From: Neoechinorhynchus agilis
Lineage: Eukaryota > Animalia > Acanthocephala
DNA length: 64,000 nucleotides
Reading direction: 5' to 3'
Assembly: GCA_051530055.1 (NCBI GenBank)
Contig: CM121342.1
Span: forward strand, 7,386,691-7,450,690
In this document: positions 1 through 64,000 of the stretch, piece by piece
How the letters are laid out: each line of letters begins with the position of its first letter
How positions within the stretch are numbered: the stretch's first letter is position 1
Translations under genes and position numbers: made by a program
The notes under the pieces: generated by a model
Told to the model about the DNA's origin: nothing
What the model saw: only the letters and a program-made list of their open reading frames with translations
The model's database searches: none

Positions 1-27
1 AACGGAGTTGCCAATGCGCTTCGCATC

Positions 28-645
28 TTAGAAACAAGCGTAAGTGGAACGATCGTGTGTTTCGTTTTTCTCGTCCTTTTGAACTAGTTCATCGTTCTTT
101 TCTTCGCCCACCACTGTAACTTCAGTTGTGTCCGTTATTTTAACCTTACAGATTTCATTCATAGACGAATTGGTATCAACGTCTTTTCTATCCTCCGGCG
201 CTAATATTCTACACAACACTTCTTTGTCACAGAAAGTTTTACCACCACTTTCGTCTTCTTTCAAAGTCTCTTCCTTATTTTCAGGTAAATTTTCACGTTT
301 TTTCATAATTGACTTCGTTGCCGTTTTTAGCGGTGTTATGGGACTTGATTTCTTCACATTGTCGCTATCATTAGCACTTCGAGCTTGTTTTTGACGGTTT
401 AAATATTTTCTATCATACGATTTTGAACGTAACTTACTCTCAAAAGCATTCGGATATTGAATGCTTGTCATCAATGGTCGAAACGGTGCAGAATTGCACA
501 TAAACGGATTACTATAGTTCATTTGTTGTATTAACGGAATTGAACGGAGAGATTTGTGATGTTGCGTAAAGGCCATGGGTTCATTACAAGGCACAAAGCT
601 CAATAAACTCGGCCCATTAGGTTCAATCGTATTACACCTTCTCAT
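28..645 (-). CDS. Hypothetical low-complexity protein, possibly the 3' exon of the gene at 700-1167
   Basis: 205-codon open frame, unlikely by chance in AT-rich DNA; K/E-rich C-terminus; no recognisable domain. A phase-2 GT(ATGG) donor near 730 and an AG near 640 could join it to the upstream ORF. Confidence 0.4.
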   Translation of the reverse strand: MRRCNTIEPNGPSLLSFVPCNEPMAFTQHHKSLRSIPLIQQMNYSNPFMCNSAPFRPLMTSIQYPNAFESKLRSKSYDRKYLNRQKQARSANDSDNVKKSSPITPLKTATKSIMKKRENLPENKEETLKEDESGGKTFCDKEVLCRILAPEDRKDVDTNSSMNEICKVKITDTTEVTVVGEEKNDELVQKDEKNETHDRSTYACF

Positions 646-699
646 CGAGTATTATTCATTTCATAATTTAAAAGAAATGAACACTTTTATGAAGTGAAT

Positions 700-1167
700 T
701 TAAATGTTTTGAGCGGCCATACGACCATACTGTTGTTGACCATTCTGACATCCGACTAACAAACCTGAACTTCCGTACATTTGTTGTCGACTAGATAATT
801 TAGAGGAGTAAATCGGGCATTGATTGTTGTAAAAAGGAGTCTCGTTTGTTCTTAATGGTAGTCTTACTGTTTCCAAATGTGGAACCTGTGGACGAACTTT
901 TTGAGGAGCAAAGAAATTCTGTGACTTCTCGCATAATTTGTGCTCTTTGTCTCGATTGTGTAATTGTCGTTTTATTTGAAACAGTCGAGCTTCTTCGTTA
1001 ATGTAGTCACGAAGTGGTCTTGGATCTATTGGAGCTGCTAATGCAGACGAATATTGAGGCATTCGGTACATAACACAACTTTGGTATTTACGCGAACTGT
1101 TCTCACCTATAATGCTTATTTCCACGACTTTAATAATCATAAACGTTAATTTTAGCCCGAAAAACAT
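700..1167 (-). CDS. Hypothetical protein (likely start MYRMP at about 1071)
   Basis: 155-codon ORF, Q/P-rich; no family recognised. Confidence 0.35.
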   Translation of the reverse strand: MFFGLKLTFMIIKVVEISIIGENSSRKYQSCVMYRMPQYSSALAAPIDPRPLRDYINEEARLFQIKRQLHNRDKEHKLCEKSQNFFAPQKVRPQVPHLETVRLPLRTNETPFYNNQCPIYSSKLSSRQQMYGSSGLLVGCQNGQQQYGRMAAQNI

Positions 1168-1168
1168 G

Positions 1169-1741
1169 AAAAAGTGAAGTTAAAATTATGCAATTCTAAC
1201 CAGATTTGGGCCCCAGAACTTTGATATTTGTATTCAAGCTCTAAAAAATTAACAGACATCACATTGTGGGGTTTCGGTTATCCCTAAACAAAAAATCCCG
1301 TTTCAAAATGGTGTTCGATCGCAATTAATTCGCGGATAATCTACGTTTTATTGTACTCAATTTCCAGAACAAAAATCCCCATCTAAGACTTTTATAAGGA
1401 AATGTTTCCCGATCCTGTCAAAGAAAACGAATTTATAGCGTTTTTTAAGCGGGGGAATGTTTCTTAAAGTTAAATACAATGAAACCATCGATGATCCTAA
1501 ACGTTGATTTTATCCAGATTGCTGTTCTACCCAACTTTCGTTGCTAGAAGAGAATCACAGCGAGAAAGAGAAAAAGTGAAGTTAAAATTATGTAATTCTA
1601 ACCAGATTTTGGTCCCAGAACTTTGATATTTGCATTCAAGCTCTAAAAACTTAACAGACATCACATTGTGGGGTTTCAGTTATCCCCAAACAAAAAATCC
1701 CGTTTCGAAATGGTGTTCGATCGCAATTAATTCGCGGATAA
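1169..1741. repeat. Direct repeat pair of about 170 bp (1169-1339 and 1571-1741)
   Basis: Near-identical copies from AAAAAGTGAAGTTAAAATTATG to TTCGCGGATAA. Confidence 0.9.
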
Positions 1742-2696
1742 ACGTCGTTCTACTTTATTTTGTTATTAATAATTCAGGTTCAACATTGAAGCGGAAATAT
1801 TTTTGATGGAATTATAAATGTGGAATCATAAACATAGTGTTTTTTTGACGAATGCCGGATTGCATTTTTTTATTCTTGCGAATCTTTGGATGTACTTTGC
1901 AGAAGTGTCCACGCTTCTTGTTCGTGCATTAAAATGCATAATGAAAGCAATTTTCCTTTTTTCTAATAGGCGCCTAAGTATTTCTGTTTAGAAAAAAGAA
2001 GAAACGGTGGAAATTTGCTCTAATAATTGAACCTTTTAACAAACAATTCTTATTTCTGTGTTTAAATTCTATACTTTTAAATGCTAGCAAAAACAACAAC
2101 CGAATTTTAAATATTGGATCGGATATTTGAACAAACAATTTCATCAAAAGCGACAAAATACAGCGACGTTTTGAATGTCATTGTTTAGAAGAAGATTTAA
2201 TTTTGATGAAAATCTCGAAAAATCAAGACCTCCAGTCGTGGACGCATGCAATATCGTAATTTTGACTATTTCCGAATGGACCATTGGTTTGTCTCATTCT
2301 AACAAAGCTATGTAAAATCTTAGGTTTTGTATTGGTAGCTTCAATGTTTGTTTTATTTGCGGATTTCACTCTCATAGAATGTCTTTGATTAAACGCCTTT
2401 TTCCTTTGGGGTCTAATAGATGTAAAAAAGAGAAGATAAAGCTAAAAAAACGCCAAAACAAACCCGATTTCAGTTGTATCATTGAACGTTACTTTTGGCA
2501 TCTTTTTTTCTCTCTAAGTTCACACTCAATGTGAGGAGAAACGCAGGAGTTTTGTTTTACATTCAGTCCCTTCAGTTCTCAGGAGACAGGCAGTGTCTAG
2601 AGTTTAGGTTCAACCTCTCCCAGGCAAGATGTATGAATGGCAGCGCCAAAGGTCAAAGTGCACACATAAGAGCATATTTTCTTTTGGTAATTTAAC

Positions 2697-2825
2697 CACA
2701 CCCGAATTCAAAAATTCATTTTGATTTATTTCACTTGTCGGATAATATCGACATTATCAAAACCTATCATTGCTTCTAAGATTTTTACACAATCTCGGAA
2801 TTACCCAAAGAAATATCGGGTGTGG
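2697..2825. mobile_element. Small fold-back element of the same family as the 247-bp satellite, loop in opposite orientation
   Basis: Terminal inverted repeat CCACACCCGA/TCGGGTGTGG; contains TCGGATAAT...TCGGAATTA arms; its loop is the reverse complement of the satellite loop (CATTGCTTCTAAG at 2768-2780). Confidence 0.6.
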
Positions 2826-2834
2826 CTAAATTAC

Positions 2835-4578
2835 CATAAGAAAGTATCTTTTCCTCAGCATCTCGGATTCAAAAATTGATTTTTATTTATTCCCCCCCCC
2901 CCAATATTTCACTTGTCGGATAATTCCGAGATTTCGTAGAAAACTTACAAGCAATGATAGGTTTTGATAATGTCGGAATTATCCGACAGGTGAAATATTG
3001 GGGGGGGGATAAATCAAAAGAAAGTATCTTTTCCCCTGCCGAAGATTCCCGGATTCAAAAAATTGATTTTGATTTAAAACTACCAAAAGAAAGTATCTTT
3101 TCCTCAGCATCTCGGATTCAAAAATTGATTTTTATTTATTCCCCCCCCAATATTTCACTTGTCGGATAATTCCGAGATTTCGTAGAAAACTTACAAGCAA
3201 TGATAGGTTTTGATAATGTCGGAATTATCCGACAGGTGAAATATTGGGGGGGGGATAAATCAAAAGAAAGTATCTTTTCCCCTGCCGAAGATTCCCGGAT
3301 TCAAAAAATTGATTTTGATTTAAAACTACCAAAAGAAAGTATCTTTTCCTCAGCATCTCGGATTCAAAAATTGATTTTTATTTATTCCCCCCCCCCAATA
3401 TTTCACTTGTCGGATAATTCCGAGATTTCGTAGAAAACTTACAAGCAATGATAGGTTTTGATAATGTCGGAATTATCCGACAGGTGAAATATTGGGGGGG
3501 GGATAAATCAAAAGAAAGTATCTTTTCCCCTGCCGAAGATTCCCGGATTCAAAAAATTGATTTTGATTTAAAACTACCAAAAGAAAGTATCTTTTCCTCA
3601 GCATCCCGGATTCAAAAATTGATTTTTATTTATTCCCCCCCCAATATTTCACTTGTCGGATAATTCCGAGATTTCGTAGAAAACTTACAAGCAATGATAG
3701 GTTTTGATAATGTCGGAATTATCCGACAGGTGAAATATTGGGGGGGGATAAATCAAAAGAAAGTATCTTTTCCCCTGCCGAAGATTCCCGGATTCAAAAA
3801 ATTGATTTTGATTTAAAACTACCAAAAGAAAGTATCTTTTCCTCAGCATCCCGGATTCAAAAATTGATTTTTATTTATCCCCCCCCAATATTTCACTTGT
3901 CGGATAATTCCGAGATTTCGTAGAAAACTTACAAGCAATGATAGGTTTTGATAATGTCGGAATTATCCGACAGGTGAAATATTGGGGGGGGATAAATCAA
4001 AAGAAAGTATCTTTTCCCCTGCCGAAGATTCCCGGATTCAAAAAATTGATTTTGATTTAAAACTACCAAAAGAAAGTATCTTTTCTCAGCATCCCGGATT
4101 CAAAAATTGATTTTTATTTATTCCCCCAATATTTCACTTGTCGATAATTCCGAGATTTCGTAGAAAACTTACAAGCAATGATAGGTTTTGATAATGTCGG
4201 AATTATCCGACAGGTGAAATATTGGGGGGGGATAAATCAAAAGAAAGTATCTTTTCCCCTGCCGAAGATTCCCGGATTCAAAAAATTGATTTTGATTTAA
4301 AACTACCAAAAGAAAGTATCTTTTCCTCAGCATCCCGGATTCAAAAATTGATTTTTATTTATTCCCCCCCCCCAATATTTCACTTGTCGGATAATTCCGA
4401 GATTTCGTAGAAAACTTACAAGCAATGATAGGTTTTGATAATGTCGGAATTATCCGACAAGTGAAACATTGGAGGGGGGATAAATCAAAAGAAAGTATCT
4501 TTTCCCCTGCCGAAGATTCCCGGATTCAAAAAATTGATTTTGATTTAAAACTACCAAAAGAAAGTATCTTTTCCTCAG
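2835..4578. repeat. Tandem array, about 247-bp monomer x7; each monomer holds a hairpin of about 42 bp arms plus two direct sub-repeats
   Basis: Motif TTACAAGC recurs at 2945, 3191, 3439, 3685, 3929, 4169 and 4416; arms CCCCAATATTTCACTTGTCGGATAATTCCGA / TCGGAATTATCCGACAGGTGAAATATTGGGG. The repeated + strand ORFs here are artefacts. Confidence 0.97.
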
Positions 4579-4604
4579 TCCAAAGACACTATAACCAGAA
4601 AAAC

Positions 4605-6013
4605 TTACTTTTTATCACATACATAAATTATCCCGGTCTTTCGATTATCTTTCATGATTCCACTTGATATTCGTGGGGTGGTCATGGCGGTTTTGTTCGT
4701 ACCCAATTGATCAAATGTACGCCGATGGTATCGTGCATCGAAAACGGCCAAATCATCCTTCACAATCGGAACTCGATCGTCCAATACAATAAACGAAAAT
4801 AATCGAACGCAAAATCGTGCAAGCGCTATCAATATCGATGCAAGTGTACTTGTGAACGAACTCACGTCAAATTCAACGAAAGTGAACGTGGACACATTCT
4901 GCATTGCGGTGTCGATCTTTGCTTGGTGAGCTTCGTATACTGGAATTATGACAACCTCTGTCAAAGTAAGAGCCGAAATCTGAAAATCGAATCATTCTCA
5001 AAACCGAAGGTTTTGATTCTCTTTGCAAAATCTTTTATAAATAGACTTTTTAAGTCAATAATCGAAGGATTATTGTTGTCCTATGCGAGTTTGGAGATAG
5101 AAAACCTTTTTCAGTGTAAGAGTCGAATTCAAAATTATAACCGGTTCTTTATCTGTCCAACGTCTTGGTATGAAATCTATTAACCAAATAATTCATATCA
5201 ACAAGAAGAAGAAAAACAAATTCAGCTTAGAAACACCTAAATTGTAATAGAACTACATTTTTATTCTCTGCACGAAATGGTGGTTGATTAAACGTGTAAT
5301 TAATTCATCGAATAATTCAGATAAACTAAAATCGAATCATTCTCAAAACCGAAGGTTTTGATTCTCTTTGCAAAATCTTTTATAAATAGACTTTTTAAGT
5401 CAATAATCGAAGGATTATTGTTGTCCTATGCGAGTTTGGAGATAGAAAACCTTTTTCAGCGCATAAAAGCACGATTTAAGATGATGTTGAATAATGCGAA
5501 TTTCCGATGCCTATTAAGTATTACAAAGTAGGTTGAAATTCCCTAGATGCAAAAACTAGAGGTAGCTCTTCTAATTTCTACTGTTTCGTTTAACTGGCGA
5601 AATTTGTGAGATACTGAACAAATTGCGGATTCGGAATAAATGTTAATCTAAAAACGTGTATTATAATCATCTAAAAAACCTCTTACCACAATACCTGACA
5701 GCGACTATCTGATGAAAAAATTGTACAGCAACGTTGTAATCGTCGAAAAGTTAATAAACGAAATTATTACCATTTTCGACAGGTAATAGCCGGGTACCCA
5801 ATATAGAAAACAATCGCCGATGTATTCATAGACCATAAATATAGCAAAGAGTATCCAATACCTTAATCGAGCATCTGAATCCTCGCGAGGTTTCTTTTGG
5901 TACAAAACAATATGAGTTTTTAGTGCTGGGTAAATAAGTCCAAGGGCTATCGTGAACATTCTACATATCCATCCGATAATCGACATATTCATCCGTAAGT
6001 TACTGACTCCCAA
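4605..6013 (-). CDS. REEP/DP1/HVA22 (TB2_DP1_HVA22) family ER-shaping protein; exon 5705-6013 plus probable second exon 4605-4958, with an in-frame TAG at 5705-5707
   Basis: GLIYPALKT...LRYWILFAIF..YE..GDCFLYWVPGYYLSKM matches the REEP1-4 core; downstream PVYEAHQAKID matches the REEP P...KEKEID helix. Paralog not assignable. Confidence 0.75.
4982..5459. repeat. Direct repeat pair of about 133 bp (4982-5113 and 5327-5459) inside the REEP intron
   Basis: Identical run AAAATCGAATCATTCTCAAAACCG...GAAAACCTTTTTCAG twice. Confidence 0.9.
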
Positions 6014-6214
6014 CTGGAATTCTTTACAGTCATGGAAACGAGAACGAGTGATACTTTTCGATATGGTGTCTCGACGTGTTCATTGATGAAAATGAATTAA
6101 AATAGAAGTTCATTTAATTTCAATTAAAATTAGTAAACGGAACGTAGTCTGACCTTTTTCTCGGTATTTTTTTGCTTTTTAGGTGCCCTTTTCGCCACTC
6201 GCCTTGTTTAAAAG

Positions 6215-7090
6215 AATTCTTAACAAGGCCTACTAATTCGTTGTCCTTCAGGCTGCCCGCGCATCGTCTAAATCTCTTGGACAATTGTTTGACCAGGTTC
6301 TATGCCGCGGTACCAAACGATCCGAATGCCTGGACGCCAAAGAGAACGCGATCCTCTGGGGCGGTTTCTGCTCTCGGGTTGAAAAGCGGCGAATTTTATG
6401 TTACTGGATGCGAGCGTAGCGTCCCAGGGAAGGTCTACGGCGGCCATCGAGTCGGCAAAGATTGCTCGGCTCTAGGATGTTGGGCGCATTCACAGTAATC
6501 AGGGCGCGACTAAGAGAATTGCGTTCACTTCGGCGTGTGCCGACAGACGAGACCTTGGCGTCCCGATGGTTCTACGGTTGCTCCGTAACGGCAGCGATGG
6601 GATTCGCAGAAGCGATCTTCAAGGGAAGCAGTGCTTCCGTTGCGTGATCACGCACGACTTTGAGTTTCCGGTGGTGAACGAGCGGAGTGAAAGAACAATC
6701 GCTTGTAAAGTTTCTTCGTCACCTTCATCGGCGAACTACTCCTCGGACATCTCCGCCTGCGAGCTTCGAAGAAACGCGTCCAGCAAGCGACCGATGTGAG
6801 TTTCGACGGTGGTCACATTCCTGGACACACTCCTTACGTAGCTCACATGCTGTCGAAAGGCATTTAGTAAAATTTCTGTCAAAAGAACTTATTCGCTCTT
6901 TCATTTTTGTGGTCAGAGATCCTTCAGAAACATCACCAGCGGAAGACGCATCCACGACAACTCTGACTAAGTCTCGATGCAGTCTATCAATAGAGAGGTG
7001 AATCTCTTTGCGGTCTGATATCGCGCGTCCCTTTGGATTCTTTTCAGAACGTTCTTGGGCAGAACTCGCGCACAATATTCCCTGCAAATT
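6215..7090 (-). mobile_element. Internally deleted CRE-clade non-LTR retrotransposon (pre-RT region fused to RLE endonuclease region, RT missing)
   Basis: Minus strand encodes LAGRVSSKLAGGDVRGVVR (CRE pre-RT motif), then NSLSRALITVNAPNILEPSNLCRLDGRRRP and FGVQAFGSFGTAA, homologous to the endonuclease regions at 17020-17449 and 34660-35150; stops and frameshifts present. Confidence 0.7.
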
Positions 7091-7678
7091 AAATTTTTAC
7101 TGTTGATGTCGTGATGAGCGATGGATGCGTATTATCAATGGACGTCGGCGGTGAAAAAGAATTGTCCTAGCATGAATTGCGGGATCCATGGACCCTAACA
7201 ACCCCCCGCTTTCATCAGGGAGAAAAACCCATCACAAACCTCACAAAGAAAACAAATATGAAAAAATTGAACTGAAGAATCTGTGACTGCGCCTATTTTT
7301 CCAATTTACACGCAGAAGCGACAAAAATAAAAGTAATATATTTTTTGAGAAAAAAGTATGAGTTTCATTGAAGTTTGTACCCTATTCAACGAAATATTGG
7401 GCAATATATTTTTTAGGCTTCAATTTACTCCTCACTTCTTTGTACCTTACGAAGCGAGGAAAGATTAGTTGAAGTCCAGGGAACCTCAGATTACCAAAGA
7501 TAGCTCATCACTGATAGCAATATTCGATCAGTGTTTCTAAAAAAAGTCGCCTTATATAAGAATCATCATCGGTTCACTTTCGAAGAAAAGAGACGTGTTC
7601 ACCGCAGCAGCAGCAGTAATAACAACAAAAGAAATGAGATTATTTATCGAGTGTAAATGTGCGACTTGGCGATCCCAA

Positions 7679-8632
7679 TCATCTCATTTGCTGATTAAAA
7701 TCATGACCCCAATGTGGCGGTGGTTGTTGTTGTGCGTTTTGTTGACTCATGAATTGGTTCTGCAGTGGTGGTGGTGGTGGTGGTTGTTGTTGGAACATTG
7801 GTCTAAATGGTACCGGTTGAGCGAATGACTGTTGTGGTTGTTGAAAAGGTCGAACAATGTTTTGTTGAGACGATGGCTGTTGTGAGAAGTTAATTTGAGA
7901 TTGAAGGGATTCTTGACCGCCGAATGGCTGTGAGGTGAATTGTCCGAACCCGGGAAACGGTTGAGTATTTGGATTTTGAACGGGTTGGAACGAGGTGACC
8001 GGTGTTGGTGGTTGTGACTGCATCGGCGTAAACATGGCATGTTTTGGTAATTCAGTGGTCGTCGGTTGAACGGGGGTAAACGGTAAACACGGCTTTTGAA
8101 CAAACGCTTCTTCTTGTGTATTTCTTGAAACCTCCTTCGTTGGCTGCGTAGATTGAACTCCAATTGGGTCGAACTGGCTTCCAAGAGACAAATCATCGCT
8201 TTGTTTTGCATCATTCACTACACTTTCTTCTTTTATTGAACGACGAGTGATAACCAAGTCAAGCTTCGGCTTGCAAAGGAACAAAGCAACCTCAAGATCA
8301 GTGTCGTTATGAATAGTAACTAAATCCCCGTCTTCGTCTCGGTATCGAATAATAAAATCATCTTCCGTTCCACGGGACGAACTATGAAGACTCTCGTCAG
8401 GTCCGTCAAACATTCGTTGAAGCATTAACACGAGTTCCGCGTATAGAATACTCTCTGAGAAATGAATCAATATCTTACGAATATCCAAGTTTAGACGAGC
8501 TTTAATAAGCAACTTCCCACTGAGATCTATTTCATTGTTAGGGTGATAGCTCCTACCGACCGGAGATCTCTTACCGATCGGCGATGATCCACTCGCGCGG
8601 TCACCAACCTCATCTAACGATGTTTGCTGCAT
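7679..8632 (-). CDS. TFG: Protein TFG (N-terminal PB1 domain, Q/P-rich tail), single exon
   Basis: IDLSGKLLIKARL..DIRKI.IH....I.Y.ELVLMLQRMF...IRYRDEDGDLVTI....DL matches the TFG PB1 domain; ATG at 8632. The longer ORF start runs into the adjacent minisatellite. Confidence 0.9.
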   Translation of the reverse strand: MQQTSLDEVGDRASGSSPIGKRSPVGRSYHPNNEIDLSGKLLIKARLNLDIRKILIHFSESILYAELVLMLQRMFDGPDESLHSSSRGTEDDFIIRYRDEDGDLVTIHNDTDLEVALFLCKPKLDLVITRRSIKEESVVNDAKQSDDLSLGSQFDPIGVQSTQPTKEVSRNTQEEAFVQKPCLPFTPVQPTTTELPKHAMFTPMQSQPPTPVTSFQPVQNPNTQPFPGFGQFTSQPFGGQESLQSQINFSQQPSSQQNIVRPFQQPQQSFAQPVPFRPMFQQQPPPPPPLQNQFMSQQNAQQQPPPHWGHDFNQQMR

Positions 8633-8639
8633 CGAAACA

Positions 8640-9760
8640 CACAAATCTGCGGAGAGACGAAGATGCGAGGGGAAAAACGATTTGAACACGGAAGAAGAAT
8701 GAAGAAAATGACGTAATTAGTGGGATTTTTGAGCGTTAACGTTCGTTTTGCGAGGAAACGAAGATGCGAGGGAAAACGATTTGAACACGGAAGAATGTGA
8801 CGCCTCTGGTGGGATTTTTGAGCGTTAACGTTCGTTTTGCGAGGAAACGAAGATGCGAGGGGAAAAACGATTTGAACACGGAAGAATGTGACGCCTCTGG
8901 TGCCATTTTTGAGCGTTAACGTTCGTTTTGCGAGGAAACGAAGATGCGAGGGGAAAAACGTTTTGAACACGGAAGAAGAATGAAGAAAATGACGTAATTA
9001 GTGGGATTTTTGAGCGTTAACGTACGTTTTGCGAGGAAACGAAGATGCGGGGGGAAAAACGATTTGAACACGGAAGAATGTGACGCCTCTGGTGGAATTT
9101 TTGAGCGATAACGTTCGTTTTGCGAGGAAACGAAGATGCGAGGGGAAAACGATTTGAACACGGAAGAATGTGACGCCTCTGGTGCGATTTTTGAGCGTTA
9201 ACGTTCGTTTTGCGAGGAAACGAAGATGCGAGGGGAAAAACGATTTGAACACGGAAGAATGTGATACCTCTGGTGGAATTTTTAGCGTCATTCATTTGTT
9301 GATTCACAACGGCGTTTTCAATTACGCACAAGGATTTCATCTGAGAGACCGGTACAGAAACCGTAAAACCAACAAATATTTATACACGGAAAAAAGATGA
9401 AAAATGTGACGTAAAACCCTGATTTACGTTGGTAAACATTCTTTGTTTGCTCTTAAGACCATTTTAAAACAAACTTTTTTTTTAAGATTCGCACCAGGAT
9501 TTCATGTGAGAAATCTGTAAAAGGGAGACGATAAGATGCAAAAAAAGATTTGAACACGGAAGAAAGATGAAGAATGTGACGCAACAGTGGGGTTTGAACG
9601 TTAGTAAATTTTATTCGCCCTTAAGACCATTTTAGAACAAACTTTTTTTAAGATTCGCACCAGGATTTCATGTGAGAAATCTGTAAAAGGGAGACGATAA
9701 GATGCGAGAAACTACTTGAACACGGAAGAAAGATGAAGAATGTGACGTCGTCAGTAACTT
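8640..9760. repeat. Tandem array: about 89-102-bp units (8640-9290) grading into about 165-bp units (9340-9760)
   Basis: GAGGAAACGAAGATGCG recurs at 8752, 8841, 8932 and onward; larger units contain TTCGCACCAGGATTTCAT, also present in the GEMIN6 3' end. Confidence 0.92.
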
Positions 9761-10198
9761 TTATTTGTTCCTGAAGGCGTTCAAAACAATCTTTTTTACA
9801 TTTCGTACCAGGATTTCATTTGGTCCGTGTACGCATGTTTCCGAGTTGTATGGTGGATCAATCACAGTCTGGCCGGCTATCTTTATAACTTTACTGCCTC
9901 TCTCAAGTTCGTAATCTATCTGAACCTCGTTCAATTCCCGCACAAGCACATCAAAATTGGGATCATTTGACTCTTTAGTTTCCACGGCTCTTAAGACTTG
10001 AAGTGTGCTTATACATTCTCGATTAATGAAATGAATTGTCTCGTGTGGACCAGTTGGTTCCAGAACAACATGAACACCACTGTCGGGATCAATGCAATGC
10101 AGAATTCCTTCAACTATTCCATTCGTTGGACGACAACTCAATTCTGCACAGCCAAACAATTCTAACCGAACAAATTTATCAATCATTTCCTCATACAT
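9761..10198 (-). CDS. GEMIN6: Gem-associated protein 6 (SMN complex), single exon
   Basis: Sm-like N-part (GILHCIDPDSG.HVVL) and C-terminal IAGQTVIDPPYNSETC...NEILVRNVKKI match Gemin6; first ATG at 10198. Confidence 0.8.
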   Translation of the reverse strand: MYEEMIDKFVRLELFGCAELSCRPTNGIVEGILHCIDPDSGVHVVLEPTGPHETIHFINRECISTLQVLRAVETKESNDPNFDVLVRELNEVQIDYELERGSKVIKIAGQTVIDPPYNSETCVHGPNEILVRNVKKIVLNAFRNK

Positions 10199-10790
10199 GA
10201 CGTCATAAGGAATCACACGTTATGTCCTACACTAAAAGACCACGGCGATTCTTTCGTATTTTGCGGTTCTCGTTAACCCATCGGGCGAATTTATCCACGA
10301 TTTCTGTCGTATCCATGCTGTAAGGCTTTTATTAACTGCAGAACGAAAGTGGAAAGCAACTTAAACGTTCAACATTAATGTGCGTTACATAGCCGCAATA
10401 TTGATTACCACTTAAGTAACGTAGATTAATCGATACAATTTCACTCCCAATGACGTCATCCAGAATCTTTTGATCTTTCTATAAATACCACGACGATTCT
10501 TTCGTATTTCACCGTCTTCGTTACCCAATCATACGAATTTGTCCACGATTTCACTCCCAGTGATGTCGTGAGCAATCTTTTAATCTCTCTACTAAAGATC
10601 ACGATGATTCTTTCGTATTTCACCGTCTTTGTTACCCAATCATACGAATTTGTCCACGATTTCACTCCCAGTGACGTCTTCTTTCGTATTTTAGCGTCTT
10701 CGTTAACCAATCGGACGAATTTATCGTAGATTTCGCTCTTAGTGACGTCATGAGGAGCCGTGTGACCTAAGGACCAAGATGATTCTTTCG
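10190..10790. promoter_or_regulatory. Divergent GEMIN6/DKC1 promoter made of degenerate units of about 70-120 bp with palindromic TGACGTCA (CRE/ATF) sites
   Basis: GATTCTTTCGTATTT recurs 5-6 times; perfect TGACGTCA at 10198, 10451 and 10743, near-perfect at 10562 and 10672. Head-to-head gene layout. Confidence 0.6.
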
Positions 10791-10888
10791 TATTTTATGG
10801 TCCTCCCCGAGTATTTCTTTTTTTGAAACTGTCTTATTTACCTGTTGGGTTGATTTGTTCTTTTTCTTAGATTGCGTAAGCTGTTGAG

Positions 10889-12364
10889 ATGGTTCAAAAA
10901 GATGAAGTTGCGGTATGTATTTTTTGTGTGTAGTTTTCTATTGTTATCTGAACAAAAAATAGTCTATGCAGCACTCTACTGCATTTGCTCTTGAACGAAG
11001 TGACAAGCCTGGGAAACTGAACAGTGACGATTGGCCACTTCTTTTGAAAGGTTTTGACCGTTTAAACATACGTACGAACCACTTTACTCCACTGCCCGAA
11101 TCCGGTTGTTCTCCTCTGATGCGTCCAATCAAAGAATACATTAAAGCTGGTTACATAAATCTCGATAAGCCCGTGAATCCGTCTTCTCATGAGGTTGTAG
11201 CATGGGTCAAGCGTATTTTACGCGTTGAAAAGACTGGTCATTCGGGAACATTGGATCCAAAAGTTAGTGGTTGTTTGGTTGTTTGCATTGACCGAGCAAC
11301 TCGACTCGTAAAAAGTCAACAAAACGCTGGTAAAGAGTACGTCGGTGTTGTTCAATTCAAGAGCCACGTTAGTGCTCGTGAAGCTGAAAAAGCTTTAGAC
11401 GTCTTAAGAGGTGCTTGTTTTCAACGTCCGCCTCTTATTGCTGCCGTAAAACGACAATTGCGAGTTCGATCCATTTATGATATTAAAATGCTGGAGTTTG
11501 ACGAACACAAGCGTCTCGGTGTGTTTTGGGTTCGATGTGAAGCTGGGACTTATATCAGAAGTCTTTGCGTTCATATGGGACTCTTAACCGGTGCCGGCGC
11601 TTATATGCAAGAGCTCCGTCGGATTCGTTCTGGCGTTCAAAGTGAACTTGTCGGTATGGTGACCATGCATGATGTTCTTGATGCTCAATGGATGTTTGAT
11701 CATGAACGTGATGAATCGTATTTACGAAGGGTCATTCGACCGTTGGAAGCTCTTCTTATACAACATAAACGAATTATTGTGAAAGATAGCGCCGTCAATG
11801 CCATTTGTTATGGTGCTCAAATCCTGATACCTGGCGTCCTTAGATTCGATGATGATATCGAAATGCAGCAAGAAATCGTGATTATTACGACCAAAGGAGA
11901 AGCTGTTTGTTTAGGTGAGGTTTTTTCAAGTCAAAACAAACAAACAAACAACCGCCTTTTTCCTATTTATGATAAAATACAGCCACTGCACAAATGACCA
12001 CGGCAACCATTGCGACCTGTGATCATGGCATCGTGGCTAAGATAAAACGCGTTATTATGGAACGCGACACTTATCCGAGAGTTTGGGGTAAAGGAGTGTT
12101 TGCTGTAAGGAAAAAAAGAATGATCGCCGAAGGTCTACTCGATAAATACGGAAAACCAAATGAACGAACTCCTGCCGATTGGAAAAACGCGTTCGCTGCC
12201 GATGACACTGCCAAACAGTTCGTGTTTTTCTTCTTCGTTTTAAATCTCTTTTGTGTAATCGCTACTTTTTTTTAAGAGTTAGCGAACAACTCAGTCAAGT
12301 GAAAATCTCAGGTGAAACGAGAAAACGACCCAATGAAGCTAATGACTCGTCCGATGACTCGTAA
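10889..12364 (+). CDS. DKC1: Dyskerin / Cbf5 H/ACA pseudouridine synthase; exons 10889-10912, 10963-11914, 11983-12217, 12277-12364
   Basis: TruB motifs ([35 protein letters not shown]), PUA domain and [19 protein letters not shown]; three GT-AG introns of 50, 68 and 59 nt keep the frame to TAA at 12362. Confidence 0.97.
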
Positions 12365-13059
12365 GAAGACTGAGTTGGGAAAAATTATTGATTTTGAACG
12401 AATGTGGTCGCATGTTAAAGGTAACGATATTTATTCATTTCGTTGCTATTAGTTTATTATGACGTTGTCTATTATTTAAGTATCTTATCAAAATGAAAAA
12501 CCGAATTATTAGGCTCTTTTAGCTTTTTGTTCATCTTCAAAAATTGCGGTCAAAAAACCCAATTTGTAATTCTTAAACGAAACAGCCTTAGCGATTTAGA
12601 CAAGCCGTCATTAAATTTTAGTCTATCTTTTTCTTGTCCGGCTTGTTTTAGGCATGAAGCCAAACCAATTACATCAGAGAAGTGATATAACCAGTCTCTA
12701 AGGCACGGTTAAAAGTCTGTACATTCCTCCGGATTCTTTGATACCTCCCGAGGAGGCGGAACTCATAAGTGAGTTTCCTCCCTTCAACGAGATGTGTCGT
12801 CCCCTTTGGTTGTGCGTGATTGGCCGCAACGCATTCGAACCAGTTGACCCTTAACTACGGAATGAGCGCTTGGTTTATGATTAAAAAAAGCCGGGTATAA
12901 AGGGCAGACTAAAATTTAATGATGATATGAAACAAACCGGCTTGCCAGTAAAAAAACCTTAAAATGGTTTCGACAAGTTCGTACATTGCAACGCTCCCAT
13001 CCGAGATAAAAAATGACCGAGATTTAATGAAGTGCACGCAAAATTATAACAGCTTTGTT

Positions 13060-13235
13060 ATTTCAAATCCCAAATTATATCCTGTTATTGAGGGAATTAC
13101 CGCCCGTTTATTCCAAAGATGGTACCGTGTTCTTTTAAAACCTTTAACAAAAAGCTGTGGACCGTAAAATATTTAAATCTTAAAAACACTTTCCATGGTT
13201 GATGGCAAAGATAAAACAAGTGAAAGACAATCTTT
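13060..13235. repeat. Dispersed repeat of about 150-175 bp, second copy at about 19530-19700
   Basis: GAATTACCGCCC.TTTATTCCAAAGATGGTACCG...GATAAAACAAGTGAAAGA shared almost base for base. Confidence 0.85.
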
Positions 13236-13244
13236 TTTATTTAT

Positions 13245-13345
13245 TATTTTGGTGATAGTATTCCCGGTAATAGCACATTTGATTTTGATTTATTGGAAAT
13301 ATTTCGCGAGGTGACCTCGCCTCACGAGTCATTGTTTGCAAGTGT
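13245..13345. mobile_element. Diverged solo arm of the fold-back element at 60080-60302
   Basis: TTTTGGTGA...ATTTGATTTTGATTT...ATATTTCGC..GAGGT.ACCTCGCCTCA..AGTCATTGTTTG aligns with 60080-60179. Confidence 0.75.
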
Positions 13346-14059
13346 TTACGACGTTAGACCGTGTAGATTCGATCTGATTCTAAAGCCGAATTGCACGAAG
13401 ATTGCAAGCGCTACGTTTAAAAATTAATCAAGGAATTTTACTTGATTTTTTATTTTTATAAAATTATTGCTAGGCTCACCGAAACTCTTTAAAAAAGTCC
13501 AATTTTTAAAATTTTTAAATTTTTCATCGTTTCAACAAGTAATCCACCTCGGACAAATTTTCTACAATTCTTGCTATCCGAATTATTACTAGGAATTTAT
13601 CTAGCATTCGTGGCTCATCCGAAACTGTTTGAAAAAATTCCATATTATTAGAATCTTAAAAATTTCCATCATTTAAACATTTGCTCCACTTCTCAAGCTT
13701 CCTGAATTAATACTAAGAATTTATCTATCTATCATTAATGGTATCTCTCGTTTGCGGTCGACCATTGGGTCCCGAATTTTGGCGAATGCCGCACCTAAAA
13801 AATTGTTTCTGTATTTCTTGAAATTGGAAGCTTGAGTACAACATCATTTCGTTTCGAAAAGTTGATTCCCACAAAGAATTGGTCAGTTTCTACTTTTTCA
13901 GTGATTCTTCAATCCTTTTAAAAAACTTTCTTCTATTCGGAAGATGGCTTTTTAAATACTCACGACATAAATCTTTTTAAAATTTAGAACCTACATTCAA
14001 CAATTTCAGAAGCTTTTTTCAAACCTTTATAAAGTCGCGATTTTTTTTCAATTAATTTA

Positions 14060-17000
14060 AAAAGCCTCCACCACCAACGACACCGATGCCGTCCCTTCGC
14101 TTCGCTCGGAACCTGGATGCTAGACGACAATATGAAGACGGAAACTTGCCCGCCCAAAATGAGCCAAGTGAAAAGACCGATTAAACGCCAAACGCTACCC
14201 AGACACCAGGCATAAATTATGTTCATTAAATCACTGACGCAGACACCTTGAACACGCAACTTATCGATCGCGCTCAACCTGAGAAGACCAACGCTGCCGG
14301 GCTCCCACGCGTCTCTACTGGTTTGTGTCCGGTTTGCGGTAAGTCTTTTAAATTAACCAATTTTTGAGTTTGGTTTGCTCATGGTCCCGGGGATCTCCGC
14401 TGTAGCGGGTCTTGTACTCCGCCACAATCAACCGATCTGCTTATGCCTGCGACCTCTCAGATCACCACTGACTCTATTTCGACAGCTGATATCGTGCGGT
14501 TTCTGCCCAGGAACGTCCTGAAACGGATCCCCAAAGGCGCGCGATATCTGGTCGCCAAAGCATTTACGGGATTGCTCAATGATTGCCTCCAAGAGAACCA
14601 CGGCTCTTCGCCTCCCCGCGCTTAGTCCTTTGCACTAGTGATGATTCTCGGGTGTCTTTCATATCAACAATCAAAGAAAGGGTGGCCTCCTTCGAACAGA
14701 TATTTAATAATTTCGAAATGAAATTTCGCGAGGTTCGTAAGGGACGCACGAAGGAAGGGTTTCGTTGCCATTTTTCGAACCGATCCCTGACTGAACGCGT
14801 CTCCGAAGCTTGCGGACGGAGATGTTCGGGGGACACCCGTTCAAATTTTAGAGTTAAAAAGGCCATCTCATCTTTTGCAAATGGTTCGGGTCATGGGCTT
14901 GACGGGTTAAGGCCTCAGCATCTAAAGGACGTGATGTAGCTCTCTTTAGAAAGTGCGCTTTCTCGGTTAGTCGACCGTCTGACTGGAGAGGATTTGAATC
15001 CCGCTGCAAAAGACCTATTTATCGGAGCATCATTATGTGCCCCCACAAAAAAACAAGGTGGGATTCGTCCCATCGCCGTATTTTCGACAAACCGGGCAGT
15101 CCACCTGGGCTGCTGCACATTCTGTGGGACGGAAGCTGTTGTCCACGCGCTCCGAAACTTTACTACGATGAGTTCAGAACCATGCGCGATTCTTAAGTGT
15201 AATTTTCAGAATGCCTTTAATTCTCTCAATAGAGAAACCATGTTCTGCGCAATTAGGGATCACGTACCAGAAGCTTTTCCTTATTTTCTCAACGCATACG
15301 GGACCCCGACTCCTTTGCTGTTCAACGATCACCTCATTTGGTCCGAAAGAGGAGTGCAGCAGGGAGACCTCGGTCCAATCGCTTTTTCCCTTGCAGTTAA
15401 TCCAATAGCGCATTCTCTCCAGTCCAGCTTTAACGCTTTGTACCTGGATGACGCTACGCTCGGAGGTGATCCCTCCGTAGTACTGCGCGATCTGGAGACA
15501 CGCGTAAAGGAGACGGCGAGGTTGGGCTTTGAGCTTAATGCAGGGAAATGTGAATTGTTGGTAATGAGCATCGAAAGTGAGTCATCGCAGAGCGAAATTT
15601 TCAAAGGTTTTAGAAATCTGGCACCCGGTATAGAATTGATCGCTCTTGACCGGCTGAGTCTTCTAGGGAGCTGCGTTTTTGATTCGAATGTGGAAAATGA
15701 AATCGACCATCTACTCCCGAACATCACGATACTGCGCGATAGAGTCCGGGAACTTTCGGCACACGAGGCTCTATCCCTGATCAAGGATACCCTCTTCATT
15801 TCGAAACTATTTTATAAGCTGCGTACGGCTTCCTTCTTCAAGCACGTCAATAAGTTAAAGAAACTCGATGACATTGTGAAGGCGTGTCTTGAGCACATTT
15901 TTAATATCCAGCTATCAGACGAGACCTAGCGACAACCTTCATTGTCTGTATCGTCCGGTGGCTTGGATATTCGAAAAACAGTAGATGTGTCGTTGTCCGC
16001 GTTTTTAGGATCATTCGAAGGGAGTCAAGATCTGGTAAAACGTATGTTGGGACCCATGTTCTGTTTAGCGGACGAATTTCAATTGGCGGTCCAGGAATGT
16101 TGGGAGAAGACGTATTACAACCAAGTTGCCGTAAGTGGCATAAAACAGCCCATCTTGGATAAACCTTTAGTCGCCCGAGCTCATAGTTCTCTAATTTCAG
16201 GCTCTCGCGGCGAGGTCGACCAGGCTAGAATGCTGACAGTCTCTATAAGAGAATCGGAAGCAGGGTTAGAAGCCCTACCCATTGCATCCGTGGGAACACT
16301 CCTCGTAGATGAAGCAGTTCGGATCGGAGTGTTCCTCAGATTAAATCTACCGATTTGTGTCGAACATCGTTGCCAGTGTGGAATGATCGTGGATCCACTG
16401 GGGAGACATGGTCTTGTTTGCAACAAATCAGGGGGTCGTTTCTCACGGCATGCTGAATTGAACGACGTAATTTCGCGTGTCCTAAATAACGACAAATTTA
16501 TCTATTTTAAGCCGATTAAAAAATATTTTTAACAATTCAAACAATCTGTTTGAAGCACACTCACCACCTCCCGCCGAATTCCAGCTTTTGTCCTTCCTCG
16601 ACCGTCGCCATCACGCTGACAGCACTGCCCCGTTGTACTGCTAGCGAGATATTTTGTCGAAGGAATACGCCTGCTCTTGGGTCTCCGGTCGTTTCTCTCA
16701 ATTTCTTCGAGAGATCCTGGAGAAGAGAGAGTGCCGAGCTGCCGAGCGCTCCATACGTCTCTACCCCAAAGGGGACAAAATAGTGAGCCCTCGATAAGTG
16801 AAGATATTTGCGTATTTTCCTCCCTTCCGCTGCACTGGCGGCACCACCGGCGATTTCGAGGGAGTAGGGGATGTTGCTGGCTACGAGGGTGTCCACACAC
16901 GTGGCGTCCCAGAGAAGGCATTTGCCCTCCCGCCACGGGAAGACCGACATTCCATCGGTTCTCAACGCCTGAGCAATTGCGTTATTGATTTCAGAATGGC

Positions 17001-17449
17001 GTGAGAACCTTCCTCCTGACGTCCCAAATATTTTAGAGCCAAGCAACCTGTGCAAGCTAGATGGCCGTCGTCCTGATGGCGTCACCGTATTCTCGTGGCG
17101 AGAAAGCAAATGTTTTTTTCTGGGACGCCACGTGTGTAGATACGTCCGCGGCAAGTGATAAGAGGTCTGTGGTGCATTCCCCAGGGGAGTGGCTACTGCC
17201 GCGGAGGACCACAAGGTGGCCAAATCTAAGGAATTAAGCAGGTTTCACGTTTTTGTACCCTTTGGAGTGGAGACTCTTGGTGCGCTCGGTAGCTCGGCAC
17301 TTAGATTTACCAAGGAGTTATCGAGAGGACTCAAGATCAAGACAGAAAATACAAGAGCTGGTGCCTTGCTTCGCCTAAACATTGGTCTCGCGATCCAAAG
17401 ACGAACCACTGCAGGGAGACCGTTGCCTCTTCTTAGTGGACGGTGGTGA
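14060..17449 (+). mobile_element. Near full-length degenerate CRE-clade non-LTR retrotransposon (N-terminal zinc finger, RT, CCHC knuckle, RLE endonuclease), interrupted at 16494-17017
   Basis: CPVCGKSF..AHGP..RCSGS at about 14325; GSGHGLDGLRPQHLKD; GGIRPIAV; NAFNSLNRE; GVQQGDLGP; YLDDATL; CQCG..VDPLGRHGLVC...GRFSRHAELND; resumes DVPNILEPSNLCKLDGRRPDG..WDATCVDT; FVPFGVETLG; ends GRW-stop. Several stops and frameshifts. Confidence 0.9.
16494..17017 (-). mobile_element. 5'-truncated CRE 3' fragment inserted antisense into the host CRE endonuclease region
   Basis: Reverse strand is nearly identical to 34645-35150 (RHSEINNAI...WDATCVDT...FVPFGVETYG...LEFGGRW-stop) plus an AT-rich tail of about 70 nt; GAC on both flanks (16491-16493, 17018-17020). 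Confidence 0.88.
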
Positions 17450-17751
17450 TTGTTTAAACGTTTTGTTGCTTATGTGTTTAAATGAAAGAGTTTCTTTCAA
17501 AAGAAATCATCTCCTGAAAAAACCTCAACAGTCTTTTTAAATCAAAAAACGTTTTCTTAAACTCGTTTTATAGAAAACAATTTTCGGAAAAGGATTTTAA
17601 AAACATTTACATAAACGAAATGACCGTCCTGATCTCTTATTGCTCTAAGAAGACCAAAGTTTAGATCCTGCCTTAGATTCCTCGATAGCTGTAAAGCAAA
17701 ATATCACACAACTCCAAATCTTTCAAACCTTCATAGAATATTCTTATTGCG

Positions 17752-18651
17752 ATGATATTAAATTCTTCTACTCAGTTAACCTTAACAAACTGGGCGCTCA
17801 TTGCGATGTCAAAAACTTCGCCACTAAAAAGCAAAATAAGGCGCTGTTTCACGTCAAATGATGTTAACATTTTGTACAATGTTTTGAACGATATTTGCAA
17901 ACAAGTTCTGGAGAGCTCAATGAATCCTAATTTTGAATTGAAAGGAAAGAAGCCTGGAGAAATCAAGAAATTTCTAGAAACCCATTTTCAAATGAGCCTT
18001 CAAATAAATGAACCAATTGGACGTGTTATTTTATTTCTAATGTTTATTTCTTATGGACTTTCGACTCAAGAAGTAAACCCATTTTTTCTTGAAGTTTGCC
18101 AAAAGCTCAGCGAGGACGAGCAGGACTTTTTGGTTGGTCTCATCTCAATCCTGACGATGAATGATAATGATTATCGTGAAGTTTTACTCAGAGGTGCGAT
18201 TACAGATGCAACCAAAAGATCGGCGAGAAGTGAACACCGAAAGGTTGCGGATCTCCTTAACAAAATGAAAAATGAAGCTAAGAGCACAAATAATGTTAGG
18301 AATTTGTCGGAAAATGACCATGAATCGAATTATACGAAATCGGAAGATCATGCGGCGAAAGAAGATATCAAGAATGAACGAAATTCGAGTAACGTCATTG
18401 AATTCGAGAAACGGATGGCTTATTTAATTCAGGACAACAAACGCCTTAAAGATGAGCTCTCTATCAAGACAAAGTCTTGTTCGGATGCACTCATGAATTT
18501 AAAAAGTTTGATTGAACAAAACGAGCATTTAAAAGTGGAGCTGTCTTTGGAGAGACAAAAAGTGAAGGATATTGCAGAATCCAAGGAGTGTCTTCGATTA
18601 CAGCTTGAAGAAGTTACTGAAAAGTTATGTCAATTGGAAAAATTGGCCTAA
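17752..18651 (+). CDS. HOOK/girdin-like protein (calponin-homology-like N-terminus followed by coiled coil); may be partial
   Basis: 299-codon ORF; VILFLMFI...FLEVCQKLSEDEQDFLVGLI resembles the end of the HOOK CH domain; heptad-like C-terminus. Family call is by eye. Confidence 0.5.
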   Translation: MILNSSTQLTLTNWALIAMSKTSPLKSKIRRCFTSNDVNILYNVLNDICKQVLESSMNPNFELKGKKPGEIKKFLETHFQMSLQINEPIGRVILFLMFISYGLSTQEVNPFFLEVCQKLSEDEQDFLVGLISILTMNDNDYREVLLRGAITDATKRSARSEHRKVADLLNKMKNEAKSTNNVRNLSENDHESNYTKSEDHAAKEDIKNERNSSNVIEFEKRMAYLIQDNKRLKDELSIKTKSCSDALMNLKSLIEQNEHLKVELSLERQKVKDIAESKECLRLQLEEVTEKLCQLEKLA

Positions 18652-21600
18652 AATACGACAGTAAAAAAGAATTAAAAGTAGGAAAAGGAAAGAATAATTC
18701 TATTGATTTTTAAGACAAGCAAGAAGTTGAAAAAGTCCAGCTTTTTCAACAATGGAAATAAAAGGAATCGCAGTCCGAAGATAAGGAAATTTTATACTGT
18801 GAAAGAAGAGAAACGTTGGACATTGCCGTACAAATGAAGAGAAGTTATCCGGAAAATCTTTAATTTTTTCAATTTTCAGAAGTCATAACGTTTTTTAAAT
18901 GAAGTTTTCCACGATTCGCGTCTTCTATTTATTGTCGGATCCACGAATACGTTTCGCCGCAAATGTAGAATCGATCTTAAAAATAAAAGTCAAATTCTTC
19001 ATTTTTTGTTTAAGAAATTATTGAATTTCATAAGCAATTTCTATCCATTTATTTGAGTTAAACGGAATATTTCATTGGTAATTGGCGTATTCTTGGATCC
19101 TTAGACGAATGCACGTTTTCGTCGTATTTAGCAATAACTCATTTAGAATTTTTAAATTAAAGGTTTGAACTTAAAGGTGACAACTTGGAATGTGTCAAAA
19201 TGTGCGCAATTAATCTCAAATAAATAGCGCATCCGACAGCAGAGTATTTTTTAGTATCAGTTCGTCGATTGTGTATTATCGCCTAAAATTGCAAAATTTC
19301 GCCATCATCGATGTGCAAATTTAATCTGAAACCGAGAAGTGTTGCATTGTCTTTATCGAACAGCAAAGATGACTTTTTATCGCATTTTCAAACGAGCTTT
19401 TATAATCAGATATTTTACGAAATGGATGACAATGAAAAATGCTAACAATGAATTTTTTTTGCTTCGTAATTTCACATCCCCAATTTATAACTTGCTTTTG
19501 AAAGCATTAAAGAAATTGGACAAAAAATATTCGTTACAGAATTACCGCCCATTTATTCCAAAGATGGTACCGTGTTCTTTTGAAACCTTTAACAAAAAGC
19601 TGTGGACCGTAAAATATTTAAATCTTGAAAGCACTTTCCACGGTTGATGGCAAAGATAAAACAAGTGAAAGATAATCTTTGTTCTAGATTCGATCTGATT
19701 CTAGGTTAAAAGAAATTTTATTGAAGGAATTAAATTCAATTTGTCTAAATGGCATTTTTAGAAATAAATGTCATATTCTAAAATTTTCTTGAAAATATTT
19801 CTCGATTTTTTCTACGATTAAAATCAATTAACTGTTCATAACGGCAGTTATTGAGACTTGGTTTTGATCGCCTCAACTTGGACAGGAATTATACTTAAAG
19901 AAAATTTTCGATAAAGTGAAAGCGGGAATAGTAAATTCCTTTAAAATGTATCGAGAATTGATCTTATACACTTAACCAATTCACGAAAAAATCTGAAGGT
20001 ATTTCAATTAGAATTTCACAACAAACCTCAGTAAGATGATCGATCGTTTGAATTCAATCCCGTTTGTACCACATTTCTCAAATGTCCTCCAATTCGACAA
20101 TAATCATTGCAATTTTCAGCCAATTTTAAGCGAAAAATCCAACCGTTTTTGTGCGCAAGTATTTTAAACGCGTACATTATTCGTAGGGGTATCAATATCG
20201 ATTTTTATGCGCGTAGTTTGTAACGGAAATTAGCACATCAACTTTTTAACCAAAATTTCCATCGGCATTTCTTTAAAAATTAGTTTTGCAATTCATCTAA
20301 AACGCTCAAATCATTTGAATTGTGAAAAAATACGTCCGAATAAATTTGCCCAATTTCCTCTACTAAAATTTTGCTTGAAGATTTAATTGTTCATGTTTTT
20401 ATATGGGGGAATTGAAAAGTCGGATTCAATAAATAATTGCTTCAATTTTTGCGTCATTTAAAAACAAAACATTATTAAGAATAGTCCGAATTTGTGATTT
20501 TGTACATTTTCCTTTCATCCAAAAAATTTTCTTATACACAAGATTAATCATTTTTGTGTCGATTTTTCGAAGACTTTAAGAATAAATGGCATATCTGTGT
20601 TTTTACAATCGATTGATCCATATTGACTGTGAGAATTTCTACGCAAGCATCAATAACTCTTCGAATGACATTTTACTCACCGTATCTCTTTTTTCTTCAT
20701 TATTTCGATACATTAACCATTAAAGAATCTAAGTGCTCTGCTTTCCAAGTTTTATACGCTCTAAGCTGCTGACATTAATTTTTCTTTAGGTTCTGAAACA
20801 TTTCTGTTTTGATTAGCAAACATTTTGATCATATTATTGATAATTTTTAGAGTTCAACACTTTTATATATTGAATAATATTTCGCGACGGTAAAAATCCA
20901 AACAAGTATATTGTTCAACGATTTTATTTTTAGCATATATTTAGATTGAACACCGGTGAAGCCTTTCAGAACACAAATAAATTGTTCTCCACAATCGAGC
21001 AATTTTTTGCGTTTTAAATTATAATCGAATAAAGTAAACTGAGACGCATATTGGTCTTCTAAGAAATCGATTCTCAATCGTATTTGAGCATCCATCGGTA
21101 ATCGACAAGATCCTCGAGTAATTTTTGGTGATTTGATATCGAAAAAGAACATCGCATTTCCGTTAATATATTCATCCGCACTTAAATTTTTTTAAAGTCA
21201 TAAATTTGTTATAGGAGTCTAGCCTTAAATTAAACGCAAAAGAGTATACATTCAAATGGCATATAAGATATTGTGTATTTTCTCATAAATCGTCGTCCGA
21301 CTTTAACTTCTCAATACGACCATTATCGCTTCATTTAAATTCACTTCGGATGACAAGGCGATTTCACCACTGATTGCTCTCAACAAACGATAAAAACCCA
21401 AAACTCTGTTACTAATTCACAGTTTTTATCTTTGTTTGACATATACCATTAGTGAAATTTAATGAGATCCATTGCATTCTCTCTTGAATGATTATTGACT
21501 AGTGCGACATAAATACCGTTTTAGACCTTCCCAACTAAGGTTGCTGCTCTCTCAGCACCGCAAAAATGTCTTCAACCAAGTCATATAAATGCTTCTAATC

Positions 21601-22982
21601 AAGCGCATCCATCCTACAAACTCCTGCTTTACATACTCAAAATTCAGGCATATAAAAAACGAGAGTGTAATTCCTTAGAATTTCCTGCGATCTACTAGAA
21701 CTTCGGAAAACAAATGGGTTTATTTGCGCTCGTTGTCCTTATCACAACTTGCTGGCTCACTTCATTGTGTCAATGGAACCACCCTGATAAAATCTACGTT
21801 AATACTCATCCACGGAGGCTTTTATTGCATCAAGAAGTTCCTAAACTTGAAACATACAAGCAAAGCAAAATATATATTGAACCAAGTTCAGTGGTAAGCA
21901 TGGACGAAAATACAGGTCAGTGTTCATTGTACTTTTTTTGGAGAAACCTTTTGGACTTTAGATCGCAGCTTCTATTACTATGATTACCCGGCACCATTTA
22001 AGTATTATAGCCGAAAAAGTAGAATACTCGCAAAGAAAGGAAGCTACTTAATTGGATAATAGTGTTCAAGTCAGTGTTCAAGGCATCTAAATTATATATC
22101 TCTTATTTGTTGTTAATGAGTTACACGTTTAATCCGGTCTTTACGTTGCAATTGAAAAAACGCATTGTAATTAAGCAATAATCAGAGAAGGTGCACCTTA
22201 GAATCGAATGCTCTTAAAACACTATCGAAAACCCAATTAATGCTAATTGTTATTCTGTTTTAAACATTTGGCACAAATAGTAGAATATTTAAGGTACAAT
22301 GAAAACTAATCGATTTAAACTTTGAAAATGCATATTCCGATGTCTAACAAAGAACCGTTCCTGAATTTAAAAAGAGTGTCTCAACAATAAGCTCCATCAA
22401 CCCATAATGATAACGATTTTGTTAGTTCGTCGATGTTGATGTAGGTGTCGCCGTGAGTAGAATTTGTAGACAGTGAGTTTCACCTCATAAGAAAATGATA
22501 TTAAATTTCCGAATACTTAGGAACGAAGAAACCCACACTACTTTCCGTACGTTCATCTTCAGTTTTTGTTTAATTTTCCATTATTCGTTGCGCATCAACG
22601 AAACCTATGCAACTTTAGGCATTTACACACTGAGTCAAATTTGGGGAAAGTATATTTTCCGTTGCGATTTCGCGATTTTAAGTAGAACATTTTGTTGTTA
22701 ATGAAAATAAGCATTCTTTACCTAATTTGCGAAAGTCTTGAAGCATCAGAGGAGATGGATGGAACGATGAAACCCACGAAACATCTTAAGTTTTGTGATT
22801 CATTGTTCCGAGAATATTTTTTCTTATCTTAGTGACGAGCGAATGGAAAATGATTAAAATTTTAAAAGTAAAAATGTTACTTTAAGCCGAACCTACTGAA
22901 AAACCCCGTCGTTTAATTGCCGCATTAAAAACACATAATTAAAAGTTTCTTTCTATCCAATTGCTCCTTCGAGTGTATGTGT

Positions 22983-23173
22983 ATTCTCAATGACGAATTG
23001 TTACACACTCGAGCTTTATTATTGAACTGTTCATTGCGAATTTTCAAGGCTTCAGCCTCCTTCTCAAGCATTGCTTGTATGTTTATTACAAACAAGGAGG
23101 CTGAGGCCTTGAAAATTCGCAATGAACAGTTCAATAATAAAGCTCGAGTGTGTAACAATTCGTCACTGAGAAT
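22983..23173. mobile_element. Fold-back (hairpin) element with 80-bp arms and a 31-nt loop
   Basis: 22983-23062 is the near-perfect reverse complement of 23094-23173; loop holds CATTGCTTGTA (23069) and TACAAACAA (23087). Confidence 0.93.
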
Positions 23174-23749
23174 TAAATGCTTTTTGGATTCAAAGATTAA
23201 CTGCGAGTAAATTCAAAAGTATCACCGTAAAAATCATATAAGATTATACGCTGAACACCGCAAACCCAAAAAGTATTCATAATGTGCGAATACACTGAAA
23301 ACAATACAAATTAGAGATTGATCAGATTTAAAAAGTCCACAATTATCCACGCCAAGAAAAACGCACTGAAAGCATACATTTTACGTAAATCCACGTGAAA
23401 TTCCAAAAGAGTTGAAATTATTCGGACCAATAAAAGGATCCTTAATCAAACATTTCTAGGATGTAAATAACAACACGTTTATTGTTAGAAAAATACAAAG
23501 AATAGGATCACCCATGTACCTTTGGGTCCTCATAAGCACCCGAGTTCATAATTGTTCAAAAAAGTGTCTCCGTTAATATGGAAATATGCAGTCGAGGGGT
23601 TTCCGTTCAGGAGGTAATATCTAGTCGGAGCGATGTCTATTCGGGTAGGAAATATCCGGTCGAAGACGGTTCCGTTCGGGTGGGCCCGTTCTGGTGGGAA
23701 TTGGTGTTTATTGTTTGCAGGAGCGCTCGTAAGGTTGGTCTTTCCTTTG

Positions 23750-25140
23750 CCACAAACCTAACTCGCGTCGACAGTTTTACATCATCGTTGTGGCACTCTG
23801 AGGTTAGTTTTCTTTAACATTCAGAGCACTTGTAAAATCATTCGTCTGACATTAGCCGATAAAAGTAATTCTGTCGAAAAACGATTCGAAGTTAAAAGTT
23901 TAAGAAAAAAGGTTTCGATTGTAAATTGACACTTTTTTTAGAGTGCTGCTTTTATGACAAAAAGAAAATCTTTATTTCTGAGCTTTCCCAATGTTACGGC
24001 TTCTTCAAAAATCTACAAATGTGCATGTGGAGATTTGAAGTGCGTGTTAAAGTAACGAAATTGAAGTGTGGAAGGTTTGTCCCGTTTGTTAAGCAGTTCT
24101 CGGACTTTGTCGAGCGGAGTTGTGTTTTTTGCCCTCGGTTTGGTCATGATTTCGGGGCCCGGATTCAGTGCTTTGAAAGAGTGTTTCGTCAGAAATGTTG
24201 ACGCCAAGGCTGTTAAATTTTTCTTTTCTGTAGATGAACTCGCGATTATCGTCGGCCAAACATCGTTCACAGGTCACCTCGTTGACAACGCTGCTTCGTA
24301 TGCTAATCGAATCTTGGCGACCGTTTGTGTCCACGGGCATCCATGGTGCGTACACATCAATGAACGACGCTGAACCTTTTTCCGGCGTTTCACGACGTTC
24401 AGTTCTCGTCAGGATTCGCCTAAGCGTATGATGCTATTCTGTGCAAAATCCGGAAACCCATTCTCGATCGTCCGAGCAGCTTACAATAACCATTTAAGTG
24501 TCAATTTACAATCGAAACCTTTTTTCTTAAACTTTTAACTTCGAATCGTTTTTCGACAGAATTACTTTTATCGGCTAATGTCAGACGAATGATTTTACAA
24601 GTGCTCTGAATGTTAAAGAAAACTAACCTCAGAGTGCCACAACGATTATGTAAAACTGTCGACGCGAGTTAGGTTTGTGGTGAAGGATTCGGTTGTACTA
24701 TCGCCGGGGCACTACTTATATTCCGGGCGGTTGGAAGGTGAAGATATGGCTTTTCCGTAGACAATGCAAACGAGAGTTTTAGACATCAGCTCGACAAACT
24801 CCGAGAACTGCTTAACAAACGGGACGAACCTTCCACACTTCAATTTCGTTACTTTAACACGCACTTCAAATCTCCACATGCGCATTTGTAGATTTTTGAA
24901 GAAGCCGTAACATTGGGAAAGCTCAGAAATAAAGATTTTCTTTTTGTCATAAAAGCAGCACTCTAAAAAAAGTGTCAATTTACAATCGAAACCTTTTTTC
25001 TTAAACTTTTAACTTCGAATCGTTTTTCGGATACGGTTATATTCTTAACCTGACCGTAATTCTTTGTTAAGTAAATCAGGATTACTTTTATCGGCTAATG
25101 TCAGACGAATGATTTTACAAGTGCTCTGAATGTTAAAGAA
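23750..25140. mobile_element. Large inverted-repeat element (arms of about 365 bp plus an extra internal arm copy) with a decayed internal ORF, possibly Mutator/foldback type
   Basis: 23750-24115 is inverted at 24789-25140; 23750-23932 is also inverted at 24497-24680; minus-strand MCTHHGCPW at 24331-24357. The inverted repeats are certain; the superfamily call is weak. Confidence 0.6.
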
Positions 25141-25170
25141 AAGAAAATTAGTGGTCGATGGCCGTTTTAT

Positions 25171-25322
25171 CCTTTTTTAAAGCGAATTATAATTGAATCA
25201 TTTTTGATAATTTTCAGTGTTCGCGTAGGCCTTCTTCATTAGTCTATTGTTAAAGAGTTATATTTGCAAGTCCGAAAATTATCAAAACTCAATCAATTAT
25301 TTGATAATTCGCTATAAAAAGG
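25171..25322. mobile_element. MITE-like fold-back element of about 150 bp; related copy at 61138-61583
   Basis: CCTTTTTTAAAGCGAATTATAATTGA...TTTGATAATTTTC / GAAAATTATCAAAA...TCAATTAT..AATTCGCTATAAAAAGG. Confidence 0.75.
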
Positions 25323-25574
25323 TAAAATTAGTAGAATTCCTCATCTTTTACTTTTTTGATACATAATCATTGTAAGCCAAATCTTCACTTAAATGATCCA
25401 CAAAGGATTTATTTTTATCGACAAACGTACAATTTCAATCTACACGAAAGAAACAACCAAAACGTTTCCAATATTTGAAATGTGGGTGTTTCGTGGTAAG
25501 AACCATTTTTGGAGTAGCTCAATTTTCGGTTCAACACTATTCGGTGATATTTTTCAGAACTGTGAGTTTTCTGA

Positions 25575-28458
25575 ATGTCCTATAATCCTCATGTTTACCA
25601 CCAACACCATGGTTCTCGCGGTTATCAACAACAACAACAATCTAACTATGGACGTTCGAATGTCGCTAGTTCAAACGAAGGGAATATTAGGCTTCCACAA
25701 AGCCTAGAACGTATTTTAGCCAATATGGACCGTCGTGTGGACGAGATAGGACTTCGACGCGAAGAGATCGATGACCACATTCTTGGAAAACCACTAAAGT
25801 CCGAGGTTGTTAAAGTTACGGAGAACCCTTCAGCTTCTATCGTTATACGTTTGAAAACCTCAATTCGAAATCGAAAACGTAAAGTTCAGAAAAAGAAGGC
25901 TAAAATTAGACGACGGTTACAAGCTGCTCGTACCGCTTTCGAATCCAAAAATGAATCCAAAGTTGATCAAAAGGAAGAAAATGAAGAAGTACCGGACAAT
26001 GTGATAATTGAATATATTCCTGAAGACTTACCTGTCGATCGAAATGATCCTTTCTTTTCATATTTTAGAAGTGTAGCACAACATTTTCGACCTTCTCATT
26101 CGTCCGGAAAACACAATCTTAATCTCGCTTCTAAATATGGAAACATTAAGGGGTTCGGTGTCGGAATGAAAATCCGCGATAGGACATTGCTTGAAGACGA
26201 AGATGATCAGCCAAAGGGAGAAGAAGAGAAAGGGACGTCGAAGAAACAAATGAAGAAAATGACAAGACTCAGTGTACCGACAATTAAAAGTTTATCTCCT
26301 TTTTTGAAGCATAATTTTTCCAAGATTTGAAAAACCAACAGGAATTTTTACTCTTTGCAACCCCATTTTTCAAATGAATTGATTTTTTTCCCTTTAAGCA
26401 TAACAATTAACACTCTTAAATGTTAAAATAATATTTCTGGATTTTATTAGAATATTTCGTTTTACATTGTGAAATTCTCGATTTGGGAAACCAAGAGGAC
26501 CCGATTTTTCAAATGAATTGATTTTTTTCCCTCTAAGCATAACAATTAACACTCTTAAATGTTAAAATGTTATTTCTGGATTTTATTAGAATATTTCGTT
26601 TTACATTGTGAAATTCTCGATTTGGGAAACCAAGAGGACCCGATTTTTCAAATAAATTTAATTTTTTCCCTTTAAGCATAACAATTAACACTCTTAAATG
26701 TTAAAATGTTATTTCTGGATTTTATTAGAATATTTCGTTTTACATTGTGAAATTCTCGATTTGGGAAACCAAGAGGACCCGATTTTTCAAATGAATTGAT
26801 TTTTTTCCCTTTAAGCATAACAATTAACACTCTTAAATGTTAAAATGCTATTTCTGGATTTTATTAGAATATTTCGTTTTGCATTGTGAAATTCTCGATT
26901 TGGGAAACCAAGAGGACCCGATTTTTCAAATAAATTTAATTTTTTCCCTTTAAGCATAACAATTAACACTCTACATTGTTAAATTTTTGATTTGTGAAAT
27001 CAATTTTTATCAATTTTAATACCCCAATTTTAAATTGTTTAGAATTTCAATTTTTTGACAAAAGGATTTTTTCAGATTGAACTTTTTTTAGGTGTTTTTT
27101 TTAAGAAAACCTATATCTTTTCCAATTTGTTTCTCCAATCCAGAAACGAGTAGCTCATTACACTAAATGGTTAAAATAAATTTCTGCAATAAACTTTTTA
27201 TTTGATAGCAGAATTAAAGCAACTAGTACAAAGACCGGATGTGGTGGAGATGCATGATGTCACCGCACGGGATCCAAAGCTTTTGGTTCATCTAAAATCT
27301 CTTCGAAACACGGTACCGGTTCCTCGGCATTGGTGTGGTAAGCGCAAATATCTCCAAGGCAAACGTGGATTTGTGAAACCTCCTTTCGACCTTCCTGACT
27401 TCATTAAACGGACCGGAATAATGGAGATGCGCCAAAGTATCCAAGACAAAGACGATCATAAAAGTCTGAAACAAAAAATGCGAGAAAGGATGCGTCCTAA
27501 ACTTGGTCGGATAGAGATTGACTACCAAAAGTTGCACGATGCATTCTTCAAGTACCAAACTAAACCTCAATTAACCATGCACGGTGATCTGTACTATGAA
27601 GGAAAAGAAAACGAATTGAAGTTGGCACAAGCTAAACCTGGTATTCTAAGTGATGATTTAAGGATCGCATTAGGGATGCCGGCGGGTACATTAGCCGAGC
27701 GTATTCCACCTCCTTGGTTGATTGCAATGCAACGATATGGACCTCCTCCTTCTTATCCGAATTTAAAAATTCCCGGTCTAAATTCACCGATCCCAGCCGG
27801 ATGTTCATTTGGATATCATCCTGGTGGTTGGGGAAAACCTCCAGTCGATGAGATGGGGCGTCCTTTGTACGGTGATGTGTTTGGGACATTAGCGGCACAG
27901 ACTGTGCAAGACATGATGATAATAGAAGTTGACGAGAACGTTGATAAGAGTTTATGGGGTGAATTAGAGGTCGAAGAAGATGAAGGAGTTGATGAAGACG
28001 AAGAAGATGCAGAGGAAGAGTTTGAAATGCCTTCTCCGGACGATCCAGTGGAGTCTGGAATAGAGAGTCCAATAACATCGAGTACAGTTGGTGGAATGGA
28101 GACTCCTGCGAATGTTCAGTTAAGAAAACGAGCGCTTCCAGAAGAGACTGGACCTTTGTATCATGTGATTCCAGAAAAGGCTTCATCAGTTGGAAATGCT
28201 CTTATGGGTTCATCTAAGATCTATGACGTGAACGTTGCCTTGTCAAACAAACAAGGGGCCGTGGATATGAGTATCCAACCAGAAGATTTGGACGACCTTG
28301 ACGTCGCTAATTTGGAGCAGCGATATCAGGAACAAGTGCAAAGTATTGAAAAGAAAGACATCGTTGAGTCAGTTGGTGAGTCTAGTCGGAAAAAGAAAAA
28401 GAAGCACGCGACAACGAGCACCAGTGTGACACGAAAAGATAGAGATTTTAAGTTTTAA
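25575..28458 (+). CDS. SF3B2: Splicing factor 3B subunit 2 (SAP145); exon 1 25575-about 26273, exon 2 about 27205-28458
   Basis: AELKQLVQRPDVVEMHDVTARDPKLLVHLK..RNTVPVPRHW (DUF382), PSP domain (PPPWLIAMQRYGPPPSYPNLKIPGLN), C-terminal KDRDFKF. Exact junction ambiguous. Confidence 0.96.
26365..26972. repeat. 139-bp tandem repeat x about 4.4 inside the SF3B2 intron
   Basis: TTTTCAAAT marker at 26371, 26510, 26649, 26788 and 26927. Confidence 0.95.
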
Positions 28459-28514
28459 ATCGTCGTTTTTCTGGCTAAAAAAAGATTCAATTTTTATTTT
28501 ACTCCATTTTTTAG

Positions 28515-29015
28515 ATGTCATCGGGAGCATTGAAACGCTTAATGGCAGAATACCGTCAACTGATGACGGATGCACCTGAAGGAATAATAGCTGGGCCAAA
28601 AGACGAAGACAATTATTTTGAATGGGAAGCAGTGATCACAGGACCTAAGGATACGCCATTTGAAGATGGAGTGTTCTTTGCAAGTCTTAAATTCCCAGAA
28701 GATTATCCATTAAATCCACCAACGATGACTTTTCTCACAAAAGTGTTTCATCCGAATGTGTACCCCGATGGACGAGTATGCATCTCTATTCTTCATGCCC
28801 CAGGGAGTGATCCAACCGGATATGAAACTATGGCTGAACGATGGAGTCCCGTTCAAAGCGTTGAAAAGATCCTGTTGTCTGTCATGTCCATGCTCGCTGA
28901 ACCGAATGACATGAGTCCCGCTAATATCGATGCTGCCAAAATGTGGAGGGAGAACAGGGATGAGTTTAATAAAGTGGCCAGGAAAAGCGCAATGGATTCA
29001 TTGGGAATCGCTTAG
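28515..29015 (+). CDS. UBE2G2: Ubiquitin-conjugating enzyme E2 G2 (Ubc7), single exon
   Basis: ALKRLMAEY...[45 protein letters not shown] with the Ubc7/G2 acidic loop insertion. Confidence 0.97.
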
Positions 29016-29221
29016 TAAGTCTTAAAACTATGGCCATAAATATAAAATGAACGAATTGTGAGAGTGCGCGTGCGTTTGATACACAAAAATCTTTGAATCC
29101 TAAGACGTTTTTTAGATTTTGAATAAAAAAAGGAACGAATGTTACCGTAAATTTTTGCGGATTGCAAGGCATCCAATCGAGTCTTTGTAAGTTTCTCTAA
29201 TTTGACCGTGTGAACGGTCGA

Positions 29222-31430
29222 AATGTCGAGAAAATAAACGAGAAAAATTATAGGATTTTACTTATTGTCGTTTGCTTAAAATAAGAAAAAAATTACTCGT
29301 TACATTCTTGAATTTTATGTCTGTCAATTTAAAAAATATTGCAATTTAGCGCCCATCACCGCTTCTCTTCCTTAATTTTTAAAGCCGCTTCTTAGACATT
29401 CAATATAGCGACAAAATTCCCGCTGGTTTTATTTCTATTGGTCGCTGATTATGGAGACAATGTAATTGAAAACACTAAACTTAAGAACCAAATTTAAATG
29501 GTAAAATCGAGAAAATAAACTAGAAAAATTATAGGATTTTACTTATTGTCGTTTGCTTAGAATAAGAAAAAAATTATTCGTTAGATTCTTGAATTTTATG
29601 TCTGTTAATTTAAAAAATATTTCAATTTAGCGCCCATCACCGCTTCTCTTCCTTAATTTTTAAAGCCGCTTCTTAGACATTCAATATAGCGACAAAATTC
29701 CCGCTGGTTTATTTCTATTGGTCGCTGATTATGGAGACAATGTAATTGAAAACACTAAACTTAAGAACCAAATTTAAATGGTAAAATCGAGAAAATAAAC
29801 TAGAAAAATTATAGGATTTTACTTATTGTCGTTTGCTTAGAATAAGAAAAAATTATTCGTTAGATTCTTGAATTTTATGTCTGTTAATTTAAAAAATATT
29901 TCAATTTAGCGCCCATCACCGCTTCTCTTCCTTAATTTTTAAAGCCGCTTCTTAGACATTCAATATAGCGACAAAATTCCCGCTGGTTTTATTTCTATTG
30001 GTCGCTGATTATGGAGACAATGTAATTGAAAACACTAAACTTAAGAACCAAATTTAAATGGTAAAATCGAGAAAATAAACTAGAAAAATTATAGGATTTT
30101 ACTTATTGTCGTTTGCTTAGAATAAGAAAAAATTATTCGTTAGATTCTTGAATTTTATGTCTGTTAATTTAAAAAATATTTCAATTTAGCGCCCATCACC
30201 GCTTCTCTTCCTTAATTTTTAAAGCCGCTTCTTAGACATTCAATATAGCGACAAAATTCCCGCTGGTTTTATTTCTATTGGTCGCTGATTATGGAGACAA
30301 TGTAATTGAAAACACTAAACTTAAGAACCAAATTTAAATGGCAAAATCGAGAAAATAAACTAGAAAAATTATAGGATTTTACTTATTGTTGTTTGCTTAG
30401 AATAAGAAAAAAATTACTCGTTACATTCTTGAATTTTATGTCTGTTAATTTAAAAAATATTTCAATTTAGCGCCCATCACCGCTTCTCTTCCTTAATTTT
30501 TAAAGCCGCTTCTTAGACATTCAATATAGCGACAAAATTCCCGCTGGTTTTATTTCTATTGGTCGCTGATTATGGAGACAATGTAATTGAAAACACTAAA
30601 CTTAAGAACCAAATTTAAATGGTAAAATCGAGAAAATAAACTAGAAAAATTATAGGATTTTACTTATTGTCGTTTGCTTAGAATAAGAAAAAAATTACTC
30701 GTTACATTCTTGAATTTTATGTCTGTTAATTTAAAAAATATTTCAATTTAGCGCCCATCACCGCTTCTCTTCCTTAATTTTTAAAGCCGCTTCTTAGACA
30801 TTCAATATAGCGACAAAATTCCCGCTGGTTTTATTTCTATTGGTCGCTGATTATGGAGACAATGTAATTGAAAACACTAAACTTAAGAACCAAATTTAAA
30901 TGGTAAAATCGAGAAAATAAACTAGAAAAATTATAGGATTTTACTTATTGTCGTTTGCTTAGAATAAGAAAAAAATTACTCGTTACATTCTTGAATTTTA
31001 TGTCTGTTAATTTAAAAAATATTTCAATTTAGCGCCCATCACCGCTTCTCTTCCTTAATTTTTAAAGCCGCTTCTTAGACATTCAATATAGCGACAAAAT
31101 TCCCGCTGGTTTTATTTCTTTTGGTCGCTGATTATGGAGACAATGTAATTGAAAACACTAAACTTAAGAACCAAATTTAAATGGCAAAATCGAGAAAATA
31201 AACTAGAAAAATTATAGGATTTTACTTATTGTTGTTTGCTTAGAATAAGAAAAAAATTATTCGTTACATTCTTGAATTTTATGTCTGTTAATTTAAAAAA
31301 TATTTCAATTTAGCGCCCATCACCGCTTCTCTTCCTTAATTTTTAAAGCCGCTTCTTAGACATTCAATATAGCGACAAAATTCCCGCTGGTTTTATTTCT
31401 TTTGGTCGCTGATTATGGAGACAATGTAAT
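29222..31430. repeat. Satellite, about 280-bp monomer x8, highly homogeneous
   Basis: GCGCCCATCACC at 29349, 29630, 29909 and so on to about 31313. Confidence 0.97.
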
Positions 31431-31801
31431 TAAAAACATTAGCACGTCCCTGCAGAAATGATGTTATCGATTGATTGTTATTTTTTTATTAAATACCCCT
31501 AACAAATCATGTTTTCCTGAACATTATTAGAAATTGTCAAGATGAGTATTGAACGTTGGCAATAAAAGTTACAGATCGGTAGTGAAATTATTTAAACGCG
31601 TATTAGTGAAATCTAAAATTGCTTTAACCTAGATAATTTTGCATGCGTCTTTTTGCGCTCTCACAACAAAAGAGATTATCATCTGTCAGGTCACGTGAGT
31701 AGGGGTAGCAAAAAATCTCTCTTGGACACCTCTGAACCTGTTAGCTGTCAAAAATCCGTCCTCTTAAAAGTTTGCAAATATCTGGGTTTTTTAGACTACA
31801 A

Positions 31802-32226
31802 ATGAAAAGGCCATCTGACGACTTCGGTGAATTAAACAACGACCTAAAAGCGAGCGATGCTAAACTGCAGCGGTTAAATTCAGCTTTTAAAGCGTCCAGC
31901 GGGTTAGTTAAAATTACTGCTTCAAATATTTGAATTCGTCTTGTTAAATTCAGGGAAGGCAATAAGAAAAGTAGAGAAGAAATGTAAGTATTTATTTTCA
32001 GCCGCATGCAGTGTTTATAAACCAAACGAATTTTTCCCGTAATGGGTGAATCATTTGTTTCTTTGGTTTTAGATTTAAGCAAATGATGCAAAAAGCATTG
32101 GAAGGTCAATCGAGTTTCTCTAACCCGATTCTCAAACAGACGACTCGTGGTTCACATAACAAAAGAACGAGAAATGGAAACCTCGTCGAAGATCAACATC
32201 ATGCTTATGAAAAACCACAATTTTAA
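31802..32226 (+). CDS. Small 3-exon hypothetical protein of about 95 aa (exons 31802-31902, 31954-31983, 32073-32226), absent from the ORF track
   Basis: ATG preceded by TTTTTTAG; GTTAGT...TTCAG (51 nt) and GTAAGT...TTTTAG (89 nt) introns, both phase 2, give an open MKRPSDDFGELNNDLKASDAKLQRLNSAFKASSGEGNKKSREEIFKQMMQKALEGQ...KPQF-stop. Confidence 0.55.
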
Positions 32227-32559
32227 TTTTCTGACCAAAATATATCGAAGGACTTTATTCCAATTTTCTCATGAATCTGTAGTGAGCAGAAACGTAAATC
32301 TGCTATTGGAGCGTTGTAAAAAGTTTACGAATAAAAATGGACTGATGCGTGGCTCCTCTCGGTGGTGCAAAGAATTTAAATAAATTATAGTGGGAAAATT
32401 TAAGACTTTTACACATAAGTTGCATTGGTTTCGTTATTTCGTGCATCTCCTAAAGAGCTTCAAAAATTTCACAAATTAAAAATCCGTATCTTCATTAGCA
32501 AGAAAATGTTCGCAGCATTAAAATCGCGAATTACAACGGAAAATGAAAGTTCTACAAAT

Positions 32560-32760
32560 TTGACTCAATGTAAAACCAACAACCGAATATAGGGGACGCG
32601 CAAGTTCTTCGATCGGAGCTTGTGTTAAATCATCAATAAAGTTTCGAAATCGCCGACGAGGAAGGCCGAGGAAACGATGGTTAGATTGCATCAAACAGGA
32701 TAAATTAAATTGGTTGTCGAAGGAGCTGCAACCTCTCGAGAAAGAGAAATGCGTGAGTGA
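32560..32760 (+). mobile_element. 3' remnant of an RTE-clade LINE
   Basis: 32651-32700 encodes RRRGRPRKRWLDCIKQD, the typical RTE ORF C-terminal motif. Confidence 0.6.
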
Positions 32761-33699
32761 GCAGAGTAAAACCAATAGATGAGCACACACAAATTCGCGT
32801 GGGTTTCGTCGTTCCATGGAACTGATCTAGAAGATCAAAAATTAAAATCTTTTTTTATGAGAGCGAATATTAATGTTTAAAATACATGAACATCCCACTT
32901 TCTACGAATTCGTAAGCTCTTGCACGTTCGTCTTCATTGTGGCAGGATCCAAACTTGGACTCGTCGTTGGGTAATCGTCTAATATTTAATATTTTGTATA
33001 ACGATTTTAGACGGTATAGATTGTTCCGGCTTGGTGGAATTTATACCTGAACGCTTCTCGTATGATTTTCGGAATGTTCCATATTTGCGTCTCCATTTCT
33101 TAAATTGTTCATGAATATTCGTCTTTGGTTTGACGTTGAGACCCAAATACCAAGTATTAAGCACCGTTGGAGTTCCACAGTTGATTTTGTTGCTTGCGAT
33201 AATGTTGAAGGCGAACGTGAGCGTTACTGTTAGTTCAATTCATTTGGTCTTGATACAACACTTCGGGTTCTGTTGCTTATATTCTATGATCGAAAATTGG
33301 ATCTTAGCTAAGTTGAAAGATTTGAATTACAATTATCATCACGATTAGAATTTTCGTTTATTGCAACACTCAAACGTTATTGTTCATTGATATTATCATT
33401 TAGCCGAGCATGCGAATTGCAATGTCGGACGAGTCCGGAAATATCACTTTGCACGTTTGTAAGTTTTCAGCGATTTTAGATGTTGTAAAGCTTAAGAGAA
33501 ACATTCGTTTGGTGTCCTCAGTCTTTAATATGACAACAAAATCTCCTTGATTCAATCAAGGAAATGTCAGGATGCCGCTTTGAAGGATATGGATGTTCTG
33601 TGGTTAAGGTTGTAGAGGGAAAATGCTAAGAGGAGAAAATCAAGAAGTAAAATTTCTGCCTCCTACGTATCGACACCATGGGCCAAACACCATTCAAGG

Positions 33700-35150
33700 T
33701 TTCATCCAAGTCAAGGGGTCAAATTTTCGACCTCGAAGATGGGCATTGAGCTTAATGCTGGAAAATGTGAGCTCCTTGTACTGAATATTGGAGACGCCGC
33801 TAAAGTCAAAGAACTAATGGCTGGGTTCGAGGCCGTAGCTCCAGGTCTGAAACTCGTGACTCGGGAACAACTCAGCCTCTTGGGCAGTTGTGTCTTCGAT
33901 TCAAATGTGGAAGATGAGATCGGCCATATCATACCGAAACTTTCGTTGCTGTGCGATAGGGTGTGCGCTCTCTCGGCTCATGAAGCCTTGTTTCTCATAA
34001 AGAACGCGCTCTTCATCCCCAAATTATTGTACAAGGTTCGCACAGCAACATTTTTCAAACACAAAGAAGGATTGGCAAAGCTGGACAATAAGGTGAGGGC
34101 TTGCCTCGAGCGTATTTTAAATGTCCAGCTCTCAGATGAGGCGTGGCGACAAGCTTCTTTGCCTGTGTCATCTGGGGGATTGGGAATTCGGGCACTAGTC
34201 GACCTTGCTTTGCCGGCCTTTCTTGGATCGTTTGAGGGGAGCCTACCAGTCTCGAAGAACATTTTGAAAGAAAAGTTTTGTCTTGACCGGGATTTCGTGG
34301 TGGCGGTTGAGGAATGGTGCCAGCAGACAGGCGCTAACCAAGTTCCCGTGAATGGCCTCAGACAGTCGATCTGGGACGGACCTCTTATCGCGAGAGTTTA
34401 CAGCTCTCTACTTTCAGGTTCTCGCGATGGGGTCGTCGGAGCTAGACTGTTGGCAGTTTCAACACGAGAATCTGGGGCGTGGTTGGAGGCTGTTCCTCTG
34501 GCATCTGTGGGAACTCTTCTTACTGACGAGGTGACGAGGATCGCAGTATCCTTAAGACTCGGTCTCCCGATATGCACGCCCCATCGCTGTCGATGTGGGT
34601 CTTTGGTTGATGCTTTTGGGCGACACGGTCTCGTCTGCAGAAGGTCAGGAGGAAGGTTCTCACGCCATTCTGAAATCAATAACGCAATTTCTCGGGCGTT
34701 GAGAGCGGCGAACTTCCCGAACATCTTGGAACTCGCCCACCTGTCGACTAGACGGCCGTAGCCCCGATGGAATTTCGATCTTTTCGGGGCGGGAGCAAAT
34801 GCTTTCTCTGGGACGCCACGTCCCTCGCAGCCAGCAACATCCGCTACTCCCTCGAAATCGCCGGTGGTGCCGCCAGTGCAGCGGAAGGGAGGAAGGTACG
34901 AAAATATATGTAGCTATCGAGGGCTCACTATTTTGTCCCCTTTGGGGTGGAGACGTATGGAGCGCTCGGCTGCTCGGCACTCTCTCTGCTCAAGGATCTC
35001 TCGAAGAAATTGAGAGAGGCAACCGGAGACTCAAGAGCAGGCTTATTTCTTCGACAAAATATCTCGCTGGCAGTACAACGGGGCAATGCTGCCAGCGTGA
35101 TGGCGACGGTCGAGGAAGGACAAAAGCTGGAATTCGGCGGGAGGTGGTGA
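33700..35150 (+). mobile_element. 5'-truncated CRE-clade retrotransposon (RT thumb, CCHC knuckle, damaged RLE endonuclease)
   Basis: 340-aa ORF homologous to 15500-16480 (GIELNAGKCEL, SGGLGIR, CRCG..VDAFGRHGLVC, RHSEINNAISRAL); frameshift and deletion in the PD..D region; ends GRW-stop. Confidence 0.9.
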
Positions 35151-36373
35151 ATGTAAAGAAAAGTAATTTCGAGAATAGTTTTGTTTAAAAAAAATTGGAC
35201 CCTTTCGCTTTCGGAATCACTGTTTATCGCACAAGAGGTGAAAAATGGGACTAAGCGAGCCGGCCAACGTACGACGCGTTATGGTGCTCAACCAACGGGA
35301 CGAGTTGACTTTCTCACTAACCTTTTTTAACTCTACCTTTGTTGGTTGCGTGTGTTTTTCAGAACTCCGAAGAAGGAGTAAAACCCTGAAATATCGGTGT
35401 TCAAAATGAAAACATTTGTTTTTTAAAGCAGTTGAAAATGGTCGGAAAACCATTTCTCCTATTCACGTTCCATCCCCTCACTGGTGGTTTGGAATGTTGT
35501 TCAAAAGTGATTGGAACATCCGGCGAACTTCATTCGGAGTGATAGAGTTTGTATTGTAATGATGGTCATCCCGGATAAAACATATTAGATTCTCGCTTTA
35601 TCAGCCATTCTTTAAATGCATGTTTTTAACATAAAAATTACTAGAATTCATTTCAAATCCGATTGGTTTCGTAGACACAATCTTGTACGTGTTTTAATCA
35701 AGGTTTCTTGCAAGTTTTCAAATATGAGAACTCAAAGCAACCTTGACCGAAATATCGGATTGAATAAATTCCTTTTAATTTTACGCCAAAAACAAACGCT
35801 GAATAATTCAATATTCAAACATTGTTAAAGTGTTTTATTCGCACATTCATTTACATAATCGCATACAAGATGAATGAAATCAAATCGGAATACTCCCCAA
35901 AATTGAAAAGCCCAAACTGGGAACCGGAGACATTGTCGTCGTCTAAGAACGCGAATCCATAAGACAAAAAAATTACAGAGTTGTATACCTGCTCAAGTCA
36001 CGAACATTAAGGAGGAATTTGTGAACGAAAATAATAGCTACTTTTCCTTAAAAAAATGTAACTGTAAATGCAAAGAAATTGAACGTCGAGAACAAACGCA
36101 TCTGTTAAAATTTGAGGAAATAAAATTTAAAATAAGAAAAGTTCAATTTCACCTTCTCTCCATCGACCGAAAAAACCCTGGATATTTTTTAAAAAAAATT
36201 ATGCAAAACAAAAGTGACGAGAAAAAAAAGAGGATTGGACATTGAATTTGAGAACCTTTAAAACGTTTGGAAATAGGGCAAACTGAACAAAGTTTAATCG
36301 TCGCAACCATGACAACGCGGTCATCATGAATACGAGGTAATGGGATATTACGATTTCATACCAAGAACTTTTA

Positions 36374-39300
36374 GTGATGAGTCTAGAGATCAATTCTCTT
36401 TTTTACACAATTCTGGAAACATCTACAGAATTAGTCGATGCAGGATTCAATTTCTTAGCTGCAGTATTTTATCAACTGTATGTTCCCAACGATACGATGG
36501 ATACTGAAAGTGTAAAACAACTTCAAATGAAAATGATGATAGAAGACGAAAGCGAACACTTTTCTGGACTTGAAATTGATACAAAGAAGCCCGACGATGC
36601 TCTTGTGATTGCCTGTGAAGTTCAGGAACGTTTGAGTGAAAAAGATAGAATTGACGACTGCAGAATAAGGTTTAAACTTATAAGTAGCGGAAGTCTAAGA
36701 AATGGAATTGGTCAAACAACAGAATGCTTCACGAATAAAAGTTCAATTATTAAAGCTAAATTGAGAAACGCGCGAGCGACTTACTTGGTTAAACCTAAAA
36801 AAGAAGTCCGGATTGACATGAAGAACAAAGTTGCTTATTATAAGTTCGAGGATAAATGTGTTCAATTTTTGAATACCAAAAAATTCAGCAATACTGGCAT
36901 CGGTATGCAAACGATAAGGCTGGTGAGGGAATTGATGAAGAGTTTAAAAATTACATTCAAATTGTTCACGACGCTGAGAAGCGCAAGCGAATTTCCCATT
37001 ATTTTTCCTCCATGCGAAAATATCCATGAAATATTGTGTGAAATCAACAAGTCGCTCAATTTCGAGAATGAGGAATTTAAAATGATCATAAAAGAACGCT
37101 ATGGGGTAATAGATAATAACAAAAAAGCTGGAGAAGATACGGAACTTAACGACGGTAAGAATTTTTATTTAAGCGATTTCTCAAGTGTCAAACGTAGAAG
37201 CAGAATACAAAGTAATAATCACAACGGGCGAAACGCCAATGGAAATCATGGGAGAAAAACTCATTGGGGCGGTTTTTCTAAAATTATACGGAGACAAAAC
37301 GTCTACTGATTTTCTAAAACTCAACAATCGATCAAATGCGAAGTTGCTTCTAAAACCTAATACAGAAATTAAGTATAAGTTTGTAGCAAAGAATCTAAAA
37401 AAAGTTGACGCCGTTGAAATTTTTAATCCGGGTGGATATATAAAAACTTTGAATATAGATTCAATCGATGTTTTATGGTTTGAAGGCGAAAGAGAAAAAT
37501 ACATGCGGTTTGTAGCAGTTTTATCGATTTAAGATCAAAGTCTCCAACAAAGATTTGAGCTAATTGAAACTGTAAAATTTGACGACGCTGACTTTTTGGA
37601 AAGCGTATTTATTTTAAAAGACGGGCAACTAACAAATAAAGCTCCTTTGCAAAGTTCGTGTCGATCATTTTCTTTAAATAGATTGAAAACGTACATTTTT
37701 AGTATTCAGAACACGAGATATTTTCAAGAACGATAAAAATATTACAGGTGATTTAGTAACGAGGGAACAGTTCAAAATTTAAAAAAATTTCTTTTAAAGA
37801 ATCCACCACCCACATTGTAATCGTTGGAAAGGAATGTGGTGATATTAGTCGCTATGAAAGATTTGAATTGATTATTTTCGCTGGTCAACGAAAAATTAGA
37901 AAAGAGCTCAATCTATTAACGCTGACTGACAATGAAGTTGATTGGAACCACGTTCGAGCATATTATAAATGGCCATCGATCAATGAACCGATTCAAGCGA
38001 TTCGAGTACGTCTAACTGGAGCTCCGAAAATTACGTGGAAATGTTCATATGTTACAGTGGGCGATGTTAAGCAAAACCAATGCTATTAGTGAGTATGATC
38101 GGTATTCTCATTGAACATTCATTGAACCACAAATCCACACAGCTTTCCTATTAATAAGACTCTGGACAAAACTCCTCTACTTGTCGCTGCAAAAGAGCCG
38201 CTGAAATATGGTACTTCTTTTTTCATGTATAATGATTATATTTTTGTTTAGGGAATACTCGATACAGAATTACTGTAAAGACCGCTTGCGAATCTCCAAA
38301 AATAAGGAACGACCTTACATTTGTTATTATCAGATTCATTTCCGACGAAACCTTTGGACAACCACTGAAACTTGAAGCAACTACCCTATGCCGAAATCCA
38401 TTTCAAGGAGGCGCAACAGACTTTTTCGAGTTTCATAACGTTAAAAAAGTTGAAGAAATTCGTCGACTTGAAATTATGCATAATGCCGCCGACAATAAGG
38501 GATGGTTTTGTGAATGGATTAAAATTGAAGATTTGGACGATCAAAGAGAAAATCTGTATGAATTTGAACAATTATAAATTATTTAAACATGAATTTTCAG
38601 GTTTTTGGTGCAGAATTTGCTGGTTAATTCAAAAGATGGATATGTATTTGAATTTCCAGAAACTGAGACGATATCGATAGATGGCAAGCTTACCTGTGAC
38701 AGTTTAATAGGTTCGCATTAAGATTTTAAACTCTAAAACTAATCATTTTTAAATGTTTAAGGATTCTCGGATTTAAGGAAATCAAGACAAAGTATGTAAG
38801 AAATAATAAAAATAGAATATAAATGTTCGTTTAGGATGCAAAGAAAGCTCAGAAATTTTCAATTTAAAGAACATTTCGAAGAAGGTAAATAATGAAGACC
38901 AAAAACTCAATTTATTTTTTTATTTTCGCCAATAAGAAGAACGATGCCGTTAGGGTGAAAAGAAAAACTCAAATACTATCATTTCTCATTTTCAGGCCAA
39001 TAAGGAGCGGGAAAACACTGAGGAATATACAACTTTTCCAAAGAAACATGATCAGCAATTGAATGTTGATGATGAGAAAAATACGCCCAAAAGTTTGGAA
39101 AAACGATCAAAGGAGGTAATATTAACAAGATGAAAGATTAACTAAAATAATTTTCGTACTTATAGGAAAATAAAAGTTTTAAGAAAGGGCGAAGCGATAT
39201 CGAAAATTTTGAACATATAGAGGAGAATGTGGAGCAGTTTAAAGAGACCTCACAGAGGAATGACATAAATCTACAACCGGAGGAAAGCGATAGCGAAAAC

Positions 39301-40433
39301 ACATCAAAAAAATCAGACGAAATTCCAAAAAAGGTAATATTTTCGAAAAATTAGACCGCTTAACATAAAATTATTATTGATTTATTAGACAAATGAAAAG
39401 TCTAATAGAAGGAAAGGTAACAAGGAGCATTCGAGACGGACAATGAATAAAGCGGAACGAAATACTGAAAAGAAAATATCGAGACATTCAAATCTACAAC
39501 CGGAGGAAAACGATAGCGAAAACACATATAAAAATTCAGACGGAAATTCAAAAAAGGTAATATTTTCGAAAAATTAAACCGCTTAATTTAAAATTATTAT
39601 TGATTTATTAGACAAAGGAAAAGTCTAACAGAAGAAAAGGTAATAAAGAGCATTCGAGACGGACAATGAATAAAGCGGAGCAAAATACTGAAAAGAAAAT
39701 ATCGAGACATTCAAATCTACGACCGGAGGAAAAAGATAGCGAAAACACATCAAAAAATTCGGACGGGAATTCAAAAAAGGTAATATTTTCGAAAAATTAA
39801 ACCGCTTCATTTAAAATTATTATTGATTTATTAGACAAATGAAAAGTCTAATAGAAGGAAAGGTAATAAGGAGCATTCGAGACGGACAATGAATAAAGCG
39901 GAGCAAAATACTGAAAAGAAAGTATCGAGACATTCAAATCTACAACCGGGGGAAAACGATAGCGAAAACACATCAAGAAAATCAGACGAAATTCCAAAAC
40001 AGGTAATATTTTCGAAAAATTAAACCGCTTGATCTAAAATTATTATTGATTTATTAGACAAATGAAAAGTCCAACAAGAGGAAAGGGAATAAAGAGCATT
40101 CTAGGCTTACAATGGACAAAGCGGAGCATCCCACTAAAAATAAAAAATCGAGACATACAAATAAACGACCCAAGGAAAACGATACTAAAAGCGCATCAAA
40201 AAATTCGGGCGGAACTTCAAAAAAGGTAATATTTTCGAAAAATTAAACCCCTAAAACTGCAATTATTATTGATTTATAAGTCAAAGGAGCGTTCAACGAA
40301 TAAAGTAAAGCATAGAATTGAAAAGAAAAAGTCGCGACATACAAATCGACGAGCGAAAAAACACGATACTGAAAACACATCAAAAAATTCGGACGGAGAA
40401 TCAAAGAAAGTTCAAGGCAAAAATCAAACATGA
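36374..40433 (+). CDS. Multi-exon PLAT/LH2-domain protein with a charged repetitive C-terminus
   Basis: ORF 36374-37154, 31-nt GT-AG intron 37155-37185, PLAT-like exon (YKVIITTG...VFLKLYGDK); clear PLAT exon at about 38252-38555 (RYRITVKT...NPFQGGATDFF...LEIMHN...GWFCEWIKIED); small exons to 39115; 168-nt repeat exons; TGA at 40431. Some internal junctions unresolved. Confidence 0.7.
39166..40433 (+). repeat. Tandem exon+intron repeat of about 223 bp (168-nt exon + about 55-nt intron)
   Basis: Exons 39166-39333, 39389-39556, 39612-39779, 39835-40002 and 40058-40225, then terminal exon 40281-40433; each flanked by TAG/ and /GTAATA, all phase 0 and stop-free. Confidence 0.88.
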
Positions 40434-41134
40434 TAATGTTTAATTAATTTAATTTTAATATTAACATCATTGACGTGCAAGTGTTTCAAACAATGTTTAA
40501 ATGATTTACTAAAAACGATTTCCATCATTACTCTTGTCGACTGTAAACGAAAACGATGATTTCTTGAACACTTAAAAATCTTAGACAGTCTCAGTAAATT
40601 TAATCTTTGCCGTGAATATTAAAGTTATTTTTATTTTAGAATTTTAATCTCTTTTAAGTTTCGTGTGTTATATTTTCAGATAAATCTTTTAACGCCTAAA
40701 ACGACGAGCTGATTTTACAAGATACCAGAAGTCTACTACGAGACAATCTTTAAGGTTTAATAAAATGAATCAACTCTAATTAAGCCGTGCAATGCTTTAT
40801 TTCTTATTAGTAAAATTTTTCATTTGTGAGGACACTGACTTGTGAATGGTGGTTTTTCTAATTTTAAAGGAATTTAAAATATAAGATTATAAATATTATT
40901 GCAAATAACATGGATGGACGATAAAAGGTTGTACAGAGTATTCTAAGGTCCCCCTTCAGTTCCTGGCGGCAAGAAATTAATAACGATACATTCGGCACTT
41001 AATAGTTGACCTTCTTCGTCCTAAAATAAGTATTTTCCTTGTTGATTTGCTAATTAAAAAAATTGATTTCTGATTCAAATGAAACTGAGTCGAGGTTCAA
41101 AAATAGGCATTTGATAAGACAAACATAAAAACGA

Positions 41135-41212
41135 AATTAAAAGTCCTATCCAATTTTCTCAATGGCGAATTGTTACACACTCGAACTTTATTATTGAACT
41201 GTTTATTGCGAT
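41135..41212. mobile_element. Solo left arm of the 22983-23173 fold-back family
   Basis: AATTAAAAGT..CTATCCAATT..TTCTCAATG.CGAATTGTTACACACTCGA.CTTTATTATTGAACTGTT shared with 22937-23040. Confidence 0.8.
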
Positions 41213-41339
41213 TGATTCTCATATTCGATCATATAGATGTTGGCCATCGCTGGTCCTAACGGTGATCCCATTGCCACTCCGTTCGTCTGGTCGTAGAATT
41301 TTCCTTCTAATAAGAACGCAGACTTCGTCGTGCAATGAT

Positions 41340-41600
41340 CAATCAGTAATCGCCAATAACAACATTTCTTTGAACTTTTCTCTCACTTGAGAGGTCGTTC
41401 TTTTCAGCATTGTCGGTTTTCGTCTTTGTTCTCCTTTCCCAGCGTCTTGAAATCTCCGTTCACACTGTCCTTCCACCTCTTTTTGGGCATCCCTCTTCTT
41501 TTCCCTCGAGCTCGATTCTCCATGCGAGGCGTCTTCATCTGCTTGTGTGACCTGAGGGTACCATCGCAATCCTGGTCATTTATTTTTTTCACGAAACTGG
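41340..41600 (-). mobile_element. 3' remnant of an RTE-clade LINE
   Basis: Minus strand encodes ARGKRRGMPKKRWKDSVNGDFKTLG. Confidence 0.6.
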
Positions 41601-42269
41601 GTCATGTTTGCTAGTTAATAGCAGTAAATATGATTCCTTCTTCTTAAATCCTAGTCATCACCTAATGGAAACCTCTTGGGTTTCTCAAGAGGGTTACAAT
41701 CCATTCTAAACAAAAATCTTAAAGTCAAATTACTCTTTCAAACAAAAAGTCCAAACTTTGCGTTACATTGAAATCTTCAATGTCCATTTTCATCCCGAAT
41801 TGTGGAATTGAAACAAACAAAAATCTTCATCGATGGATACAAAAAATTTTCTTTTATTTTTTCGGTGCCCTCTGAAGCGTCCGAGCGGACACTGTACTCG
41901 TCATTGGGCTTTGGCCTGAGGCCGGAACTTACTGTAAATTGTTTCGAGATAGAAGTGAAAGTTAAAAAGCTGTTTTTCGCAGTGAGAGTTCGTTAGCGAA
42001 AATCGATGCTCTTTTGATGTTCTTTGAAAAGTGAGCCTTACCTTAACTCACGGAGAAAAACTTCTTGCGCTCTTCGCTATCTATGATCTCGTCAATAAAC
42101 ACCTTACCTTGAAAGTTGCGGCGAATCCAACAGGGCTTAAAAACTAAAATTATACTTAATTTTTACTTTCGAATACAAGGCTCTTTGAATCTTTGCTCCT
42201 CGACAGTCGAAGGTGGTATCGTCGTGCAATGATTAATCAGTAATCGCCAATCATCCATATCCAGCTTGG

Positions 42270-42500
42270 GATCCTACCATCGTTTCGAAAGTAAATCCAC
42301 GGCCAAGATAGTTGTTTCCTTTATCGGCACATTCGTAAATAGTGCAGTGAATCTGTCGTCCAAAGGAAGTGGTTGCGAGGATCGTATTTTCCGAAGAAAT
42401 TGTCCAAATTAGGATACTATAGATGGACACAACCGAAGCATGAGAATCGATTGTTCAATTGGTCGAATAGACTCCTCAATTCAGACGAACGAAGTGTCCT
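42270..42500 (-). mobile_element. Decayed Penelope-like RT fragment
   Basis: Minus strand 42313-42351 encodes FTALFTNVPIKET (Penelope-like motif A), with IRPI upstream; frames broken. Confidence 0.45.
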
Positions 42501-42699
42501 TGAACGGAATCCGGATTTCATACCACCGAGGCAATGATTAAAAGAGTTGAGGACGACATGTTCTGTGATATAGTTCACTTACGACGAAATGGCCTTGAGA
42601 GGGAATAACTGGAGTGAAGACAATATGTCAAAGGAGGAAAATCATGCGTTGAAAGTATTGAAAGAGGGCCCCCGGCATGCACGAAAAAAAATCGTCCGA

Positions 42700-45600
42700 T
42701 CGAGGCGTTGTCGCTGAATAACTAAAGCAACATTCTATACTAGTTACAATCCGTTTTTGGAAGTCATAATCCGATCCACTGCATTGATTTATTGGCCCAG
42801 TCTGCTGAGGAAATCAACTCAAAGGGCAATCTCGACAGGATTTTAAAGAATACACAGCGGAATTTTAGGCGTTGTTCTGGAGGCCTTCCTCTGGAATAAA
42901 AAACTAGGTCTGAAATAGCCCAAGAGCACCATATTACTTTGCATATCTTGGCGCAAAGCCCAATACGAGCGGCGCGTCTCGCCTTTGGCTCTGGCTGTCT
43001 TTAAAAGTTTTTTCATATTTTGTATATCGGAGGCGGGCGAGAGGTTACTAGTGAAAGTATAACCTAAAATATCAAGCTTCTTATAAACAGGGTTGAAATC
43101 TAACCCAAAAATCCCACGATTAAAAAAAATATTCGGCAAAGGCAAACCATGGATCGAACGCTGTCGCTGAATAACTGAAGCAACATTCTATACTAGTTAC
43201 TATCCGTTTTTGGAAGTCATATTCCGATCCACTGCATGGATTTGTTGGCCCAGTCAGCTGAGGAAATCCAGTCAAAGGGTAGTCTTGACTGGATTTTCAA
43301 GAATACACAGCGGAATTTTAGGCGTTGTTCCGGAGGCCTTCCTTTGGAATGAAAAAATAGGCCTGAAATAGCCCAAGAGCATCAGATTACTTTGCATATC
43401 TTGGCGCTAAGCCCAATACGAGCGGCACGTCTCGCCTTAACTCTTGCTGTCCTTAAAAGTTTTTTCATCTTGTGTATATCGGAGGCGGGCGAGAGGTTAC
43501 TAGTTAAAGTATAACCTAAAATATCAAGCTTCTTATAAGCAGGGTTGAAATCTAACCCAAAAATCCCACGATTAAAAAAAATATTCGGCAAAGGCAAACC
43601 ATGGATCGAACGCTGTCGCTGAATAACTGAAGCAACATTCTATACTAGTTACTATCCGTTTTTGCAAGTCATAATCCGATCCACTGCATGGATTTGTTGG
43701 CCCAGTCTGCTGAGGAAATCCACTCAAAGGGTAGCCTCGACAGGATTTTCAAGAATACACAGCGGAATTTTAGGCGTTGTTCTGGAGGCCTTCCTCTGGA
43801 ATAACACACTGGAATAAAAAAACTAGGTCTGAAATATCCCAAGAGCACCATATTATGCATATCTCATAAAGCTCAATACGAGCGGCGCTGTCTCGCCTAA
43901 ATCCTGGCTGTGTTTCAAAGTTTTTCATCTTGCATATCGCTGCCAAGCAGGGGGGGGGGAGGGGTTATTAGTGAAAGTATAAGTTAAAATATCAAGCTTC
44001 TTATGATCAGGGTCGAAATCTAACCCAAAATAAATAAAATTATTCGACAAGAAATCATGGATCGAACGTTGTCGCTGAATAACTAAAGCAACATTCTATA
44101 CTAGTTACAATCCGTTTTTGGAAGTCATAATCCGATCCACTGCATTGATTTATTGGCCCAGTCTGCTGAGGAAATCCACTCAAAGGGCAATCTCGACAGG
44201 ATTTTCAAGAATACACAGCGGAATTTTAGGCGTTGTTCTGGAGGCCTTCCTCTGGAATAAAAAACTAGGTCTGAAATATCCCAAGAGCACCATATTACAT
44301 TGCATATCTTGGCGTAAAGCCCAATACGAGCGGCGCGTCTCGCCTAAACTCTGGCTGTCTTTAAAAAAAATTTCATCTTGTGTATATCGGAGGCGGGCGG
44401 GAGGTTATTAGTGAAAGTATAAGTTAAAATATCAAGCTTCTTATGAGCAGGGTCGAAATCTAACCCAAAAATATTAAAAAAATTATTCGACAAAGGCAAA
44501 TCATGGATCGAACGTTGTCGCTGAATAACTAAAGCAACATTCTACACTAGTTACAATCCGTTTTTGGAAGTCATAATCTGATCCACTGCATTGATTTATT
44601 CGCAAAGTCTGCTGAGGAAATCCACTCAAAGGGCAATCTCGACAGGATTTTCAGGAATACACAGCGGAATTTTAGGCGTTGTTCTGGAGGCCTTCCTCTG
44701 GAATAAAAAACTAGGTCTGAAATAGCCCAAGAGCACCATATTACTTTGCATATCTTGGGCGCCAAGCCCAATACGAGCGGTGCGTCTCGCCTTAACTCTG
44801 GCTGTGTTTCAAAGTTTTTCATCTTGTGTATATCGGAGGTGGGCGAAAGGTTATTAGTGAAAGTATAAGTTAAAATATCAAGCTTCTTATGATCAGGGTC
44901 GAAATCTTACCCAAAAATATTAAAAAAATTATTCGACAAAGGCAAATCATGGATCGAACGTTGTCGCTGAATAACTAAAGCAACATTCTATACTAGTTAC
45001 AATCCGTTTTTGGAAGTCATAACCCGATCCACTGCATGGATTTGTTGGCCCTGTCTGCTGAGGAAATCCACTCAAAGGGTAGTCTAGACAGGGTTTTCAA
45101 GAAAACACAGCGGAATTTTAGGCGTTGTTCTGGAGGCCTTCCTCTGGAATAAAAAACTAGGTCTGAAATAGCCCAAGAGCACCATATTACTTTGCATATC
45201 TTGGCGCAAAGCCCAATACGAGCGGCGCGTCTCGCCTTAACTTTGGCTGTCTTTAAAAAAAATTTTATCTTGTGTATATCGGAGGCGGGCGAGAGGTTAT
45301 TAGTGAAAGTATAACCTAAAATATCAAGCTTCTTATAAGCAGGGTCGAAATCTAACCCAAAAATATTAAAAAATTATTCGACAAAGGTAACCATGGATCA
45401 AACGTTGTCGCTGAATAACTAAAGAAACATTCTATACTAGTTACAATCCGTTTTTGGAAGTCATAATCCGATCCACTGCATTGATTTATTGGCCCAGTCT
45501 GCTGAGGAAATCAACTCAAAGGGCAATCTCGACAGGATTTTCAAGAATACACAGCGGAATTTTAGGCGTTGTTCTGGAGGCCTTCCTCTGGAATAAAAAA

Positions 45601-46680
45601 CTAGGTCTGAAATAGCCCAAGAGCACCATATTACTTTGCATATCTTGGCGCAAAGCCCAATACGAGCGGCGCGTTTCGCCTTAACTCTGGCTGTCTTTAA
45701 AAAAAATTTCATCTTGTGTATATCGGAGGCGGGCGAGAGGTTATTAGTGAAAGTATAACCTAAAATATCAAGCTTCTTATAAGCAGGGTCGAAATCTAAC
45801 CCAAAAATATTAAAAAAATTATTCGACAAAGGCAAATCATGGATCGAACGTTGTCACTGAATAACTAAAGCAACATTCTATACTAGTTACAATCCGTTTT
45901 TGGAAGTCATAATCCGATCCACTGCATTGATTTATTCGCCCAGTCTGCTGAGGAAATCAACTCAAAGGGCAATCTCGACAGGATTTTCAAGAATACACAG
46001 CGGAATTTTAGGCGTTGTTCTGGAGGCCTTCCTCTGGAATAAAAAACTAGGTCTGAAATAGCCCAAGAGCACCATATTACTTTGCATATCTTGGCGCAAA
46101 GCCCAATACGAGCGGCGCGTCTCGCCTTAACTCTGGCTGTGTTTCAAAGTTTTTCATCTTGTGTATATCGGAGGCGGGCGAGAGGTTATTAGTGAAAGTA
46201 TAACCTAAAATATCAAGCTTCTTATAAGCAGGGTCGAAATCTTACCCAAAAATATTAAAAAAATTATTCGACAAAGGCAAATCATGGATCGAACGTTGTC
46301 GCTGAATAACTAAAGCAACATTCTATACTAGTTACAATCCGTTTTTGGAAGTCATAATCCGATCCACTGCATTGATTTATTGGCCCAGTCTGCTGAGGAA
46401 ATCAACTTCCAGGGCAATCTCGACAGGATCTTCAAGAATACACAGCGGAATTTTAGGCGTTGTTCTGAGGCCTTCCTTGAACAAATAACTAGCAGCAGAA
46501 TAGCCCAAGAGCACCATTACTTGCATATCTCGCGCCAAGCTCAATACGAGCGCGTCTCGCCTTAACTCTGGCTGTGTTTCAAAGTTTTTCATCTTGTGTA
46601 TATCGGAGGCGGGCGGGAGGTTATTAGTGAAAGTATAACCTAAAATATCAAGCTTCTTATAAGCAGGGTCGAAATCTAAC
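42700..46680. repeat. Satellite, about 445-456-bp monomer x9, derived from an RT thumb region
   Basis: GTCGCTGAATAACT unit starts near 42700, 43155, 43607, 44061, 44507, 44953, 45398, 45843 and 46288; minus strand encodes GLDFDPAYKKLDILGYTFTNNL...WAISDLVFY. Confidence 0.97.
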
Positions 46681-47083
46681 CCACAAAGTGCTTCTTGCCC
46701 ACTCGAGATTTAGATTTTATTAAAAATTTCGTCTTCTTTTGATTCAAAGAGAGACCCATATGAGGTAGGTGAGATTTTAAAAAGTTCAGCACGGCAGCCA
46801 GTTTCGCACGTGCTCTCAAATAATTTAACTCTTTGATAACTACAGTAAGGTCATCGGCGTACATAGTGACGCTACGACAAATCTTACAATTTTTAATCAT
46901 AAATTGAGTTGCCAAGCAAAAAAGTATGGGTGATAAAGGTGAGCCTTGAGGAATCCCTTTGGATTGATAGTATATAGACCTTGATGGGTCATCTGCAACC
47001 CTAGCAATTATATTAAAAGGAAAACTCTCAGAACATTGGGTGGCCGTTCGCCACCCTCCACCGCAACAGCTTGTTGCGCGCAC
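46676..47083 (-). mobile_element. Non-LTR retrotransposon RT fragment (motifs B', C, D) running into the satellite
   Basis: KGIPQGSPLSPILF, MYADDLTVV, GLSLNQKKTK. Confidence 0.85.
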
Positions 47084-47337
47084 ATAACTTGTCGTCGTCA
47101 GCTTTATTCAATCACGATATCAACAACGACCACAGAATCGATTTTGTAAAACGCGTGCAAAAGGATGGCCGAGAGGAACCAACAAAGCAGATTGATAAAA
47201 AGAGGCTCTGCTCATTTACATGGAGGACACAATGGAAAAGAGAAATCATTCTCTAAGACTATCGAAAGAGGAATCTCCATGGGTCCTCAGCTTACCCGAG
47301 TCAAAGATACCAACTTATTCCCACCACATCCATTTTT

Positions 47338-47435
47338 AACAATGCTTAAGAAGGAGGCTGAAACCTTGGAAATTCGCAATGAACAGTTCAATAATAAAGT
47401 TTGAGTGTGTAACATTTCGCCGGAACAATTGGATG
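47338..47435. mobile_element. Solo right arm of the 22983-23173 fold-back family
   Basis: AACAATGCTTAAGAAGGAGGCTGA..CCTTG.AAATTCGCAATGAACAGTTCAATAATAAAG...AATTGGAT. Confidence 0.8.
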
Positions 47436-48840
47436 GAAATTGGCGACGAAATCCATTGTAAAGAATCATAGAAGGTTCTTCAAACTTTCAGCATTAATTC
47501 TTTTTAAAACATTTCTGGCAATTGCCCACAAAGTTATCCTATTCGCTACCTCATACCAAGATGGCATTGTTTTAATTAAATGAATAACTTAGGATATTTT
47601 GGACTAAGCAATTGCGATTTAGCCGATTGCAATTACACGGAGTACCCAAATGTGCTTTACGTTTAACGCCTTTTTGAAAAATTAAAACGTTCAAAACTTT
47701 TTATGTCTAAAATAAAAACATTTCACCCGCACCCTTTATGTTAAAATTATATAATATATTTGTTAAGGTCAATCAATACAAAAACACGCGGTAACGTGAT
47801 TTTTGAACTCAATTCCAATCGCCTGGACAACAAAACGGCGAAAAACTGATTGTTTTCAGTAACCGTATAAATGATCCGGTGATTTTGCCATCTTTTGATT
47901 TTTTAACATCTAGCAAGATATCACAATGCCGAAAATCAAGAAGTTCGACCTATTAAACGAACGTTATTGAAGAAAAGTTGAACTTATCGAACCTACCGAA
48001 GCAATAATTTGATATGTCTCGTTGGCGCTGCTTTGCAATGAATGATTGATGACCCGAATGTGGCCAAAGGGCACATCGATGGCATCGCAGATTTTCCTTG
48101 TCGATTGGTTCACAACAGCTTGAATAGCGGAATTCGTAATAAAATTTGGATACATTGACATTGGTCGAATGTGGTCAGCAGTGAATTGATGATGTTAATA
48201 TTCGTCTTTGAGAGTAGAAAAGTTTCGCAACCGATTAATTAGCAAGCACGTGATAATTCTTATCAACGAATAGGCTTCTTATACTTAATAAAACGCAATT
48301 TTTCAACAACAATTAAGGTTCTCTTGCATATTAAGTTAATTATTATTTAAGCTAACGAAATCCTTAATAAAATTTAAATCTATAATAACATTCGCTTATT
48401 GTTCTAAATTCTACTTTTAAAATATTTTGCAGCATGTTATTTTAATCTTAATTTAACAGCTTTTTTATTTATCGAACTTTTGATTAGTTTACGTTCTCGA
48501 TTCTAAATTACACGCCATATATAGCATAATCCGTTTTACGTGTTAATTTGGATTATCTTTGAAAAAAAAACACGTTTAATTCTATTTTTGATCGATAAAG
48601 AATGCAGATCTAAAATATTTTCCTGATGAGTCCCGCCTCCTCGGGAGATATCGGAGAATCCAGAGGGATTCTTACAAACTCATTTACCGTACGGTCTTGG
48701 AGCGTTGAGCGCAGACGAGCGCTTCCCAGACCAATGGATAGGTGGACTGCGGGTGTCCATTCGGCTGTGCATGGAAAGAAAATATCTAATCAAAAGACTA
48801 CCGGCTGAGCCACATTTAAAAATTCTAATAAAATCGGAAA

Positions 48841-48995
48841 TCCACAAAACTGAAGATGAACACACAGACGAAAAGTTTCGTGACGGAACGATTGACGGAA
48901 ATACTCGGAAAAATGAATCCACAAAACTGAAGATGAACACACAGACGAAAAGTTTCGTGACGGAACGATTGACGGAAATTCTCGGAAAAATGAAT
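48841..48995. repeat. 77-bp tandem duplication just past the CHD stop codon
   Basis: TCCACAAAACTGAAG at 48841 and 48918. Confidence 0.9.
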
Positions 48996-49062
48996 TCGCA
49001 AAACGGGCGTTGCAAGGATTCTATCAAAAAGAAGCTAATCTAATAGACTACTATAGTTTGCT

Positions 49063-52000
49063 TTATTCAATAACATGATATTGCTGGTCATTCACGTTTT
49101 CTCCATTTTGTTGATGAGCCGCTGAATTTCCTTGTTGTTGTTGCGGCGGAGGCGGATGTTGCGGTGGAGCATTTGTTGTACGTGGAGTGCTCCTGGGCTG
49201 TACAAGACCAACGAGGTTTTGGGTTGGCATACAGAATGGAAAGTTAGAAGTGGGAGCCCGTTGACTAGTGCTCACTACATTGAGTAAATGATGGCTCATG
49301 TTTGTGATTGAATTAAAGACGGCTGGTAATCTGGGTAACTCACTGAGCATATTATCCAACGACTTATTGATGAGATTCACGGTTCTCTGAATGATAGCCG
49401 AGCCTTTTGATGGTTGATCTGAGAAAGTCCCTAAGAATACGTTAAGGGCGGCTTTCGAAAGAGCGACAGCCTGATTAACATGACCAACGAGGGGACGAGG
49501 AACATTTAGACCAATCATTTCCATTCGACTTGACAGCATATTTGGATCTTGTTGAAAGCGTTGAAGTGTATCTTCAGCCAGCAATGCAGATTCAAGCAAT
49601 TTAAATCTCTTAGCCATAAATCTATGCTTTTGTTCAGCCGAGTATGCACGTTGGCCGTCGCCGCTAGTGCTCGAATCATTGGCGTTCACGGTTGGCTGAA
49701 CGCTAGTTTCATCCGCCAAACGGCCCATTCCTTCATTAAGAATTGCGAATCTCACGTCGCTTAGAATCTCAGGCCACCGAGCGTATCCATATACACTCAC
49801 TCCAGCTAATAACCAATAGTCGTGAATGTACGACCAGTTCGCTCGTTGTTGATAGGCAATCGCTTCCAGTCGATTATTGGAGTCGGACGTACACCTAACT
49901 CGGTCGGAAATGAGTTGTTGTTCTATGATCCACAATTGCTGAAGCTCAGTGTATCCGCCTTCATTGATATTGAATAAACAGTGAATAACAGGCGCTGGTG
50001 GATCTGATGAGGACGCTTCGTGGTTTTGTTGCAGCCGAGAAAGGTATCGCGCTCTTGCTGCGTTTAAATCTTCATTGTCACGTGGTGCCATCTCAGGCAT
50101 GCTCCACAATCCGTTACAAGTTTCATACTCTTGTACTTTTCGTCTTATCTTCCCCATAATTCCAATCCGATTTAAAACGAGTTGCCGATTAAGTCCTTCA
50201 CGTGGAACTCCGTCCGAGTAGAATTCTCCTTGTGGATCGGTTTCAGTCAAATGCCGCAAAAACAGTCCACAATAGGCCATGACGTCTTGTTCCGTCTTCT
50301 GCCTTAAATCGCGGACCATCCATTGAGAATTAAAGCCCGGTGGAGACTGACCCATTCCGTATCTCATAATAGCGTTAAAAAACGCTCTTCGCTGCCGTCC
50401 ATTGAATCCAAGAACTTCATATGAACCACCGCCCAAATCACGGACAAGCTGAGTCTGTGGTGTAAACGCAGGCGCAGCAACAGAGTTTCGCTGTCTACGG
50501 CGTCGTCCACCTCCAACCAGAGTTCCGGTATCCGTACCAGCATCGAAATCATCGTCTTCTCCATCATTTGACCCTGCATAAGTACTCAAGTTAACTTCAC
50601 TGCCTACTTCCGACAAAACTGGCTCATCATCATTTCCAGTCGAAGCGTAATTCACCACTCGGCGACTCCGTTTTCCCTTTCCCAAATTCTTAGACTGTTC
50701 TTCTACTAACTCTTTGTGCCTATTACCCAGCAGACGCTCCCAATATCCACCAGTCTCAACCGGAACATTAACTACCTCTTCCTCAACTATAGCCTCTTGT
50801 TCTTTCATTAAATAACTCGCTACTTTAAACGAGCTCAAATACTCATTAAGGCCACACTCTTTTTCTTCGATTCCACGCTGTGATCTATCTAGAAGCGAAT
50901 CTATAGCCGAATCATCATAGTGAATATGTCCTTCTTCTTGTTGCTGTTGCTCTTCTTCACCGGGCTTAAACAGATTCTCGGTCCCAAATCGTAAAATATC
51001 CTCCAATTCCTTTTTACTCATATTTTGACCGCCTTTACCAACTCCAGGGCGAACTACCAAATGCGTCAACATCATTTTCTTTTTAGCAACCTGACAAATA
51101 CGCTCTTCAACGGTCTCACGAGTCACGAATCGATAAATCATCACCTTGTTTTGTTGTCCGATTCTGTGTGCCCTAGAAAATGCTTGGATATCGTTGTGTG
51201 GATTCCAATCCGAATCGTAAATCACGACAGTATCTGCAGTTGCGAGATTTATCCCCAATCCACCCGATCGAGTGGACAAAATAAACACAAATTGTTCGGC
51301 GTTCGGAGCATTAAATCGATCAATCGCGTCCTGACGCTCTTGTCCAGTGATTTTTCCGTCAATTCGCTCATATTTGTATCCCATGTAGTCGAAAAAGTCT
51401 TCGAGAATGTCCATCATACGAGTCATTTGGGAAAATATTAGAACTCTATGACCTTGTTCTTTTAATTTTGGCAGCATTTTCGCAAGAAGTTCGAGCTTTC
51501 CACTTGCTTTTATTAACATACTTCCTTCGTATTGACCAGCCGTGTTTACAGGAGCTTCTTCAGCCGCAGCGACTAACAAATACGGATGATTGCAGCACTT
51601 TTTGAGTTCCATAACAATATTTAATAATGACGATTGTCCACCGCCTCCTCGGGCGCACAAGACCTCGTAGTTTTTGTGGATTATATACTGGTAGTATTTC
51701 TTTTGCAGAACCGAAGGTTCGATTCGAACAATGAATTCGCTTTTTGAAGGCATATTTTTTAGCACATCAGCTTTGAGACGGCGAAGAAGATGAGGACCGA
51801 GCATTTCGTGAAGTTTCTTCACCTGGTCGTCTTTGCTGAGATCCGAAAACTCTTCAAGGAATCCAGGAAGGTCGTTAAAGTTCTCAGGACTCAAAAAATT
51901 CAGGAGATGATAGAGCTCCTCGAGATTATTTTGCAATGGAGTTCCAGTAAGAAGTACCTTTCGTTTGATTGTGAAATCAGTTAGTGTTTTAAAGAACCTA

Positions 52001-54309
52001 GATTGATTATTCTTCAATCGATGGGCTTCATCAACCACGAGAACTTCCCAATCAACTGATCCAAGACATGAATGGTCGAGTGAAACAAGTTCATATGAAG
52101 TCAACAGTACTTGAAATTTGACATGAGCACCACTGCGGACTCGATAGGCACGAGGACCTGCTCTTATAGCGTCTTCGTCAATACAGAATTCATGTTTGCG
52201 AATCATGGCTCGACTTGCACGATCTCCAATATAGGACACGATGTATAAATCAGGTGCCCAAAGTTCAAATTCACGCTCCCAGTTAATAAGAGTGGACAAG
52301 GGAGCACAAACCAGGAAAGGACCTTTACATAAATCCTCTTTGAAGAGCGAATAAAGAAATGAGATTGATTGAACAGTCTTTCCAAGTCCCATTTCATCGG
52401 CTAAAACGACGTCCGTACCTTGTCCCCAACTAAACCTCAGCCAATTAAGACCTTCCAATTGATACTCATGAAGGCTACCACCAGTTTCGTCAATATAATC
52501 AGGTTGTTCTTCGTATTTCCTGCAAGGATTAGGGCGAATCACTTGTGGTTGAATTGTTTCTCGTGCAGCTTTTCTTCTCCTTGCTTTATTATCGTCGATC
52601 ATTCGAGCGCGATTTGACCAATACTGTTCTATATGACGTTGCCAATCAGGAATTTCGTCTGAATAATCTCCTTCCTCGGGCTCATAGGTAGCCTGAGCAT
52701 ATCCAAGATCACGCCATTTTACGAGGAAAAACAAATGTCCTCTTTCTTTTTTGTGGTTTATAATTCGATGAACGGTGAGCCATTCCATTCGAATTCCTTG
52801 TTTGAAATACCGCTGGACCAAATCGGGATTGCCACCGACGATTCCAGATGATTCGTCGTCGTCTTCGTAAGTTGTAACGGGTGGATAGGTTTTGTCTTTT
52901 CCGAGTTTTTTCCAATAACACCTCCACAAAACCGTCTGGTGAGTTTCAATCATAAGTTCAGGAAGCCATTCACAATGCCAATGAGATAGTCCATCGTATT
53001 TGACATACATCTCTCGTATTTCAATCATATTTGGTTCTTTTCGGCGACTAGCTTCAACTACATATGGATACTCATCATCGGAACAAACGGGTCTCCATCG
53101 CCAACCGAGCACTCCAGAGACAGGAACTTTAGGAGCTGGAATCTGACAAACTGGACAAAACCATTGACCTTCAGGAATTTCCGTTACTTTTGGAACAACG
53201 CAATCCATGTGATATGAATTGACACATTGATCGCAACAAAGCACCTCTCCTTCCTTTTTACAAACACGGCAATAGCTGTTGTGGTTATCTTCCACAATAT
53301 CCTCTTTTTCGGGTTTACTTAATGCGGTCATCTTCGTTTTGTTTCCGTCTCGTTCACAAATAGGACAAAACCAATCTCCTTCTGGGAAAGAGGTTGCAGT
53401 TGGATCCACACAAATTAAATGAAAAGCACGCGGACATCCATCACAGAGCATTATCTCACCGCCTTGACCACAATGCTCACAAATTTCTTGATGATCCATC
53501 ATAATTTCCTTCTCATCCTCCATATATTCATCGTCATCTTCATTTCTCTTAGGTTTATTTAACCTTTGAGGAGTCGAACGGGGAACTTTTGCCTTCTTTG
53601 CAGACGAAACCTTTTTCTTCTTTACCAAAGATGGCTCATCCATTGAAGCTAGAAGAGCATCGTTCATTGAAGCATCATCTTCGTCTGCTATTCCTCCACT
53701 GGCGGCATACACACCACCGGATTGAGCGGCAGCTCGGCGTTTAGGTGCCGTACGACGGGACCTACGAAGTGGTTCTTGTACGGCGCTCGGAACGGCTGAC
53801 TTGGGACTACTTTCGTCGTAATGAACAGTCCGACGTCGAGATCGCCTTGATCTTTTAGCCTTAGATTTACCTTTACCTTTCTTTTCTTCACTGGACGAAT
53901 CGAGATTTTCGGTTGGAACAGGACTTGGAGCTGCTGGCCGTTTGATGGATTGATGAGGACTGGAAGGTGGACGATGAAGTAGTGGTGGAGATAGGGGTTC
54001 ACCAGCCAATACTTTGGTTCGATCAGCACTGAATTCTCGCCACTTGGCCGACAAAATGTTCATGACTTTAGACGTAGCCAACAGTGGACATTTTGCGGAT
54101 ATAAGAGGACGTGTGTGCTGGAGGAAGGCCCGGTAGTGGGCAAGGTTTTCGTAGTCCTCTTGTGAGAAGTTTAAATCGATGATGCCTGTTATTCCATATT
54201 CAGCGCATAGTTCAGCCGAGGATTTTTGTTGAGTTGTGGGAGGATTTGACTGAGGATCCACCATTGCTGGTCGTGTTGGAGCGACAGATTCCTCGCCGTC
54301 TGATGACAT
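49063..54309 (-). CDS. CHD4: Mi-2 / CHD3-4-5 chromodomain-helicase (NuRD ATPase), 1748 aa, single exon
   Basis: CHDNT domain (KWREFS), two PHD fingers, two chromodomains, SNF2 ATPase (LADEMGLGKT, VDEAH, DWNPHNDIQAFSRAHRIGQ), DUF1087/DUF1086-like and CHDCT2 (HDYWLLAGV..YGYARW) regions. The symbol denotes the Mi-2 subfamily, not a resolved paralog. Confidence 0.96.
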   Translation of the reverse strand: MSSDGEESVAPTRPAMVDPQSNPPTTQQKSSAELCAEYGITGIIDLNFSQEDYENLAHYRAFLQHTRPLISAKCPLLATSKVMNILSAKWREFSADRTKVLAGEPLSPPLLHRPPSSPHQSIKRPAAPSPVPTENLDSSSEEKKGKGKSKAKRSRRSRRRTVHYDESSPKSAVPSAVQEPLRRSRRTAPKRRAAAQSGGVYAASGGIADEDDASMNDALLASMDEPSLVKKKKVSSAKKAKVPRSTPQRLNKPKRNEDDDEYMEDEKEIMMDHQEICEHCGQGGEIMLCDGCPRAFHLICVDPTATSFPEGDWFCPICERDGNKTKMTALSKPEKEDIVEDNHNSYCRVCKKEGEVLCCDQCVNSYHMDCVVPKVTEIPEGQWFCPVCQIPAPKVPVSGVLGWRWRPVCSDDEYPYVVEASRRKEPNMIEIREMYVKYDGLSHWHCEWLPELMIETHQTVLWRCYWKKLGKDKTYPPVTTYEDDDESSGIVGGNPDLVQRYFKQGIRMEWLTVHRIINHKKERGHLFFLVKWRDLGYAQATYEPEEGDYSDEIPDWQRHIEQYWSNRARMIDDNKARRRKAARETIQPQVIRPNPCRKYEEQPDYIDETGGSLHEYQLEGLNWLRFSWGQGTDVVLADEMGLGKTVQSISFLYSLFKEDLCKGPFLVCAPLSTLINWEREFELWAPDLYIVSYIGDRASRAMIRKHEFCIDEDAIRAGPRAYRVRSGAHVKFQVLLTSYELVSLDHSCLGSVDWEVLVVDEAHRLKNNQSRFFKTLTDFTIKRKVLLTGTPLQNNLEELYHLLNFLSPENFNDLPGFLEEFSDLSKDDQVKKLHEMLGPHLLRRLKADVLKNMPSKSEFIVRIEPSVLQKKYYQYIIHKNYEVLCARGGGGQSSLLNIVMELKKCCNHPYLLVAAAEEAPVNTAGQYEGSMLIKASGKLELLAKMLPKLKEQGHRVLIFSQMTRMMDILEDFFDYMGYKYERIDGKITGQERQDAIDRFNAPNAEQFVFILSTRSGGLGINLATADTVVIYDSDWNPHNDIQAFSRAHRIGQQNKVMIYRFVTRETVEERICQVAKKKMMLTHLVVRPGVGKGGQNMSKKELEDILRFGTENLFKPGEEEQQQQEEGHIHYDDSAIDSLLDRSQRGIEEKECGLNEYLSSFKVASYLMKEQEAIVEEEVVNVPVETGGYWERLLGNRHKELVEEQSKNLGKGKRSRRVVNYASTGNDDEPVLSEVGSEVNLSTYAGSNDGEDDDFDAGTDTGTLVGGGRRRRQRNSVAAPAFTPQTQLVRDLGGGSYEVLGFNGRQRRAFFNAIMRYGMGQSPPGFNSQWMVRDLRQKTEQDVMAYCGLFLRHLTETDPQGEFYSDGVPREGLNRQLVLNRIGIMGKIRRKVQEYETCNGLWSMPEMAPRDNEDLNAARARYLSRLQQNHEASSSDPPAPVIHCLFNINEGGYTELQQLWIIEQQLISDRVRCTSDSNNRLEAIAYQQRANWSYIHDYWLLAGVSVYGYARWPEILSDVRFAILNEGMGRLADETSVQPTVNANDSSTSGDGQRAYSAEQKHRFMAKRFKLLESALLAEDTLQRFQQDPNMLSSRMEMIGLNVPRPLVGHVNQAVALSKAALNVFLGTFSDQPSKGSAIIQRTVNLINKSLDNMLSELPRLPAVFNSITNMSHHLLNVVSTSQRAPTSNFPFCMPTQNLVGLVQPRSTPRTTNAPPQHPPPPQQQQGNSAAHQQNGENVNDQQYHVIE

Positions 54310-54649
54310 GTCTGAAGAGAAACGATCGGAGGGCGTCAGCGTGGTGGTGGTGGTGACAAAGGAAATTGTGTACTGGATGTGCGTAAGGTAATGTGATTGA
54401 ACTGCGTTTGTGTTTTGGAAGTGTGCTTGGTACTAACAAACTGAGACCTCGAATACGACTCTGATCAATCAATAATAGTCCATGAGATCGATCAGAAAAA
54501 GTTACCGTGAAAAAGTTTTCCAATAACAACCATGAAAAAAAAGTTTTCCAATTCTTACATGATAACATCAAAAAATATTTAAACCTATCTTAAATGAATT
54601 GCCTTAAAAAAGCGAAGAATATTCTATGTTAAAATCAAAAGACCAAACG

Positions 54650-56745
54650 AATTTGGCCACCACGACGTTCTTTCCAAACAAGGAAAAAAACCGAGATATT
54701 CTGCGGGAAAAAAAGAAAGGTTTAAGATCCACAAAAATCTCAAATGAATCGCCTTAAAAAACCCAACTTTATAGAGAGAATTTTCTAGTTTAAAATAAAA
54801 ACATCAACAATTTGGTCACGACGGCGTTATTGTCCAACAGCGAAAAAAAATCGAGATATTCTGCGGGAAAAAAGAAAGGTTTAAGATCCACGAGATCTCA
54901 AATGAATCGCCTTAAAAAACCCAACTCTATAGAGAGAATTTTCCGGTTAAAATAAAAACATCAACAATTTGGTCACCACGGCGTTATTGTCCAACAGCGA
55001 AAAAAAATCGAGATATTCTGCAGGAAAAAAGAAAGGTTTAAGATCCACGAGATCTCAAATGAATCGCTTTAAAAAACCCAACTCTATAGAGAGAATTTTC
55101 CAGTTTAAAATAAAAACATCAACAATTTGGTCACGACGGCGTTATTGTCCAACAGCGAAAAAAATCGAGATATTCTGCGGGAAAAAAGAAAGGTTTAAGA
55201 TCCACGAGATCTCAAATGAATCGCCTTAAAAAACCCAACTCTATAGAGAGAATTTTCCGGTTAAAATAAAAACATCAACAATTTGGTCACGACGGCGTTA
55301 TTGTCCAACAGCGAAAAAACCGAGATATTCTGCGGGAAAAAAAGAAAGGTTTAAGATCCACGAGATCTCAAATGAATCGCTTTAAAAAACCCAACTCTAT
55401 AGAGAGAATTTTCTAGTTTAAAATAAAAACATCAACAATTTGGTCTCCACGACGTTCTTTCCAAACAAAGAAAAAAATCGAGATATTCTGCGGGAAAAAA
55501 GAAAGGTTTAAGATCCACGAGATCTCAAATGAATCGCTTTAAAAAAACCCAACTCTATAGAGAGAATTTTCCAGTTTAAAATAAAACCATCAACCATTGG
55601 GCCATCACGACGTTCTTTCCAAACAAAGAAAAAAATCGAGATATTCTGCGGGAAAAAAAGAAAGGTTTAAGATCCACGAGATCTCAAATGAATCGCTTTA
55701 AAAAACCCAACTCTATAGAGAGAATTTTCTAGTTTAAAATAAAAACATCAACAATTTGGTCTCCACGACGTTCTTTCCAAACAAAGAAAAAAATCGAGAT
55801 ATTCTGCGGGAAAAAAGAAAGGTTTAAGATCCACGAGATCTCAAATGAATCGCCTTAAAAAACCCAACTCTATAGAGAGAATTTTCCAGTTTAAAATAAA
55901 AACATCAACAATTTGGTCTCCACGACGTTATTGTCCAACAGCGAAAAACCGAGATATTCTGCAGGAAAAAAGAAAGGTTTAAGATCCACGAGATCTCAAA
56001 TGAATCGCCTTAAAAAACCCAACTCTATAGAGAGAATTTTCCAGTTTAAAATAAAAACATCAACAATTTGGTCACGACGGCGTTATTGTCCAACAGCGAA
56101 AAAAACCGAGATATTCTGCAGGAAAAAAGAAAGGTTTAAGATCCACGAGATCTCAAATGAATCGCTTTAAAAAACCCAACTCTATAGAGAGAATTTTCCA
56201 GTTTAAAATAAAAACATCAACAATTTGGTCACGACGGCGTTATTTCCAACAGCGAAAAAATCGAGATATTCTGCAGGAAAAAAGAAAGGTTTAAGATCCA
56301 CGAGATCTCAAATGAATCGCCTTAAAAAACCCAACTCTATAGAGAGAATTTTCCAGTTTAAAATAAAAACATCAACAATTTGGTCTCCACGACGTTATTG
56401 TCCAACAGCGAAAAACCGAGATATTCTGCAGGAAAAAAGAAAGGTTTAGGATCCATGAGAGCTCAAATGAATCGCCTTAAAAAAACCCAACTCTATAGAG
56501 AGAATTTTCCAGTTTAAAATAAAAACATCAACAATTTGGTCACGACGGCGTTCTTTCCAAACAAAGAAAAAAACCGAGATATTCTGCAGGAAAAAAAGGT
56601 TTAAGATCCACGAGATCTCAAATGAATCGCTTTAAAAAAAACCCAACTCTATAGAGAGAATTTTCTAGTTTAAAATAAAAACATCAACAATTTGGTCTCC
56701 ACGACGGCGTTGTTTCCAAACAAGGAAAAAAACCGAGATATTCTG
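54650..56745. repeat. Satellite, about 157-bp monomer x about 13, upstream of the CHD start
   Basis: TTTGGTC marker at 54811, 54968, 55126, 55282 and onward; two sub-variants (TTATTGTCCAACAGCG and TTCTTTCCAAACAAAG). Confidence 0.97.
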
Positions 56746-57081
56746 CGCGACGACTCAGGCTTCTTCTTTCCGTTGTTTTTTGCAAAAGGATGTTTGGATC
56801 CTACTTCAAAAGTGGATAAAGTTAAAGGAACATTCTGAGTAGCCAATACACCGATAATTGATGAGGTAATGGATTTCACGTGAGACCTGATTATTGATAT
56901 GGATGAATGTGTGATTTGTATCAGAAACGGCGAACATTAACGAATCCACGTGATCCACCGCAACGACGGCTTTGTGAGTGTTGAGAGCGAACATTGAGAA
57001 GAGTTGTAGAAATGTGAGAAAACAAAGTTCTTGGATCCAAAGCATCGTGCGTGTGCGTATATATTTAGAGTTACGTCTCGT

Positions 57082-57110
57082 TATGACGTCATAGACGTTT
57101 CACTGACGTA
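57082..57110. promoter_or_regulatory. Palindromic CRE/ATF site (TATGACGTCATA) plus a TGACGT half site; candidate distal CHD promoter
   Basis: 12-bp palindrome at 57082-57093 and TGACGTA at about 57104; function is inference. Confidence 0.3.
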
Positions 57111-57557
57111 AACACTTGTCGTTTGAAGAGTCGAAGACGTTTCTCGATCCTTAAAGTCTCGTCCGTGAACTTTCCCAAAATATCATTGAACGACGCTGTG
57201 TGGACTTATAGAAGCATTCACGATAAACACCAAAAAAACAAAATACCTTTGGATTTGTGCGAATCCGTTGATTGAGCCTGTAAACATCTCTCTCTCTCAG
57301 TTTTTGTATCGAAAAACAACACAAACCCATTTTGTAATAACCGCCCCCCCCAGGTTAAATTTCGGTTTTTTAGCATTTTTGCTTTCGAAATACATAATCA
57401 ACAACAGAATTTTCTTATCTAATATTCCCTTGTCCAATTTTCTCGAGAATTCGAAATGCTCTCAATATTGGAAATGCCATTAAAAAAAGCAAGAATAACT
57501 GGCAATGAATATAGAGGGAAAAAGTAATGGAGGCTCCGAAATGTCAAAAATAAACTT

Positions 57558-58182
57558 TTGTTTTTTAACCGCTTATATTGCTCAAATGAGGACAATCGTT
57601 CGAAAAAAGATAACATGCGATTTTGAAATCAGTCGATAATCCACAAAATGATCAACAGTCTATTGAGCAAACCGATTATCGTCGATATGACCGTGAAGAA
57701 GGAGTAAAACCCCGAAATATTGGTTTCCAAAATAAACATTTGTTTTCTAATCGCTTATATTGCCCAATTGATTAAAAAGATAAGATGCGATCGGGAAATC
57801 AGTCGATAATCAACGAACTTATCAAAAATCGGTTGAGTAAACCGATTCTCGTCGATATGACCGTGAAGAAGGAGTAAAACCCCGAAATATCGGTTTCCAA
57901 AATAAACATTTGTTTTCTAATCGCTTATATTGCTCAAATGAGAACAATCGATAAAAAAAGACAACGTCCGATTGGGAAATCAGTCGATAATCAACGAACT
58001 GATCAACAGTCGGTTGAGCAAACCGATTATCGTCGATATGACCGTGAAGAAGGAGTAAAACGCCGAAATATCGGTTTCCAAGATAAACATTTGTTTTTTT
58101 AACCGCTTATATTGCCCAAATGAGGACAATCGATTAAAAAGATAACGTCCGATTGGGAAATCAGTCGATAATCCACGAACTT
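57558..58182. repeat. Diverged tandem repeat of about 170-182 bp x3.5; part also dispersed at 35367-35425
   Basis: GAAGAAGGAGTAAAAC..GAAATAT.GGT.TCCAA recurs near 57695, 57865, 58047 and 35367. Confidence 0.85.
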
Positions 58183-59029
58183 AAGGGAGAAAGGTGGTTT
58201 CAAGTGGCGTTAAAAAGCGTTGTCAGAGATGGCAGGTGACGCAGTTTTTTAAATTTTAGTTAGATTGTACAATCACAAAAGTACAATGAACCATTCAGCG
58301 TCAAGATTGAAATTGTGCACTAAATTGGAAGCAGTTTCTCGTAGAAATTTATCAAAAATATTTAGAACAACTGAAACGATTACTTGAAATGAAGATCGCA
58401 ATGATAAGTACACGAACTCGCAACTGGATAAAAATTAACGATCTTACTCCAAGACGAAATGCTTAGATGATCTACGCCACGGAGCATTACGGCACTCAAA
58501 ACAACCCAAAATTTAGTAGACTTTAACGCTCACGAAAACATTTGATCGTGACGGCAACGTAAACGACTTAGTGCAGACGATCTTTTTAGGAATGTGATGA
58601 ATTTTAGACAAAAGGATGTATTAAATTTAAGTCGCCCGAGAAAAAGCTGACAGCTCAATCAATGGTTCAGCTCGTACAGGTTTTGTAATATTACTTATTA
58701 ACATTTCGAAAACTCTGGCTTTAGTTGTAGGCGAAGCAGTTATAAAAAATGATGCATCCAAGTTCAAAAGTCACTAAGATCGATCCCTAATAAGAATTTC
58801 ATATTTGCGGTTCATTGTACCTGAGATTATAAAAAGAAAGCGACAGATCTATTCCTTCTATTGATTGTGGAATAGATCACGAAAAATACTTCTATTTCTC
58901 CGAATGAGAGTATATTTGCCACCTTTCCGCTGTTCGCTTTTTCTAATGGTTCATCTTACGAATATAACGTCTATTGATATCATTGCCATATTCATTCTTT
59001 AACAAACGTTTGGTCAAAATATTAAGACG

Positions 59030-59230
59030 ACATCATAGAGAATTGTCGTTGAAGTGAATTTGATTCGAGTTTGGCGATGTTTTTCCCCCGAGCTTAAATT
59101 GTAGAAAACTTACAAACATTATAACTGAAGAGGTAAGCAAAAAGTTTACGAAATATTTTAAAATAAGTGATCAACACTATCAAAAATCCGAGGGAAAAAC
59201 ATCGCCAAAGTCGAATTAAGACGATAATTC
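59030..59230. mobile_element. Fold-back element with outer arms of about 45 bp enclosing one inner arm and the core motif
   Basis: TTCGAGTTTGGCGATGTTTTTCCCCCG (about 59064-59090) is inverted at 59188-59215; GTAGAAAACTTACAAACATT at 59101; related to 60900-61130. Confidence 0.75.
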
Positions 59231-59269
59231 GTTATCATTGAAATAATCGCCTTTAAAACTTACAAAAAT

Positions 59270-60050
59270 GATTTTTAATTGGGTTGCATTTAAGGCCTCA
59301 ATAAAGCGTCTCGTGAAAGTTTATTCAATGAGTTTCGATCTAATTTGTACAAACTTTAAGCTTTAAACATTTGAAAATGTGTTCAAGTACTCAGATGAAT
59401 TAGTCAGGAAATAAGCCATCGTCTTTTTAAAGAAGTATCGCAAAAGCAGTTGCAATCTCTCTCTCATAACATCCGGAACGATATGACCCAAGGGAATTAA
59501 TACGTAACAATGAAGTTAGCATCAGACCTTTGGAATGTCTTTAAAGGACAAAATCGATAGTTGTCTAATATCGCAATAAAGCAAAATCGATACCTGGTGT
59601 TCTTAGATGGTTTTCCATGAGTCTCGATTATGTCAAAGGCAAAGATAGGAAAACAATATTCTTTGAACCGAAAAGGTTTGTTTTGCTCATAACCATTATT
59701 TGGAAGAGATGACTGAGGAAGCCGAATTACTGCTATTTTATTCTCATCTAATTAATCCGTTCGCGTGGCGCAGAAGTTCCTTATATGAAAAATAAGCTCA
59801 CTTCTCTTCTAAATAATCCATGTCGCATTCTAACCATTTGGATCAATAGTCAATAAAATTCGATTGTGAATGAATGTAAAAATAATTGAAGGTTTCTAAT
59901 CGAACTCGTCTCTATATCCAACATTTGGCAGCTATAAACAATTACGTTATCTGTTGTTGATAATAAAAAAAAGTCTAAAATGTTTAGCTTAAGTTGTTAA
60001 TGGATACCAAAGACGAAACATTATTGAATTTTTATTAGCAATAGAAAATG
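59270..60050 (-). pseudogene. Heavily decayed non-LTR RT remnant
   Basis: Collinear traces on the minus strand: xGF near 59720, AFD near 59640, a QG..SP..F-like stretch near 59410 and GLKCNP.K near 59290; many stops. Confidence 0.35.
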
Positions 60051-60079
60051 GCGTCTTATTTATAATATTATTCGACTAA

Positions 60080-60302
60080 AATTTTGGTGAAAATAATCCG
60101 CCGGTCATAACCTATATTTGATTTTGATTTGAGATATTTCGCAGAGGAGGTAACCTCGCCTCATCAGTCATTGTTTGTACACAACTCACATAATTAAAAA
60201 CTTAGAAGCAATGACTGATGAGGCGAGGTTACCTCCTCTGCGAAATATCTAAAATCAAAATCAAATATAGGTTATGACCGGCGGATTATTTTCACCAAAA
60301 TT
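60080..60302. mobile_element. Fold-back element with 94-bp arms (one mismatch) and a 35-nt loop
   Basis: 60080-60173 is the reverse complement of 60209-60302; CATTGTTTGTA at 60169 and AAAACTTAGAAGCAATG at 60197. Confidence 0.95.
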
Positions 60303-60813
60303 ATAAACTTTGACTAACCCGAAGGATTTTCTCCAGCGATGATTTGTTGGATTATTTCTAAACCGAATGCTTTCAAAAAAAGACTTTGAATCAAGCGGTT
60401 TTTATTTCGGAATATTATGGGCTCTAACGACGAATTTTCTCAAATGGTTTAGACAATATCTGATAGATCGCTACAAGCTTAAAGGTTGACATGGGAAAGT
60501 TGGCTGAAGAAACCAAGTAAACGATGAAGACAAAAATACTCAAGACAAGCTGTTAGGAGACGTCACTTATGCATAAGACTGGTTTCGAGACTATCTCGAG
60601 AAGCATTGGATTCGTAACTTATGATGGTAGTTTCCGCAATTGTAGGAGGTAACCGTGACCTAACCAAAAGATAGCGAATTTCATTTTCGGTTTTTATGTG
60701 CTTTTATTTGGACGATCAACTTGTGGCTCTCTTTTTTCCACTTTAAGTCGTAGTTGAACGATTTAACACTTTAAAAAACCTTTGATTTTGTCCAAATTTT
60801 ATGAAACTTTCTT

Positions 60814-61650
60814 AGTTTTGCCACTACTCGGATTCAAAAATTCACTAATCTATATTCTCCCCCCTTGAGGTTTGTCATTCCTTTTATCAAATAATTGATT
60901 TATATCATAGAGAATTGTCGTCGGCGTGAATTCGATTCGAGTTTGGCGATGTTTTTCCCCGGATTTTTGATAGTGTTGATCATTTATTTTAAAATATTTC
61001 GTAAACATTTTGCTTACCTCTTCAGTTATATTGTTTGTAAGTTTCCAACATCAGTTGAAAAAACTTACAAACAATATTACTGAGGAAGTAAACAAAAAGC
61101 TTACAAAATATTTTAAAATAAGTGATCCACATCAACAATAATTGATTTATTTTTGATAATTTTCGGCCTTCGTTTAGGCCTTTTTCATTAGTCTATTGTT
61201 TTCGATGAAAGATTCGAGTAAGCTTTCAAGTAAGCTACTGAGATTTAGAAATCTTATAGATTAGTAATTAAAGACAAATCAATAAATTCTCGAGAATCTG
61301 TAAAACTTTACCTATTTTTTCTTCACAAAAGGTTTTACGCTGGGAATTAAGTTTTGGAGGACCATTCAGAAAAAAGGTAGTGTTCATTACGGATAAGACT
61401 GTCCAAAGCAGCAGTAGGAGGACGAAATGCATTTCGATGCTAATGAACGATAAGTTTAACGGAAAAACCGAAATTCCCTAAGTATTTTGTTTTAATTTAC
61501 AAGAGCAATAGGCTGACAACGAAGGCCTTTGCGAAATCCGAAAATTATCAAAAATAAATCAATTATAATTCGCTATAAAAAAATGAGAAAATGTCGGAAT
61601 TACCCGAGAGAGGTATTAGTGAATTTTTGAATCCGAGAGGTGGCAAAACT
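60814..61650. mobile_element. Composite of nested fold-back elements
   Basis: Outer 36-bp inverted repeat 60814-60849 / 61615-61650 (related to the 247-bp satellite); inside, palindrome 60978-61044 / 61060-61127 and the MITE-like element 61138-61583. Confidence 0.8.
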
Positions 61651-64000
61651 ACAAAAAAAGAAAGTATTTTTTCCCCTGCTGAAGATAATAACTGTGGGAT
61701 TTCGAGACTATCGAAAGGGTTTTAGGAATATGAAATAAAATATAACTGGGAATCTCGAGACGTGTCGCTAAGTTAAGAAAAATAGATATTTTTTAGCGAA
61801 AAGCAGTTTTATAACTTTCACTTTTATCTCGAAACACTTAAACAACCTGAAGAAGTCCGACGAAACAGACGAAATATTAAGAATAATAAATCAAAATCTA
61901 TTTTTGTTATCACCAAAAATAGCATCGATAACTTTATCGCGTTCATTTCGTATGGCTCCGCTGAATAAAGTAATCCACAAATCAATGCATAGCAGTATTA
62001 ATTCAGCATTTTATAAGTCGTTCAATCTCAAGAATGACTCAATTTTAGTAATTGAGCGATTAAAAACGCCTCCGTTGAGCGATGTGGAATGTAACGACAG
62101 ACTTGTTCAGCAGCGAGAATGTTTCGCCCACGTAACTATTTATAAATGCTTCATGTCGAAAGGAATGAGAGGAACTCGAGGATGGTTTCGTTTGCGTTTC
62201 CTGCTTTTTTTTCAGCTTGAGCAGATTCATATCGACACTGTGGTCGGCGTCTTTCCTTATCGAACAAAACAAATCTTAAAATATCGAAATGAATATCACG
62301 ATAAATCCTTACACAGAGGATAAACATTACTATCCAGTGAGGGACACGGCTAGTTTTATGGACACGACCTCAACCCGCGACGAACTGGGTCGCCATTGAT
62401 TCATTAAGTATATTATTTAGCATATTACTAAACATTGTTGGATTAAAAACATTCATGCACTGAATTTAAAAAGATCGGATAATTCCGACATTTCCTCAAG
62501 GTTTGTCATCGAAAACATGAACATTAGAGCGTTATCCTACGGACCGGCAAATCATTGGACCAAACAGGGACTCGGCAAAAGTATCTCACAGAAATCATTC
62601 GGTGAATCGTGGATATCAAATTGATTTTGATGGCGCTAACGTGTGACTAGCGTACAGCCATATTTACGAAATCGTTTGATAATGGAAGCCATCGAAATAG
62701 GCTGCTCAGTTCAACCGATGGAAGGTAATAAAGCCAACACATCGGTTTGAAATCGCCAATGAAAAGGCAGTGGTACCATTTTTGCTGGAGTTTCACATGG
62801 ACTTTGAGTCTAGGAACACGAGTTTGGCTCAAATATTGCCCGATAATATCTAGTCTACAGGATAACGCTATAATGTTCATGTTTTAAATGGCAAACCTTG
62901 AAGAAATATATAAAATAAATCAGTGAATTTTAATCCATGATGTGGTATAACTACCAGAACAAAGTACATTTTCCCCAGAAGATAATAACCCAAGACATAA
63001 AGTAATCAACTCACTCGTTCGCTATCCTGGCAACTTTCGACTTTTCACAGGTCAGCATTTTGAATTGCTAAGGAAGCATTCAGTCAATATATTTTTTATC
63101 AACTATAAAGCAAATTTAGAATATTGTAATGGATATTTAATGCTTTTATAATCACGCTTTAAACCTATACTTTATACAAAAGACAGAATAAATCATAATT
63201 AACCTGTAAAACCTTTGAGATTTGCATAAAAGCATTCCGCTGAGATTTTTACGTTCAAATTACCATTTGACTGGAATTACGATTATGTCAATGCGCTTTA
63301 GCTGGACAGTTTTGGGCTTTGTTGTCTCGACTTAACCTTCGTAAACAATATTTTACTCTAAAATTTCATAAAATCTGACATTTGTTACGAATACCAAAAA
63401 AAAAGGTTTCAAAGTCTACCATCTTCATTTCGGCTTATTTTGTTCGTCCAATTAATATTTTGCGAATCACATAAACATTTCATTGGAATCGGTTCGCAAT
63501 ATGTACTATTAGCGCTCGACTATCTCACGAATACCTTTTTGAAGTGTTTTGGACACAGAACTTTAGCTTCAATTCTCAATAACACTAACTAACTTGCAAC
63601 CTGATAAATGATTAATAAAGTTAAAAACAATTATAACTTAATACCGCCGTGCCCACACATTTGATATTTTTCAAATATTGGAACGTTTTACCAGAAGTAA
63701 AATAAAAACGAGCTTCAATTGCACTTCTTTAAATCTCGAATGAATTCGAAAGTTAATGCATTTAAGAGAACAAAGAATATATCTTCGAATAAAAGTTCTA
63801 TGACAATCGCAATTCATAAATTAATGGAAACGTACTTAAAAGATTAACGAAACCTTTTGTGCGCTGATTCCGTTTCGGTAGTATTTAAACAATCGACAGC
63901 CGTAAACTAGTTATAATTATTCGCATAACTCCCTAAATTTAGGCATGATTCAAATTCGATTTGCACTTGAAGAGAAAAGTGTTATTTAAAATGATAAATA

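Follow-up and report, generated by a model that had tools for sequence, protein, structure and literature searches.

Genes and mobile elements in the window

The DNA analysed here, 64,000 nt of AT-rich animal DNA from Neoechinorhynchus agilis (hereafter the window), contains protein-coding genes, decayed retroelements and a series of fold-back structures. At 27202-29015, an SF3B2-like gene that ends at 28458 is followed on the same strand, 56 nt away, by a single-exon UBE2G2 gene starting at 28515, the start codon of which is fused to a strong acceptor (ttttttag|ATG). The operon-like layout of these two genes suggests that trans-splicing exists in N. agilis. A chromatin remodeller of the CHD3/4/Mi-2 type is encoded on the minus strand (49063-54309) in one uninterrupted frame of 1748 aa, which is unusually intron-free, and a dyskerin gene is also located within the window. 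A decayed LINE-like retroelement, in which a reverse transcriptase (RT) with a YLDD motif is followed by a CCHC-type motif, occupies 14583-16532 on the plus strand and is also found at 10001-12435 of a second N. agilis locus, L002 (22 kb), which was reached via its LINE-like RT and brings the N. agilis DNA surveyed to ~86 kb. Elsewhere in the genome there is one related annotated protein, ACOME3_009991.

A conserved leader at the centre of the fold-back structures

The initial annotation of this DNA had drawn attention to hairpins with seemingly unrelated arms that share a motif at their centre, and all of the motif sites that it quoted are present in the window. The sequence CATTGYTTSTA has 11 exact matches in the 64,000 nt compared with 0.22 expected from shuffled sequences (shuffle maximum, 1), contrary to the possibility that the motif occurs at a chance frequency, and in each of the 11 cases a fold-back arm has the motif at its inner end. 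When up to four mismatches are permitted, the 18-mer AAAACTTACAAGCAATGA has 17 sites in the window, with 14 of these at inner arm ends. The inverted repeats are real, as at 60077-60179/60203-60305 (103 nt, 96%), 22983-23062/23094-23173 (80 nt, 98%) and 60963-61044/61061-61142 (82 nt, 84%). A motif-like site at 21849 lies outside any hairpin, has no ribozyme beside it and was left as a probable chance match.

The hairpin motif is part of a leader of ~22-25 nt and is thus longer than first described. The 5′ end of the leader occurs in two variants, which begin with TTGTAGAAAACTT and CAGTTGAAAAAACTT, respectively, and three positions within it vary recurrently, ACTT[A/G][C/G]AA[G/A]CAAT. Between the leader and the ribozyme box that follows it (see below) there are 0-7 nt. 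In asymmetric hairpins the full arm begins at the leader every time, with unrelated filler before it, which argues that the leader marks the 5′ end of a full-length template.

Arm families and their configurations

Head-to-head inverted copies are present at seven loci in the window and at two in L002, and the arms fall into families that we designate A to F. The L002 hairpin at 17714-17856, the arms of which are 100% identical, and the window hairpin at 60077-60311 look young. The family A hairpin at 60077-60311 consists of two full arms. Its left arm (60077-60179, minus strand) carries a truncated leader, the reverse complement of 60168-60179, followed by a minimal hammerhead core at 60132-60167 (CTGATGA-G-GCGAGG..CCTC(T)GC-GAAATATC) and then the 3′ part. 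The right arm (60193-60311, plus strand) comprises a leader at 60193-60214, a hammerhead core at 60215-60250 and a 3′ part that extends through 60302, after which a one-sided 9-nt tail, ATAAACTTT, at 60303-60311 resembles the beginning of another leader. The hexamer GACTAA occurs at both 60074-60079 and 60312-60317 and is a candidate 6-bp target-site duplication of this hairpin. Target-site duplications, which the initial annotation had proposed as a check, are thus represented by this single candidate, since none was found for the other hairpins. On another chromosome, at L002 6862-7038, family A pairs a full with a truncated arm and includes an intact core at 6914-6945. In the window it also occurs as a solo arm at 13242-13350 on the minus strand, which has a leader at 13329-13350 and a core at 13297-13328 with a broken box (CTCGTGA) and a perfect helix II. 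The solo arm lies head to head with, and just upstream of, the decayed LINE-like retroelement at 14583-16532.

Family B is represented by a full/full hairpin at 60906-61142 and by a truncated/full pair with a tail at 59032-59271. The long arm of the former (60906-61049, minus strand) has its leader at 61028-61049, a hammerhead core at 60992-61025 (CTGAAGA-G-GTAAGC/GTTTAC-GAAATATT) and a 3′ part reaching as far as 60906, and is opposed on the plus strand by an arm at 61056-61142 with a leader at 61056-61077, a decayed core at 61080-61113 and a 3′ part that the family F arm curtails. In the second pair, a 5′-truncated inverted copy that consists of the 3′ part alone (59032-59102, minus strand) lies head to head with a full-length copy at 59101-59271 on the plus strand, in which a leader (59101-59122) and an intact core (59125-59158) precede a 3′ part extending to ~59240. 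This copy ends in a one-sided tail of 31 nt (59241-59271), missing from the other family B ends, which is closed by a second, direct copy of the leader at 59255-59271 (AAAACTTACAAAAATGA; score 13, reached in none of 300 shuffles).

Family C comprises a hairpin together with a solo arm and a fragment of the 3′ part. The leader arm of the hairpin (22975-23089, minus strand) has a leader at 23068-23089 and a core of the U3-A8 variant at 23037-23067 (TTGAGAA-G-GAGGCT/AGCCTT-GAAAATTC), and the opposite arm (23091-23173, plus strand) has a partial leader, TTACAAACAA, and has lost its box through a 10-nt deletion. The solo arm at 47338-47425 on the plus strand begins at AACAATGC, with ccatttttaa upstream. 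Both solo arms had been reported to carry the motif at their inner end: this holds for the family A arm at 13242-13350, whereas the arm at 47338 retains only these final 8 nt of the motif and nothing of the leader before them. The 3′ fragment (41148-41211, minus strand, ~64 nt) starts 2 nt ahead of where the ribozyme is predicted to cut and runs directly into an RT-like fragment at 41206-41382 (..GVAMGSPLGPAMANIYM..) of 59 aa, the RVT_1 match of which (E 0.022) is under the Pfam threshold. The 41148-41382 fusion looks like a template switch off the end of a cleaved RNA.

Family D forms a satellite on the plus strand at 2828-4578, in which each unit comprises a 5′-truncated inverted arm, the leader and a decayed U3-A8 core (TTGATAA-T-GTCGGA/TCCGAC-aggt-GAAATATT), so that a whole hairpin and its flank make up the repeat unit. 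The motif-bearing array described in the initial annotation is real, and its period measures 246 bp (7.1 units) rather than 247 bp. A separate family D copy on the minus strand (2690-2851) adjoins the array, with a leader at 2767-2788 and a decayed core at 2724-2760. Family F is an old pair at 61138-61566, the arms of which (61138-61198 and 61506-61566) are 82% identical, are separated by 307 nt and have decayed cores; CAATAG begins both arms, and a leader-like sequence, TTTACAAGAG, precedes the right arm only.

The arms have the architecture of minimal hammerhead ribozymes

The arms were originally regarded as unrelated. While blastn indeed finds no alignment between families, a minimal hammerhead core is common to all of them directly 3′ of the motif. 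Reading outwards from the motif, every family shows the same succession of a box (CUGANGA or the U3-A8 form of it), a single unpaired base, a helix II of 6 bp, GAAA and a palindromic AUAU or AAUU. The box is of the C3-G8 type (CUGANGA) in families A and B and of the U3-A8 type (UUGANAA) in families C, D and E. A strict descriptor (YUGANRA with 3-8 covariation, one unpaired nucleotide, a stem of 5-7 bp and GAAA) gave five matches in the window compared with 0.32 in shuffles. Each of the five lies directly 3′ of the motif and is followed by a palindromic tetranucleotide (GAA-AUAU or GAA-AAUU). When up to 4 nt of spacer were allowed, the descriptor recovered the seven satellite units as well. Helix II differs between families yet is paired in each (GCGAGG/CCUCGC, GUAAGC/GUUUAC, GAGGCU/AGCCUU and GUCGGA/UCCGAC, to which Pomphorhynchus laevis adds GAUAGC/GCUAUC), with two-sided compensatory changes at positions 2-6. 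The extra G or U and a helix II of 5-7 bp are present in all families, and the closing pair of helix II is G-C in families A, B, D and E and G-U in family C. Because helix II fell out of register when the cores were aligned with MAFFT, the pair counts were taken directly from the descriptor matches and cores. In several family A copies, GAAAUAUUUC forms a 10-nt palindrome.

Helix I, paired by hand, has 3 bp in the family A copy in L002 and in family E, 3+3 bp in family B and 5/6 bp in family C, and is lacking in the 60193 copy and in family D; the last bases of the leader (AUGA and similar) would supply its 5′ strand. Several copies have mutated boxes (CTCGTGA, CTGAGGA..AAAA and TTAAGAA), and given the many mutated boxes and the short helix I (~3 bp), most of the hammerhead copies are probably inactive. 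Four truncated arms start either at helix II itself or no more than 2-6 nt from the predicted cut site, which hints that cleaved RNAs may also have been used as templates.

The minimal hammerheads of Penelope-like elements (PLEs) are marked by an extra base between positions 9 and 10.1, a G10.1-C11.1 pair, a long helix II, a short helix I, palindromic positions 15.2-16.2, a U3-A8 variant and opposite-strand pairs 100-700 bp apart (Cervera & De la Pena 2014, PMC4209133). The N. agilis arms resemble them in the CUGANGA/GAAA core and its U3-A8 variant, a single unpaired base ahead of a helix II of 6 bp that opens with G-C, a very short predicted helix I in most copies, the palindrome that replaces helix III, the many solo and opposite-strand copies and a high variability with compensatory changes. 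They differ from the published examples in that most copies look broken, in that the ribozyme is here predicted from sequence and in the near-invariant leader of ~22 nt that stands ahead of it in each of the five or six families; no comparable shared block upstream of the ribozyme was found in the publications consulted. With the arms, the known minimal hammerheads gain examples from Acanthocephala, among them the U3-A8 variant and a helix II with clear covariation. A further site resembling a minimal hammerhead stands alone at L002 13700-13760 (CTGAAGC-G-GTCTGC/GCAGAC-GAAAATTC); it lacks the leader and is preceded by the acceptor-like sequence tatactattctag.

Rfam hammerhead models require helix III. 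In a scan of the whole window at E values up to 10, no hammerhead model matched any arm, as expected because the arms are helix-III-less variants, and the matches obtained were limited to generic miRNA-hairpin and snoRNA-like models, all sub-threshold. In favour of genes for hairpin RNAs of the miRNA type there is a match to MIR837 with 52.5 bits at 60991-61114, accompanied by weaker matches to other miRNA models. All of these are far under the gathering scores (52.5 vs 117) and of a generic long-hairpin kind, and the matches to plant miRNA models reflect no more than the length and regularity of the hairpins. Moreover, single arms fold no better than shuffles (z -0.04 to -1.66), and the conserved part is on the loop side and not in the arm that would hold a mature miRNA. 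The motif includes AACAATG, and its resemblance to Sox/HMG and Forkhead sites had led to the suggestion of a possible protein-binding role; since every copy of the motif lies inside a repeat copy, this role is unsupported. We consider it extremely improbable that the structures are hairpin RNA genes or protein-binding sites kept by the host.

Probable insertion of PLE-type retroelement copies in head-to-head pairs

MITEs conserve their outer termini and vary inside. The initial annotation correctly recognised the reverse pattern in these hairpins, the centre of which is conserved and the outer ends of which are variable, and it was also right to regard the elements as non-autonomous. A MITE or foldback DNA transposon, or a new type of element with a central nicking or recombining site, would account for the palindromic form, and MITEs and Foldback elements likewise take the form of long hairpins, nearly perfect and scattered through AT-rich DNA. 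However, the outer ends here are family-specific, with neither conserved terminal repeats nor a fixed target duplication, and solo and truncated arms are common. A single family can take solo, asymmetric and symmetric forms (as in families A, B and C above), which argues that each structure was built afresh and was not moved as a unit. The arms are polar, ribozyme-bearing retro-copies with one-sided tails. We therefore regard an origin from MITEs, foldback transposons or a central recombination site as very improbable. The notion that the central site turns adjacent DNA into an inverted duplication fails because the arms are ribozyme-bearing retroelement copies arranged 5′ to 5′, and that of an undescribed element system fails because the head-to-head layout is a known PLE insertion architecture. 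The alternative that all arms might be diverged copies of one ordinary MITE was correct in that a single architecture is shared, but this architecture is that of a retroelement. Elsewhere in the window, at 23743-24687, terminal inverted repeats of 192 bp (98%) surround 561 bp; because it has neither leader nor hammerhead, this is probably an element of the DNA-transposon type.

We hold with considerable confidence that the arms are short PLE-type retroelement copies, placed 5′ to 5′ by twin-primed insertion, and that the motif is their leader. The unit would be a non-coding retroelement of ~105-200 nt in which a leader of ~22 nt is followed by a minimal hammerhead and a family-specific 3′ part. 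New copies would arise through target-primed reverse transcription, in which, in PLEs, both nicked target strands can prime, and two cDNAs that converge and join at their 5′ ends would generate a head-to-head inverted repeat. If both cDNAs were full length, the RNA 5′ leader would come to lie at the hairpin centre and the element 3′ ends outside, whereas one short cDNA would leave an asymmetric hairpin or a solo arm. The combination of a conserved centre with family-specific outer ends would then be expected because RNA 5′ leaders meet centrally and element 3′ ends lie on the outside. The arms have a defined orientation and a hammerhead architecture, full and truncated arms are mixed and the tails are one-sided; we infer twin priming as the mechanism and the 5′ edge of the leader as the RNA 5′ end.

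Insertions of PLEs are known to include, beside the main copy, an inverted copy with a truncated 5′ end, and also partial tandems and a tail of 30-40 bp on one side (PMC8557442, PMC3846280). In purified form, a PLE protein nicks both strands of the target, extends them and begins reverse transcription at two internal sites (PMC11167929). The N. agilis loci show the same insertion architecture in their head-to-head arms, a partial tandem, one-sided 3′ extensions of 9 and 31 nt, AT-rich flanks and two apparent RT start sites. The 31-nt family B tail and the 9-nt family A tail, the latter inside the candidate GACTAA duplication, look like PLE tails. Hairpin asymmetry, arms that stand alone, 3′ tails on one side only and the candidate 6-bp target duplication all fit retro-insertion and not a MITE or a central recombination site.

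In contrast to PLE insertions described previously, the units here are only 105-200 nt long, have no reading frame between them and are not accompanied by an autonomous PLE in the window. The initial annotation had proposed a search for autonomous partners next to the motif: no PLE reading frame (RT plus GIY-YIG) and no GIY-YIG sequence was found in the window, and its two clear reverse transcriptases look LINE-type. The sole link to a reverse transcriptase is the family C 3′ end that is fused to the sub-threshold RT-like fragment.

Retrozymes are defined by direct tandem repeats, circular RNAs and canonical type I hammerheads (PMC7229834; bioRxiv 10.64898/2026.07.22.740005). Like animal non-LTR retrozymes, the N. 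agilis elements are short, non-coding, hammerhead-bearing units that are likely to be PLE-dependent and that occasionally occur in tandem (the 246-bp satellite and the family B unit with a further leader behind it). Unlike retrozymes, they are mostly dispersed as inverted pairs with ribozymes that lack helix III.

The candidate for a new class of fold-back element is thereby removed, as the hairpins follow from the insertion mode of PLEs. As PLE-type twin insertions they have a known architecture, and the conservation of the leader across families is the point that remains mildly interesting. Taken together, the full-length arms, the arm starts adjacent to the cut site and the tails that read into the leader provide a genomic readout of template ends, which bears on the role of the hammerhead in PLEs and on where PLE reverse transcription starts and stops.

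Origin of the leader

The leader could be either a cis handle for the mobilising enzyme or a promoter, or a captured spliced leader. Evidence on its place in the template comes from the arm 3′ flanks, which read into leader sequence clearly in one of the 17 arms (59255-59271) and marginally in one more (60303-60311; p 0.05 for the match of the tail to the leader). Since both tails read into the leader, the leader also follows the unit in the template, and the template appears from these tails to be head to tail (pseudo-LTR-like, tandem or circular). Our leading guess is that the leader is an intrinsic cis element, representing the transcript start and/or an A/C-rich RT start region of a head-to-tail template. 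In the anole PLE, an A/C-rich RT start region is located downstream of the ribozyme, and the N. agilis leader occupies the same place.

Acanthocephalans are close relatives of bdelloids, and the leader might instead be an unreported, bdelloid-related spliced leader (SL) of Acanthocephala that was trans-spliced onto the ribozyme RNAs at an acceptor immediately 5′ of helix I before reverse transcription carried it into the genome. Such a scenario would be a refinement of the twin-insertion model and not a departure from it. The leader has the size of an SL and is near-identical across families whose bodies cannot be aligned. Its variants are common to several families and not tied to any one of them (mean distance 2.43 within families vs 3.11 between, p 0.11), and the leaders of the family A and family E copies in L002 are identical. 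Between the two arms of the hairpin at 60077-60305, two recurrently variable leader sites differ, against just two differences in the ~95 nt outside them, and two arms begin exactly at CAAT without any leader. The bdelloid rotifer SL, which is 23 nt long (GGCTTATTACAACTTACCAAGAG; PMC3795323 Table 1), is similar in length and shares an AACTTAC(C)AAG core with the leader, although this core match extends to only 10 of 11 bases with one gap (p ~0.03). In Penelope of Drosophila virilis, the 5′ end of helix I coincides with a mapped intron acceptor, and the operon-like SF3B2-UBE2G2 pair, with its acceptor-fused start codon, would likewise accord with trans-splicing in this species. Trans-splicing of bdelloid telomeric PLEs, for which the literature searched gave no confirmation, was left out of the argument.

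Several observations speak against capture of an SL. The presence of leader sequence in the 3′ tails at 59255-59271 and 60303-60311 suggests that it is part of the repeating unit, and the likeness to the bdelloid SL is weak, with a p value of 0.25 for the second leader variant. Within the 86 kb of N. agilis DNA there was neither an SL RNA gene (leader exon, GU donor and Sm site) nor a GT donor behind any copy of the leader, although a sample of this size is much too small to rule out such a gene. Protein searches and exact look-ups with dyskerin, UBE2G2, CHD4 and further reading frames of the window matched the genome assembly alone and no transcript contigs. A minimal hammerhead pair from Pomphorhynchus laevis is arranged head to head and joined by a 19-nt palindrome (27226-27310 of the 29-kb locus L003; CTGATGA-T-GATAGC/GCTATC-GAAATATA), and this one twin hammerhead lacks a leader of the N. 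agilis type. None of 165 matches to the bdelloid SL in metagenomes precedes a ribozyme; 163 of them are SL RNA genes, which our test for such genes thus readily recognised, and the other two resemble mRNA 5′ ends at contig ends. On balance we consider SL capture unlikely and favour the leader as an intrinsic element. If the leader were nevertheless an SL, the hairpin centres would record the acanthocephalan leader and its variants, and retroelement RNAs would pass through the trans-splicing machinery before being copied.

In the metagenome contigs, the bdelloid SL RNA genes, in which the leader is followed by GTAAATGATC..., very often form pairs that diverge head to head across a constant spacer of ~136 nt, and some contigs contain several such pairs.
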